A stretch of 64,000 bases of DNA from Hemiscyllium ocellatum. Its lineage: Eukaryota. The notes beneath the pieces were generated by a model, which worked only from the letters and a program-made list of their open reading frames with translations, searched no databases and had not been told where the DNA came from. Location: NCBI RefSeq assembly GCF_020745735.1, contig NC_083409.1, forward strand, positions 16,738,303 to 16,802,302, in the 5' to 3' direction. The position numbers and the translations under genes were made by a program. Positions 1 through 64,000 of this stretch are shown piece after piece. The stretch's first letter is position 1; each line of letters begins with the position of its first letter.

Positions 1-500
1 AAGATTTACTTAGCTAAAATGCAGCACCTCGCATTTCTCTAAATTAAACTCCATCTGCCACTCTTCAGCTCATTGGACCTGTTGATCAAGATCCCATTGT
101 TATCTGAGGAAACCTTCTTCGCTGTGCACTACACCACCAATTTTGGTTGTCATCTGTAAACTTACTAACTATATCTCCTATATTCACATCCAAATCATTT
201 ATATAAATGACGAAAAATATGGATTCAGCACCAACCCTTGTGGCACTCCACTGGTCACAGACCTCCAGTCAAAAGCAACCCTCCATCACCATCTGCTGTC
301 TTCTACTTTTCAGCCAGTTCTCATACAAATGGCTAGTTCTCCCTGTACTCCATAAGACATAAACCTTGCTAACCCTCCTCCCATTGAACCTTGTTGAATG
401 CCTTATTGAAGTCCACACAGATCCCGTCTAATACTCTGTCCTCACTCAATCCTCTTTGTTACTTCTTCAAAAACTCAATCAAGTTTTTGTAAGACATGAT
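1..500 (-). mobile_element. CR1-type LINE fragment (reverse transcriptase region)
   Basis: Reverse complement reads as degenerate CR1 RT (SKFADDTKI-like and GVPQGSVLG-like segments); similar sequence recurs at about 58000-58450 and 17800-18200. Boundaries approximate. Confidence 0.8.
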
Positions 501-1069
501 TTTGCATGCATTTAGTGGGGATACACAGTGTACATTGTGTCCAGGAGCATCTTGAAAAGATGTCTTTCTCTGTTTCCATTTTCAGCTCCAGGGCTGTCAT
601 GAAGGAGCTGAAAGAATCTTTGGTGATGAAGTTTCTGAACGGTGAGGGCTGTGTGAAGGGTTTCAGCAGTGACTGATGATTGCAGCTCCTTGTTCAGTCT
701 GCTCCTCCCCGCCACTGATCAAGCCATGTAACCTCCTGTCACACTGAGTGACATTGCAATCCATATCATAGTGTCAGTGCCAGCAAACAGCAGCATCACA
801 GTCTGACCCACTGGGACAGGCATCACTGCCTGACATCAAAGAACGGAGCCTGAACCCCCTCCCCCCATGCTCATAAACCCTACAGCATCGAAAATATACT
901 GACACGCAGCCGCTTCTATTAAACACTGACCACCAGAGAACCCCTTCAGAGGTAGAAGTCAGCATCGAGACTGAGAAAGAGGGAGAGATGGGGTGATGCG
1001 AAGACAAAGAGACGGAAAGGGGGAGAGAGAGAGAAAAAAAAGAGAGAGAGAAAGAGAGAGACGGAGAGG

Positions 1070-1350
1070 GAGCCAATTATTGGGAGCCAGCTGTTGTCCA
1101 TGTCTGAGGGAAGGAGTCTTATTCCAATTATGTCAGACCTTGGTGAGGCCGCACCTGCAGCACTGGGTCCAGTTTTGATTTCCTTCCCGATGGAAGGATA
1201 GACTCACCCAGACTCTACTGGAAGGAGTGCAGCAAAGATTCGTGAAGCTGATTCCTGGCATAAGGGGATACTCTGATGAGGCCAAATGGAGTCTATTTGA
1301 CATTACTCCCTGGGGTTTAGTGGAGCAGGTTGGAGGACTGAATGGCCTCC
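1070..1350 (+). mobile_element. CR1-type LINE 3' RT-tail fragment
   Basis: LYQTLVRPHLQHWVQF matches the CR1 LVRPHLEYCVQFW motif. Confidence 0.75.
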
Positions 1351-1959
1351 TGCTGACCCGATTCCTTCTGTTCTGTTGATGGTGTCAGTGTGTGCTGATG
1401 AGAAATGGAGTTCCTCTCTGAAACTGCTCCTGATTTAATGATGGAGCTGGAAGCCAGGAGAAGCTGCAGAAGCTTCAATTTCTAACCAGAAACTGACCAC
1501 TCGACCTCTTGGACACCATGAGCTGGTTTACTGTGCCCAGCACTGACATCCCCCTCCCTCCCTCCCTGACAAGGGTCTGTCTGATTGGATTCTCATTGTT
1601 ATATTTTCCCAGTTCTGGAAGAGACTCCATCCTCTGATCCAGCATCGCCGCACATTCCCAAACCTGAGATCCAGATCCGGAGTGGACCTGTTCCTCTCAA
1701 ATATCAATTCCAATGATGACATTCCACTGGGTTCCTTGCTGCAGGGAAAGGATCAGCCAGGCCATATTCTTCAGCCATGGAGAATAATGATGGGATATTT
1801 GGAGTGTGAGTTTGATGATGTAAATGTGAACCATTGCAGCAAAGACATTACAGATGGTTTGTACAGACAGCAAAACCCAAACCAGAGCATTGTTACAAAT
1901 GACTTTTTCCCAGTGAATGGGTCCATCCTGCTGAGTATTCGATAAAGCTGGGCTTTGGA

Positions 1960-3095
1960 GAAATATTGGGCAGATGGAGTGTAATGTGGGGGATATGAAT
2001 CACAAAGTTAGAACGCAGCTACCGCAAGTGAATCCGGAGGCAGATGGAGTGTTGTTGCTCCTTATAAAGGGAATGCAATCTAAAAGCAGGGACATTTTAC
2101 TGCAGCTGTTAGGGTTAGGGGTTTGGTGAGAGCACATCTGGAATATGGTGTCTAGTATCAGGCTCCTTATTGAAGAAAGGACAGGACCTGCATTGGATGT
2201 AGTTCAGAGATGATTCCCTTGACTGATTCCTGGTATGGAGCGATTGTCTTATGAGCAAAGGTCAAACAGGTTAGGAATCTGATCCCTGGAATTTAGAAGA
2301 ATAAGAGGGAATCTTATTGAAATGTATCAAATCCTTAAGGGGCTTGACAGGGGAAATGCTGGATGTTTCCCTTCATGGGAGAGTAAGGGCGACACAGAAA
2401 ACCACTGGGTAACCACTAGGACAGGATCAGGAACACATGAAGACCAGAAAGCTGAACTGTATCTATTTTAATGTAAGGAGCTTGACTCGTAAGATGGTTG
2501 AACTGAGAGCATTGACCAGCACGTGGGAATGTCTGCAATTGTTGCAATTGCTGAGACATGATTGAAGAAAGATAGGACTGGCAGCTCAACATTCCAGGGT
2601 AGAGAAGTCTCAGGTGGGATAGAGGGAATGCAAGAGTGGTGTGTGTATTGCATTATTGATAAAGGAGACCATCACTGCAAGATTGAAGGAGCATTTCTTG
2701 GAAGGCTCTTCAAATGAGGCCATCTGGGTAAAGGTAGAAATAACAAAAGGACAATCACTTTGCTGAGATTATACTACAGGCCTCCCAATTGTCAGATGGA
2801 GAGAAAGGAGCAGATATGTTGGTAAATCACAGAGAGGTGTGAGAGGAATAGGGTTATATTAGTGGGGAATTTCAACTTCTCTAGCATGAACTGGGATTGC
2901 CTTTGTGTGAATGGTAGAAATTTTAAAGCCCACAGGAGAGCTTTTGGTGCCAGTACATCGGTAGTCCCTCTAAACATGGGCAGTGCTGGACTCAATCCTT
3001 GGTAATGAAGCCAGTCAAATGGTTGAAGAGTCAGTGGGTGAGCATTTTGGAGATAGTGAACATACGTCCGTAAGATTCATAGTTATTATGGAAAG
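1960..3095 (+). mobile_element. CR1-type LINE fragments (RT tail 1960-2400; endonuclease 2430-3095)
   Basis: LVRAHLEYGV-like motif, then APE motifs (AIAETWLK, YYRPPN, VILVGNFNFSSMNW, LDSILGNE, FGDSEH). Confidence 0.75.
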
Positions 3096-3460
3096 GAGGA
3101 AGGGTCATCCCCATCTCCATTATACTCACTACTTGACAAATCTGTACATGACACGATGGTTCCTCAAATACTGGGAGAGGAATTAAGGATACTGTTTTGT
3201 ATTGAGGTTTACCTACAACTTGACAAGTAGGACAGGTTTTATAAAACTGCACCACATCTTTATCCAATTGTAGCTCAGTAAAATGCCTGTTTCTGGATGC
3301 CAATGTTTTCCAAATCCCCATGTGATCTGCCATGGGAGTCTCATGTGCTCCTTGAACTAGTTCCCTCTGATAGCTGGGTGGGACCACTAGCCAATGTCTA
3401 ACCAACCATTCTTCATCTAGGGGTCCATGAGGCGGTCTCCACTTCCTCATCAGCACTCTG
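3095..3460 (-). mobile_element. Gypsy LTR retrotransposon integrase zinc-binding fragment
   Basis: ORF 3031..3456 has LMRKWRP...AHETPMADHMG...KTCPTCQVVGKP...FEEP, the HHCC region preceding the Gypsy integrase core. Confidence 0.85.
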
Positions 3461-3649
3461 TTCTGAAGCTAACCATGGTGGCACGGGGGCTCAGTGGTTA
3501 GCACTGCTACCTCACCGTCTCAAACTCAGTAGATGTTTGTCCAGGCTGTTTCTGTAAGTTCTGAAACATCTGTCTGTATGTTTCTGGGACTGACACAATA
3601 AAAAAAAAACCAACAGAAACAGGCCAACATAACAGAGGGCTTCCATGTT

Positions 3650-4000
3650 GGAGAATCAGTTGATTGAACCAAGTCAGAGTAATTGGAGATCTCCTGTAAC
3701 ATTGGTTCCTGAACCAAACTGTTCAATTTGATTCTGTGTAGACTCTAAGAAAGTGAATATAGTCCCAAAGCCAGATTCATTCCCTATTCCCAGACGAGAA
3801 GATTGCATAGATAAGATTGGAAGTGTATTATTCTTTCCTAAAATTGATTTGTGAAACGGGTGTTGATAAGACCTCATTGATAACTAGAACTATGTGAGTT
3901 TCTGCCTCTCTTACACCTTCAGGATTATACCCAATTGCCATTTGAACTTAAGTGTGCGCCAGTCACATTTGAATGATTTTCGTGAAAGTGAACAAGGTCA
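3650..4000 (+). mobile_element. Gypsy LTR retrotransposon RT fragment
   Basis: CVDSKKVNIVPKPDSFPIPRREDCIDKIG resembles the Gypsy RT CxDYRKVNxxTKxDSYPIPRxDDCIDxxG motif; stops present. Confidence 0.75.
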
Positions 4001-4344
4001 CACTTCCCCACATTACACTTCAAAGCCCAGCTGTATCTAATATTCAGCAGGATGGACCTTCACTGGGAAACAGCCATTTGTAATGAGAATAATGACACAT
4101 CTCTGAGAATCACATTAATAATTGTTTTTATTGAAGCTTTCATTAGTTCTGTGTTGATTGACACAATGCTCTGGTTTGGGCTTTGCTGTCTGTACAAACC
4201 ATCTGTAATGTCTTTGCTGCAATGGTTCACATTTACATCATCAAGCTTACACGCCAAATATCCCATCATTGTTCTCTGTGGGATTCACTGGCATTGGCTC
4301 AGATTGGGCACCCAGCAGCTCTGAATGAGGGAGGGATGGAGCTC

Positions 4345-4375
<31 letters not shown>

Positions 4376-4519
4376 TGGGAGCTTTGAGAGAGAGGGAGAT
4401 GGAGCTTGTAGAGAGAAAAGAGGGATTAAAATCAGAGTAAGATCCATGCAGCTGAGGTAGAGAGGGAGGAGGAGGATACAGCGAGAGAGAGAGAGATGGA
4501 GTTCAAGGAGTTGTATATC

Positions 4520-7500
4520 AAAGATAAATTATACTCTGTTAAAGACTGCCCTGGTTGAATGCTGTATGACTCTCTGACTCTGTCGACACTGTCTACAATG
4601 CTGCCAAACTTTGTGTTATAAGCAAACTGAAATATCTGACTTTCTGTGCCATTATCCAAGTCATTGATAAATAATGTAACTAACTGAGTTGTGAGCACAC
4701 ATTCCTATTGGACACGTCACATCCTGCCGATTTCAGCACTTACCCATTATCCCTATTTTCGGTCACCTGTCACTCAACCAGCATTCCAATGTGCCAGTAT
4801 TTTAGCCTCAATTCTGTGGACATTTATCGAAGTTGACGTTTTCTTACATAGGACACTATCAAATGTCTTCTGGAAGTCCCAATAAACAACATCCATTGAC
4901 ATTACTGTGTCCAATACGTTAGTCTCCTCTTCAAAAAAGTTCAATGAGGTTTTTCACCATGACCACCTTGTCATGAATCCATGCTGACTCTCCCTGAATA
5001 ACTGACCATTTTCAAAGTCTTCAGTTACCCCCATCCTTGATTATAGACTTCAACAATTTCCACATTACAAACGCTGGCTGAGTGACCTGTAATTCCCTGG
5101 ATTTTCTCTCAAATCCTTGTTAAACGTGAAGTGACGTTTGCAAATTTCCAAGCCAAAGGTACGACTCCTGTATCCAGGGAACTCTGAAAGATTATAGTCA
5201 GAGTGTCTACAATGTGGTCTGTTGCTACCTTTATCACCCTCAGATGGAGAATATCAGATCCTGAGGGATTGTCACTCTTCATTTTCATTATTTTCCTCAT
5301 TACAGATGTTTTTCTGGCATTAATTTTATTCAGTCCCTGTCCCTAATCCCCGTTAATTCTTTTGGGACTTCAGGCAAGTCCTCCTCCTTTTCTACTGCAA
5401 ATCTTGAGGTAAAGTATTTATTTAACATGGCTGTCATTTCCCCATTGTCACTGACAATATCCCCCACTTTCAGTCTTTAATACCAACATTGCTCCTGACC
5501 TCCCAGATTCCCTTTTATGGAACTGAAACATTTCTCCTTATTGATTTTGATATCCCTTACGTGTTTCCTTTCAGAATCCCTTTTGGTAGCTCTTCGAAGC
5601 TGCTTTGTGGCCCTTTGTATCTTTCCCATTCAGCAGATGATGTCATTTTACTTGCTTTTTTGTAAGCCCTTGTTTTAGTTTTATTCTTTCCCTAATCTCC
5701 TTTATTGTCCATTGCTGTTTGTTCGAAGAAGTGGAGCTTTCCCGTCTCAGGTATAAACTGGTTTTGTTTTATGTTGAATGTTTCTTTAAACATCCCCCAC
5801 TGTTCTTCAGTTGTTTTACCCATGAGCAGATTTTCCCAGTTTACTGTGGACAGTCTCTGTCGCATCTCGTTAAAGTCGGCCCTTACCTTAATCTCAAACT
5901 CTAGCAGCTGATTCATGCTGTTTACTTTCAAATGTGACACTGAACTCGATCATGTTATGATCACTATTTGATAAATGTTCATGTACAAGTAGTTACCAAC
6001 TAAATCTGGTTCATTATTCATTACTAATTCCAATATTGTTTGTCCCTTGTTGTATCCAGGACCTATTGCTTTTGGTAACTATTCCGGATACCCTCCAGAA
6101 ATTCACTACCTTTCTGACAGAGGGCTTGTCTCTCTCCTAATCTAAGTTAAAATTAAACTTCCCCATTAATAATACACTGGCTTTGCTGCACACTTGCCTA
6201 ATTCCTACATTTATACAATCCAGCACCTCAGAGCTGCTGCCAGGGGGGGTCTGTATCCAACATCTATTACAGTTTTAGATCCTTTCCTGCTTCTCAGTTC
6301 CACTGAATGCTTTCCCCTCATTTTAACCTCCCTCACCATTGAAGTAATTTTGTTTCTAATGAATAAAGCTGCTCCACCTCTTCTGTCATTTCCCCAAGCC
6401 CATCCTGTGAACCTTCTAACCCGATATATTTAGTTCCCAATCTTAACTATTCTGCAAATATGTCTCAGTAATTGATCCTACAGCATAATCTTAAATTTGA
6501 ATTTGTGCCCGCAGATTATTGTATTTATTCCTTACGCTCCGTGCATTCATATATAGAACTCTCATTTGGTCCATTCACTGGAATCTGTTCCTCAGCACTG
6601 ATACTGTATTCATCTCTTTCTTATTTCTCTCTATCTGTTTAATCAATATCCTTCTGATAGCTTTCCTGATATTGCCCAAATAGGACCTTTAGCCTATGTT
6701 GCCAATGTTGTTGGTCTCAACACGACAACAACTGGATCCTCCTCCCCGCCCCCACTCCAATATCCTTTCAAGCTGGTTCGAGATGCCCCTTACCTGAGCA
6801 CCAGGCAGGCAACACACCATGTGGGACTCTCAATCCTGCTCACAAAGGATGCTATCAGTCCCCCTCATTATCAAATCCTCCTCTTTCCTTTGTGCTCCCC
6901 CAGTCTGAATGGCCTCCTGGACCATGATGCATGTTTTCATTCATTCATTCATAGGATATGGGCATCTCTGACCAAGCCAATATTTACTGCCCATAGGGCA
7001 GTTAACAGACAACCACATGGAATCGTACAATCATAGGGGAAATGAGGAAACTGGTGAAGTCGCGTCTCTTTCAGTACATGGTTGAAGAGCTCATTTCCCT
7101 CCCTCCACCTTACCCCAGTTCCAACCTTCCAGATCAGCATTGTCCTCATGACTTGTCCTACCTGCCAATCTCCCTTCCCACCTATCTGCTGCACCCTCCC
7201 CTCTGACCTATCACCTCCATCCCCACCCCATTCACCTATTGTACTTTTTGCTACCTTCTCCCTAAACACGCCCCTCCCCACCCACCACCTCCATTTATCT
7301 CTCCACACTGGAGAGTCCCTGCCTCTATTCCTGATGAAGGGCTTTTGCTCAAAATGTCAATTTTCTTGCCCTCAGATGCTGCGTGACCTGCAATGCTTTT
7401 CCAATACCACTCTGATTTAAACTCTGGTTTCCAGCATCTGCAGTCCTCACTTTTGCCTAGTTGAAATCGGATATCCCCCAGTTTACACGTTTAATTTTTG

Positions 7501-7980
7501 CTTCATCTTTATCTCTTTACATGATGACTTTGAAACTTACAGAGTTATGGTCATTATCACCAAAATGCTTACACTAGGTTTGCCCATTCTCCAAACAAAC
7601 ATTTCCCTCACTGACACAGGGAGCATGTACCTCATTCCTGTTGGAGAATGAGCTGAGACTCCTGCAATACTACATTCAGGCTGCATCGACCTGCTCACTT
7701 ATCGTCACACCCTCCTGTCCCTAACCACTGACTATAATTTGAAGTATTTAACCTACAAGGTATGACTGCCTCCCCAAACACAGTGTCCAGGTAACTCGCC
7801 TCCTCCCCTATGTGTCGCAGTGTTTGAAGCTCAGATTCCAGCTCATCAACTCTGAGCTGGAGTGCCTTGAGCAACCAACACTTGCTGTAGATGTGGTCAC
7901 TCTGAGCTACAATGGGCTCCACCAGCTTCCCCATCGTACAATTACTACACATCGCCCGGCCCTGTATGTGGGAATTATTT
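4520..7980 (-). mobile_element. Near full-length degenerate CR1 LINE (ORF1 + ORF2) interrupted by a Penelope-like insertion
   Basis: RT motifs 4520-5300 (LFINDLD, KFANVT), endonuclease about 5900-6400, ORF1 esterase-like region 6650-6850, and ORF1 Cys/leucine-zipper N-terminus in ORF 7695..7952 (CSNC...LQLRVDELESELQTLRHI). Confidence 0.8.
7030..7460 (+). mobile_element. Penelope-like element 3' end/pLTR with decayed hammerhead motif
   Basis: C-rich PLE tail followed by CCTGATGAAGGGCTTTTGCTCAAAATGTC (CpG-decayed version of the motif at 51448) and the cagcatctgcagtcctcactttt terminus. Confidence 0.7.
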
Positions 7981-8269
7981 GAGGAGTTTTTAATGTTTTT
8001 TAAAAAATTGCTGTTAGTCTTTAATTTTTAATCTGTAAAATATTCCCATCAATGAGACAGAGAAGGCTCCAGCTCAGAAGGAGGCTCTTCAGCCACTCAT
8101 GTCAGTGCTAGCGGTTTAGTAACCTCATTCACAATGAACATCTCCGTTGAATGTTTGTTGTCAGGAAGTGATTGAGTCTGGTTTTAGAGACAGAATAACG
8201 GACAAATATGAACTGGTCTGAGAGAATCAGCATGGATTTACAAAGGTTCAGACATTGAAGGTTCAATAT

Positions 8270-8550
8270 AGTGGCTCAGTGGTTAGCACTGCTGCCTCAC
8301 AGCACCAGGGGCCCAGGTTCAATTCCAGCCTCGGATGTGTGTAGAGCTTATACATTCTCCCTGTGTCTGCGTGGGTTTCCTCCCACAGTGTAAAAATGTG
8401 CAGGTCAGGTGAATTGGCCATTCTAAATTGCCCACCGTGTTAGGTGCATTAGTTCCGAGGGAAATGGGTCTGGGTGGGTTTCTCTTCGGAGGGTCAGCGT
8501 GGACTTGTTGGTCCACAGGGTCTGTTTCCACACTGTAGGGAATCTGATCG
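8270..8550 (+). mobile_element. tRNA-derived V-SINE (HE1-like)
   Basis: Box A GTGGCTCAGTGG, box B GGTTCAATTCC and V-domain gtgtctgcgtgggtttcctccc...gaattggcc; many copies in the window. Confidence 0.85.
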
Positions 8551-10399
8551 AATCTTTAACTAACGAGGTTACACATTGTTAGGAGGTCCCTAATGTGGGA
8601 TTTAAGGGAATGTCGATGGCTATTGACCATAGGGAATTCCAGAAGACATTTAAGAACATTCCACAAAAGAAACATGGAATCAGATCTTGCGCTCCACAAT
8701 TACTTGATGAAGGAGCACCGCTCAGAAAGCTGGTGTTTCCAAATAAACCTGTTGGACTACAATCTGGTGTTCTGTGATTTTTAACTTTGTACACGACAGT
8801 CCAACACTGGCACCTCCAAATCATGGAATCGGTTGGAATTTGAGAAATGTATTTACCTTGTGTCAGAAATGGGTCCGTCTAGGAGACAGAGAGGAAGGAT
8901 AATGTGTATGTGTTCCAATGAGCCAGATGTGAGTAGTGGTGTTGCCAGGGATCTGTGCTGGGATCTCATCTTTTCACGATATTTCTCAATGACTTGGATG
9001 AAGAAACAGAGAGCCATATATCCAAGATTGCTAACCACACTGAGGTGGCTTGGAGGAGGTCACAGAGATAGGGAGGATGGAAGGACAGGGAGCGGTTTAA
9101 GAACAAGGATGAGAATTTGAAAATCAAGGTGTTGCTGGACCAGGAGCTGATGTCGGTCAGTGAGGATTGTGGTGGTCATGGTGGGACGGAAGATAGGGAC
9201 GGGGGTGTGGGGTGGACTTGGTGTGAGTTGGAACAACGATAGCAGAGTTTGGGATGAGCTGATATTTACGGAAGGCAGTGGCTGTGACGTGGGCCTGGAT
9301 AACATTGGAATTGTCACATTTGGAGTCTCAAAAACATGGTTGAGATTTTCAGTGGCTGATAATTGTGATGTGGAGGACTTGGGCCTCAAATCAGCCTCAA
9401 AGATGAGGCCAAAGTTATAAAGAGCCTGGTTGAGCAGCAGACAGTGCTCAGGGAGAGGGATGGAGCTTGTACCAGGAGCTGAAGAGGATGGCTTTGATCT
9501 TCCTAATGTGTTTCCCAGTGAGCCTGGCTCCTCAGTCCTGACTGCTCTTAGCTGCTGTGATTGTCACTGATCGGACACAAATTATTAGAGATTCTGACCA
9601 CAGCAGAAAGCCCCAGTGTAAAAAATAACTGCAAAGACTGTCAGATCGCAAGGTTGAAACTTCACCAAGAGAGGAAGTGAAAGAAGGAGCTCGGAGCAGC
9701 TGGGTATTTGTTACTGAGATGGGAGAAAACTGTGAACCATCTGCTCTCCCTGGAATCTGACAGCACAGGAGGCGGCCATTCAGCCCATCATGCCTTGGAA
9801 TTACTCAATTAGCCCCATTGCTCTCTCCCCATAACTCAGCAAATCTTTCCTTTACAGCTCAATCTCCAATTCCCTCTTATGGACCTCATGTCCACAGAGT
9901 GATACTGCTCTGAAGCTGGGCTTCAAATTGGCATCTCATACATTCATTGGGAGACAAACTGCCTGGGCTGGGAAATGGAGCTCAGGATCTTGAACATTCC
10001 CTCTCCCCTCCTGAGGAACACTTCATTTGGTTTTAAGTATTCACTCATGGGAAGTGTTCCCATGTATCTGCTGCTCTTGTTCTAAATGGACGTGGACGTG
10101 GGTTTAGGAGGGAAGCATAAGGACTGTAAATCTGAGACAAAAATAGAAATTGCTGGAAAAGCTCAGCAGGTCTGGCAGCATCTGTGAAGAGAAATCAATG
10201 TTAACATTTTGTGCTCTGATTTCTCTCCACAGATGCTGCCAGATCTGCTGAGCTTTTTGTGCAATTTCTATTTTCCCATATGGGTTTGGAAGGTGCTATC
10301 TGAGGATCTTTGGTGAGTTTCTGCTGAGCATCTGATCAATAATACACACTGCTGCTATGGAGCACTGGTGGGAGTGGATGCTTTGTGGATGTGATGCCA

Positions 10400-11890
10400 A
10401 TCAAGGAGGCTGCTTGGCTCTGGATGGTATCAAGCTTTCTGAGTGGATAAGAATGACATAGGATATGATAGACATAGACAGGAATGGATTAGGGGGATAT
10501 GGGCCAAATGCAGGCAAATGAGACTCGTTCACTTCAGAAAACCTGGTCAGAATATAGAAGTTTGGCTTAAGGGTTTGTTTCTGTGCTGCATGATGCTGTG
10601 ACACCATTATTCTATGAATGTTGTTGGAGCTGTACCTATCCAGGCAGGTGGGGAGTATTCGATCACACTCCTGACTTGGTTGACAGGCTTTGGAGGAATC
10701 AGGAGGTGAGTTACTCGATACAGTATTCCTCGCCTCTAACCTGCTCATGTAATCACTGTGTTTCTGGGTGAGTCCAGTTGAGTTTCTGGTCAATAGTACC
10801 TCAGAATGTTGATAGTGGGGATTCAGTGATGGTAATAGCATTGACTGTCAAGGGACGATGGCTAGATTGTCTATTATTGGTGATGGTCATTGGCTGGTAT
10901 TTGCAAGGCACCAATCGAAAATATTGCTTCTCAGATGAAATTGGATATTGTGCAGATATTGCTGCAATCGAACATGGACTGTTTCAGTATATGAGATGTT
11001 GAGATTGTGCACTCATTGGCAATGCTCCCTATTCATGATCATTGCCTTGAGTTGCAATATCTGTTTGGAGTCTGTCCTATTTAGCACGGTGATAGTACCA
11101 CACAACACAATGGAGGGTATTCTCAATGTGAAGGTCAAACTTTGTTTCTACAAGGACTGTGTTATGGTCACTCTTACCAATACTGTCAAGGACAGATGCA
11201 TCTACAGCCACAAGATTGGTGAGGATGGGGGTCAAGTACGTTTTTCCATCTGTTTGGTTCCTTCACCACCAGCTGCAGAGCCAGTCCCTCAGCTACACCC
11301 ATTAGGAACCAACCAACTCGATCAGTAATGCTGCTGCCAAGCCACTCTCAGTGGTGGACATTGAAACCGCCCCCACCACCCAAAGTACATTCTGTGCTGT
11401 CATCACCCTCAGTGCTTCCTCCAAATGTTGTTCAACATGGAGGAGAGACTGATTCATCAGCCGAGGGAGCAAGATATCTTGTAATCACCAGGAGGTTTCC
11501 TCGCCCATGTTTAGGCTGGAGTCATGAGACTTCATGGGGTCTGGAATCAACTTTGAGGCCTCTCAGGGTAACTCCCTCCTGGCTGTAGACCACTGTGTCA
11601 TCAGCTCTGCTGGGTTTGCCTTTCTGTGGGACAGGATACATGCAGGGACAGTGATGGTGGTGTCTGGGACATTGTCTGTAAGGTATGGTTCTGTGAGTAT
11701 GGCTGTGTCAAGCTGTTGCTTGACTAGTCTGTGAGACAGCTCTCCTGAATTTGGCACTTCCTCCCAGATGTCAGTAAGGAGGATGGAGCAGGTATGTCAA
11801 TACCTTTACTGTCTCTGCATCGATGCCTGTGGTCCGTCCGGTTTCATTTCTTTGTTGAGAGGTCGTCACAATTGATACAATTGAGAGCCT
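10400..11890 (-). mobile_element. L2/CR1-group LINE fragments (endonuclease and RT pieces)
   Basis: ORF 11563..11757 LVKQQLDTAILTEPYLTDNVPDTTITVP...SHR is an APE N-terminus; RT-tail pieces at 10400-10900. Confidence 0.65.
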
Positions 11891-12624
11891 TGCTGGGCCA
11901 TTTCACAGGGCAATAGAGAGTCAACCACATTGCTGGGGGACAGTGCCAAGGATCCCAACATCACATTCTGACCTCCCCGACTTTCCCATTCTGTATGTGG
12001 AAGGCTGAAGCCTGCCAGCAGGATATTCAACTACAGGAGCTTTCACAGCCTCTGGACAATTCTGTCCCCACATTAATTCAACACAAATGTTGAATTCACA
12101 TCGCACCTTCAATATCCAAAACATTCCAAGATGGTTCACAAAGTTGCAGTAAGAGGGATGGGGGAGAGGGTGGAGGAACATAAGAACTAGGAGCAGGAGC
12201 AGGCAATTCAGCCCCTCAAGCCCACTCCACCATTTAATACAATCATGGCTGATCCCATCTCAGACTCAACTCCACTTTCCTGCTCACTCTCCATCATCCT
12301 TTAACCCATTACTCATTAAATATCTGTTCATCTCCTCCTTGGTGTGAGACAGGGAAGGGACCACTCCATTTCAGACAGTTGGGCTTTATGGAGCGGGTGG
12401 AAGGAAGGTGGGAGAGGACATCAGGATTATGGAGTTAGGAGGTGGGATGAACAGGAATAATGAACAGGAATGTGTACAGGAAGGATGGAGAAAGAAGAAA
12501 GAATAGATAAGAAACAAGGGGCTGACGTAGTGCAGAGAGACAATGTTGTGGAGATAGAAAAGAGGCCCACGTGATGGAGAGGATGTGCGGTTTGAAGCTC
12601 AGATACTGAAGGGTGCAGTGGCAT

Positions 12625-12975
12625 GGAAGCCCATGTTGACTGGTCTCTATTGGAGGATCAGTGGGAACAGGATGCATGCCTACTGGTCTCTATTGTAAAG
12701 TTCAGGGGAAAGAAGGCCCTAGTTTACTGGCCTCAACTGAAGTATCTTGTGAGATGGTGACCCATGTTTACTGGAGTCTATTGGAGCATCCAGTGGGCTG
12801 TGGGCCTGTGATTACTGGTGTCTATTGAAAGGCCCAGTGTAATGGAGGTCCATGTTTACTGATATGTATTGGATGATCCAATGGTATGGAGATCCATATA
12901 TACTGGTCTCTGCTGGACATCCATTGGGAAGGAGGCCTATGTTTACTGGTCTCCATTGGAGAGTCCCAGTGGGTC
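12625..12975 (+). repeat. Degenerate 43-44 bp tandem repeat, about 8 units
   Basis: Recurrent core ccatgtttactggtctctattgga at about 12631, 12675, 12717, 12762, 12806, 12849, 12893 and 12937. Confidence 0.8.
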
Positions 12976-13329
12976 ATGGATATCATGGTGGGTGTGGGGT
13001 TCAGTTCCTTTCTGGTGTAATTGTGTGATGGCCCTGACCTCATCCCAGTAAAACACCTTGACCCAGAGCCTGACTGTGGAAGGGGAAGGAGAGGGGAAGG
13101 GATTGGAACATGTTGTGAATGGACAGGATGGGTCAGTGGGTCAGAGCCTGTCCTGTCCCTCCAGCTCACACTGATGGCCTGAGGATCTCCTCTCTCTGCT
13201 GGGATTTCATGGAATGAGTGTCCAAACCAGTCCCCAGTGAGAATAGGCCAACAGCACAGAACTGTCTTCGTTTAACAAGAATCTGTCCATCATCTTGAGA
13301 CAGGCTAATGCCTGGTCAATGTGGGAAAT

Positions 13330-13695
13330 GGGGCCTTACTTCAGGAGAAGACATGCTTCTGAGGTTAAGAGTTAATATCCACTGTTGTGGTTCTGTTCGC
13401 CGACCTGGGAATTTGTGTTGCAGACGTTTCGTCCCCTGTCTAAGTGACACCCTCAGTGCTTGGGAGCCTCCTGTGAAGCGCTTCTGTGATCTTTCCTCCG
13501 GCATTTATAGTGATTTGTCTCTGCTGCTTCCAGTTGTCAGTTCCAGCTGTCCACTGCAGTGGCTGGTATATTGGGTCCAGGTCGATGTGCTTATTGATTG
13601 AATCTGTGGATGAGTGCCATGCCTCTAGGAATTCCCTGGCTGTTCTCTGTTTGGCTTGTCCTATAATAGTAGTGCTGTCCCAGTCAAACATCCAT
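13330..13695 (-). mobile_element. Penelope-like element 3' fragment (GIY-YIG C-terminus + pLTR)
   Basis: ORF 13440..13691 FDWDSTTIIGQAKQRTAREFLEAWHS...INKHIDLDPIY is a typical PLE endonuclease end; same family as 40010-40535. Confidence 0.85.
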
Positions 13696-13789
13696 TAGTG
13701 GGCCAGAGCAGAGGGAGATTTGACCTGCAATTAACTGTCACCACTTGGGATACTGTGGGAAAGAGAGGGAAGAGATACAGAATGAGAGT

Positions 13790-13945
13790 TGGAGGGAGAG
13801 CATGTGTGTGTGAGAGAGAGGGAGGTGTGTCTGCGATAGTGTGAGATGTGTACAGGGAGCGAGAGAGATGCAGATGGAAGTAGAGATGGTGAGGTTGAGG
13901 GAAATGGGGAAAGAAATAGGGTGTGAGATAGTGTGACTAAGGGGG

Positions 13946-13976
<31 letters not shown>

Positions 13977-14260
13977 CCAGAGAGGTGGAGAGGAAGGATG
14001 GAGAAAGAAGAAAGAATAGATAAGAAACAAGAAAGGGAGGAAGTGAGGGAAACAGTGAGAGATGGAGAAATAGAGATTATGAGACAGAGTGAGAAAGTGT
14101 GAGTGAGTTGCAGAGAGTGATGATGGGACAGAGTGCGAGAGAGAGAGAATGGGAGAGATTAGGAGTGCCAAAGAGAGAGATAGAGAGAAAGAGTTGGCAG
14201 ATGTGAGACAGAATGGGAGTGATAAAGAGAGAAAGTGATAAAGAGAGAGAGAGACAGGAT
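13790..14260 (+). repeat. Long GA-rich low-complexity tract including (GA)n
   Basis: Purine-dominated tract with a pure (GA)n run at about 13950-13975. Confidence 0.9.
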
Positions 14261-15251
14261 CTGGTCACCACATTGTGGGAAGGAAGTGGTTGTACTCGGA
14301 AGGGTGCAGAGATTTCCCAGGATGCTGCCTGGGCTGTAGGGTCTGAGTGATGAGGAAAGATTGGAAAGACTGGGGTTGTTTTCCTTGGAGCAGTGAAAGT
14401 TGAGAGGAAACCTGACAGAGGACTGTAAGATTATGAGGGGCACATTTAAATTCGACAGGAAGGCACTTTTTACATGGATAAAGGTGTCAGAAACTAGGGT
14501 CAGAAACTGAGGGTAACAGAAACACAGAAACACAGAAACAGGAGTAGCCCACTCAGCCCTTTGACTCTGCTCTGTCATTCAGTATGATCATGGCTGATCC
14601 TCCATCTCAAAGCCATATTCCTGCTTTCTCCCCATTCCATTCATGGTGTGAAAAGGCAGAACAATAATCTTGAACATATTCAATTCTCTCTCCTCCATAG
14701 CTGTCAGGATCGTAGGTACAGAGTTCAACAGGTTGACTAGCCTCTGAGTGAAGAAATGTTTCCTCATCTCAGTCCTAAATGGTCAACTTTGTATCCCCCA
14801 AGACTGGGTCCCCTGGTTCCAGAATTCCCAACCAGGGGAAACCTCCTCCCTGCCCAGCCCTGTTAGAAATTTATACATTTCAATCTGATCCTCTCTTATC
14901 CTACTGAACTCAAGTGAGTTCAGGCCCAGTCGACTTAGAGAGTGAGAGGTGAGTTGAGGAGAAATGTTTTCACCCAGAGGGTGGTGGGAGTCTGGAACTC
15001 ACTGCCTGAAAGGCTGTTTGAGTCACAAACTCTCGTGACATTGGAGCAGTGTTTAGATATACATTTGTGTTGCTGTAGCTTCCAGGCCTATGGACCAAGA
15101 GCGGGAAAATGGGATTAGTTTGTCAAGGTCTTTGTTGTCCAGCACAGACACAATGGGACAAATGGTCTAATTCAGCACAGTTCACATCAATGTCTCTCTA
15201 GGATAGACAGACAGAGAGAGAGAGGGAGAATGGGGAGACAGAGAGAGAGAG

Positions 15252-15350
15252 AAGAGGAAGTGTGAGGGGCTGACGTGGCTCTCTCTGCCTGATGCCATTT
15301 ACATACTGAGGAACACCCAGTCAGACTCTCACAGGCTGCAGCTTTATAAA
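15252..15350 (+). promoter_or_regulatory. V-kappa promoter: PU.1/ETS site, CRE/UPRE-like TGACGTGG, octamer variant, TATA box
   Basis: AAGAGGAAGTG 15252-15262; TGACGTGG 15271-15278; ATTTACAT 15297-15304 (7/8 of ATTTGCAT); TATAAA 15345-15350, 61 bp before the leader ATG. Confidence 0.75.
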
Positions 15351-15410
15351 GCAGAGCCCAGTGAAGGGAGAGTTTATTAGGAACCAGGCACAGGGACAGG
15401 AGCACACACC

Positions 15411-15459
15411 ATGATTTCACACATCCAGCTGATCTGGCCCCTGGCATTCTGTGTCGCAG
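15411..15459 (+). CDS. IGKV: Ig kappa light chain leader exon (L-part1)
   Basis: ATG...MISHIQLIWPLAFCVA + G, 49 nt, phase-1 GT donor at 15460; joins the V exon to give signal peptide MISHIQLIWPLAFCVAGISG. Confidence 0.95.
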
Positions 15460-15644
15460 GTACAAATCTCTCTCCTTCCACCTTGATCTTTAGTTGCTCT
15501 CCATTTCACTCCAATTCCACTGACTTGTGATTGAAGGGAAAATGTTGAAACCAGAGGAATGCTCAGTGTCTCCAACAATCTCTCATTTGACAGGCTCTTT
15601 CTGTGACAGTTCTGACTTCACTGTGTTTCTCTCTGACCCCTCAG

Positions 15645-15941
15645 GTATCAGTGGGGACATCATCATGACTCAGTCTCCCCCGGTGCTGTCAGTGGGACTG
15701 GGCCAGACCGCAACACTCACCTGTACGGCCAGTCAAAGCATTAGCAGCTACCTTGCTTGGTACCAGCAGCGAGAAGGTCAGAAACCCTCTCTCCTGATCT
15801 ATGATGCAACAAATCGATTCACAGGAGTCTCCGAGCGATTCACCGGCAGTGGATCAGGGACCAGTTTCACCCTGACAATCAGCAACGTTCAGAATGAGGA
15901 TGTCGCTGACTATTACTGTCAGCAACGTAACAGCTGGCCTT
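15645..15941 (+). CDS. IGKV: Ig kappa-type (NS4/type III-like) V segment, germline unrearranged, open frame
   Basis: After the AG at 15643-15644: [95 protein letters not shown]. Both Cys, the Trp and the DxADYYC motif are intact. Confidence 0.97.
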
Positions 15942-15969
15942 CACAGTGATACAGAGCCGTCCAAAAACC
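15942..15969 (+). other. V recombination signal sequence, 12-bp spacer
   Basis: CACAGTG (15942-15948) + 12 nt ATACAGAGCCGT + CCAAAAACC (15961-15969; 8/9 of ACAAAAACC). Confidence 0.95.
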
Positions 15970-16335
15970 TCAATACACACAGCACCACCTCCTATACTGA
16001 TACATTCATAATTATATGTTATACATAATAATAGAGACACAGCCCTACCTCTGTCACTGATACCAACACAGTGATATACAAATGAAACTGAACAAATTAC
16101 CCCATGCCGGAATTGTCACTGTCCCCTACACACTCCAGTCCCTGTGGTGTCCACCGCTCACTGAAAGCCTCAAGTTTCCCTCTTACACTCCATGGCCACA
16201 TGTGAAGAATGGCTGCATGATTTAACATCGAAAAAGATGTCATCTGAGAGAGAGAAACAGAATGAGAGAAACAGAGATGAAGAAAGACATAAATGAGGGA
16301 GAGGTTGAAAGTGACAGAAGGAAGCAGAGATTAGA

Positions 16336-16374
16336 GGTTTTTGTACAGCCCCTGCACTGGGAGCTCTCACTGTG
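16336..16374 (-). other. J recombination signal sequence, 23-bp spacer
   Basis: GGTTTTTGT (16336-16344) + 23 nt + CACTGTG (16368-16374), perfect consensus. V-12/J-23 is the kappa configuration. Confidence 0.97.
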
Positions 16375-16409
16375 GTTCACGTTCGGTCCAGGAACCAAGC
16401 TCAGACTGA
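16375..16409 (+). CDS. IGKJ: Ig kappa J segment
   Basis: FTFGPGTKLRL with the FGxG motif; GTAAGT donor at 16410, phase 1, compatible with the C exon. Confidence 0.96.
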
Positions 16410-17697
16410 GTAAGTAAACCTCAATCCTCTGTTATTAACCCTGTCAATACTGAAACACACTTTCTAAAATACAGTTGCTGAATTGTTGAAGGTGTTAGTG
16501 GGGAGCTGCAGTGAATGAAATGGTTGATTGAGGAGCACTGTGTCTAACAGGGTGTCCAGCTGTATTTCTTTACTTTCATGCCCTCTTTAAAAAATGCAAG
16601 ATATAAGTCAGTAAGTTTTACTCACCGTGTGGAGGAGCTCTGTCCATTTGCAGCCTGTGGTCCCATTCCTGCAGCATGGAGTGAAATCAGTGAGTAGCCT
16701 CCTGCCAGTCTCAGTGTGACAGACACAGGCAGAGTTTGATGTGAGCTCTGGCTCCCTGTCCCAGTCTCTGATCTCACTGACCTCAGCAGCAGCAGCAGCA
16801 GCACAGTGAGACACCGAGCTCCCACCTCCCCCAGCTTTAACTCTGCTCAATCACACAATCACAGAATTGTTACAGTGCACAAGGAGGCCATTCCACCCAT
16901 CCTGTCTGTACTGGCTCTCTGAATGAGCAATTCACTGAGTGTCATTCTCCTGCCTTCTCCCTGTCACCCTGCACATTGTTCCTTTTCAAATAACAGTCTC
17001 ATTCCCTTCAGAATGTTTCAATTGAAGCTGCCTCCACCACACTCTCAGGCAGCGCATTCCACACCTTAACCACTCACTGGCTGAAAATGATTTTCCTCAT
17101 CTCATTTTTGTTACTTTTCCCAATTACTTTCAATCTGTGTTCTCTCGGTCTCAATCCTTTCTCAATTGGGAACATTTTCTCCCTATTTATTCTGTTCAGG
17201 CCCCTTCTGATTTTGAATTCCTCAAATAAATCTCCTTCCAGCCTTCTCCAAAGAAGACGGTCCCAAATTCTCCAGTAGATCTTCATAACTGATGTTCCTC
17301 ATTCCCTGGAATGACCTTTGGGAATATAATTTGTCATCTATCCAAAACATTCACATGCTTCCTGAATTAGTCACATTATCTGTGTCCCTCATGATTTTAT
17401 AAATTTCTCAGCCTCCGATGTTCCAATTCATCCTCTCCCTATCGTTCAAACCCTCCAATTCCTAGCAAAATCTTTGTAAATCGTTTTGTGCACCCTTTAA
17501 AAGTTTAACAACATCCTTCCAATCACAGAATGATCAGAATTCTTCACATTATTCCCAAAGTGGCCTCACCAATCTCCTGTACAGCTGCAACATGATGTCC
17601 TAACATCGATACTCAATACAGTGACCAATAAAGGCAAACGTTCCCAAAACCTTCTTTATCACCCTGTGATCCAGTTTTAAGAAATAATGTACATTTC

Positions 17698-17746
17698 CCT
17701 CACCCCCACCCCTCACCCCTCACCCCTCACCCCTCACCCCTCACCC
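17698..17746 (+). repeat. (CCCCTCA)n heptamer repeat, about 6-7 units
   Basis: ccctcacccccacccctcacccctcacccctcacccctcacccctcaccc read directly. Confidence 0.95.
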
Positions 17747-20700
17747 TCTTTGTCCAGCAACACTCCACAAGGCCCTACAATTAACTGTATAACTTGTGCC
17801 CTGGTTTGCCTTTCCAAGGTGCAACATCTCACATTTATGTAAACTGAACACCATTTTCCACTCCTCTGCCCATTGCCCCATCTGATCAAGGTCCCACTGT
17901 ACCCTGAGATAGTGTTCTTCACTATCCACCGTCCCACCAATTTTGATGTCATTTGCAAACTTATGTTAACTCCTATATTCACAGTGAAATCATTTATTTA
18001 AATGACCAAAAGCAGCGGACCCAGCACCACTCCTTGCGGCACACAGCTATTCACAGATCTCCGATCTGAAAATCAACCCTTTACCGCCACACCCTCTCTC
18101 CTATCTTCAAGCTAATTTTTTTTACCCAAATGGCTGGCTCCCCCTGGATCCCATGTGGTCTAACCTTACTAACCAGTCTATCATGTGGAACTTTATCAAA
18201 TACTTTACTGAAGTCCATACAGACAGTGTCTACTGTTCTGCTTTCATCAATCTTCTTTGTCACCTCCTCAATTAAATCAGGGAGACACAATTTTCCACGC
18301 ACAAAACCACATTGATTATCCAAATGGATGGAAATCCTGTCCCTCAGAATCCACTCCAACATCTTACCCAGCACTGACATCATGCTCACTGGTCTATAGT
18401 TCCCTGTTTTTTCCTTACAGCCATTCTGAAATAATGGTACAACATTAGCCAACCTCTCTGGTTCTCCAACATCTTACCTGTAGCTGTCGATCATAAACAT
18501 ATCTCAGCAAGGGGCCCAGCAATCTCTTCCCTCGTTTCCCACAATGTTCTGGGATATACCTGATCAGGTCCTAGGGATTTATCTACCTTTATATGTTTTA
18601 AGACCTTTTGCATCTCCTCATTTGTATTGTGGACTTGTTGAAAGCATCACTATTTTTTCCAAATTCCGTCGCATTCATGTCCTTCTCCACAATAAATACT
18701 GACCTGAAATATTTGTTTAGGATCTCACCCATCTCCTGTGTCTTACCAAAATACAGCACTCACATTTATCTGAATTAAACTCCATCTGCCATTCCTCAGC
18801 CCACTGGCCCAGTTGGTCAAGATCCCATTGTACTCTTAGACAGCCTTTTTCACTGGCCACGATGCCACCTGAAAATTCACCTGAACACAGTCTCACAGCT
18901 CTGGCCCCTCTCTGCCCGTTACATTGCTACTATCCCAGTTTATATACAGAAATTAAAGATCCCTTCCCCGCATTTATAACCATTTTATCATATTTGCAGG
19001 TTTCTGTAAATTCCTGGCATTTGTATTCTTCCACATCCTTCCCACTGGGTGGTGACTTATTGACTGCACTGAGAATTCTGTGGACCTTGATGTCCCTCTC
19101 TGATATTCCCCCTGGCTCCCACAGCCCTGCCAAGTTAGTTTAAATCCTCTTCAACAGCACTAGTAAATCACCCCAAAGGAACTCAGTCCCAGCTCTGTTC
19201 AGGAGCAACACTGTCTGGTCTGTCCAGGTGCCATCTCCCCCAGACTTATTCCCAATGTCCCAAGAATGTAAAGCCCTCCCTCCTGGACCCTGTCTCCAGC
19301 TCCACAGTCACCTGTGTTCCCCTCCTGTTCGTCTTCTCACTTGCATGGGGTAATGGGAGTAATCTGAAGATTCCTACCTTTTAGCTCCTACTCCTAATTT
19401 CCTCCCAAGCTCCCTAAATTCTGACTGGAGGATCACATCCCTTTCCTCCCACTGTCACTGGGACCGATGTGGACCATGACTGCTGCCTGTTCCCCCCTCC
19501 CCTCAATGTGCTCTGCAGCCACTCAGTGACATCCTTGATCCTGGCACCAGGGAGACAACACACCATCCTGGATTCCCATCTGCAGCTGCAGAAACACCTA
19601 TCGATTGCCCTCACTCTCGAATCTCCTCTCCTCTCACTCTTCCAGTCTTCTTGTGCCCCCCCACCCCCTACAGCTGACCCACACATGCTGCCAGGGACTT
19701 AGCTCTGGCTGCACTCCCCAGATTAACCATCATTCTCATTAGGATTCTGAACTGAATCCTGGTTGGAGAGTGGGATGCACTCAGGGGATTTCTGTACTAG
19801 CTGCCTGATTCTTTTGGACTGTCTGCTGCTCCCCCATTCCCTCTCTCCCTGCATACTCTGAAGCTGCAGATGACCACATCTAGAAACGTGCTCTCCACGG
19901 AGCTCTCAGCCTCACGGACGCTCCGCACTGACACCAGCTGCTGCTCAAGCTCCGAAACCCGGAGCTCCAACTGCTGTCACTGACCACACTTCCTGTAATC
20001 ATGGCATTCCAGGAACTGCAAAGTATCCTAAAATTCCCACATGGAAGCACACTCTCTTCACTCTTTGGTTATCTCTTGGCAAAGTTCTGATGACAAACAG
20101 CTCTAGCAGGGCTCACAGTCCAGTGGATTCAGTGTTCCAGGGTTTTGGGGAAACTCTCCAGAAGACTTTAAGAAATAGGAGCAGAAATCAGCCATTCCGC
20201 CCATTGAATCTGCTCTGCCATTTGATCTTGGCAAATATGCTTCTCACCCCCATTCTCCTGCCTACTCCACAGGAACCTTTGATCCCCTTAATAATCACAA
20301 ACCTATCTATCTCTGTCTTAAATACACTCAGTGACTTGGCCTCCACTGCCCTCTGTAACAACGTGTTCCACAGATTCGCCACCCTCTGGCTGAAGAAATT
20401 CCTCCTCATCTCAACTCCAAATGGTCGGCCCTTCATTCTGAGGCTGTGCCTTGGTTATCGAGTCTCTCCTCTTATTGGAAAAATCTTCTCTGCATCCACT
20501 CTATCCAGGCTGATCAGTATTCTGTAAATTTCAATAAGAACCCTCCTCATCCTTCTAAACTCCATCGAGTACAGACCCAGAGTCCTCAAACACGCCTCAT
20601 ATGACAAGCCTTTCATCCCCAGGATCATTCTTGTAAACTCTTCCAATGACAGCACATTGTTTCTTAGAATTTGGGACCCAAATCTGTTCACAACATTCCA

Positions 20701-23379
20701 AATGCAGTCTGACCAGAGCCTTACACAGCCTCAGCAGTACATCTCTGCTCTTGTATTCTGGCCCTATTGAAATGAATGCGAACATTTCATTTGCCTTCTC
20801 AAGCACAAACTGGACCTGCCTGTTCACCTGAAGGGAAACCTGAATGAGGTTTGTGCTTTAGATTTCCAGAGGCTTTCCTCATTTAGCAAACAGTCTTTAT
20901 ATTTCTTCTTCTTACCAAAGTACATACCCTCACACTGTCACACATTGTATTCTATCTGCCACTTCTTTGCCCACTCTCCGAACCTATCCAGGAGCTTTTA
21001 CAGCCTTCCCACTTCGTCAACACTACCTGTCCCTCCACCTACCCCATGTCACCTGCAAACTTAGCAACAATGTCTTCACTTCCTTCATCCAGATTGTTCA
21101 TGTATAACGTGAATAGTTATGGTCCCAACATTGACACCTGCAGCAATCTACTAGTCACCAGCAGCCATCTTTCATCATTCTCGGCTTTATGCCAACCTGT
21201 CCGTCCTCAGTCCATGCCAGTACATTGCCCCTAACACTATGGGCACTTAATTTATGTCAAAGGCCTTCTGGAAAATCCAAATAGATTACTTCCTCAGACA
21301 CTCCTTTTTCTGACTGGCTCATTGCCTGCTCAAAGAATTCTAACAGATTTGCCAGGCATGACCTCCCCTTGATGAAGCCGTGTTGACTCAGCCCTAGTTT
21401 ACCATTGCACTTCCAAGTCTTCTGCAATTTCATCCTTAAATTGAAGTCTAAAACCTTACCAACAACAGTCCAGGCTAACTGGCCTATAATTTCCCATCTT
21501 CCAACTCCCTCCCTTCTGAAACAGGGCTGTTACTGGAGCCATTTTCTATTTCCTTGCCCCCACCAAATCCCTCTCCACCGTCACACCCCGACTCCATTGA
21601 TTCCTGAAGGATCATCACCAATGCCTCCACAATCTCCTCAGCGATCTCCTTCAGAACACAGTGATGAAGTTTATCCAGTCTGGGTGAGTTATCCACATTC
21701 AGACCTTCCAGCTTCCCCAGTACCTCCTCCTTAGTGATGGCCACTACACTCCCCTCTGCCCCCGATAGTCTTGAATTACTGGTACACTGCTGGTGTTTTC
21801 CATGGTGCAGACTGATGCAAAGTATCTATTCAATTCCTTTGTTATTTCTATTATTCTTTCTCCAACCTCATTTTCCAGTGATCCAATGTCTATTTTTGCC
21901 TCCCTCTTCCTTTTCATATATCTGATAAAACTGACGATCTTCTTTTGTATTACTGGTGCGCTTACCCCCACATTTCACCTTCCCCATCCTTAATGCTTCT
22001 ATCATTGTCTTCTGCAGGTTTTTCAAGACTTCCTCACCTTCTGGCTTCCCACTATTCTCCACCATATTGTCTGCCTTTTCTTTTGCTTTTATGCTGTCCT
22101 TGACCTTCCCCATCAGCCATGGTTGCCTTGTTCTCCCCTTGGTATGTTTCTTCTTTTTTGGGATGAGTTCCTGCTCTGCTTCCTGAATTACCCCCAGAAA
22201 CTCTGCTGTTTGCTGCCCCACCATCTTACCTGTTCGGCTCCCCTTACAACCAACTCTGGCCAGCTCCTTCCTCATGTCTTTGCAGTTACCTTTACTCAAC
22301 TGAAATACTGTTCCATCTGATTACAGTTTCTCCTTCTCAAACTATAGGGGGAATTCGATCATATTATGGTCATTTATCCACAGGAATACTTTCACCTTAA
22401 ACTCACTAGTCAAGTTTGCCTCATTAGACATCACTGAATCTAGACCTGCCTGTTCCATCATGGCTCAACCACAAGCTGCTCCAAAAAAACATCTCCTTGA
22501 ATTCCATGAAATCCTTTCCTTGAGACGCACTACCCAGTCCACCTATTCATTGAGGTCTGCCCTGACATTTTGTGTCAGGCTTCTCTGTCTCCTGATTGAT
22601 TTCCTTCCCCACACTCTGATTACTGCTTGGAGACCTGGACATAACTTGCATCAGATTCTTTATTTCTTGCAGTTCCTCAACTCTACCCACCCAGATTCTA
22701 CACCTTCTTACTCCACATCACTTCTTGCTATTGATTTAATTTCATTTCTCACATAACAAGGCAACTCTTCCCCCTCTGCCCATCTGCCCGTCCTTTTGAT
22801 GGGACATGTATCCTTGGATATTTAGTTCCCAGCCCGAATTCCCTTACAGCCATGTCTCTGTGATACCCATAACATCGTTCCTGCCAGTTTCAATCTGCAC
22901 TACAAGCTCGTTGTGTACACTGTGTGCATTAAAGTACAACACCCTCAGTCCTGCATTGACTGCCCTCCTTCTCATCATTGTTCTCTTATCTGCTGTGCTT
23001 TACGTTCGATACCCGATCCTTTCCACCCTCTCTGTCCTTTTACATCTTCGAGAAACTTCAATAATCTCCCCTGAGCCCTCCTCCACTTTAGCTAGTTTAA
23101 ATTCCTTGGAAACTTAATTTACCTGGATCTGTGGCATCACTTTGTCTACCTTACTCGGAATGCTTCGTGCATTTCGTTACAAACTCTTTAAGTTTATTCT
23201 ATTATTGATTTTCCCGGCACTTCTTTGGTTCCTTTGATTTTGAAATTTCCGTCCCCACCTTTTATTTTCTGGTAACAATCAATCCCATCACTAACCACAA
23301 TCCTACCTTCTTCTTCACCTTCCGTTTTCTCATTTTCCATCCAACTGAACCAAATTACTTTCGCTTTGGGTTACCTTCA

Positions 23380-23698
23380 GGCACGGTGGCTCAGTGGTTA
23401 GCACTGCTACCTCACAGCATCAAGGACCTGGCTTCAATTCCTGTCCTTGGGAAACTGTTAGTGTAGTGTTTTCACATTCTCTCTGTGTCCCTGGGTTTCC
23501 CCCAGTTGCTCTAGTTTACTCCCACTGTTCAAAGATGTGCAGACTAGGCGAATTGGCTGTTATAAATTGCCTACAGTGTTAGGTGAAATAGCTCAGGAGT
23601 AGCTGTATGGAATGTTCCTGGGTGGGCTGCTGTTCGGAGGGTTGGTGTGGACTTGTCAGGCTGAACTGCCTGTTTCTACACTAGAGGGAATCTAATCA
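23380..23698 (+). mobile_element. tRNA-derived V-SINE (HE1-like)
   Basis: ggcacggtggctcagtggttagc head, V-domain and ctaatc tail. Confidence 0.85.
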
Positions 23699-24489
23699 GG
23701 GCAATATTTATCATTAATCCAACATCATTATTGCTCTTTGATCTCAGTGCTTCTACTTGGATCTTGCTGTAGAAACTGGCTGCCACATTCCTGACATTGC
23801 GACAGTGTAGCTTGTCAAACAAAGCTGTCTGTAAATGTATTTGGAAGAGCCTGAAATGTTAAGGGCTGGATTGATGCCCATATCCCTCTAACATCTTCCT
23901 ATTCACATATCCATGCCTTTTAAATGTTGTAATTGTACCAGCCTTCAACATTTCTTCTGGCAGCTCATTTCATACATTTAACGCCCTCTGAATGAAAACG
24001 TTGTCCCTTAGGTCCCTTTTAAATCTTTCCCCTGTCACCTTCAGACTATGCCCTCCAGTTCTGGACTCCCCCACTCTGGAGAAAAGATCTTCTCTATTCA
24101 CCCTATCTATCCCGCTCATGATTTTATAAACCTCTATACGGTCACCCATCAACCTGCAATGATCCAGGGAAAACAGCCTCAGCCTAATTCAGTCTCTCCC
24201 TTTTGCGCAAACCCTCCAACCTTGGCAACATCATTGTAAACCTTTTCTGAACCATTTTAAGATTCACAACATTTTTCATACAGCAGGGAGACCAGAATTA
24301 CAGACAGAATTCCAAAAATGGCCGAACCGATGTCATGTACAGCTGCAACAGCTCCCAACTCCAATACTCAATGCACTGACCAATAAAGGAAAGCAAACCA
24401 AATGACTTCGTCATCCCGCTACCTACCTGCAACTCCACTTTCAGGGAACTTTTCTTCGTTTTTTGGATGAACTGAGAGTCTTTCAGTTG

Positions 24490-24706
24490 TGAAAGGTGCC
24501 ATTCCATGGCACGATTGGTTGAAGAGCAGGCAGTTCCCCCTGTTGTCCCTGATCAATATTTATCCCCCAGGCAAAATCACTAAAAATCTATTTCGCTGCT
24601 AATTGTCATACTGTGTTTGGAATCTCTCTGTGCACAGCCTGCTGGAAAGATCCAGTGGGACATCCTGAGTTGGGGACAGGTGCTACACAAATGCAAGTCT
24701 TTCTTT
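24490..24706 (+). mobile_element. Old SINE fragment resembling the DeuSINE/SacSINE1 3' half
   Basis: ccatggcac...gaagagcagg...caatatttatccc...aaatgcaagtctttcttt matches my recollection of Deu-type SINE tails; not verified. Confidence 0.5.
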
Positions 24707-25544
24707 AAGGTTGGAGTCTCCTGATCCGGGTCCTCATCCATTGCCTGCGCACTCTCACCCTCCAGGAGTCATGGGGTCATGAGGAGCAGTGACCCTGTCT
24801 GACCCCAGGACATTGAGACTCTTTGCAGCCGAACCCTTGACCCTCAGCCCAGCAGTGTGCAGCAAGGTTTGAATTGTAATCTAGAACCTTCTACACAGAC
24901 ACCCCAATGTGACTCTTTCCCAAAGTGTGTGGATCCGAGTCTGCTCCAACGTTCTTGGACAAAGTTCTCCTGATCTGTGGGTGATCGGAGATTTGTTAAA
25001 GAGCTATCGAGCTCCATCCTACTTTCCAGCTCTTGCTCCATAGCTTTAGAGGGTTCACTGTTTCAAATGAATATCCAAGTGTTTTTTCAATGTGATGAGT
25101 GTTTCTGCCTCTCCCATTCTTTCAGACAGTGAGTCCCACATCCCACCAGCCTCTGGGTGAAAACAAATACCCTCAACTCCCCTCTAATCCTGCCCCCAAC
25201 TGATTTCAATCTCTCCCCATGGTTATTGCCCTCTGTGCTGGTGGAAATCAGTCCTTCCTACCCACTCTGTCCACGCCCCTCATCATTTTACACGCCACCA
25301 TCAAATCTTCCCTCAGCCTCCTCTGTTCCAAAGAAAACACTCCCAGCCAAACCAATCATTCCGCAAAGCTCAAAGTCCCCATTCCAGACAAACTCCTCCT
25401 CTGTCCCCGTCTCTAATGGAATCGCATCCTTTCTGTAATGTGGTGACCAGAACCGTACACAGTTCTCTCACTGTGCTCTAACTGGGGTTTTATACAGTTC
25501 CAGAATAAACAAACTCTTTGCTTTCACAGTCAACCAAAAATGAG

Positions 25545-25860
25545 ATAAGGGAGGTGATGGTCTAATGGTGTTATTGCTGAGCTGTTAATCCAGAGATCCA
25601 GGTAATGTTCTTGGGACCAGGGTTAGAATCCAGCAGATGGTGGCATTCAAATTCAATTTTAAAAATCTGCAATTTAGAGTCTAATGACGACCATGAAACC
25701 ATTGTTGATTGTCAGGAAAAAAGCCATCTGTTCCCTAATGAGCTTTCGGTAAAGAAACTGCCATCCTTACCATGTGACTCCATGCCCACAGCAATGTGGT
25801 TGACTCTAAACTGCCCTCTGGGTGATTAGGGATGGGCAATAAATGCTGCTGATCCAGCAA
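25545..25860 (+). mobile_element. tRNA-derived SINE with L2-like tail
   Basis: tRNA-like head (ggtctaatggt...gggttagaatcc) and gcaatgtggttgactct...agggatgggcaataaatgctg tail; tail pieces recur at about 11900, 26820 and 44180. Confidence 0.6.
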
Positions 25861-27019
25861 TGCCCTCATTCCATCAAGGGAAAATGAAGAACAGTTTATC
25901 CCATGTGTCTTCTTACCACCTCACTGACCTGTATTCAGTAATCACCGTGGCCACATCTTCCACCTCCACACACATTTGACTTCCAGCTTCAAACTGATGA
26001 GAGACATTCCTTCATTATCTGAGAAACAGATAGAAACATCAAACACAGGAGTAGCAGTAAGCCATTCGGCCGGTCCAGCATGTTCCACCATTCAATATGA
26101 TCATGGCTGATCATCCAACACAATCCCCTGTTCCTGCTTTCTCCCCACATTCTTTGATCCCTTTAATCCAAAGAACTATATCTAATTCTTGATTGAACAC
26201 ATACTGCATCTAATTCCACCATGCTGGTAAAATGGATGAGAATTATTGAGTTGTGGTTTTTTGACCAGTATGGACACAATCGGCCTTTGGGTCTCTCTGA
26301 CTCTATGACTCGATTGTATTATATTATGAATAACTGAGTACCAAGGACTGACACGTGTGGTACACGAAGTTGTAACTACCTGTCATTCAGAAAAAGATTC
26401 ACTCCTTCTGTCCTGTCTGCCAACCAGTTCCCAATCCATGTCAGTACATGACCCCCAATCCTCTTGTTCATTCAGTCTAGACCTGGAAGTCCCACCCTTA
26501 CTCATTGTGGGAGCAGATTCTGAACGATCTCTGTCTCATCCTTCGAGGGCTCCCACTGCCCTGACACTGATTTCCCATCATGTCACTGCTTCCAGTCCAC
26601 TTTTACCAAAGCACCACACAGTTTAGTAAAATGAAAACTTCTACACTTGCTCCATGCTTCTTTATTTCCATCCCTACTCTCAGGCTCACTGTGTTCTGAT
26701 CACTGCCACTGAAATGCTCCCCCATTGATAGCCTTTCCAGCTGCCCACATTTATTCTATAAACAATGATCCAAAACTGTCCCTTCTCTCTCTGCTGATTC
26801 ACCATCACCTTCTCAGGGGCAACTAGGGATGGGTAATAAGTGCTGGCCCTGCCAGTGACACTCACATCCCAAGAAACAATTTTAAAAGGCCCTGTCCTTT
26901 TATGGGGTTTATTCTGTATTGACTACAAATGTTCAAAAAGATTGAATGGCCAGTGAATATTGGGAAGTTTGAATTCCCTTTCAGTGGTAGGAATTAAAAT
27001 TGTTTCTCTTGTCTTTCAG

Positions 27020-27348
27020 GCCATGACAACTCACAGCCCAAGCTGACACTGCTGCCCCCCTCCCTGGAGCAGGTCAATGCCAAGGGCACTGCCACCCTGG
27101 TGTGCCTTGCCAATCACTTCTATCCCGATGAGCTGGAGGTGCAGTGGAAGAAGGATGGTGCAGTCATTTCAGACGGGGTTCAGACCAGCAACTACCTGCG
27201 AGCTTCGGACAGCACCTACAGTGTCAGCAGCCTGCTGACCCTCTCTGGGTCTGACTGGGAGTCCAACGCTCGCTTCTCCTGTGCCCTCACCCACGTGACC
27301 CTCCCCTCTCCCCTCAGCAAGAGCATCAGGAGATCAGAATGTGTGTAG
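27020..27348 (+). CDS. IGKC: Ig kappa constant exon
   Basis: After tttcag: (S)HDNSQPKLTLLPPSLEQVNAKGTATLVCLANHFYPDELEVQWKKDG...STYSVSSLLTLSGSDWESNARFSCALTHVTLPSPLSKSIRRSECV-stop. Both Ig Cys, the Trp and the penultimate inter-chain Cys are present. Confidence 0.98.
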
Positions 27349-27837
27349 AGTGTTGGAGACAGTCCACAGAGGAGACACAACTTTAAATAGGACAGGGCTG
27401 AGCTGGCAGGACAAAGGTCATTGTCAGCACTGAATTTCTCTTCCTTCCTTCTCAGGATTGCTCAGAGAAACATCTGAGGTTTGGATGTTAAAGCATGTCA
27501 TTGGGATAGTGGTGAGAGAACTTTACACCATGTCAAAACTCATACTGTCCTGGAAGTGTTTGATGGGGACAGGATTGCCTTGTGATGTTAGCTGCAAAAA
27601 ACAATGTGAACCTCAGAAGTCTCTGCTTCAGTAAACCAGATCTCCTTCCTGCTCAGCCACCAGTTCCAATTTAAGGTTTTGTCACTGTTTGAAGGGACAG
27701 GATTCTCGTGTTATTGAGAAAATCTCTCCAAATGTTTTCCTCAAGCTCCATTGTGGCTGTGAATTTGAACAGCTTCCTCTGTCTGGGCTGTTAATTGCAG
27801 TTGTTTCTTTTTCTGTCAATGTGAATGTGGAAAAGGG

Positions 27838-27843
27838 AATAAA
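27838..27843 (+). terminator. Polyadenylation signal of the kappa transcript
   Basis: AATAAA about 490 nt after the stop, followed by a GT/T-rich tract; retained in the inverted copy at 42211-42216. Confidence 0.75.
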
Positions 27844-28390
27844 GGTGAAGATTCAGTCTCTGTCTCTGTCTGCTTTGGAAATAACAGACCTCTACCCCAC
27901 CCCCAAACCCCTCAGTTGATTGGCTGTATTTCAGCAGATCCTTGTCACAATTGGTTACTTGGCCTGTCAATCAATTTCAATCATCAATCGTTTTCAAATG
28001 ATCCCTTTGATCAGGGATTTGTGTAGGTTACAAGATTCCAAAAAGAACAGAAACTGAAAGTTGTTGGGACTCAATAAGTACAATCTGATGCATTCCCTCT
28101 TCACTCGGTTGGTCCCGGCCCAGCTGATGGGATCGAACTGTGCAATCTCTGCTGTATGTCAGACAGCCGATGAAACAATCATCAGCCATTCACAGACATT
28201 GCCGGCTCTGTCTCTCTTGGTGTGATTGTTCAACTTAATGCTACCTGTAGGTGTCTCTCTGGGCGTGGGCGTGTTACTCAGAGACACACTCACAGGCAGC
28301 GCTCAGTAACGCACCCACATTCGGAGACACCTTCAGGCAGCATGGAGTGTGAGCATGTGACTCAGTGCAGCCTGTCTCTCAGAATGCGTG

Positions 28391-28508
28391 TGTTACTCTG
28401 TGCTGCCTGTAGGTGTCTCTCTCAGTGTGAGTGTGTTACTCTGTGCTGCCTGTAGGTGTCTCTCTCAGTACGAGTGTGTTACTCTGTGCTGCCTGTAGGT
28501 GTCTCTCT
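28391..28508 (+). repeat. 43-bp tandem repeat (about 2.7 units, plus a partial unit at about 28240-28280)
   Basis: tgttactctgtgctgcctgtaggtgtctctctcagtgtgagtg units start at 28391, 28434 and 28477. Confidence 0.95.
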
Positions 28509-28892
28509 GAGGTCTGTGTCTCCGAGCGATGGATTGAGAATGGGCTTTGTGCTGGGGATTGAAGATCAGGCTTTAATCTTCTCAAATCATGAATGAAAAA
28601 AGGTTAATCTGATTCAGACTGAGAGGCAGCTCATTCAGATAGCCAAAGTTAAAAAAACATACAACATCAGGTTATAGTCAGCAGGTTTATTTGGAAGTAA
28701 AAGCATTCAGAGTGCTGCCCCTTCATTAGGTAGCTGGAGGGGCAGGATCATTGGGCACAGAATTTATAGCAAATTCAGATAGCAGCTGAAAAAAGTGAAT
28801 TCTGAGAGTGTATTCTCAGTAAGGGAGGGATTTCAGAGGCAGTGGGCACTGTGCTCTCATATGTGTTGCCGAAGTCCGAGGGGATTTTCTGG

Positions 28893-29022
28893 AGGAGAAA
28901 GTGAGGACTGCAGATGCTGGAGATCAGAGCTGAAAATGTGTTGCAGGAAAAGCGCAGCAGGTCAGGCAGCATCCGAGGAACAGGAGAATAGACGTTTCGA
29001 GCATAAACCCTTCTTCAGGAAT
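28893..29022 (-). mobile_element. Penelope-like pLTR fragment (similar copies at about 8650-8830, 10140-10280, 35510-35628, 38440-38580)
   Basis: Reverse complement reads cctgaagaagggtttatgctcgaaacgtc...tgctgcctgacctgctg...ccagcatctgcagtcctcacttt. Confidence 0.75.
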
Positions 29023-29699
29023 TACTGGATCCAGGGTCAGAGCAGTCATGGCTGCCTGCCCAGCCAATGCTGGCTACCCATAGTCATATTTCAGTGGTTA
29101 ATTAACCCAAAACAAGGTGCAGCAATATTACCTTCCAGGGAGGGGAGCTGTCTGAGGGAGGGAGGTTGAATTCTTGCAGCCCCAAGAGAGGGTGCGGTGG
29201 ATTAATGACAGGTATGACCACCATGAAGGTGCCACCTTCTCTCCCCCTGCGCCAGCTGTGATGACCCTCAGGTTAAAAGTGTGACTTCTCTGGGATGATG
29301 ACCACATTCCTGGGTGATGGAGGGAAGGCCAACCTCTCCCAAAGCCAGCACAGGCTGGATCGAAGTGGCATCAAGAGTAAGCATGGGGAGATTGAGGGTG
29401 ACAGAAGGAGGGGGTTGGTTGGCAGGTTGTTATTCAGAGTCAGGTCCCAGAGTATCAGTCCTTCTGACACTCCCTTTTTTATCTGTCGGTAAGATTCCCT
29501 GACTGGACAAATTTAACTGTCCCTGTCAGAGAACTCATATTTTATCAAAAAGAATAAACATTTATTGAACATGGAGCTCAAGAGCTAAACGACACGAGAC
29601 AAAATGAATAGTTTGAAAGGTTTCATCATGGACACCGCAAATAAGATTTGGGGAAGAATGTTTTCACTCAGCGGGTGGTGGGAATCTGGAATGGACTGT

Positions 29700-30000
29700 C
29701 ATAGAATCCCTACTGTGAGGAAACAGGCCATTTTCACCAACAAGTCCACACTGATCCTTGGAAGTGTAACCCACCCAAGATCCAATCCCCTATCCCATTA
29801 CTCTACTTTTGCCCTGACTAATGAACCTAACCTACACATCCCTGATCACTATGGGCAACTTAGCACAGCCAATTCACAAAAGCTGCACGACTTTAGATTG
29901 TGGAAGGAAACCCAGAGCACCCAGAGGAAACCTACACAGACACTTGGAGAATATGAAAACTCCACACATACAGTTGCCTGAGGCTGGAATTGAACCTGGG
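29700..30000 (-). mobile_element. tRNA-derived V-SINE (HE1-like)
   Basis: Reverse complement of the V-SINE consensus seen at 61119. Confidence 0.8.
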
Positions 30001-30004
30001 TCAG

Positions 30005-32650
30005 ACTGGCCTTGACTTCGCTCCAGCTTCTGCCTCCACTTCTGGCCCCACCCACTCTGCAACCAAGACTCAGACTGCATTTCGCAGAGACAGCCTGAGT
30101 CCAACTGTCTACCTGCAGCCATCCAGCACACTCGCTCTCCCTCCTCACCTATCCACCCCCACAGTGCACCCTATCCCTCTACTACTCCCTCTTCACCTCA
30201 TCCCCACCTCCCCACTCCCCCACCTCACTCCACAACCCACCTCCGTCCCAAACTCCTTTCTCTCCCACACCCATTCCCCATGCAACATCACAACCAACCC
30301 TCACCCACCACATGCAATCATCCTTCTCCCCTCCCCTCCTTCAGCCAACTTTGACCCCCCCAAAAACCTCACCCCTGAGCCCTGCACCACATTTACTATC
30401 CCCCCTGACCTCGAACTTTCTGAGGCCAAAAGGTCTATCCTCAGGAAAGGGCTCACAGTCATTCCCGCCCGACCCCACCTCAAAAAGTCCCACACCCACC
30501 ACGATGCGGAGCTCTTCTTCCGCAGCCTCGACTTCCGTGTCTTCTTCTTTAATAAAAACTCCCAAACTCCCTCTGAGGACCCCTTCGCTCACCTCCAACC
30601 TTCTTCCTCCAATTGGTCACCCCCCCAACCTCCCACCACCAGCTGTGTACACACCCTAGACCTCATCATTGCTGACTATTGATGTGCCATCAGTCGCCTC
30701 AATTTCTCCCCTCACCCACTACAACCACACCCCCTCCGATCGAGCACTCCACTCTCTCTGCGCCAACCCTTGGTTCATCATCAAACCCACTGAAAAAGGT
30801 GGGGTGGTGTTAGTCTGGAGAACTGACCTAAATGTCACAGAGACCAAGCCCCAATTCTCAGACACCATATCCTACCTCCCCCTTGCCCATAACCCCGCGG
30901 TGACCCATCAGGCCAAAATCACTCGCACTGTCAGTGCCCCCATTGCCTCCAGTGATCTCCCCTCCACTGTCTGCAACCTCATAGTCCCCCAGCCCTGCAT
31001 TGCCCAGTTCTATCTGCTCCCTAAGATCCACAAGCCCAACTATCCAGCTGACCCATCGTCTCAGCATGCCCCTGCCCCACCGAACTCCTCTCATCCTACC
31101 TCAACTCTCCTCCTTGGTTCAGGCACTGCCCACCTACATCGGCTACACCAACCATGCCCTCCATCTCTTCAGTAACCTCTAGTTCCACAGCCCTAAGTGC
31201 TTTATCTCCACGATGGATGTGCAGCCCTTACATATGTCCATACCCCACAAGGATGGCCTCCAGGCCCAACACCTTTACCTCTGCAACAGACCCGTCCAGT
31301 CCCCTTCCACCAATCCATTCCTCAGCTTTGCCAAACTGGTCCAGGGGGTGCCCATGGGCACCCGGTTGAGCTATGTTCACCAGTCCCTCTTCAGTGACTA
31401 TACAATTTCCCCACAATCTCCACCCTGTCCTCAACTTCACTTCATCCATCTCAGACACCTCCCTGCCCTTTCTTTACCTCTCCATTTCCAATTCTGGCGA
31501 TAATCTTCAGACAGACATTTACTACTAACCCACAGACTCCCATTACTACCTGGACTACACCTCCTCTCAACCAGTATCCAAGAACTCCATCCCATTCTCC
31601 CAATTCATCTGCTTCCGCTCGATCTGATCGGATGAGGAAACATTCCACTGATCACAGATGTCCACCTGTTATGAACAACGTGCTTTTCCTCGTTCTGTCA
31701 TTCACTGCACCACCTCCATTTCCCATTCTATTGCTCTCAAACCACCCCCTCTCCAAACGCAATAAAGTCAGAGTTCCATTGTCCTCAACTATTACCAATC
31801 TTCATATGCACCGCATCATCCTTAAACACTTCCACCAACTCCAACTAGACCACACCACCAAGAACATCTTCCTCTCCCCACCCCTGGCTGCCTTCCACAA
31901 TAACTGTTCCATTTGACAATTCTTGGTTTGTGCCACTTGCCCACCTACCCTCCCGAACCCCGAGGAACCTTCCCCTGCAACCCAAAACAATGCAAAGCCT
32001 GCTGGTACACCAATCCCTCCCCTCCATCCAGGCTCTAAACAGTCCTTCCAGGTGAGACAGAGGTACACCTGCTTCTCCTCCAACCTATTTCACTGCATCA
32101 GGTGCCTGCGATGTGGTCTTCTCTACATTGGGAAGACTAAATATAATCTTAGGGAATGTTTCACCGAGCATCTCAGCCAGGCTTGCAGGGGCCGACGAGA
32201 CCTCTCAGTCCCCACCCATTTCAATTCCCCTTCCCATTCCCTTTCCGAGATGACCATCATTAGCCTCCTCCATTGTCACAATGAACCAAATCACAAATTG
32301 GAGGAACAATACCTCATCTTCCATCTGGGCAGCCTACAGCCCAGATGACTCAACATTAAGTTCTCCAATTTCAAATAACTACTATTCCCTTCCCCCGATT
32401 CCCTTCCCAGCCCCTCTCCCTCCCTTCCATTCCTGCGTGCCACCAACCAGATTCATTCCTCCCATTGACCATCCATGTTGTACCATCTACCTGTCATCAC
32501 CTATCCTCACTTCATCATACTGTCCCCACTACCCCCTTTGTCTGCAGCTTTCTCGTCACCTAACCCCATTCCTGAATAAGGTTTACACCCGAAACATCAA
32601 CTTCTACACTGCCTCATGCTGCCTACTTGCTGTGTTCTTCCAACCTCCTG
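30005..32650 (+). mobile_element. Large degenerate Penelope-like element (RT + GIY-YIG endonuclease; Neptune-like Cys-rich linker)
   Basis: IIKPTEKGGVVLVW, QFYLLPKIHKP, GVPMGT and TCFSSNLFHCIRCLRCGLLYIGKTK...FTEHL...KLEEQYLIFHLGSLQP; frameshifts and stops; decayed pLTR at 32565-32645. Confidence 0.9.
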
Positions 32651-35600
32651 CCTGTCATGAATGGAACCAGCAGGAAAAGGTTAGATCATCAAGTGTCAGG
32701 GCCATCAACAAATGGGAATGGGGCATGCTACAGACAGTTGCATTGAGACAGCCAATCACAAAGAGAAGACCAAACTGGAAATAAAACACTAATACACAGT
32801 GGACGGAATTTAATGTAAGAAAGTGTGAGACCATGCACTTGGGTCGGAATAATCTAAAGGTTGACTATTATTTAAATGTGAGAGATTCCAACAAAGTGCA
32901 GTACAGAGTGATCTGGGTAGTATTGTGCATGAAACACAGAAAGTTCGTGCTGGTACAGCAAGGAATTGAGAAGGCAATTGAATTTTCACCTTTATTGCTG
33001 GGGGTTGGAATTTAAAAGTAGAGAAATCCTGATAAAACTATCAAGGGTGTTAGTGAGCCTGCATTTGGAGTATTGTGTGCAATTTTGGTCCCTGTATTTA
33101 AGAAAGGATGGTCAGCTATTTGAGGCTTCATCCTGCTCCTATTTCTCATGGCCTTGTGTGCTCCAGTGTCCTTCCCTCACAGCAGAGCTGGTTGGAGCAT
33201 GCCTGCAGTAACAGCCTCCAGTCTCTGGGTGGTGCTGCCAAATGATCTGCCTTGCCCAGGCTGTCACAGTTCCCACATCAAAACAATGTCTGGACTTCGG
33301 AAGTATTCCATTGGCTGTAAAATATTTCCAAACATCCTAAGTTCAAGGAACGTATAACTCACATATAATTCTCTCTCCTTTTATATTTTATCTCCATGTC
33401 TCCCAGCTGTCGCCTGAAAACATTACACACTTGTGTAAAATCTAGAATGGATCATGAATCTCTGGGAGAACTTAATCTATGACAACACTGGGATTAATGA
33501 CCACCTCCTGAGTGGGCTATGAGGGGGAAGGTCAACAGCAGTCTCACTGGAACTTGATTTGGGTTATCTTGATCGTGATCCAGTCAGTCAGTGTTTTTGT
33601 CTGGGTCCAGATAGTACAGACCAACCTCGGACCCTGTAATCTGATTGAAGTGAAGGATTAGCTGTGCTGGGCTTTCACACATGGCTCACATACATAGTGA
33701 AGCAGGGATTACACATTTCATGAGGGTAAATGAGACCCACACACTGTCTCCAAGAGAGTGGGGACAGGAACAGTAATATTCTCATACAAAAAAGGATGGT
33801 AAAAATGATAACCCACAAAGAGAGAGGAGACAGGAAAAGTGACGCTCCCCAGAGACAGGCGAACAGTAACTGTGTGCTCCCCACTTTCTTGTTGTGACAT
33901 ATGTCGTTGGGAAATTGGTTTGGTTTATATTTTCTCAATTGTATTTAGGTTTGATGAGGTGATTCGGGAACAAGGATTCCAATTCAATATTTTGTGTAGC
34001 AGCAGATCTACTGAAGGACATGTTTTCATTTGGAGTTTGCCCAGGTTTCTGTCCAGGCTGATACAGCATGATCTACCAGAGCTGCTCCTATTGGGCTAAA
34101 CCATCACACACCAGGGAGTCTGATGGGCACTTTCTCTTTGTGCCAGAAAAGGGAAGGATTTGCTTTTCCTGCAATGGCAGCCAAAGAAATTAGTCAGTGG
34201 ATGTTGTTCCAGCTGACTATAATGTTCTGATGTTCATGATGGGATTAACCTCGACAGTTCCCACTTGCCTTTACCCCGACAGTGGAACAGGAAGTCACCA
34301 TGCAGTGGTCTCCTGGCTCACACTGAGAAACCAAGTTGATGGTATAACTGCAGAGAGCAAGGCAATGGCTTGGACTCACCGAACAACCAGAGGCTTTGGC
34401 CAGTAACTGGGTCACAGGCAAATGGAGTGTTGTGTAAACTTCCAGTGTCTCGGGAACAAACACAACTATTGAGCTACAAAACTGAACAGGATATTTTTAT
34501 GACAAATTGGCATTCCAAAATTAAATAAAAACACAATATGCAATAAAACCTGAGTACAATCTAATTTCAGAGACTACAGCATTTTCTTCGAAAGCTGTAT
34601 GATAATGAGATGAGAATTCAAACAGCCACCCACTCCCTCAAACAGTGTTGAAGTTGCATTGTCCTCATCATAATAAGTTTGCAAGCTTCTTAATAACCCA
34701 AAAGGGGAGCGAAACATTGCAAACTGTATTAACACGAGTGAGGATCCATTAAAAACTAGGACCATGATGTTAAATGCTCCCAGCCATAAATAACACTGAT
34801 GCATTCACATAATTAGAGGGTTAAATGATGTTAAAAAGTCTGCCAACCACTTTCATGAAGATGGAGTATTTAAAACTCAAGAGGTATTGATGACTTTTTT
34901 TCAGTTCTATGCAAGGAAGCAGCAGTTGACATATGAACTCCAACAAACTCATGATAACAGGCATTGAATACAGAGCAGGCTCCTGAGAGAGAGAAAAAAA
35001 ATCAACAGCAGAGATCTGTCCAGTGCTGGGAACATTTTAGACAAGACACCTTGTTGCCAGCAAGTTACTGCAGCTTGAAAACTCCAGTACGGTCAGAAAG
35101 AGAAAAAGGACAATGTACAGATTGTTGAACAGGCCCCTACACCTGGGCCTGAGGCAGGAGCCCAAGCTCCAACACACTGGCCTCACTTCACACCAACCTT
35201 CACACAGTGCGGGGTCATGAACTCCAACCATCAATTCTGAGACTGGGACGGAGGGAGCAGGGGTAATTGTAGAAGAGTCAATAGAGAGTAAAGCAAGATG
35301 GAGAGGGTGTGTTGGAAAGGGGTTAGAGGAGGAAATATACTTTGTGCCACTCAGTACTGACATTGTCTATGTGTATCACAGAATGAACAAAACAGCACAC
35401 TGTGAAGACAAACAAAAGTCACATCAAAGTACTTTTCTTCTCACAGGGGATATTTTCATTGTGGTGTGATAAGTACCCTGCTTCTAGAGCTGTACACTCT
35501 ATGTGTCTGGAGGAGAAAGTGAGGACTGCAGATGCTGGAGATCAGAGCTGAAAATGTGTTGCTGGAAAAGCGCAGCAGGTCAGGCAGCATCTAATGAGCA

Positions 35601-35760
35601 GGAGAATCGACGTTGCCTTCTTCAGGAACTTCATGTGTCTCTACAGATTGAGCCTGTTAGTTCCAAGCAGAGTCCCACTTTACTGATCAGGGACAGTGAA
35701 GCAGCTGCCCTCTAGTGGCGAGAGAGCGCTTGCACTGCTGCTGAGGATTATGGGTAAAGT
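32650..35760. repeat. Segmental duplication block A, left arm (inverted copy at 48250-51840)
   Basis: Collinear reverse-complement matches of non-TE sequence, e.g. 33430-33720 vs 49620-49885, 33840-34200 vs 49060-49420, 34570-34810 vs 48815-49050, 35090-35480 vs 48410-48800. Confidence 0.93.
35705..35718 (-). promoter_or_regulatory. CTCF motif, reverse orientation
   Basis: CTGCCCTCTAGTGG is the reverse complement of CCACTAGAGGGCAG, matching the CTCF core CCASYAGRKGGCRS at every position. Confidence 0.75.
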
Positions 35761-38069
35761 CCCCTTCCATTCGCGCCCACACAAACCAGCAGCCACTTCA
35801 GCTGCTTTATTGAAAACCACAAACTTTAAGGCATTGTTCTTTCAACGGTGGAACTGGACACACGATCATACGAATTAGGGACAAAAATGAAGGAGATTCA
35901 TCCTCTTGAGCCTGCTCCCCATGGCTGACCTGATTATTCCACATTTTTGCCTCACTCCAATAGATTTATGATAAACAATAGCTATCTACTTCTTCACTAC
36001 CAGCATTCAGAGGTTTCATTTCTATGTTTGAAGAAGATTTCCAAAGATCTATGACCTTAAGAAAGAAAGAAAACCTGCTTATCACGGTCTTAAATGAGGG
36101 AACTTATTTTAGTTTTATAGTCTCCCTGAAAAGGAAGCATTCTTTTCACATCCACGCTGTATTCTGTGCTCATGTTGATATGGCATCTGCTTTAATCAGC
36201 TGCTCTCCCATGAGAACAGCTGCCTATCCTGCCACCTTCAGTGACTGATGCACATAAACATCCAGGTCCTACTGCCTCTACACCCAACCATATTTGTACC
36301 CATTATTTTGTTTGTCTCTCCACGTTTTCCTTCCAAAATGAATCAGTGACAGCTCTTTCCATGAAATTCTATCCACAACCATCTGCTCATCCCAATCACT
36401 TATATATATATATTGAAGTTAGACACTATCTTCTTCATGAGCCATAATACATCCAAGTTTCATACCCTCAGCAAATTTTGAAATTATGCCTTGTACACTC
36501 AGGTTAACATAGATTTAACTATTTAAATAGTTTTTAAAGTGAACTATTTTATAAACTATTGTAAATTAAACCTCAAATTTATTGCCCATCTCTAGTTACT
36601 CGGACTGAGTTCTGAGCCAGATTATGGGGCCGTTAAGAATGAATCACGTCACTATGGGACTGGAGTCACAGACCGGGTGATGACTGGGTTCCCTTGTCCA
36701 AACTACATTCATGAACATGACATTGAGTTGCATGGGTTTTTCTTGGTTCAGATCCCAGCGCCTTCCTTCCCAGATATTACATGGCTCACTACTGCCCTCT
36801 CCAGGACAATTTGGGAAGGGCAACAAATAACTGCCACTTTTGTGCCCGCCCATCCCAGGAGAAATCAAAATAAACAAGGTACTTGTTTCTTGATAATAAC
36901 CCAGTGACAGTGAAGGAACAGGGATATATTTCTTAGTCAGGATGATGAATGGTTTGGGGAAAACCCTGCAGGTGATGGTGTTTCCATGTGTGTACTATTT
37001 TAAAAGGCATTTAATAACCTGAAAAAGAGGAATAATAAAGGGAAAGTAATGTGAGAAAGCATTCGACTGGATGGTAATGGATTAATTATTGCGGTGACGT
37101 TTTGGGCAGAGTTGGCTGTTCTTGTCCTGCAGCAACATTCTCCATGGTAACACTTCATTGCATTCCAAAAGAACACGTTAAAACCTCAAAACTCTGACCT
37201 TGCACAAAGACAGTATGAATTATTGACATATTTTATGATTTTTTAAAGTATCAGCCTTGGCTAAGTTGTTAGAACTCCTTCCATGGAGTCAGAAAGGTTT
37301 GGCTTCAGTCCACTCTAAGGTGAGTCAACAACAATCTCACCCATCAGTGACAGAACTGCCGGGGAGCTCCTTTTGGTTCCTGGGGAGGTCCCCAGTTGGG
37401 AGCGAGCAGAGCAATGCTTGTTGGAGACAAGGCTCTCACTGGAGACCTTGGCTTATTATGGAATCCCTGATCAAATGCAACTAAAAGCAGATGTGGGTCA
37501 TGAGAGGGGTGGCAGTTTAACATGAGGACATCATCTGAAGCTTGGTCCATTGATTAGACAAATTGTGGGACAGCCAAGCCGATTTAATCCCTGAGCTGCC
37601 ATATAATCAGGATAGATTCAAGAATTTAGGGGTCAATTGGCTCCTCAGTCAAGTTGATATCGTCTGATGGTAGCTGAGAATTTCAGTTCATTACTTCTAT
37701 CCTGATATTCATTGGGAGAGATTTGCTGCCATTGGGGGCATTGAAATGGGCCACTGGAATGATTAAGTTTGCCTAGAGTCATGTTTCCAACTGTACTAAA
37801 TCTAGCCCAAAGCGTAAAAATCAAAACTGATGTTTCATTTGCAAAACTGAGAGAAGATGTGTAGGTTGGGGATTGGCCGTGCTAAATTACTCATTATGTC
37901 CAAGAGATGCGCAGGCTAGCAAATGGAAAATGCCATGGAAAACGCAGGGTTACAGGGATTGGGTAGGGGAGGTGTGGGTCTGGGTGGGATAGTCTTCAAA
38001 GGGTCGGTATGAGCTTGCTGGGCTGTGTGGCCTGCTTCCACACTGAAGGGATTCCTCGATTCTATGATT

Positions 38070-38390
38070 CTATGAAGGACAGAACAGGATCTCGACAGTG
38101 GAGAGGGGGTATTCTCATGTTCAAAAATTCTTATAGAAAGGAACACAAAAAATACATATTAACCATCAGAGCATACAAACTGAGCGGCAAAATGACACAT
38201 TCTCCAGTCATATACCAAGTACAGAAAGGAAATCAGGAAAAATATTTTGATGCAGTTACGGAATTTAATGATGAATGATGTATAAACTGAATGCTCCATT
38301 CAAAAAAGGACAGAATGATTTTTAGAATTTCAACAGGTCTAAAGCAAAAGAGGAAATCAGGATCAAATAGTCATTTGAGAATCTGGAACT
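38070..38390 (+). repeat. Third, more diverged copy of part of block B (direct vs 61900-62200; inverted vs 44690-44990)
   Basis: Shared ggcaaaatgacacattct...gaaatcaggaaaaatattttgat...ggatcaaatagtcatttgagaat. Confidence 0.85.
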
Positions 38391-39384
38391 TGAGTGAGAG
38401 AAAGTCCTTTTTATGAAAACATTTCATTTTGCCTTGCTTTCTCTCCATGGATGATGCCTGACCCGCTGGGATCTCCAGTCTACATGGTGTTTGCCTTTGC
38501 TGTGCTATTTCTCGCAAATTGCCCTGATGTGTGCAAGACAAAAGCTTCGACAAAATGTCTCTTTTTTTCAGCAACACTCAAATCCAGATCAGTCTGGAGA
38601 GAAAGCAGGGCCATGGAATCATCTTTCCCTGCAGGGAGGGAGGGAGGGGGTGTGTGTGGAATCTCCCATGGGCAGGGTTCTCCTGGCTGCCACCACATCA
38701 GGAAGGCTGGAGCTTGATGATCGAGCTGAATGGACAGGGCTCGCTCTCACAGTCCTCAGGGCCATGGAGCCTCTTGAGATGGGAGCATCTACTTGGTGTC
38801 AGGGCAGACAATGACATTGCAGTGGGATTGGAAATGTGACAACTCGACACTCGATGTTGCACAATGGCTGCAGTGACTCTTCCTCTCTGCCAGATCCCTT
38901 CAGGAGTGAACGTGGATGTACAGAATAGCTGAACACCTTGGTTTTTGAAGAAGGCATGTGCAATGGAACATTATTCTCCAGCTGACTGTCACCAGCTTGG
39001 TGCTAGAAAAGGTTCCTTTATTCATTGAGCTGAGAGCCTTGCTCCTGACCCAACAGATTGGTGTTGAGTGGAGTTTCAGGAGATAAAGAGAGGCTGAGGA
39101 GGGAATGAATGAGCAAGTGAATGTATCTGCTTCTCAAATTTCCCAGCAACAATGAGAGCTCAGGGTTAAGACACGAATGAGAAAGGGTGAAGCGTTGAAG
39201 AAATCTTTCACACAGAGCGTGTGTACGAGTGGGTACAGAGAAAAGACCATTCAATTGTTTTGAACTTACAAATTAGTGGCTGAATTAGGTCATTCAAACC
39301 TTCAAAATTCTCGACCAATGAATAGGACCATGGCTGATGTGATTTTGCTTCCAATGTCACATTCTCATCCATCACAGAATGGTG

Positions 39385-40535
39385 AATGTATAACAAAAGT
39401 GGACAGAAAAGCCAGATCCTGAACTACAACAGCAACCACCCAAATACACACAGGAGAAGCTGCATTAGGCCCCTGTTCAATAGGGCTACAACACACTGCA
39501 GCACTCCCGACCTGCGAAGAGAAGAACACTTCTACAAAGTCTTTACCAAGAACAGATTTTCCTGCAACTTTATCCACAGATACCTAACAGACAACGCGAT
39601 GAGGACATGCTACAACCTAACTCCTAGCCACGCTACCGTATATAAACAAATGCCACTGAACTGACAGCCAGACTTGTCCAATCATGGAACAGTGGCTCAG
39701 TAGTTAACACTGTTGCCTCACAGTGGCATGGATCCGATTTCAATTCCCTCATCAAGAAACTGTCTGTCTGGAGTTTGCATATTCTCCCCGTGTCTGCAAT
39801 GATTTCCTCCGGGTGCTCCGGTTTCCTCCAACAATCCAAAGATGTGCAAGTCAGGTGAATTGGCCATGCTAAATTGCCCCTAGTGCTAGGTGCATTAGTC
39901 GAGGTCAGTATTGGGTAGGGGACTGTGTCTGGGTGGGTTATCTTTGGAGGATCGGTGTGGACTTGTTGGGCCGGAGGGCCTGTTTCCATACTGTAGGGAA
40001 TCTAATCACTCATAAACTGCCCAGAAACTGCTAGCCACGCTCAGACAACAACGCATGAGAACAAAAGACCCAAAACCAATCATGTGAAAGACAAATGTAG
40101 TTTACAAGATTCCATGCAAAGCCTGCATGAAACACACAGGACACACAGCCAGACAACTAGCCATCCACATCCATGAACACCAAAGAGCCACTAAACCCCA
40201 TGAGCAGCTGTCCCGAGTAGCTATACACACAGATGACAAGGACCACAAATTCGATTGGGACAACACTATGATCATAGGACAAGCTCAACAGAGGACAGCC
40301 AGAGAATTTCTAGAACCATGGGCTCCATCAATAAACACATTGACCGAGACCCAGTAGACCGACCACTGAAATGAACATTCCCAAACCAGCAACCGGAAAC
40401 AGCAGGAATGGAACCAAATACATTCCAGAAGACACAGCACAACAGCACTTCACAGGAAGCTCCAAAGCTCTGAAGATGTCACCGAGACAGGGGACAAAAT
40501 GTCTACAAATCAACTCCCCAGCTCGGTGAGCATAC
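39385..40535 (+). mobile_element. Penelope-like element 3' part, interrupted by a V-SINE at about 39686-40008
   Basis: QILNYNSNHPNTHRRSCIRPLFNRATTHCST, then HTGHTARQLAIHIHEHQRA...FDWDNTMIIGQAQQRTAREFLE; decayed hammerhead at about 40467-40505. Confidence 0.85.
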
Positions 40536-41239
40536 CCACAACTACAGCAAGAGTGAGGGGTTTTCCTGTCCTACAGTGCTCTCCAAATCCTTACCTGCCC
40601 TCCTCATTGTCATACCCTCCTGCCCCTTATTACACATGGAATTGGACTGCCTGGTCCTGAGGATTATGACTTCCTTCTGGAACAAGATCTCCGGGTATCT
40701 CTTCACCTCCCTGATGTGTCACCAATTATTTCAACACAACCTCAAGTCCAAACACCCTGTGTGGGAGTTGTTGTAATTTATATATTCACTGCAGATGTAT
40801 TTAATCTGAGTCATTTTAATTTAATAAAGAAATATAGATCCCACTTACAAATGGAAGATATGGCTTCCTCGATTAATCCAGTAATTGTCTTCAGTATCTG
40901 AATTTAAATTTTCGTGCTTTTGATTTATTGACCTTCTCGAATGGAGGTATCCCGAAGCAGTACAAGACAACATGAGGATATAGACGGGCTGGGAGGGTCA
41001 GATGGGCTGATCAGTAACAAATGGAATTCATTCCGATAAATGTGAGTCAGTGGACTGAGCTCCCCCTGACCATGTGAGTGAGGTGAGGGCAGAGTGACAG
41101 CCCTTGACATCAAGGCCTCTTTGATGGTGTGTGGCATCAAGGAGCCTGCTAGTCCAGGGAAGGGATCAACATCTGGATCCTTCCAAGCAACTCCTGGGAA
41201 TTCTGTCATCCCAAACGGACACATCCTCCTCCTCAGTTC

Positions 41240-41510
41240 ACACAAACAGCAGCAAGTCAAGCACACTCTGTCCAAACTGGTTGGGGGAACTGACCTGAAC
41301 TCTCACAGCCCTGTGCCGTGCCCTGCTGAAAGATGGAGGGACTACTGGGGAACCCTTGGGGCAGACAGTTCCACCAATATTGTTGTTCTTTAAATGTGAA
41401 TGTGAACTTGTCCTGGTCCTCAGCCCTCCCTGGACCAGGGCACATTCAAAATGACCAACGGTGTAAAGACCCATTGCCAGTCCATCAGCAATGAGCCAAT
41501 CTGCTCTGAG
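41240..41510 (-). mobile_element. Endogenous retrovirus RT fragment
   Basis: QDKFTFTFKEQQYWWNCLPQGFPSSPSIF (retroviral FxF..QQYxWxxLPQGFxxSP) followed, after a frameshift, by QSVLDLLL where QYVDDLLL is expected. Confidence 0.75.
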
Positions 41511-42169
41511 CACTCCCTGAGTTAGCGCACTCCATTCTGTTCGGTTAGACTGCCAGAGAGCCCACCCTTACACTCCAGGGTTTTATTAGCCCTCCTACCA
41601 CAGAGTCCTCCCATGAACCTCTTCAGTTTGCTCTCCACTAGAGAGGGCTGGTCCCAGTGGTTTTGATGGATGCATCTGTGAGTGAGATATAATGAGATAT
41701 ATACATATATATAATATATATAGCTTGATATATTCCCTGTTCCCCACCCACACACGTATGGACACAGGCTCTTCCCCATTCATCATACACTATCAGGCAC
41801 AGGTATTCAGGATGGGTACTGCCCCTTCAGAGCACCACCATGGTGGATGGGGGGTTATGGAGTGAAAGGTACCCTCCCTACTCTGGGTTGGACCTTTCCC
41901 ATCTACACTCTGAGTTCAACTCACTCTCGGCTTCATTCTTTGATCTTTCCGAAGCCAACATACCTTTCTTCTCTTCCCCATTTATTGGGGAAGATTTTCT
42001 CAGGGCCCTGCATTCCTGCTGAAAGTGCCCCTTCTGTCCCTAGCTGTCGTATTGCCCTCCTGCTCCCAGGACCCCATTGCCCTCTCTATTCTCCCCCTCC
42101 TGTTCCGTGCCTTGATGGTGGAGGGTTTCAATTCACACACCCTTTCCCAGAGGCTTCAGCTCGGGCCAT

Positions 42170-42945
42170 CTCCAAAGCACACACGAGACAGAGACTGAAT
42201 CTTCTTCATCTTTATTCCCTTTTACAGATTGACATTGACAGAAAACAGTCAGCAATTAACAGCCCAGACAGAGGAAGCTGCACAAATTCACAGCCACAAT
42301 GGAGCTTGAGGAAAACGCTTGTGGAGATTTTCTCAATAGCATGAGAATCCTGTCCCTTTAAACAGTGACAAAACCTTTAGGTGGAACTGGTGGCTGAGCA
42401 GGAAGGAGATCTGGTTTACTGAAGCAGAGACTTCTGAGGTTCACATTGTTTTTATACAGCTCACAGTTTTCAATATCTTTGAAAGGTTATACTTGTTGTT
42501 GCAAGTTAACACTGTCCCCAACAAACAGTCTCCTGGACAGGGACAGAATAGGGTTATATGCAGAGTAAATCTCTATCCATACTGTTCCCACCAAAGACAC
42601 CTATGACAGGGACAGGATAAGAAACAGAATAAAGCTGTCTCCACACTGTCCTCGTCAATACTCCCAGGACAGGGACAGTACTGGGTTCTCAAAGTGTCAC
42701 AGTAACCTGCCTTAACCGTTGAACCTCAGAGTCTCCCAGAGGCCAGTCTCAAGAAGGAAGAGAGTTGAAATTCAGTGCTGACAATGACCTGTGTCCTTCC
42801 AGCTCAGCCCTGTTCTATTTAAAGTTGTGTCTCCTCTGTGGACTGTCTCAAACACTCTACACACATTCTGATCTCCTGATGCTCTTGCTGAGGGGAGCGG
42901 AGAGGGTCACATGGGTGAGGGCACAGGAGAAATGAGCGTTGGACT
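42170..42945 (-). pseudogene. IGKC: Inverted, 5'-truncated Ig kappa C fragment with 3'UTR and polyA signal
   Basis: 42945-42857 is 84/89 identical to 27260-27348 (SNAHFSCALTHVTLSAPLSKSIRRSECV-stop). 3'UTR homology runs to about 42170, with AATAAA at 42216-42211. The first ~80 codons, J and V are absent. Confidence 0.95.
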
Positions 42946-43351
42946 GGCAAAAGTATAATTTTGAACATTTGTATCCAATACCCAACAAACCGGATGTTTT
43001 TTAAATTTCTTTTTGATTGTGGACATTGAAGTCCCCCACCCAGAGTACATTCTGTGCCCTGACCACCCTCAGAGCTTCATCCAAGTGCTGTTCAACATGG
43101 AGGAGAGACTGACTCATCAGTCGAGGGCGGACAGAACATGGTCATCAGCCAGAGGTTTCACAGAATCAGAGAATCATACAGTGTAGAAGAGGTCCCTCAT
43201 CTGATCATGTCTGTCCCACCAAGGCAAAACTAAATCTACTCTCCATCCACTTTCCAGAACTGGGCCCAACGTATTGAATGTTCGGATATTTCAGGCGCTC
43301 ATCCAGGTATTTTTTAAAAGATATATTTTTAAAATATTGACCAGGACACCA

Positions 43352-46322
43352 TGGGGATCTGCTCTGCTCTTCTCATAGTGTCATGGCATCTTCTACTGGC
43401 CCCTGAGAGGGCAGACATCAGAACATTCAGTCTGAAAAATGGTCCCTGAGCACTGAACCTCTAACAGTGTTGCACTCCCTCAGTATTGACACAACAGCAG
43501 TGCAGCACTCCCTCAGCATGAACTATCTGACAGGATGGCACTCCCACAGTATTGACTTTCTGACAGTGTGGCATTCCCTCAGTACGAACCCTCTGGCAGT
43601 GCAGTACTCCCTCAGCACTCACCCTCTGACAGTGCAGCTCTCCCTCAGTAATCACCCTCTGACAGTGCAGCACTCCCTCAGTACTGACCCAACGTTAGTG
43701 CAACACTCCCTCAGTACTGAACCTACAATAGTGTGGAACTCCCTCAGTACTGACCCTCTGACAGTGTGGCAGTCCCTCAGTACTGGCTCTCTGACAGTGC
43801 TGCATCCCATCAGCGCTGCACTGCACTCTCAGCCTGGATAATTTTCTTCAGTGATAGGATCATGTAAAGATGGAATCTCTACCATGTTGAAGCAGGCCAT
43901 TCACCCAAATAAGTTCACACCAGTCCTCCAAGGAACATCCCACCTAGATCCAAACCACGACACTATGCCTGTAACCCTGCATTTCCCAATGGCTCATCCA
44001 CCCAGTCTGCAACATTGTGAGTCTGAGGGGAGAGTGCTCCCCACTGAGACTAGGCTGACAACTCCCGGTCCAATAGCCTGCCTTGCTTCCCCATCCCAGG
44101 CCGCATTTGGAGGAATGAGACCATCTCTAGTTTCCCAGCTGTGCATTCAGGAGAAAGCTAACCACCGCCCTCTCCAGGATAGTTAGGGAAGGGCAATAAA
44201 CAGCAGACATATCAATGTCCTCCCCATCCCAGGAGTAATCAAAATAACTGATGGACAATTCAAACAATCAAACTGGTGGAAGGTGGTTCAATCATTCCAG
44301 TGATTAAATTTCACCTGGTAATTCCTGTATTAAGTTCAAGCTGAAGCTATCCTGGTCTCTGCTGAATTTAGACCAATTTTCATGTTCATTTCCATCTTCA
44401 TTCTTTCTCTCCAAACCGACCCTAACTTGAATGTTGCAAAAAACAAAACATTTTGTTGAAGCTTTTTGTCTTGTACTCATCAGGACAATTTACAAGAAAT
44501 GTCAAAGCAAAGGGAAACAATATTTAAACTGGCGTGTTCATAGTGACAACACCTCAGCCTGTCAGCACTTTCCTCATATGCAATATCAATGTCATGTTTT
44601 TCTCCTTTGATTGGTACTTTTACAATTATCCTGATGAAGGCAAAATGAAAAGCTGCTAAAAACCGGGCATTTTCAGGCCAGTTCAATATTCTCAAATGAC
44701 CATTTGGTCATAATTTGCTCTTTTGCTTCAGACCTGTTCAAATTCCAAGAAGTAATTCTGTCCCATTGTAAATGGAGGACCCAATTTACCAGAATTTACT
44801 AAATTCCAATCTCTGCATCAAAATAGTTTTCCTGATCTCCTTCCTGTACTTGGTGAATGACCGGAAAATGTGTCATTTTGCCTTTCTGTTTGTCGGTATT
44901 GACAGTAAATCTACATTTACTGTGTCGATTTTGTTAAGAAGTTTTGTTATCAGAATACCCTCCCTCTCTCCTCAAGATCCTGTTCTGGTGTTTCCCTGTA
45001 ACCTAGATCCCCTGTCCCTGTCCCATTCTGCATTGCCCCTCAAAGAAACCCATAACTATCCACCATATCCCAGATGTGACCGAACCATTCTTCAGTACAG
45101 CTGTCCTGGCCAATTTCCCCTCCGTCTCCTCACTCTCAATATTCATTCCAAAGTCCCATTGGCCTTTCCCATTTCTTTTATAGGACTTTCTTTCCCAATT
45201 TTAAGCATTTATGTTGCTCAACATCCTTTCTTGCCCACTGCAGTACATTGTTTACAATATGAGCTACACTTCATCCTTTAACGTTCTGAGTCATTACAAC
45301 CAGGAAAGCTCTCAATAGAAAAATTCAATTAATCCCATTGCCCTGCTCTATCCCAACAGCTTTAGTGCATTTATGGTGCATTCAATGACACCTGACACTT
45401 GTCTGTCTTACCCTCTTACACCCACTAATGGCTTTCTCTTGAGTTCTTCCTGACAAATTGCTGTTTACTGCAGTTTGGTGACACACTTTGGTAGCCGTTT
45501 GTTCGGTCTTTGTGTAATTCATTTTGTGCCTGATCCGTAGGGCACTCCACCTTGCAATTTAAAAATGCAGGCTCACCCATATCATGGCCGAGGCTCCAGT
45601 CTTTCAAAGAAATGAGTTCAAGCCTCACCAGTTTAATCATTTGAATTGTACATCATTTATTTTGATTTCTCCTGGGATGGGGCAAGCTTCGATTTGTCTA
45701 TTTGTTGTCCTTCCCTAATTGTCCTGGAGAGGGCGGTGGTGAGCAATGTCAAATCCAGAACATAGAACATAGAACATAGACCATGACAGCGCAGTACGGG
45801 CCCTTCAGCCCTCGATGTTGTGCCGCCCTATGGAACCAATCTAAAGCCCTTCTATCCTATACTATTCCATTTTCATCCATATGTTTATCCCGTGTCCATT
45901 TAAATGCCCTTAGTGTTGGCGAGTCTGCTCCTGTTGCAGGCTGTGCATTCCATGCCCCTACTAGTCACTGAGTAAATAACTACTTCTGACATCTCTCCTA
46001 TATCTATCACCCCTCAATTTAAACCTATGTCCCCTCAGCATCTGAGGAAAAAGGCTCTCACTATCCACCCTATCTAACCTTGTGATTATCTTAGTATGTC
46101 TCAATTAAGACAACTCTCAACCTTCTTCTCTCTAACAAAACAGCCACAAGTCCCTCATCCTTCCCTCATAAGGCCTTCCCTCCGTGCCAGGCAACATCCT
46201 CGTATATTTCCTCTGAACCCTTAAATTCTCACATCCTTTTTTTAAATGCCGTGACCACAACTGTATGCAATACAGTATGCAATTGCGGCCACACCAGAGT
46301 TTTGTACAGCTGCAGCATGACC
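43352..46322. repeat. Segmental duplication block B, left arm (inverted copy at 60268-64000, running off the window)
   Basis: 43352-43430 vs 63920-64000; shared minisatellite; 44700-45600 vs 61430-62220; shared CR1 3' end 45770-46322 vs 60268-60815. Confidence 0.95.
43455..43830 (+). repeat. About 33-bp minisatellite (cactccctcagtactgaccctctgacagtg)n; inverted, longer copy at 63430-63900
   Basis: About 11 units on the left and about 14 on the right, read directly. Confidence 0.9.
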
Positions 46323-47799
46323 ACAGAGACATGATTCATTCTTCACGTCTCCATGATCTGCCTCAGAAAATATCTCAGTTCTAGCAGTTGGAGATGGGCA
46401 ATAAATTTGAAGCTTCCCAATGACATGAACACCCTGAGGAGGACTAATGCAGCTATTTGCTGTCTGCCTTTGAGGTTCTGAGACACCACATTCTCACTGT
46501 TATGGGTTTCTAATCCTCTCAACTTTATTAACTAGATGATAGCAACATGTGAAGTGTTTTTGTTTTGAACTGTCAGGTCTCTTTTCCCACGCCTCTCTCC
46601 TCTCCACCTCCCTCCAAGCCTTTCTCCAGATGTTTCCCGTGACAGCCTCGCTGTGCAGAGTGAGAGCTCCCTGTGTTCTCTGAGGCCTCACTCTGTCTTG
46701 TATCTGTCTCCTCTCCAACGTAACACAAAAAACATGTTTCTAAAACCCTGTTGAGATGAAAAGAGAGCTGAGAAAACGACATCAACCATAATTGACTTGG
46801 TCTTGTTAAAGAAAATAATGTTTGTTTTGAAATTGTATTTCTGTCAGTGAGTGACAAAGGAAAGATGGGGGTCCAGGGTTGCTGCAGCCTCTGCCAGAAC
46901 ATCGGACCCAGGAGCAGGAGCAGGCCTTTTGGGAGCTGCTGCGCCAATGGGGAAGATCACTGCTCATCTGGTTATGGTCTCACCTGCACTTTCTGCAGTT
47001 ATCCTAAACTGCCTTATTCATCAAAAACCTGTCTACCTCAACCTTGAGTATACTTAATTACCCAACCTCCATTCCCACGTAGAGAAGAGAATTCCACAGA
47101 CTGTCAAACCTCAGCATGAAAACCCCTCCTTCCTTTTAAACGGGAGACTGTTTTGTGTTAAACTGTCCCTCCAGTTCTCGTCTGCCCTATAACAGGATCC
47201 ACCCTCTCAGTCTCCAGCCTGTCATGTCACCTTCAGATCAGAAACTGTTAATGAGAGAGAACAGGTTGCAAAAGCGAGGCATTTCCACGGAAAATAATTA
47301 ACAATGTTAATGTCCATATTTTTTCCATTGTCGAGTCCAAAACAAGGGGATTGATAAAATTAGAATTGGGAATGATTTCAGGAAGAAGTCTTTGTGACAA
47401 AGAGTGGTGGAAATCTGGAACTCTAGGTCTGACAAAACTGTCAAGGTCGGGGTTCAATGTTCATTCGCTCAACAAGGTAAGGGTTACAGAATTAAGCGGG
47501 AATGTGTTCTAGGTGACGGACTTTAGGCTCAATCTACAAATTTATTATCTTTTATGTGTGAGCCAAGTCCTGCGTGCTCTTTAAATAAAGCAATATGAAA
47601 AATATCTAATCTTACAGTTTTAGTTTTATTCTATCAGTAAGTGGATAAAGTATACAGAGCTCTGGGTCTAAACCTTCCTGTCCCTGACAAACTACTCAGT
47701 CAGTCAGTTCAGAAAGAACAAAAAAACCTATATCTGTCCCTGACACAGTCTTTTATACCATAGAAAACATCATACCATCACTCAAGTGAAGTTGTCTTC

Positions 47800-48117
47800 T
47801 AATTGGCTGTTGCTCCGACTCCATTCCCCGCCTCCTCGCATTTCCGGCTGTCCGACCTCACGTGACCTTCCCTTTTCGGAGACAAAGGACCACCATGTGG
47901 CCTCCTTTCGAGCGCGAAACGGCAGTCTCGCCCACTTCCGGGGCGCGAAACGGCCGATCACGTGACCTCCCGGAGCGCGAAACAGGGAGACCACGTGACC
48001 GCGCCCGCATCTCGGAGCATCACGTGATCATCCTCTGCGCGTGCATCAGAGGACCACGTGACCTCCGAGCATCGAGGACACGCCCCTCAGACTCGACAAT
48101 TTAGTTTCCAGGTAAGT
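47800..48117 (+). promoter_or_regulatory. CpG-island, housekeeping-type promoter with a probable non-coding first exon
   Basis: The only CpG-dense non-TE stretch. ATTGG 47802; CACGTG at 47859, 47959, 47992, 48021, 48055; GCGCGAAA (E2F) at 47912, 47943, 47975; ACTTCCGG about 47934; CAG|GTAAGT donor at 48112. Confidence 0.75.
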
Positions 48118-48296
48118 TTTTCACATATATATTTACATAGGTCAGCCATGGGCTGATTGACTGACTGGTGAACCAGACCGAAACAACTGATAACTCATTC
48201 CCACCGGAATCCACTGGAATGGCCGCTGTTTCGTTCAGATGCTCATGGCCCGGGACTTGACGCGTGGTTCTCAGCAGCGGTACCAGCACTCTATAG

Positions 48297-48310
48297 CCAC
48301 TAGAGGGCAG
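48297..48310 (+). promoter_or_regulatory. CTCF motif, forward orientation
   Basis: CCACTAGAGGGCAG, a full match to the CTCF core; paralog of 35705-35718. Confidence 0.75.
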
Positions 48311-51019
48311 CTGTTTCACTGTCCCTGAACAGAACAAATGAACTGGGGCCCTGCTCGGGTCAAACCAGTTCAATCTGTAGAAATGTGGAGAGAGAGAGGG
48401 AGAACAGCTTTCGAACCGGGATACTTATCACACCGCAGTGAAAATGTCCCCTGGGATATGATTGTCTTCACAGTGTGCAGTTTTGTTCATTCTGTGATTC
48501 ATGTAGACTATGTCAGTATTGAGTGACGCAAAGTATATTTTCTCCTCTAAACCCTTTCTAAAACACCCTCTCCATCTTGATTTACTCCTCATTGACTCTT
48601 CTATAATTGTCCCTGTTCCCTCACTCCGTCCTGATCCCAGAGGAATTGATGGCCAGAGTTCATGACCCCGCACTGTGTGAAGGTTGGTGTCAAGTGAGGC
48701 CAGTGTGTTGGAGCTTGGATTTCTGCTTCAGGCCCAGGTGTAGGGGCCTGTTCAACAATCTGCACATTGTCCTTTTTCCTCTTTCTGATCACAGACTTTC
48801 TAATATTGTTTGACAAGCTAATGATGTAAATCCATCAGTGTTGTTTATGGCTGGGATCATTTAACATCATGGTCCTAGTTTTTCATGGACCCTCACACGT
48901 GATAACACAGTTTGCAATGTTTCCCTCCCCTTACGTGTTACGAAGAGCTTTGCAAACATGTTTTAATGAGGAAAGTGTGTCTTCAACACCATGTGACGGA
49001 GTGGGTGGGTGTTTGAATTCTCATCCTACTATCTCCAGCTTTCAAGGAAAACTACCTCCACTGACCCATCTCTTTGGCCGCCATTGCAGTAAAAGCAAAT
49101 CTCTCCCTTTGCCGGCACAAAGAGAAAGTGCCCGTCAGATTCCCTCATGTGTGATGGTTTAGCTCAATAGGAGCAGCACTGGGAGATCATGCTGTATCAG
49201 CCTGGACAGAAACCTGGGCAAGCTCCAAATGAAAGGATGACCTTCAGTGGATCTGCTGCTACAGGAAATGTAGAATTGGAATACTTATTACTGAATCAAC
49301 TCATCAAACCCAAATACAACTGAGAACATATAAACCAAGACAATTTCCCAGGCCCTACATCACAACACAGGAAGAAAATGGAGAACAGGCAGTGACTGTC
49401 CCCTGCCTCTCACGAGTGTCACTGTAACTGTCCCCTCTCTCTCAGGGGAGTGTAGCTGTTCCTGTCCCCTCCCTCACTGGGGGCCATACCATTTTGAGCA
49501 TCCTTTCTGTCTGAGGATGTTACTATTCCTGTCTCCACAACTCTCTCGGTATCGGCGTGAGGGCGTCACAGCCACCCAGTTTGTTAGTTCAATTTACTCT
49601 CTTGTGAAATGGGTAATCCCTGCTTCACTATACTGATCCATGTGTTAATACCCAGCACAGCTCACTCTTCATCTCAATCAGATCACAGGGTCTAAGGTTG
49701 GTCAGTACTGTCTGGCCCCAGAACAATAACACTGACTGACTGGAGATAACCCAGATCAAGTCTCAGTGAGAGTGTTATTGACCTTCACACTCAAAGCCCA
49801 TCGAGGAGGTGGTTGTTAGTCTCAAATGTTGCCACAGGATAAGTTTTCCCAGAGATTCATAATTCATTCTAGATTTTAAACAAGAGAGGGATGTTGTGAG
49901 GAAACAGATGGGAAGGCATGGAAGGGAAACAAAAACACCGTTCATGAGCTGAGAATGTTCGAAGATGTTTTCCAGACAATGGAATATTTTCAAAGTCTAG
50001 ACATTGTTGTAATGTGGGAGCTGTGACAGCTCATTTACTCTCAGCAGGCTCCCACAATAACAGCAAGTTATTGACCAGGATATCGGGGGGTAGGACACCG
50101 GAGTGGAGAATGGGACAGGCTGGCAAATAAACCCCAAGTAACCAGTGAGGCCTGAGTAGTGGGCTGGGTGGGATGGAGAAGCCAAAGTAGAGGGACTTCT
50201 TAAAATTCTTTCATGGTATGTGGGGGTCACTGCCTGGGCCAGAATTTACTCCCCATCACTTGTTGCCGTGCTGAAGTTGGTGGTGAACTGCCTTCTTGAA
50301 CCGTTGCAATCCATGTGCTGTAGGCCTCCCCACATAATACTAAGGGAGGAAATTCCAGAATTTTGACCCAGCGACAGTGAAGGAGCTGTGATGTATTTCC
50401 AAGTCAGGATGGGCAGTGGCCTGGATGGACACTTGCAGAGGATGGTGTCCCACGTATCTGTTGCCCTTGTCCTTCTAGATGGTAGTGGTCATTGGTTTGG
50501 AAGGTAATACCTTAAGGAACCTTGGTGAGTTGGTAGTGATGGTACAGCAGGTAGTGGTGGTACTGCGAGTAGTGGTGGTACAGCTGGCTAAAAATGATCA
50601 CCTCTCCACAGTCAGTGGTCATTCCCTTTCCTTTTGTATCAGTGAAACGTGTCAATGACTAACTCCTGGTCAGTAACAGCAACAACAACAACTTGTATTG
50701 ATCTAGCATTTTTAATGTAGGAACCATCACACAGTTTTTGTGATGATGAACAGAATGAGACAAAGAAGTGAGAGGGGTTTGTGGAGGAAATCCCTGTGCT
50801 GAGGGCTGGGCGACTGAAGGCACAGCTGCCAGTCATGAGGGGGAAGGCTAGGTTGGAGAGTTTGGGAGATGGGGGAGGGATTGAGGATAACCGAGTGGTC
50901 CATTATATCACCTCCCCCACCTGCTGCAGCAGGAGACTGGGGAGAGGAATTGGGAGGCTGGACAAGGCACCACCCAGAGGCTGGAGGCTGTTACTGCAGG
51001 CAGGCTCCAAACCAGTTCG

Positions 51020-51212
51020 AGTAAAAAATGAGGTCTGCAGATGCTGGAGATCACAGCTGAAAATGTGTTGCTGGTCAAAGCACAGCAGGCCAGGCAGCAT
51101 CTCAGGAGTAGAGAATTCGACGTTTTGAGAAGGGCTTATGCTCGAAACGTCGAATTCTCTATTCCTGAGATGCTGCCTGGCCTGCTGTGCTTTGACCAGC
51201 AACACATTTTCA
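51020..51212. mobile_element. Fold-back Penelope-like insertion with 16-bp target-site duplication
   Basis: 75-bp inverted arms 51055-51129 and 51141-51215 (2 mismatches); GCTCCAAACCAGTTCG at 51004-51019 and 51213-51228. Confidence 0.85.
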
Positions 51213-51443
51213 GCTCCAAACCAGTTCGGCTGTGAGAGAACGAGACTGGAGAACACAAGGACATGGAAAATAGAAGCAGGAGGAGGACTCCAATGCCAGT
51301 ACATTCTTTGTTAAACACAGGGATCAATACTGCACACTGTACTCCACATGCAGACTCACTAACATCCTGTACAGTTATAACAAGTTTTCTCTACGTTAAT
51401 ATTCCAACTCCCAGCAATAAAGGCTCCTATTCAATTCGCCTTC

Positions 51444-51479
51444 ATTCCTGATGAAGGGCTTATGCTCGAAACGTCGAAT
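51444..51479 (+). ncRNA. Minimal type-I hammerhead ribozyme motif in a Penelope-like pLTR
   Basis: AUUC (stem I) - CUGAUGA - A - GGGC UUAU GCUC (stem II) - GAAA - palindromic ACGU - C (cleavage) - GAAU (stem I). Confidence 0.65.
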
Positions 51480-52000
51480 TCCCTATTCCTGAGATGCTGC
51501 CTGGCCTGCTGTGCTTTGACCAGCAACACATTTTCAGCAATTACTAGCTGTATCTGCACTAACTTTCTATGTTTCATACACAATAACATCCAGATCCCTC
51601 TGCATTGCACTTTGTTGGAATCTGTCTCCATTTAAATAATAATCTGCCATTTGATTATTACGACCAAAGTGCATGACCTTATACTTTCCAAATATAAACT
51701 CCATCTGCTGTGTATGAGTACTGTCTTATTTCTGTTTGGTCTTCTTTTCGTAATTGTCTGTCTCTGTGTACCATGTCCCATTCCCATTTGCTTACGGCCC
51801 AGAGACTTGGTTGTCCAGCCCTTTCCTGCTGGTTCCATTCAATATTGAACAGCTTCATCGAGACAACGTAGCCCAGCATGACATCCCCTCCTTCAACTGG
51901 GATTTTCCTTGCTGTCCTGTGATGGCACATTCGAGGCTCGGAGAGTTACTTCATGACTCGCTCCCAGACTCTGTGACAGAGGGAGGGGGTGGGAACAGAG

Positions 52001-52517
52001 GAAGATCCAGGCTCCATGATTGGGGTGTGAGGGGAGACCCAGGGCCCATGCTCCATGATTGGGGAGTGAGGGGGAGACCCAGGGCCCAGGCTCCATGATT
52101 GGGGAGTGAGGGGGAGACCCAGGGTCCAGGCTCTGTGATTGGGGAGTAAGGGGGAGACCCAGGGTCCAGGCTCTGTGACTGGGGAGTAAGGGGGATACCC
52201 AGGGTCCAGGCTGCATGACTGGGGAGTGAGGGGGGGACCCAGGGACCCGGCTCCCTGTCTGAGGAGTGAGGGGGAGACCAAGGGACCTGGCTCCATGACT
52301 GGGGAGTGAGGGTGACCCAGGGCCCAGGCTCCATGACTGGGGAGTAAGGGGTGACCCAGCGCCCAGGCTCTGTGACTGGGGACTGAGGGGGAGACCCAGG
52401 CCCAGGTTCCGTGACTGGAGAGTGAGGGGGAGACCCAGGGCCCATGCTCCGTGACTGGGGAGTAAGCGGTGACCCAGGCCCAGGCTCTGTGACTGGGGAC
52501 TGAGGGGGAGATCCAGG
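52001..52517 (+). repeat. G-rich 40-bp minisatellite, about 13 units
   Basis: Unit agggcccaggctccatgattggggagtgagggggagaccc, with a strict 40-bp period from 52041 to about 52300. Confidence 0.95.
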
Positions 52518-52552
52518 TGGTCCCTCACACTGTGTCCATCTTGCCCACTCTG

Positions 52553-52660
52553 GTTGAGGAAAAGGCTGATGTCCTCACCAAGGAGCTCCTCCAAACCAAA
52601 CAGAGGCTGGTGGGGACTGAAGATGGGAAAAGGAGACTGGAGGAGGAGGAGTCAACTCAG
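52553..52660 (+). pseudogene. RABGAP1/RABGAP1L-like coiled-coil exon relic
   Basis: VEEKADVLTKELLQTKQRLVGTEDGKRRLEEEESTQ resembles recalled RABGAP1L [35 protein letters not shown]. The acceptor reads CTG rather than CAG and the donor reads GG; a cryptic GTGAG lies at 52664. Confidence 0.75.
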
Positions 52661-52823
52661 GGAGTGAGAGGGCAAGGAGAGGTGGGGGAGGACACGCTTG
52701 CCCTGGGGAGGGGTGGGGGGGGGAGGTGGGTGGGGAGGGGGGGAGGTAGTGGTATGGTCTGTGTGGTTATTGTTTGATGCTGATTGAGACTCTCGTTCTG
52801 AGTTTGCTTTCCCACTGTTGCAG

Positions 52824-52907
52824 ATTAAGGAGGTTTCTCACAGGGAGTTAGAGGAAGCGGAATGTGAAGTCTGCAGATCAAGTGCCATCATTTCGGAACA
52901 CAGACAG
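52824..52907 (+). pseudogene. Next RABGAP1/RABGAP1L-like exon relic (84 nt, AG...GT intact)
   Basis: IKEVSHRELEEAECEVCRSSAIISEHRQ vs recalled RABGAP1 LKEMCRRELDKAESEIKKNSSIIGDYKQ and RABGAP1L [28 protein letters not shown]; correct order and phase. Confidence 0.75.
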
Positions 52908-53577
52908 GTACAGACACCATGACCTGCTGCCTACTTCCTGGGAGATGGACACTGAGCAGATTGGGTTGAATCTAATGGTGCATCAGGTGGCTGGGTGTTT
53001 TAGGGTTTGAGTGTGGGGTTTGTCTCTCATTCCTTTCTCAATGTCAGTGGGTGACCATCCTAGAACAGCTGCATCCTGCTGGGGCACAGCTTCCTGGTTT
53101 CCTGTCACTGAAGACACACTCTGAGGTTTCATCTTCAGTCTCACATTCAGGTGATACTTTCGTAGCTTTGAGACATTCGAGTTGAACATTCCCAGTCTGC
53201 CTTAGCTGCTGTGAGCACAGTACCTGCTGACTGCTCTCTGCTCAAAGCAGTTTCTGAGCAAAGACATTTTCCTGTCCCTTCCTCTTGAGGCCTGTACCTA
53301 TTCCTGCATTTTCATAGCGTAACCCCTTCACTTACCACAACTACCTGTTGATGAGTAATTCACTGGAAACTGCTTTCTCCTGACTTTCTCTCCCAGCAAG
53401 AGCTCCATTTAGCAAGTGTTCTCTTGTCAAGCCCTAACCCCTGACCAGCACAAAGACCTTGAACAAGCATTTTATTTTTATCCCCTTTTGCAGGCAGGCG
53501 CAGAGGGATCTGAGGGTCCTGGGACATGAATCACAAAGTTAGACACAACAATAGCAAAAGACGAGGATGGTAATAGA

Positions 53578-53852
53578 TCATAGAATCCCTACACTTTGGA
53601 AGAAGACCATTTGGCCCATCGATTTCACACCGACCCTCTGAAGAGCATCCTGCCCAGACCAATCCCATCCCTCTAAGCCTACATTTCTCATGCTAATCCA
53701 CCTAGCCTGCACACCCCGGGCACTATGTATAATTGAGCACGGCCAATCTACATAACTTGCATGTCTTTAGATTTGGGAGAACGCTGGAGTACCTGGAGGG
53801 AACCCACGCAGACACAGATCAATGTTCAAACTTCATTCACACAATCACCTAA
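53578..53852 (-). mobile_element. V-SINE (HE1-like), truncated at the Tx1-like LINE junction
   Basis: Reverse complement of the V-SINE body; the head is missing at the junction. Confidence 0.7.
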
Positions 53853-56800
53853 GCAGTTCGTGTTCACCATGGGGATGCAGACAGCTACCGCAGACGGGCA
53901 GGGCCAGTAGGAAATGGATACGGGTAACCTCAAAACCTGTTAAAAATGGGGATAAGAATTGCAAGCATTAATGTGCGCAGCATAAAATCTGCTGCGCGAT
54001 GTGTTTCTACGATGGCCTTCCTAGCCAAAGTCAAAGCCGACATCCTGTTTCTGCAGGAGTGTGGGATGCCGCACCTCAGAAGCTGCAGGAGATGGTCGAG
54101 CTTGTGGGCCCATGCACCATCAGTTTGGTCGGGGGCAACAACATCCGTTCCTCAGGCCTCGGGATCCTGTTGTGAGGAGGCAACTTCAACATCTCCGAGG
54201 TTAAGGAGGTGGTGGGCTGGCTCCTCCTAGTCGCTGATGTTACATACAGAAACGCTCCGGCGAGACTAATCAACATGTACACCCCAGCAGGTAATAGTGA
54301 ACGGTTGGCCGTCCTGCAGCAGCTTCCACTGTTACTGGCTACGTCCAGGCCAGTCATTCTGGCCGGAGACTTCAACTGTATCATTGATGCAGATGGACGA
54401 TCCAGCGGGGGGGACAGTAAACTGGACGCCACGTCCAGAGCCCTGATGGACACGGTAAAAATGCCAATCTGTACGACGTCTTCAGCACCCCTGCAGATAG
54501 AGCGCAGTGTAGGTACACCTGGTCACGGGCAGACGGGTCTATCCGCTCAAGGATAGATTACCTGTTTGTGTCCCGAACGCTCTTGGTCAGATCCACCGAC
54601 ATCAAGCCAGTGTTCTTCTCTGACCACTGCCTCCTGCTGGCCGACTGTCACCTACAGGACGAGCAGCAGGCGGGTAAGGGAACGTGGAAGCTGAATACAA
54701 AGCTGTTGGCCCCGGGAAACATTGAGGAGCTGAAGAGGGACTACGCAGGTTGGAGAACCGTGAAGCCCCTCTTTGAGTCCCCAGCGGACTGGTGGGAAAC
54801 AGTAAAATGAAACATCAAGAGGTTCTTCATCCTCAAAGGTGTTCAGGAGGTGAGAGAGAGGCAGGGAAAACTATCCCAGGTCCAGGAAAGTATGCAGAAC
54901 CTGCTCCTGCTGCAGACGATGGGGGTCGATGTCACAGAGGACCTCAAGGAGGTGAAGGGGCAGCAAACCTCCCTCTTTGCCTCGGAGGCCTCCAAGATAA
55001 TCTTCCAGTCCAGAGTCCGCTCCATGGAGCAGGACGAGACGTGCTCATGTTTCTTCTTCCAGAAGGTGCACAAAGAGAGCTCTGTGCTCAGCAGCCTGAA
55101 GGAAGAAGATGGCTCAGGAACATCATCTCAGGCTGATGTCATGAGGATCAGCAAATCCTTCTATGCCAGTCTGTATGACGCGAAGCCAACCGACAGCGCA
55201 GCCTTCCAGTCGTTCCTGTCCTCTATCACGGAGGTCTTAGACGACAGAACACCCGAGAGGCTGGACCAGCCGCTATCTCTGGATGAGCTGACCAAGGCCC
55301 TCAATTTCCTTGAAAAGAATAAAACTCCCGGAAGTGACGGGTTACTGGTCGATCTCTATACTGCTCTTTGGGACTTGATTGGCCAGGACCTGCTGGAGGT
55401 GGATGTCGGTATGCTTCGGGCAGGTACCATAGTGAATCCATGAGGAAAGGCATCATCACCCTCATCTACAAGTGGAAGGGGGAGAGGGAGGAAATTAGAA
55501 ATTGGAGACCAATCTCACTGTTAAAAACAGACGACAAAATCTTGTCAAAGGTCATCGCCAACTGGGTCAGGACTGCTCTGGGATCGGTGATCCACCCTGA
55601 CCAAACCTGTACTGGGAAGGAGGATCGCTGAGAGTCTCGCACTCCTCAGGAATACGATTGCCTACGTGCGGGACAGAGGGTTGGTCAGCCTGGACCAGGA
55701 GAAAGTCTTTGACAGGATATTGATGCATATATGAGGAATGTCCTCTCCAAAATGGGCTTTGGGGAGGGAATTGGTAATTGGATCAGACTGCTCTACACCA
55801 ACATTGTCAGTGCAGTCTCAATCAATGGGTGGGAATCAGATAGCTTCCCTGTAAGATATGGAGTCAGGCAGGGCTGCCCCCTCTCACCCACCTTGTTTGT
55901 GTGCTGCATAGAGCCATTTGCTGAATCCATCAGGAAGGATGCTAGCCTGAGAGGGGTGACTATTCCTGGCAACGGGGTCCTGCAGGTTAAGGTCTCCCAG
56001 TACATGGATGCCGCTTTCTGCTCACATCCGCTGTCCGTGCACAGACTCATGTGCATCCGTAACTAGTTCGAATGGGCCTCAGGGACCAAGGTAAACCAAG
56101 GCAAGAGCTCTTCAGGAACTGAGCCGACCAATCCTCTATCCTCTTCACCGTCAGGACTGACTACTTGACGGTGCTGTGTATTTGGTTCGGTGGGGCTGGG
56201 TACCGTGCCCCAAGACCTGGGAGAAGCGGATCAGGAGGATGAGACAGAAACTGGGCAGATGGAAGCAACGGTTGCTCTCCATCGCCAGGAAAAAAAACCT
56301 GGTCACCGAGTGTGAGGTACTCTCAGTGTTGTTATATGTGGCATGGTCTGGCCTATCCCCAGAACCTGTTCCGCCGCAGTTCCCTGGGCCATCTTCCACT
56401 TCATGTGGTGATCAAAGATGGAACGGGTCCGTAGAGATACAATATACAAAGACCTGGGCAATGAGGGAAAAAAACATGCCCAATGCCACCCTCACCCTGA
56501 TGGCCATCTTTGTGTGTGGCTGCATCAAGCTGTGCGTGGATCCCTGGTACGCAAACACCAAGTGTCACTACGTACTGAGATTCTACCTGTCCCTGGTGTT
56601 GCGAAGGATGGACCTGGCCTCGCTGCCGTGGAATGTTCAAAGTAGTTGGACCGTTCCGTACCACCTGTCCTTCGTGGAGAGGTTTATGAAGAAAAACACC
56701 TTTGACCACAAGTCCATCAGGAAGTGGTCAGCACGTAGTGTCCTTGAGACCCTTTGGGAAAAGGAGAGAGCGGATCCTATCGAGCGGTTCCCTGAGCAGA

Positions 56801-57534
56801 CTGTCAAAGCCATTTGGCAGAATGCCTCATCGCCAGAACTTTCCAAAAGCACCAAGACATGGCTGGGCTGGTGGTGAGAAGGGCTCTGCCTGGGACATCC
56901 ATTATGCACGCCCAGACTCTCTCCCGCACTGCACGCTGGCCTCGAAGCGGCTGTGGGGGGACAAGACTGTTACACACCCTCTTCGGGAATGTGCCTATGC
57001 AGAAGAAGTCCGGAGAGGAATGCAGCGGTGTTTGTTGAGGTTCGTCCCGAGCAGCGCCGTGACGCAGGACTCCGTGCTCTACGGTATGTTCCCTGGGACA
57101 CACACCGAGACGAACATCAACTGTGCCTGGAGGATCATCAAATCGGTGAAGGCACACTCTGGGCGGTCCGAAACCTGTTGATCTTCCAGCTGAAGTAGTT
57201 GACCCCGACTGAGTGTTGCAGACTGGCGCATTCCAAGGTCCAGGACAACGTGGTGAGGGACGCACTGAAGCTTGGGGCAGCTGCCGCCAAGGCGCGGTGG
57301 GAAAAGACCACCGTGTTACATCTGCCCGCCTAAGAACAGGGGGCCCAAGCAGTCATTTGGGCTCTCCTAACTCCCAGCTAAATATGTGGATAGTAATCGT
57401 ACAGACCTGTATATATGAATGATTACTCTGTCCCTGTATACAAAGAAATGGAATGTTACGGATGTATGGCATGACCAATTGTACAGATCATCAAAATAGT
57501 TTACGAATAAAGTATATTTTTGAAATTTAAAAAA
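53853..57534 (+). mobile_element. L1-clade (Tx1-like) LINE with nearly complete but disrupted ORF2
   Basis: APE MGIRIASINVRS...LFLQEC, LAGDFNC, FSDH; RT NWRPISLL, GVRQGCPLSP; zinc knuckle at about 56930-57010; AATAAA 57506-57511 and a short A tail; many frameshifts and stops. Confidence 0.92.
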
Positions 57535-57539
57535 TGCCT

Positions 57540-60500
57540 TATTCACTATCTTTCCGACCTGTGACTCTAATTTCAAGGACCTATGAACCTGCACTTCAAG
57601 GTCTTTTTGTTCAGCAACACTCCCCAGTACCTCACCATTAAGGGGTGACACGGTGGCTCAGTGGCTCAGTGATTAACACTGCTGCCTCACAGTGCCAGAG
57701 CCCTGGTTCGGTTCCAGCCTCAGATGACTGGAATTTGCACATTCTCCATGCGTCTGCATGGGTTACCTCCCATAATCTAAAGATGTGCAGATTAGGTGAA
57801 TTGGCCATGCTAAATTGCCCAAAGTTCAGGCATATGTACAATAGGTTCATTCGTCAGGGTTAAATGTAGAGGAATGGGATAGGAGAATGGGTTTGGATGG
57901 GTTACTCTTCAGAGGGTCATTGTGAACTTGTGCCAAACGGCCTGTTTCCATACTGTAGGAATTCCATGATTAAGCATCTAAATCCTCTCCTGATTTGACT
58001 TTCCAAAATGCAGCATCTCACATTTATCTAAATTAAACTCCATCTGCCACTCATCGGCCCATTGTACACTGTGGTAACCTCCTTCACTGCCCACTACATC
58101 TCCAATTTGGTGTCATCTGCAAACTTATTAATGATACCTCCTATGTTCACATCCAAATCCTTATGTCAATGACAAAAAGCAGTGGAGTTAACACTGATCC
58201 TAGTGGCACACCACTGATCACAGGCCTCCAGTCTGAAAAGCAACCCTCCACCACCACCCTCTGTCTTCTACCTGCAAGTCACTTATATATCCAAGTAGCT
58301 AGTACTCCCTGTATTCCATGTGATCTAACCTTGCAAACCAATCCACCACAAGAAAACTTGTTGAATGCCTCACTGAAGTCCATACAGATCACGTCCACTG
58401 CTCTGACATCATCAATCGTCTTCGTTATTTCTTCAAAATCTCAATCAGGTTAGTGAGTCATGATTTCCCATGTACAAAGCCATGGTGACTATCCTGAAAC
58501 AGTCCTTGTCTTTACAAATACATGTAAATCCTGTCCCTCAGGACTCTCTCCAACAAATTGCCCACCCACTATGTCAGGCTCACCGGTTCCTGGCTTCTCC
58601 TTACTACATTAGCTAAACTCCAGTCTTCCAGCACCTCACCGGTGACCATCAGTGATATAAATATTTCAGCAAGTGGTCCAGCAATCACTTCCCCAGCTTC
58701 CCACAGAGTTCTGGGGTGCACCTGATCAGATCCCAGTGATTTATCTACTTTTATGCATTTTAAGACATACTGCACTTCCTACTCTGTAATATGGACATTT
58801 TTCAAGATGTCACCATCTATTTCCCCAAATTCTCTATCTGCTGTGTCTTTCTCCACAGTAAACACTGACGCAAAGTACTTGTTTAGTATTTGCCCCATCT
58901 CCTGCAGTTCCACCATGGGCTGCCTTGCTGATCTTTGAGGGGCCCTATTCTGTTAATTGTTACTCTTTTGTCCTTAATGCACTGATAAACTCCCTTTGGA
59001 TTCTCCTTAGCCGAATTAAGTAAAGCTATCTCATGTTACCTTTTTGCCATCCTGATTTCCCTCTTAAGGAGGAGGAGTTAGCAATTCTGGAAAGCGTGAA
59101 AATATTTAAGTTCCCTTGGCCGGATGGGATTTATCCAAGGATTCTCTAGGAAGCCAGGGAGGAGATTTCCGAGGCTTTGGCTTTGATCTTTATGTCATTA
59201 TTGTTGACAGAAACAGTGCCAGAATACTGGAAGATAGCAAATGTAGTCCCCTGGTACATGAAGGGGAGTAGAGACAACTCTGGTAATTATAGACCAGTGA
59301 GCCTTACTTCGGTTGTGGGTAAAGTGTTGCAAAAGGTTAGAAGAGATAGGATTTATAATCATCTAGAAAGGAATGAGTTGGTTAGGGATAGTCAGCATGG
59401 TAGCTCCGGCCTCACGAACCTTATTGGGTTTGTTGAGAAGGTGACCAAACAGGTGCATGAGGGTTAAGCGGTTGATGTGATGGATATGCACTTCAGTAAG
59501 GCATTGGATAAGGTTCCCCACAAAATACCAAGGCATGGAATTAAGGGTAATTTAGTGGTTTGGATCAGAAAGTTGGCTAGCTGAAAGAAGACAGAGCGTG
59601 GTTTTTGATAGACAATGTTCATCCTGGAGTTCAGTTACTAGCGGTGTACTGCAATCATCTCTTTTGGGGTCACTGCTGTTTGCCATTTTTATAAATGACC
59701 TGAATGAGGGCATCGAAAGATTGGTTAGTAAATTTGTGGATGACACTGTGGTTAGTGGAGTTGTGGATAGTGCTGAAGGATATTACAGGTTACACAGGGA
59801 CATGGATAAGCTGCAGACCTGGGCTGAGAGGTAGTAAATGCAGATTTTAATGCAGAAAAGTGTGGGGTGATTCACTTTGGAAGGAGCAACAGGAATAAAG
59901 AGCACTGGGCTAATGGTAAGATTCTTAGTAGTGTAGATGAGCAGAGAGATCTCGGTATTCATGTACACAGATCCTTGAAAGTTTGATAGGAGAAAGTGAG
60001 GACTGCAGATGCTGGTGATCAGAGCTGAAAATATGTTGCTGGAAAAGCGAAGCAGGTCAAGCAACATCCAAGGAGCAGGAGAATCGGCGTATCAGGCATG
60101 AGCCCTTCTTCATTCCGGAAACGTTGATTCGCCTGCTCCTTGGATGCTGCCTGACCTGCTGTGCTTTTCCAGCAACACATTTTCAGCCCAGTTTGATAGG
60201 GTGGTTAAGAAGGCTTATGGTGGGTCAATTTTTATTGATAGAGAGATTGGGTTTAGGAGTCATGAGGTCATGCTGCAGCTGTACAAAACTCTGGTTTGGC
60301 CGCAATTGGAGTATTGCATACAGTTGTGGTCACCGCATTAAACCAAGGATGTGGAAACTTAAGGGTTCAAATGAAATACACTAGGATGTTGCCTGGCATG
60401 GAGGGAAGGCCTTATGAGAAAAGGATGAGGGACTTGCGGCTGTTTTCATTCAAGAGAAGAAGGTTGAGAGTTGTCTTAATTGAGACATACTAAGATAATC

Positions 60501-60815
60501 ACAAGGTTAGATAGGGTGGACAGTGAGAGTCTTTTTCCTCAGATGCTGAGGGGACATAGGTTTAAATTGAGGGGTGATAGATATAGGAGAGATGTCAGAA
60601 GTAGTTTCTTTACTCAGAGACTAGTAGGGGCATGGAATGCACAGCCTGCAACAGTAGCAGACTCGCCAACACTAAGGGCATTTAAATGGTCATGGGATAA
60701 ACATATGGATGAAAATGGAATAGTGTAGGATAGATGGGCTTCAGAATAGTTCCACAGGTCGGTGCAACACCGAGGGTTAAAGGGTCTGGACTGCGCTGTC
60801 ATGGTCTATGTTCTC
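57540..60815. mobile_element. CR1-type LINE fragments (57540-59060 minus; 59070-60815 plus) with V-SINE (57642-57969) and PLE (59991-60189) insertions
   Basis: WKIANVVP...NYRPVSLTSVVGK, FINDL...SKFVDDT, LYKTLVWPQLEYC, and a (TTCTATG)-type 3' tail at about 60805. Confidence 0.85.
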
Positions 60816-61118
60816 TGTTCTAGATATGATATTGCTCACCACCGCCCTCTACAGGACAATTAGGGAAAGACAACAAATAGCAGACAAATCAAAGCTTGCC
60901 CCATCCCAGGAGAAATCAAAATAAATGACGTAGAATTCAAAAGATTAAACTGGTGAGGCTTGAACTCACCTCTTTGAAAGACTGGAGCCTCGGCCATGAC
61001 ATGGATGAGCCTGCATTTTTAAATTGCAAGGTGGAGTCCCCGACGGATCAGACACAAAATGAATACACAAAGACCGAACAAATGACTACCCAAGTGTGTC
61101 ACCAAACTGCAATTTTAT

Positions 61119-61427
61119 GGGCGGCACGGTGGCACAGTGGTTAGCACTGCTGCCTCCCTGTGCCAGAGACCTGGGTTCAATTCCCACCTCAGGCAGCTCT
61201 CTGTGTGGAGTTTGCACATTCTCCCCGTGTCTGCGTGGGTTTCCTCCGGGTGCTCCGGTTTCCTCCCACAGTCCAAAAATGTGCAGGTTACGTGAATTGG
61301 CCATGCTAAATTACCCATAGTGAAGGGGTAAATGTAGGAAAATGAGTCTGGGTGGGTTATGCTTTGGCAGGTCGGAGTGGACTTGTTGGCCCGAAGGGCC
61401 TGTTTCTATGCTGTTACTAATCTAATC
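61119..61427 (+). mobile_element. Full-length young V-SINE (HE1-like), present only in the right arm of block B
   Basis: gggcggcacggtggcacagtggttagc...gggttcaattccc..., complete V-domain and ctaat tail; absent at the paralogous site near 45455-45470. Confidence 0.9.
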
Positions 61428-64000
61428 AATTTGTCAGGAAGAACTCAAGAGAAAGCCATTAGTGGGTGTAAGAGGGTAAGACAGACTAGTGTCAGATGTC
61501 ATTGAATGCACCATAAATGCACTAAAGCTGTTGGGATAGAGCAGGGCAATGGGATTAATTGAATTTTTCTATTGAGAGCTTTCCTGGTTGGAATGATAAA
61601 CGTTAAACGGTGAAGTGTAGCTCATATTGTAAACAATGTACTGCAGTGGGCAAGAAAGGATGTTGAGCAACATAAACGCTTAAAATTGGGAAAGAAAATC
61701 AGAAAAAAAGAAATGGGAAAGGGCAATGGGACTTCGGAATGAATATTGAGAGTGAGGAGATGGAGGGGAGAGTGGCCAGGACAGCTGGACTGAAGAATGG
61801 TTAGGTCACATCTGGGATATGGTGTACAGTTAGGGGCTTCATTGAGGGGCATTGCAGAATGGGGCAGGGACAGGGATAGGGGATCTAGGTTACAGGGAAA
61901 CACCAGAACAGAATCTCGAGGGGGAGGGAGAGTATTCTGATAACAAAACTTCTTGATAAAATCGACACAGTAAATGTAGATTTAATGTCAATACTGACAA
62001 ACAGAAAGGCAAAATGACACATTCTCTGGTCATACACCAGGAACAGGAGGGAGATCAGGAAAAATATTTTGATATAGAAATTGGAATTTAGCAAGTGCTG
62101 GTAAACTGAGTCGTCCATTCTAAATGGGACAGAATTACTTCTTGAAATTTGAACAGGTCTGAAGCAAAAGAGCAAATTAGGATCAAATAGTCATTTGAGA
62201 ATATTAAACTGGCCTGAAAAACGTCTGGCTTTTGGAAGCTTTTTGTTTTGACCTCTTCAGGACAATTTTGTTTTTTGAAACATTCAAATGAGGATCAGTT
62301 TGGAGAGAAAGAATGAAGATGGAAATGTATTAAGTTAACAATGAAAATTGATCTAAATTCAGCAGAGACCAGGATAGCTTCACCTTGAACTTAATACAGG
62401 AATTACCAGGTGAAATTTAATCACTGGAATGATTTAACTACCTTCCACCAGTTTGATTGTTTGAATTGTTCATCAGTTATTTGGATTACTCCTGGGATGG
62501 GGAGGACAATGATATGTCTGCTGTTTATTGCCCTTCCCTATCTATCCTGGAGAGGGCGGTGGTGAGCCATGAGTTTCTCAAAGAGGATCTGACAGTGGGA
62601 CTAGCTCATGTGCTGGGCCTGAGTACAGCTGTCCCTCAGGAGAATGAGCTGTGGCACAAGGGAAAACCTGGGAGTGGTGAAAAGGCACAGGCAGACCGGC
62701 TAGGTTGCAGAGGGACAGAACCAGGTTTGACAAATGAGCTGAGGTCCTTCCGAGCTGAGTTGCAGACTCAGGCTTTCAGGGCCGCACAGCTTACACTGTT
62801 ACTGACCATAGCTCCATGGTTGATGAGACCTGCCCCAGGAGAACATCCACAGAAAGCTGTCTCCTGTGTGTCTGATGTGTCTGTGTGTCTCTCAGACGTG
62901 ACAGAGCAGGCAGCAAGAGATTCAGCAGCAACAAAGATGTTACTCTAGTAGCCCTCCCACTTTCACCCAGCGACTTACAAACTCCTTCCGGGGAAAGGGC
63001 TCAGCACCTGCTATCGCCTGCTTCAATCTGTCCTACACCCCACCTCAAGACAACTGATCCCACTGCCCCCTGCCCCTATCATCTGTTCACCATCTCTCTC
63101 CTGAAGGCACTATCTCTGGCTGGGAAACATCTCTAGCCTCCCCAGGTGGTCTCATTCCTCCAAGTGTGGGCTGGGATGGGGAAGCAAGGCAGGCTGTTGG
63201 ACCGGGAGGTTTCAGCCTGGTCCCAGTGGGGAGCACTCTCCCCTCCCACTCACAATGTAGCAGACTGGGTGGATGAGCCATTGGGAAATGCAGGTTGCAG
63301 GGATAGTGCATTGGTTTAGATCTGGGTGGGATGCTCTTCGGAGGATGGGTGTGAACTCATTGGAGTGAATGGCCTGTTCGACGTTGTACGGATTCCATCA
63401 TTACATGATTCTATCACTGAAGCAAATGATCCAGGCTGAGAGTGCAGTGCAACATTGTCAGAAGGTCAGTACTGAGGGACTGCCACACTGTCAGAGGGAC
63501 AGTACTGAGGGAGTGCCACACTGTCAGAGGGTCAGTACTGAGGGAGTGCCACACTGTCAGAGGGACAGTCCTGAGGGAGTGCCACACTATTGAAGGGTCA
63601 GTACTGAGAGAGTGTTGCACTAATGGTGGGTCAGTACTGAGGGAGTGCTGCACTGTCAGAGGGTGAGAGCTGAGGGAGGGTTGCACTGTCAGAGGGTGAG
63701 TACTGAGGGAGTGTTGCACTGTCAGAGGGTGAGTACTGAGAAAGTGCCACACTGTCAGAGGGTTCGTACTGAGGGAATGCCGCAATATCAGAAAGTCCAC
63801 ACTGTGGGAGTGCTGCACTGTCAGATAGTTCATGATGAAGGCATGATGCACTGCTGGTGTGTCAATACTGAGGGAGTGCAACACTGTCAGACGTTCAGTT
63901 CTCAGGGATGATCTTTCAGATGGGATATTCTGATGTCTGCCCTCTCAGAGGCCAGTAGAAGATGCCATGACTCTATTAGAAGAGCAGAGCAGATCCCCAT

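Follow-up and report, generated by a model that had tools for sequence, protein, structure and literature searches.

In the mouse, the 3'Igh CBEs are convergent to the CBEs on the V side and strengthen the recombination centre in its role of extrusion barrier; located downstream of the C region and directed back at the V(D)J part, they have been proposed to halt loop extrusion at the 3' end of the locus (PMC10293834). Signatures of loop extrusion have been described in the little skate and the lamprey, and CTCF-dependent loop extrusion has been reported for the little skate, a cartilaginous fish (bioRxiv 10.64898/2026.10.19.759930). No papers on CTCF at shark Ig clusters were found in the literature that we searched. 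Here we compare with these systems a kappa-type light-chain cluster and its 3' flank in a 64-kb stretch of shark DNA (hereafter the window), in which two candidate CTCF sites, A and B, lie downstream of the C exon. Our reading, to which we give a probability of roughly 0.6, is that an ancestral CTCF-type site in the 3' flank of a kappa cluster was duplicated, and that site A is a predicted cluster-facing extrusion barrier of a kind present in some clusters.

The cluster next to site A is intact, a V(12-RSS)-J(23-RSS)-C unit of about 12 kb that has not rearranged. Translation and sequence place its kappa-type V exon at 15644-15969 on the + strand, with a 12-spacer RSS (heptamer 15942-15948, nonamer 15961-15969), and light chains of several sharks, the majority of them named kappa, match the exon at 83-91% identity. 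The J segment (16336-16409, +) comprises a 23-spacer signal (nonamer 16336-16344, heptamer 16368-16374) and a coding part at 16375-16409, which is followed by a GTAAGT donor. The C exon is held in an open frame at 26998-27345 (+), as judged from its translation; a protein search returned four matches, and the two best Ig C1-set matches share 77-83% identity with the exon. Besides this cluster, the window has just one further Ig piece, a truncated copy of the C exon together with its 3' flank at 42168-42946 (-), between sites A and B, which retains the last 29 codons (42860-42946; 86% over 29 amino acids in tblastn). At the DNA level, 27260-27882 and 42945-42168 are 89-90% homologous. No V, J or C was found in the 15.7 kb to the right of the distal copy of the duplication described below.

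Site A (35703-35721, -; core 35705-35718) was recognized by an exact 14-mer, by a 15-nt consensus and by its matrix score. It lies on the strand opposite to the C exon, 8.36 kb downstream of the stop codon, and faces left to V-J-C, so that the original prediction of a site 3' of the cluster and pointing back at it holds. This is the placement of antigen-receptor 3' CBEs, with the C exon ending at 27345 on the + strand and site A at 35703-35721 on the - strand. Site B (48294-48312, +; core 48297-48310) is a paralogous copy that corresponds column for column to site A and faces right, into the distal copy (arm B) of the duplication. The 14-mer CCACTAGAGGGCAG occurs exactly at only two places in the window, namely 35705-35718 (-) and 48297-48310 (+). 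Similarly, the 15-nt degenerate CTCF consensus CCASYAGRKGGCRSY has two perfect matches in the 64 kb, which are sites A and B, where 0.02 would be expected by chance. Each site scored 19.8 of 27.1 bits with a CTCF matrix. The surrounding 33-bp windows (35687-35719 and 48296-48328) are identical at 32 of 33 positions, the sole difference being A versus G, and the core is free of CpG. The strong motifs, the identity count and the CpG-free core were thus all as predicted, and the near-consensus sequence together with the CpG-free core suggests that the site is probably bound by CTCF.

We next consider how the two sites arose. Self-comparison and global alignment revealed an inverted duplication whose arm A spans 32658-35810 (+) and whose arm B spans 48214-51841 (-). 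The arms are about 3.2-3.6 kb long, contain large indels, and are 83.1% identical over 1738 ungapped aligned columns. Each site is located ~100 bp from the inner end of its arm, and the two are aligned with each other inside the duplication, so that they are not independent; the alignment identifies the two predicted sites as paralogous copies of one ancestral near-consensus site, copied by an old inverted duplication. The idea that a candidate CTCF site was copied along with Ig 3'-flank sequence is upheld. The two motifs are spaced 12.6 kb apart and are divergent, A lying on the - strand and B on the +, as had been noted when the pair was put forward as a boundary signature. While the divergent orientation stands, it results from the inverted duplication and is not an independent signature of a boundary.

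The near-identity of the 33-bp windows had also been taken to imply selection on the site, and the arm-wide comparison does not bear this out. In the arms, a level of 32/33 or better is reached by 145 of the 1706 33-column windows (8.5%); these form 8 separate islands, so that seven islands besides the site attain this level, some of them longer. Furthermore, 11% of the 14-column windows are identical at 14/14, and the site itself holds an exact run of no more than 18 bases, which ranks ninth, the maximum in the arms being 38. These numbers are consistent with a neutral origin, in which a chance or leftover motif was copied with the arm, persisted in both copies on account of its shortness and lack of CpG, and is either unbound or without effect on the Ig cluster. 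Decay of CpG sequences fits the same explanation, since CpG columns of the arms are 48% identical as against 85% for non-CpG columns, and the 33-bp window touches a CpG at only one column, at its very edge. On the other hand, the final 170 bp of the arms are poorly conserved, and the site is the one island of high identity there. The Fisher test gave p=0.016 for the 33-bp window against the rest of the arm, and p=0.0003 against the local 170 bp (69% identity), where the limits of the window were chosen after looking. When CpG decay was allowed for, the chance of a 14/14 core was 0.10 arm-wide and 0.012 locally. Among the variants listed from four runs of three species, no well-supported one falls within 35674-35726, and gaps of this kind are common. 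This one pair does not allow selection on the site to be inferred. The neutral explanation, which has the chance expectation of 0.02 perfect consensus matches per 64 kb and the local p value against it, appears to us somewhat unlikely.

We then examined the other CTCF-like motifs in the window, as they bear on the original prediction that each Ig minilocus is packaged in its own CTCF loop, with divergent pairs marking the boundaries and confining RAG and enhancers. The orientation of site A would suit a right-hand loop anchor, and rearrangement of shark IgH takes place within the minilocus only (PMC2435157). In addition, divergent CTCF sites are reported to be typical of domain boundaries (PMC7422557). 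However, the matrix scan detected no forward site of at least 11 bits in 1-24500, so that the convergent forward site that had been sought upstream of V was not found and site A has no convergent partner in the 15.5 kb upstream of V, which is also what the neutral explanation would lead one to expect. The sole forward site to the left of site A is at 25627 (14.4 bits), in the J-C intron. Possible partners of site B are located at 54625 and 60840, the former in a LINE and the latter in sequence repeated within the window. Across the window, the matrix scan did not yield, for each of the two sites, a convergent motif that could close its loop. Arm B has no cluster beside it in the window, and the divergence of the pair follows from the inverted duplication. 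Note also that V and J are only ~420 bp apart, and thus joining within the cluster needs no loop. Sites A and B are, moreover, not an isolated pair, because three weaker CTCF-like motifs lie between them, all in sequence that is repeated within the window. A 16-bit site in the same orientation as site A is found 1.1 kb further on, also in window-repeated sequence.

The presence of such motifs in repeats raises the alternative that the motif was carried in by a transposable element. SINE B2 carries CTCF sites in mouse. In the window, a repeat family with a CTCF-like motif (core GTCCTGGAGAGGGCGGTG) is present at 36790, 44163, 45720, 60840 and 62543, and the top-scoring CTCF-like site of the window (54625, 20.9 bits) is inside the LINE at 54.2-56.1 kb, which was the sole element recognized by Pfam. 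A very abundant short repeat also lies close to site A: this insertion of ~132 bp (35508-35640) ends 47 bp before the 33-bp window, recurs elsewhere in the window (28888, 51015 and 59988), and showed a summed contig depth about a thousand-fold that of its flanks, a depth that gives no firm copy number. However, the repeat is an insertion in arm A that ends at 35640 and corresponds to a gap in arm B, where the site is present without it, and some contigs of two related species skip it as well. The comparison of the arms and the contigs aligned on 34600-36100 do not place the site inside a high-copy repeat. Rfam detected no families in the whole window, and Pfam gave no match for the four arm open reading frames tested. 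A transposable element as the source of the site is thus extremely improbable.

The contigs aligned on 34600-36100, from four runs, indicated that the stretch around site A is multi-copy in the source species and two relatives. At single places, a given letter is shown by 1 to about 19 distinct contigs, unlike what a high-copy repeat would give, and a contig of one relative spans 35634-35771 at ~90% likeness. We also considered whether the site marks the edge of a repeated unit, and rejected this, as contigs of all three species run past 35810 to at least 36100. Since the contigs continue past 35810, the homology boundary at 35810/48214 is a feature of arm B specifically.

The search for the site at other Ig clusters was confined to Chiloscyllium punctatum, with one complete kappa cluster (L001) and two V-J pieces (L002 and L003). 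No CTCF-type site and no homology to the arms were found within 10 kb on either side of L001, so that CTCF-type sites were missing both upstream of V and downstream of C, and L002 likewise lacked such a site in the 10 kb upstream of V. The absence at L001 agrees with the neutral explanation and counts against a loop for every minilocus. Note that V and J of L001 are already joined in the germline, which makes this cluster a weak test of the RAG-confinement idea. The comparison shows only that the predicted 3' CTCF-type element is not universal among kappa clusters, recurrence having failed in one cluster (n=1). Together with the missing V-side partner and the cluster-free arm B, the site-free L001 makes packaging of every shark Ig minilocus in its own CTCF loop very unlikely.

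Site B has surroundings of its own, which suggest a role unrelated to Ig. It could be a CTCF site close to a promoter, within intron 1 of a gene starting at the CpG island at 47800-48117. This CpG-rich stretch contains five CACGTGA boxes and several GCGCGAAAC modules, and it ends in a consensus donor, CAG|GTAAGT, near 48110 (+), which shares the orientation of site B and precedes it by ~185 bp. However, the homology ends at 48214 and so leaves the CpG island out of the duplicated arm, indicating that the site is older than its CpG-island neighbourhood, and site A has no such island. We consider this role of site B quite improbable. When the open frame that crosses site B was used as a protein query for translated paralogues, no match was returned. 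In the arms themselves, a simple motif survey for E-box, octamer, PU.1, EICE, RUNX, EBF and NF-kB found nothing both shared and telling.

The reading that we prefer is that of a duplicated ancestral site with a cluster-facing copy, and it can be set against the known systems as follows. An ancestral CTCF-type site lay in DNA that flanked a kappa-type light-chain cluster on its 3' side, and the old inverted duplication copied it in such a way that the copies point apart. Site A, if bound by CTCF, would face the cluster and act on its 3' side as a barrier to loop extrusion by cohesin, like the mouse 3'Igh elements, and may limit extrusion from the V-J-C unit into neighbouring DNA, and hence the reach of enhancers or RAG tracking. 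The element would belong to some kappa clusters rather than form a loop pair that packages every minilocus. The likeness to mouse 3'Igh lies in the position downstream of the C region and the orientation; whereas the mouse locus has a cluster of ten elements whose binding is proven and whose deletion has been tested, the shark locus has one strong predicted site and the weaker 16-bit one, no convergent partners on the V side, and a length of only ~12 kb. Sites A and B also resemble divergent TAD-boundary pairs and IGCR1 CBE1/CBE2 in being two strong motifs that point apart, 12.6 kb from each other. Unlike those pairs, the shark pair is a by-product of inverted duplication, and a dead C-exon fragment, transposon debris, the CpG island and the three CTCF-like motifs lie between its two members. 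A more far-reaching proposal is that a subset of shark kappa miniloci has a conserved cluster-facing 3' CTCF anchor, copied with the 3' flank, which would stop extrusion by cohesin, and thereby RAG tracking and the reach of enhancers, where the minilocus ends, as a simple ancestral form of the 3' CBE superanchor found at tetrapod Ig loci; judged from sequence, we hold this to be unlikely.

Shark IgH rearrangement is confined within the minilocus (PMC2435157), and it has long been puzzling how sharks restrict both V(D)J joining and expression to a single one of many Ig miniloci. To this question the window adds one candidate site, within the limits that there is one ancestral site and not two, that it has no partner upstream of V, and that it is not universal. 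CTCF anchors at the ends of clusters, if true, would be a testable part of the answer, and would tie the shark miniloci to the way in which CTCF organizes mouse Igh and Igk.

One intact, unrearranged kappa-type cluster lies on the plus strand of the window. Its V exon carries the RSS CACAGTG, 12-bp spacer, CCAAAAACC (15942-15969, plus strand), and its J segment the RSS GGTTTTTGT, 23-bp spacer, CACTGTG (16336-16374, plus strand), with V and J ~420 bp apart; the C exon is inside the open frame 26998-27345 (plus strand). The V shared 83-91% identity with shark light chains (epaulette, nurse and bamboo sharks among others), the majority of which are named kappa. Site A, a CTCF-type motif at 35703-35721, was found 8.36 kb downstream of the C stop codon; as it is on the minus strand, it faces the cluster. 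Roughly half of this interval is transposon-like sequence, and part of it, at ~30.0-32.4 kb, is an element containing a GIY-YIG-like motif; we take it to be Penelope-like, an assignment that Pfam did not confirm.

Exact search located the 14-mer CCACTAGAGGGCAG at 35705-35718 (minus strand), within site A, and at 48297-48310 (plus strand), within its paralogous copy, site B (48294-48312, plus strand), as described in the original prediction. No further copy was present in the window with up to two mismatches permitted. The 33-bp windows around the two (35687-35719 and 48296-48328) differ by a single base, in agreement with the 32/33 identity noted at the outset. With one flanking base, the 14-mer is a perfect fit to the 15-nt degenerate CTCF consensus CCASYAGRKGGCRSY at both sites, which were the only perfect matches in 64 kb, compared with 0.02 from dinucleotide-preserving shuffles. 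When scored with an approximate version of the JASPAR MA0139.1 CTCF count matrix, sites A and B each reached 19.8 of a possible 27.1 bits. As a sequence-level prediction, the CTCF-type motif call is sound.

Self-comparison of the window revealed an inverted duplication whose arms have diverged: arm A spans 32658-35810 and arm B 51841-48214. Global alignment of the arms placed sites A and B in the same columns, ~100 bp from where the homology stops on the inner side, showing the pair to be one ancestral, near-consensus, putative CTCF-type site, flanking a kappa cluster on its 3' side, that was duplicated in inverted orientation. The divergent pair had been proposed as a boundary signature; since an asymmetric motif on an inverted duplication is always convergent or divergent, the divergence of A and B follows from the inversion and does not count as independent evidence for a boundary. 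Arm A also contains a 132-bp insertion of a very abundant short repeat (35508-35640), which stops 47 bp short of the 33-bp window, so that the motif is outside the repeat. Copies of this repeat (~105-135 bp) occur at 35508-35640, 28888-29022, 51015-51215, 51444-51558 and 59988-60187, and its summed contig depth in three species was about a thousand times that of the flanks. The copy at 35508-35640 is missing in arm B and in some contigs of two related species (organisms B and C), indicating that it was inserted after the duplication.

We then compared identity at the site with that of the arms, which are 83.1% identical over 1738 ungapped columns. At least 32/33 identity was reached by 145 of 1706 33-column windows (8.5%), in eight islands against 3.9 expected under evenly spread differences, and 11% of 14-column windows were fully identical. 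At the site, identity is unbroken over at most 18 bases, which ranks ninth among exact runs in the arms; the maximum is 38, at 34037-34074. Fisher tests of the 33-bp window gave p=0.016 against the remaining arm and p=0.0003 against the 170 bp around it (69% identical), with window limits that were set post hoc. Column identity in the arms was 48% at CpG versus 85% at non-CpG positions, and at the non-CpG rate the probability of a 14/14 core is 0.10 arm-wide and 0.012 locally. These values suggest that the CTCF site is a small identity island at that end of the arms where conservation is lowest, and its identity is far below the outlier level needed to infer selection from two copies. Judged by the refuting condition given with the original prediction, identity not significantly higher than the arm average, the claim that the 33-bp window is under selection does not come through cleanly. 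The longest near-identity islands between the arms are 34024-34079 and 35102-35225 (exact runs of 38 and 35 bases; 93% over 136 bp), both more conserved than the CTCF site.

Across the window, 13 CTCF-type sites scored at least 11 bits (5.8 expected) and 6 at least 15 bits (0.65 expected). None of at least 11 bits was found in 1-24500, so that the cluster has no forward convergent partner over the 15.5 kb upstream of V, where the original prediction had looked to one. Between A and B are sites at 36790-36808 (minus strand, 16.0 bits), 43384 (minus, 11.3 bits), 44163-44181 (minus, 14.8 bits) and 45720-45738 (plus, 16.3 bits); to the right of B are those at 54625-54643 (minus, 20.9 bits, the top score of the window), 60840-60858 (minus, 18.8 bits) and 62543-62561 (plus, 14.8 bits). 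The sites at 36790, 44163, 45720, 60840 and 62543 belong to one repeat family with the CTCF-like core GTCCTGGAGAGGGCGGTG (14.8-18.8 bits), and the 54625 site falls within a LINE, flanked by the endonuclease (54209-54556) and reverse-transcriptase (55731-56066) parts of that element. Repeats may seed CTCF-type motifs in the H. ocellatum genome, as SINE B2 does in mouse, and because they supply so many, motif pairs in this genome need caution.

Just outside arm B, the CpG-rich stretch 47800-48117 holds five CACGTGA boxes and several GCGCGAAAC modules, and terminates at a consensus splice donor, CAG|GTAAGT, near 48110 (plus strand), ~185 bp before site B; it looks like a promoter with a non-coding first exon. 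Apart from the V-J-C cluster, the window contains a single Ig piece, a truncated kappa C exon between sites A and B (42860-42946, minus strand; last 29 codons, 86% protein identity), which together with 0.6 kb of 3' flank (42168-42946, minus strand) is 89-90% identical in DNA to 27260-27882. This segment is not collinear with arm B, implying that more than one rearrangement shaped the region. A third inverted pair, 43351-46325 and 60263-64000, runs off the end of the window, with 90-92% identity over most of its length and ~78-85% in its outermost part; this pair and the C-exon fragment suggest a larger palindrome, with a right arm extending past 64000. Tandem arrays with units of 40 bp and 33 bp were seen at 51991-52511 and at 43443-43805 and 63446-63908, the 40-bp-unit array adjoining the outer end of arm B. 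Over the 15.7 kb of the window to the right of arm B, no V, J or C was found.

Four public runs, together covering the source species (organism A) and two relatives (B and C), had contigs of at least 80% likeness all along 34600-36100, with 1 to about 19 distinct contigs showing a given letter at single places, indicating multi-copy sequence common to related species. One organism C contig covers 35634-35771, differing at 11 letters and by 7 gaps, and other copies of the stretch around site A extend beyond 35810. Among the variants listed, no well-supported one falls in 35674-35726 in any run, but variant-free intervals of this length are found elsewhere in the list too, so the pattern tells little about constraint. 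The other complete kappa cluster compared, L001 of Chiloscyllium punctatum, aligns to the window in V, the J-C intron, C and the first 0.6 kb of 3' flank; within 10 kb on each side it has no arm homology and no CTCF-type site, which shows that the putative CTCF element is not universal among kappa clusters. In L001, V and J are fused in the germline without recombination signals (10440-10570, reading YYCMQDYSVPQTLSFGKGTKLQLS), a known condition in sharks (PMC2193156), so that this cluster never needs RAG and is a poor test of RAG confinement. Two C. punctatum V-J pieces (L002, L003) had no forward CTCF-type site upstream of V. Entries filed under Aeromonas veronii and Salmonella enterica (P0001, P0002 and P0118, on contigs of 299-990 bp) also contained shark-like Ig C or V domains, with 77-83% identity to those of the window; presumably, these are contaminating reads in bacterial assemblies.

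The CTCF-type site is probably bound. The ten 3'Igh CBEs of mouse lie in convergent orientation to those on the V side and strengthen the recombination centre as an obstacle to extrusion (PMC10293834). Loop-extrusion signatures reported in little skate and lamprey (bioRxiv 10.64898/2026.10.19.759930) make such machinery plausible in sharks; the literature searched yielded no paper dealing with CTCF at the Ig clusters of sharks. The motif layout in the window gives no support to the proposal of one loop per cluster, and the V-J gap is short enough for within-cluster joining without a loop. Sites A and B are one more candidate of a known kind of element. If bound, site A would act at the minilocus 3' end as a barrier to cohesin extrusion, facing the cluster, and its role would be outward, halting the spread of activity beyond the cluster, which agrees with the rearrangement of shark IgH genes solely within a minilocus (PMC2435157).
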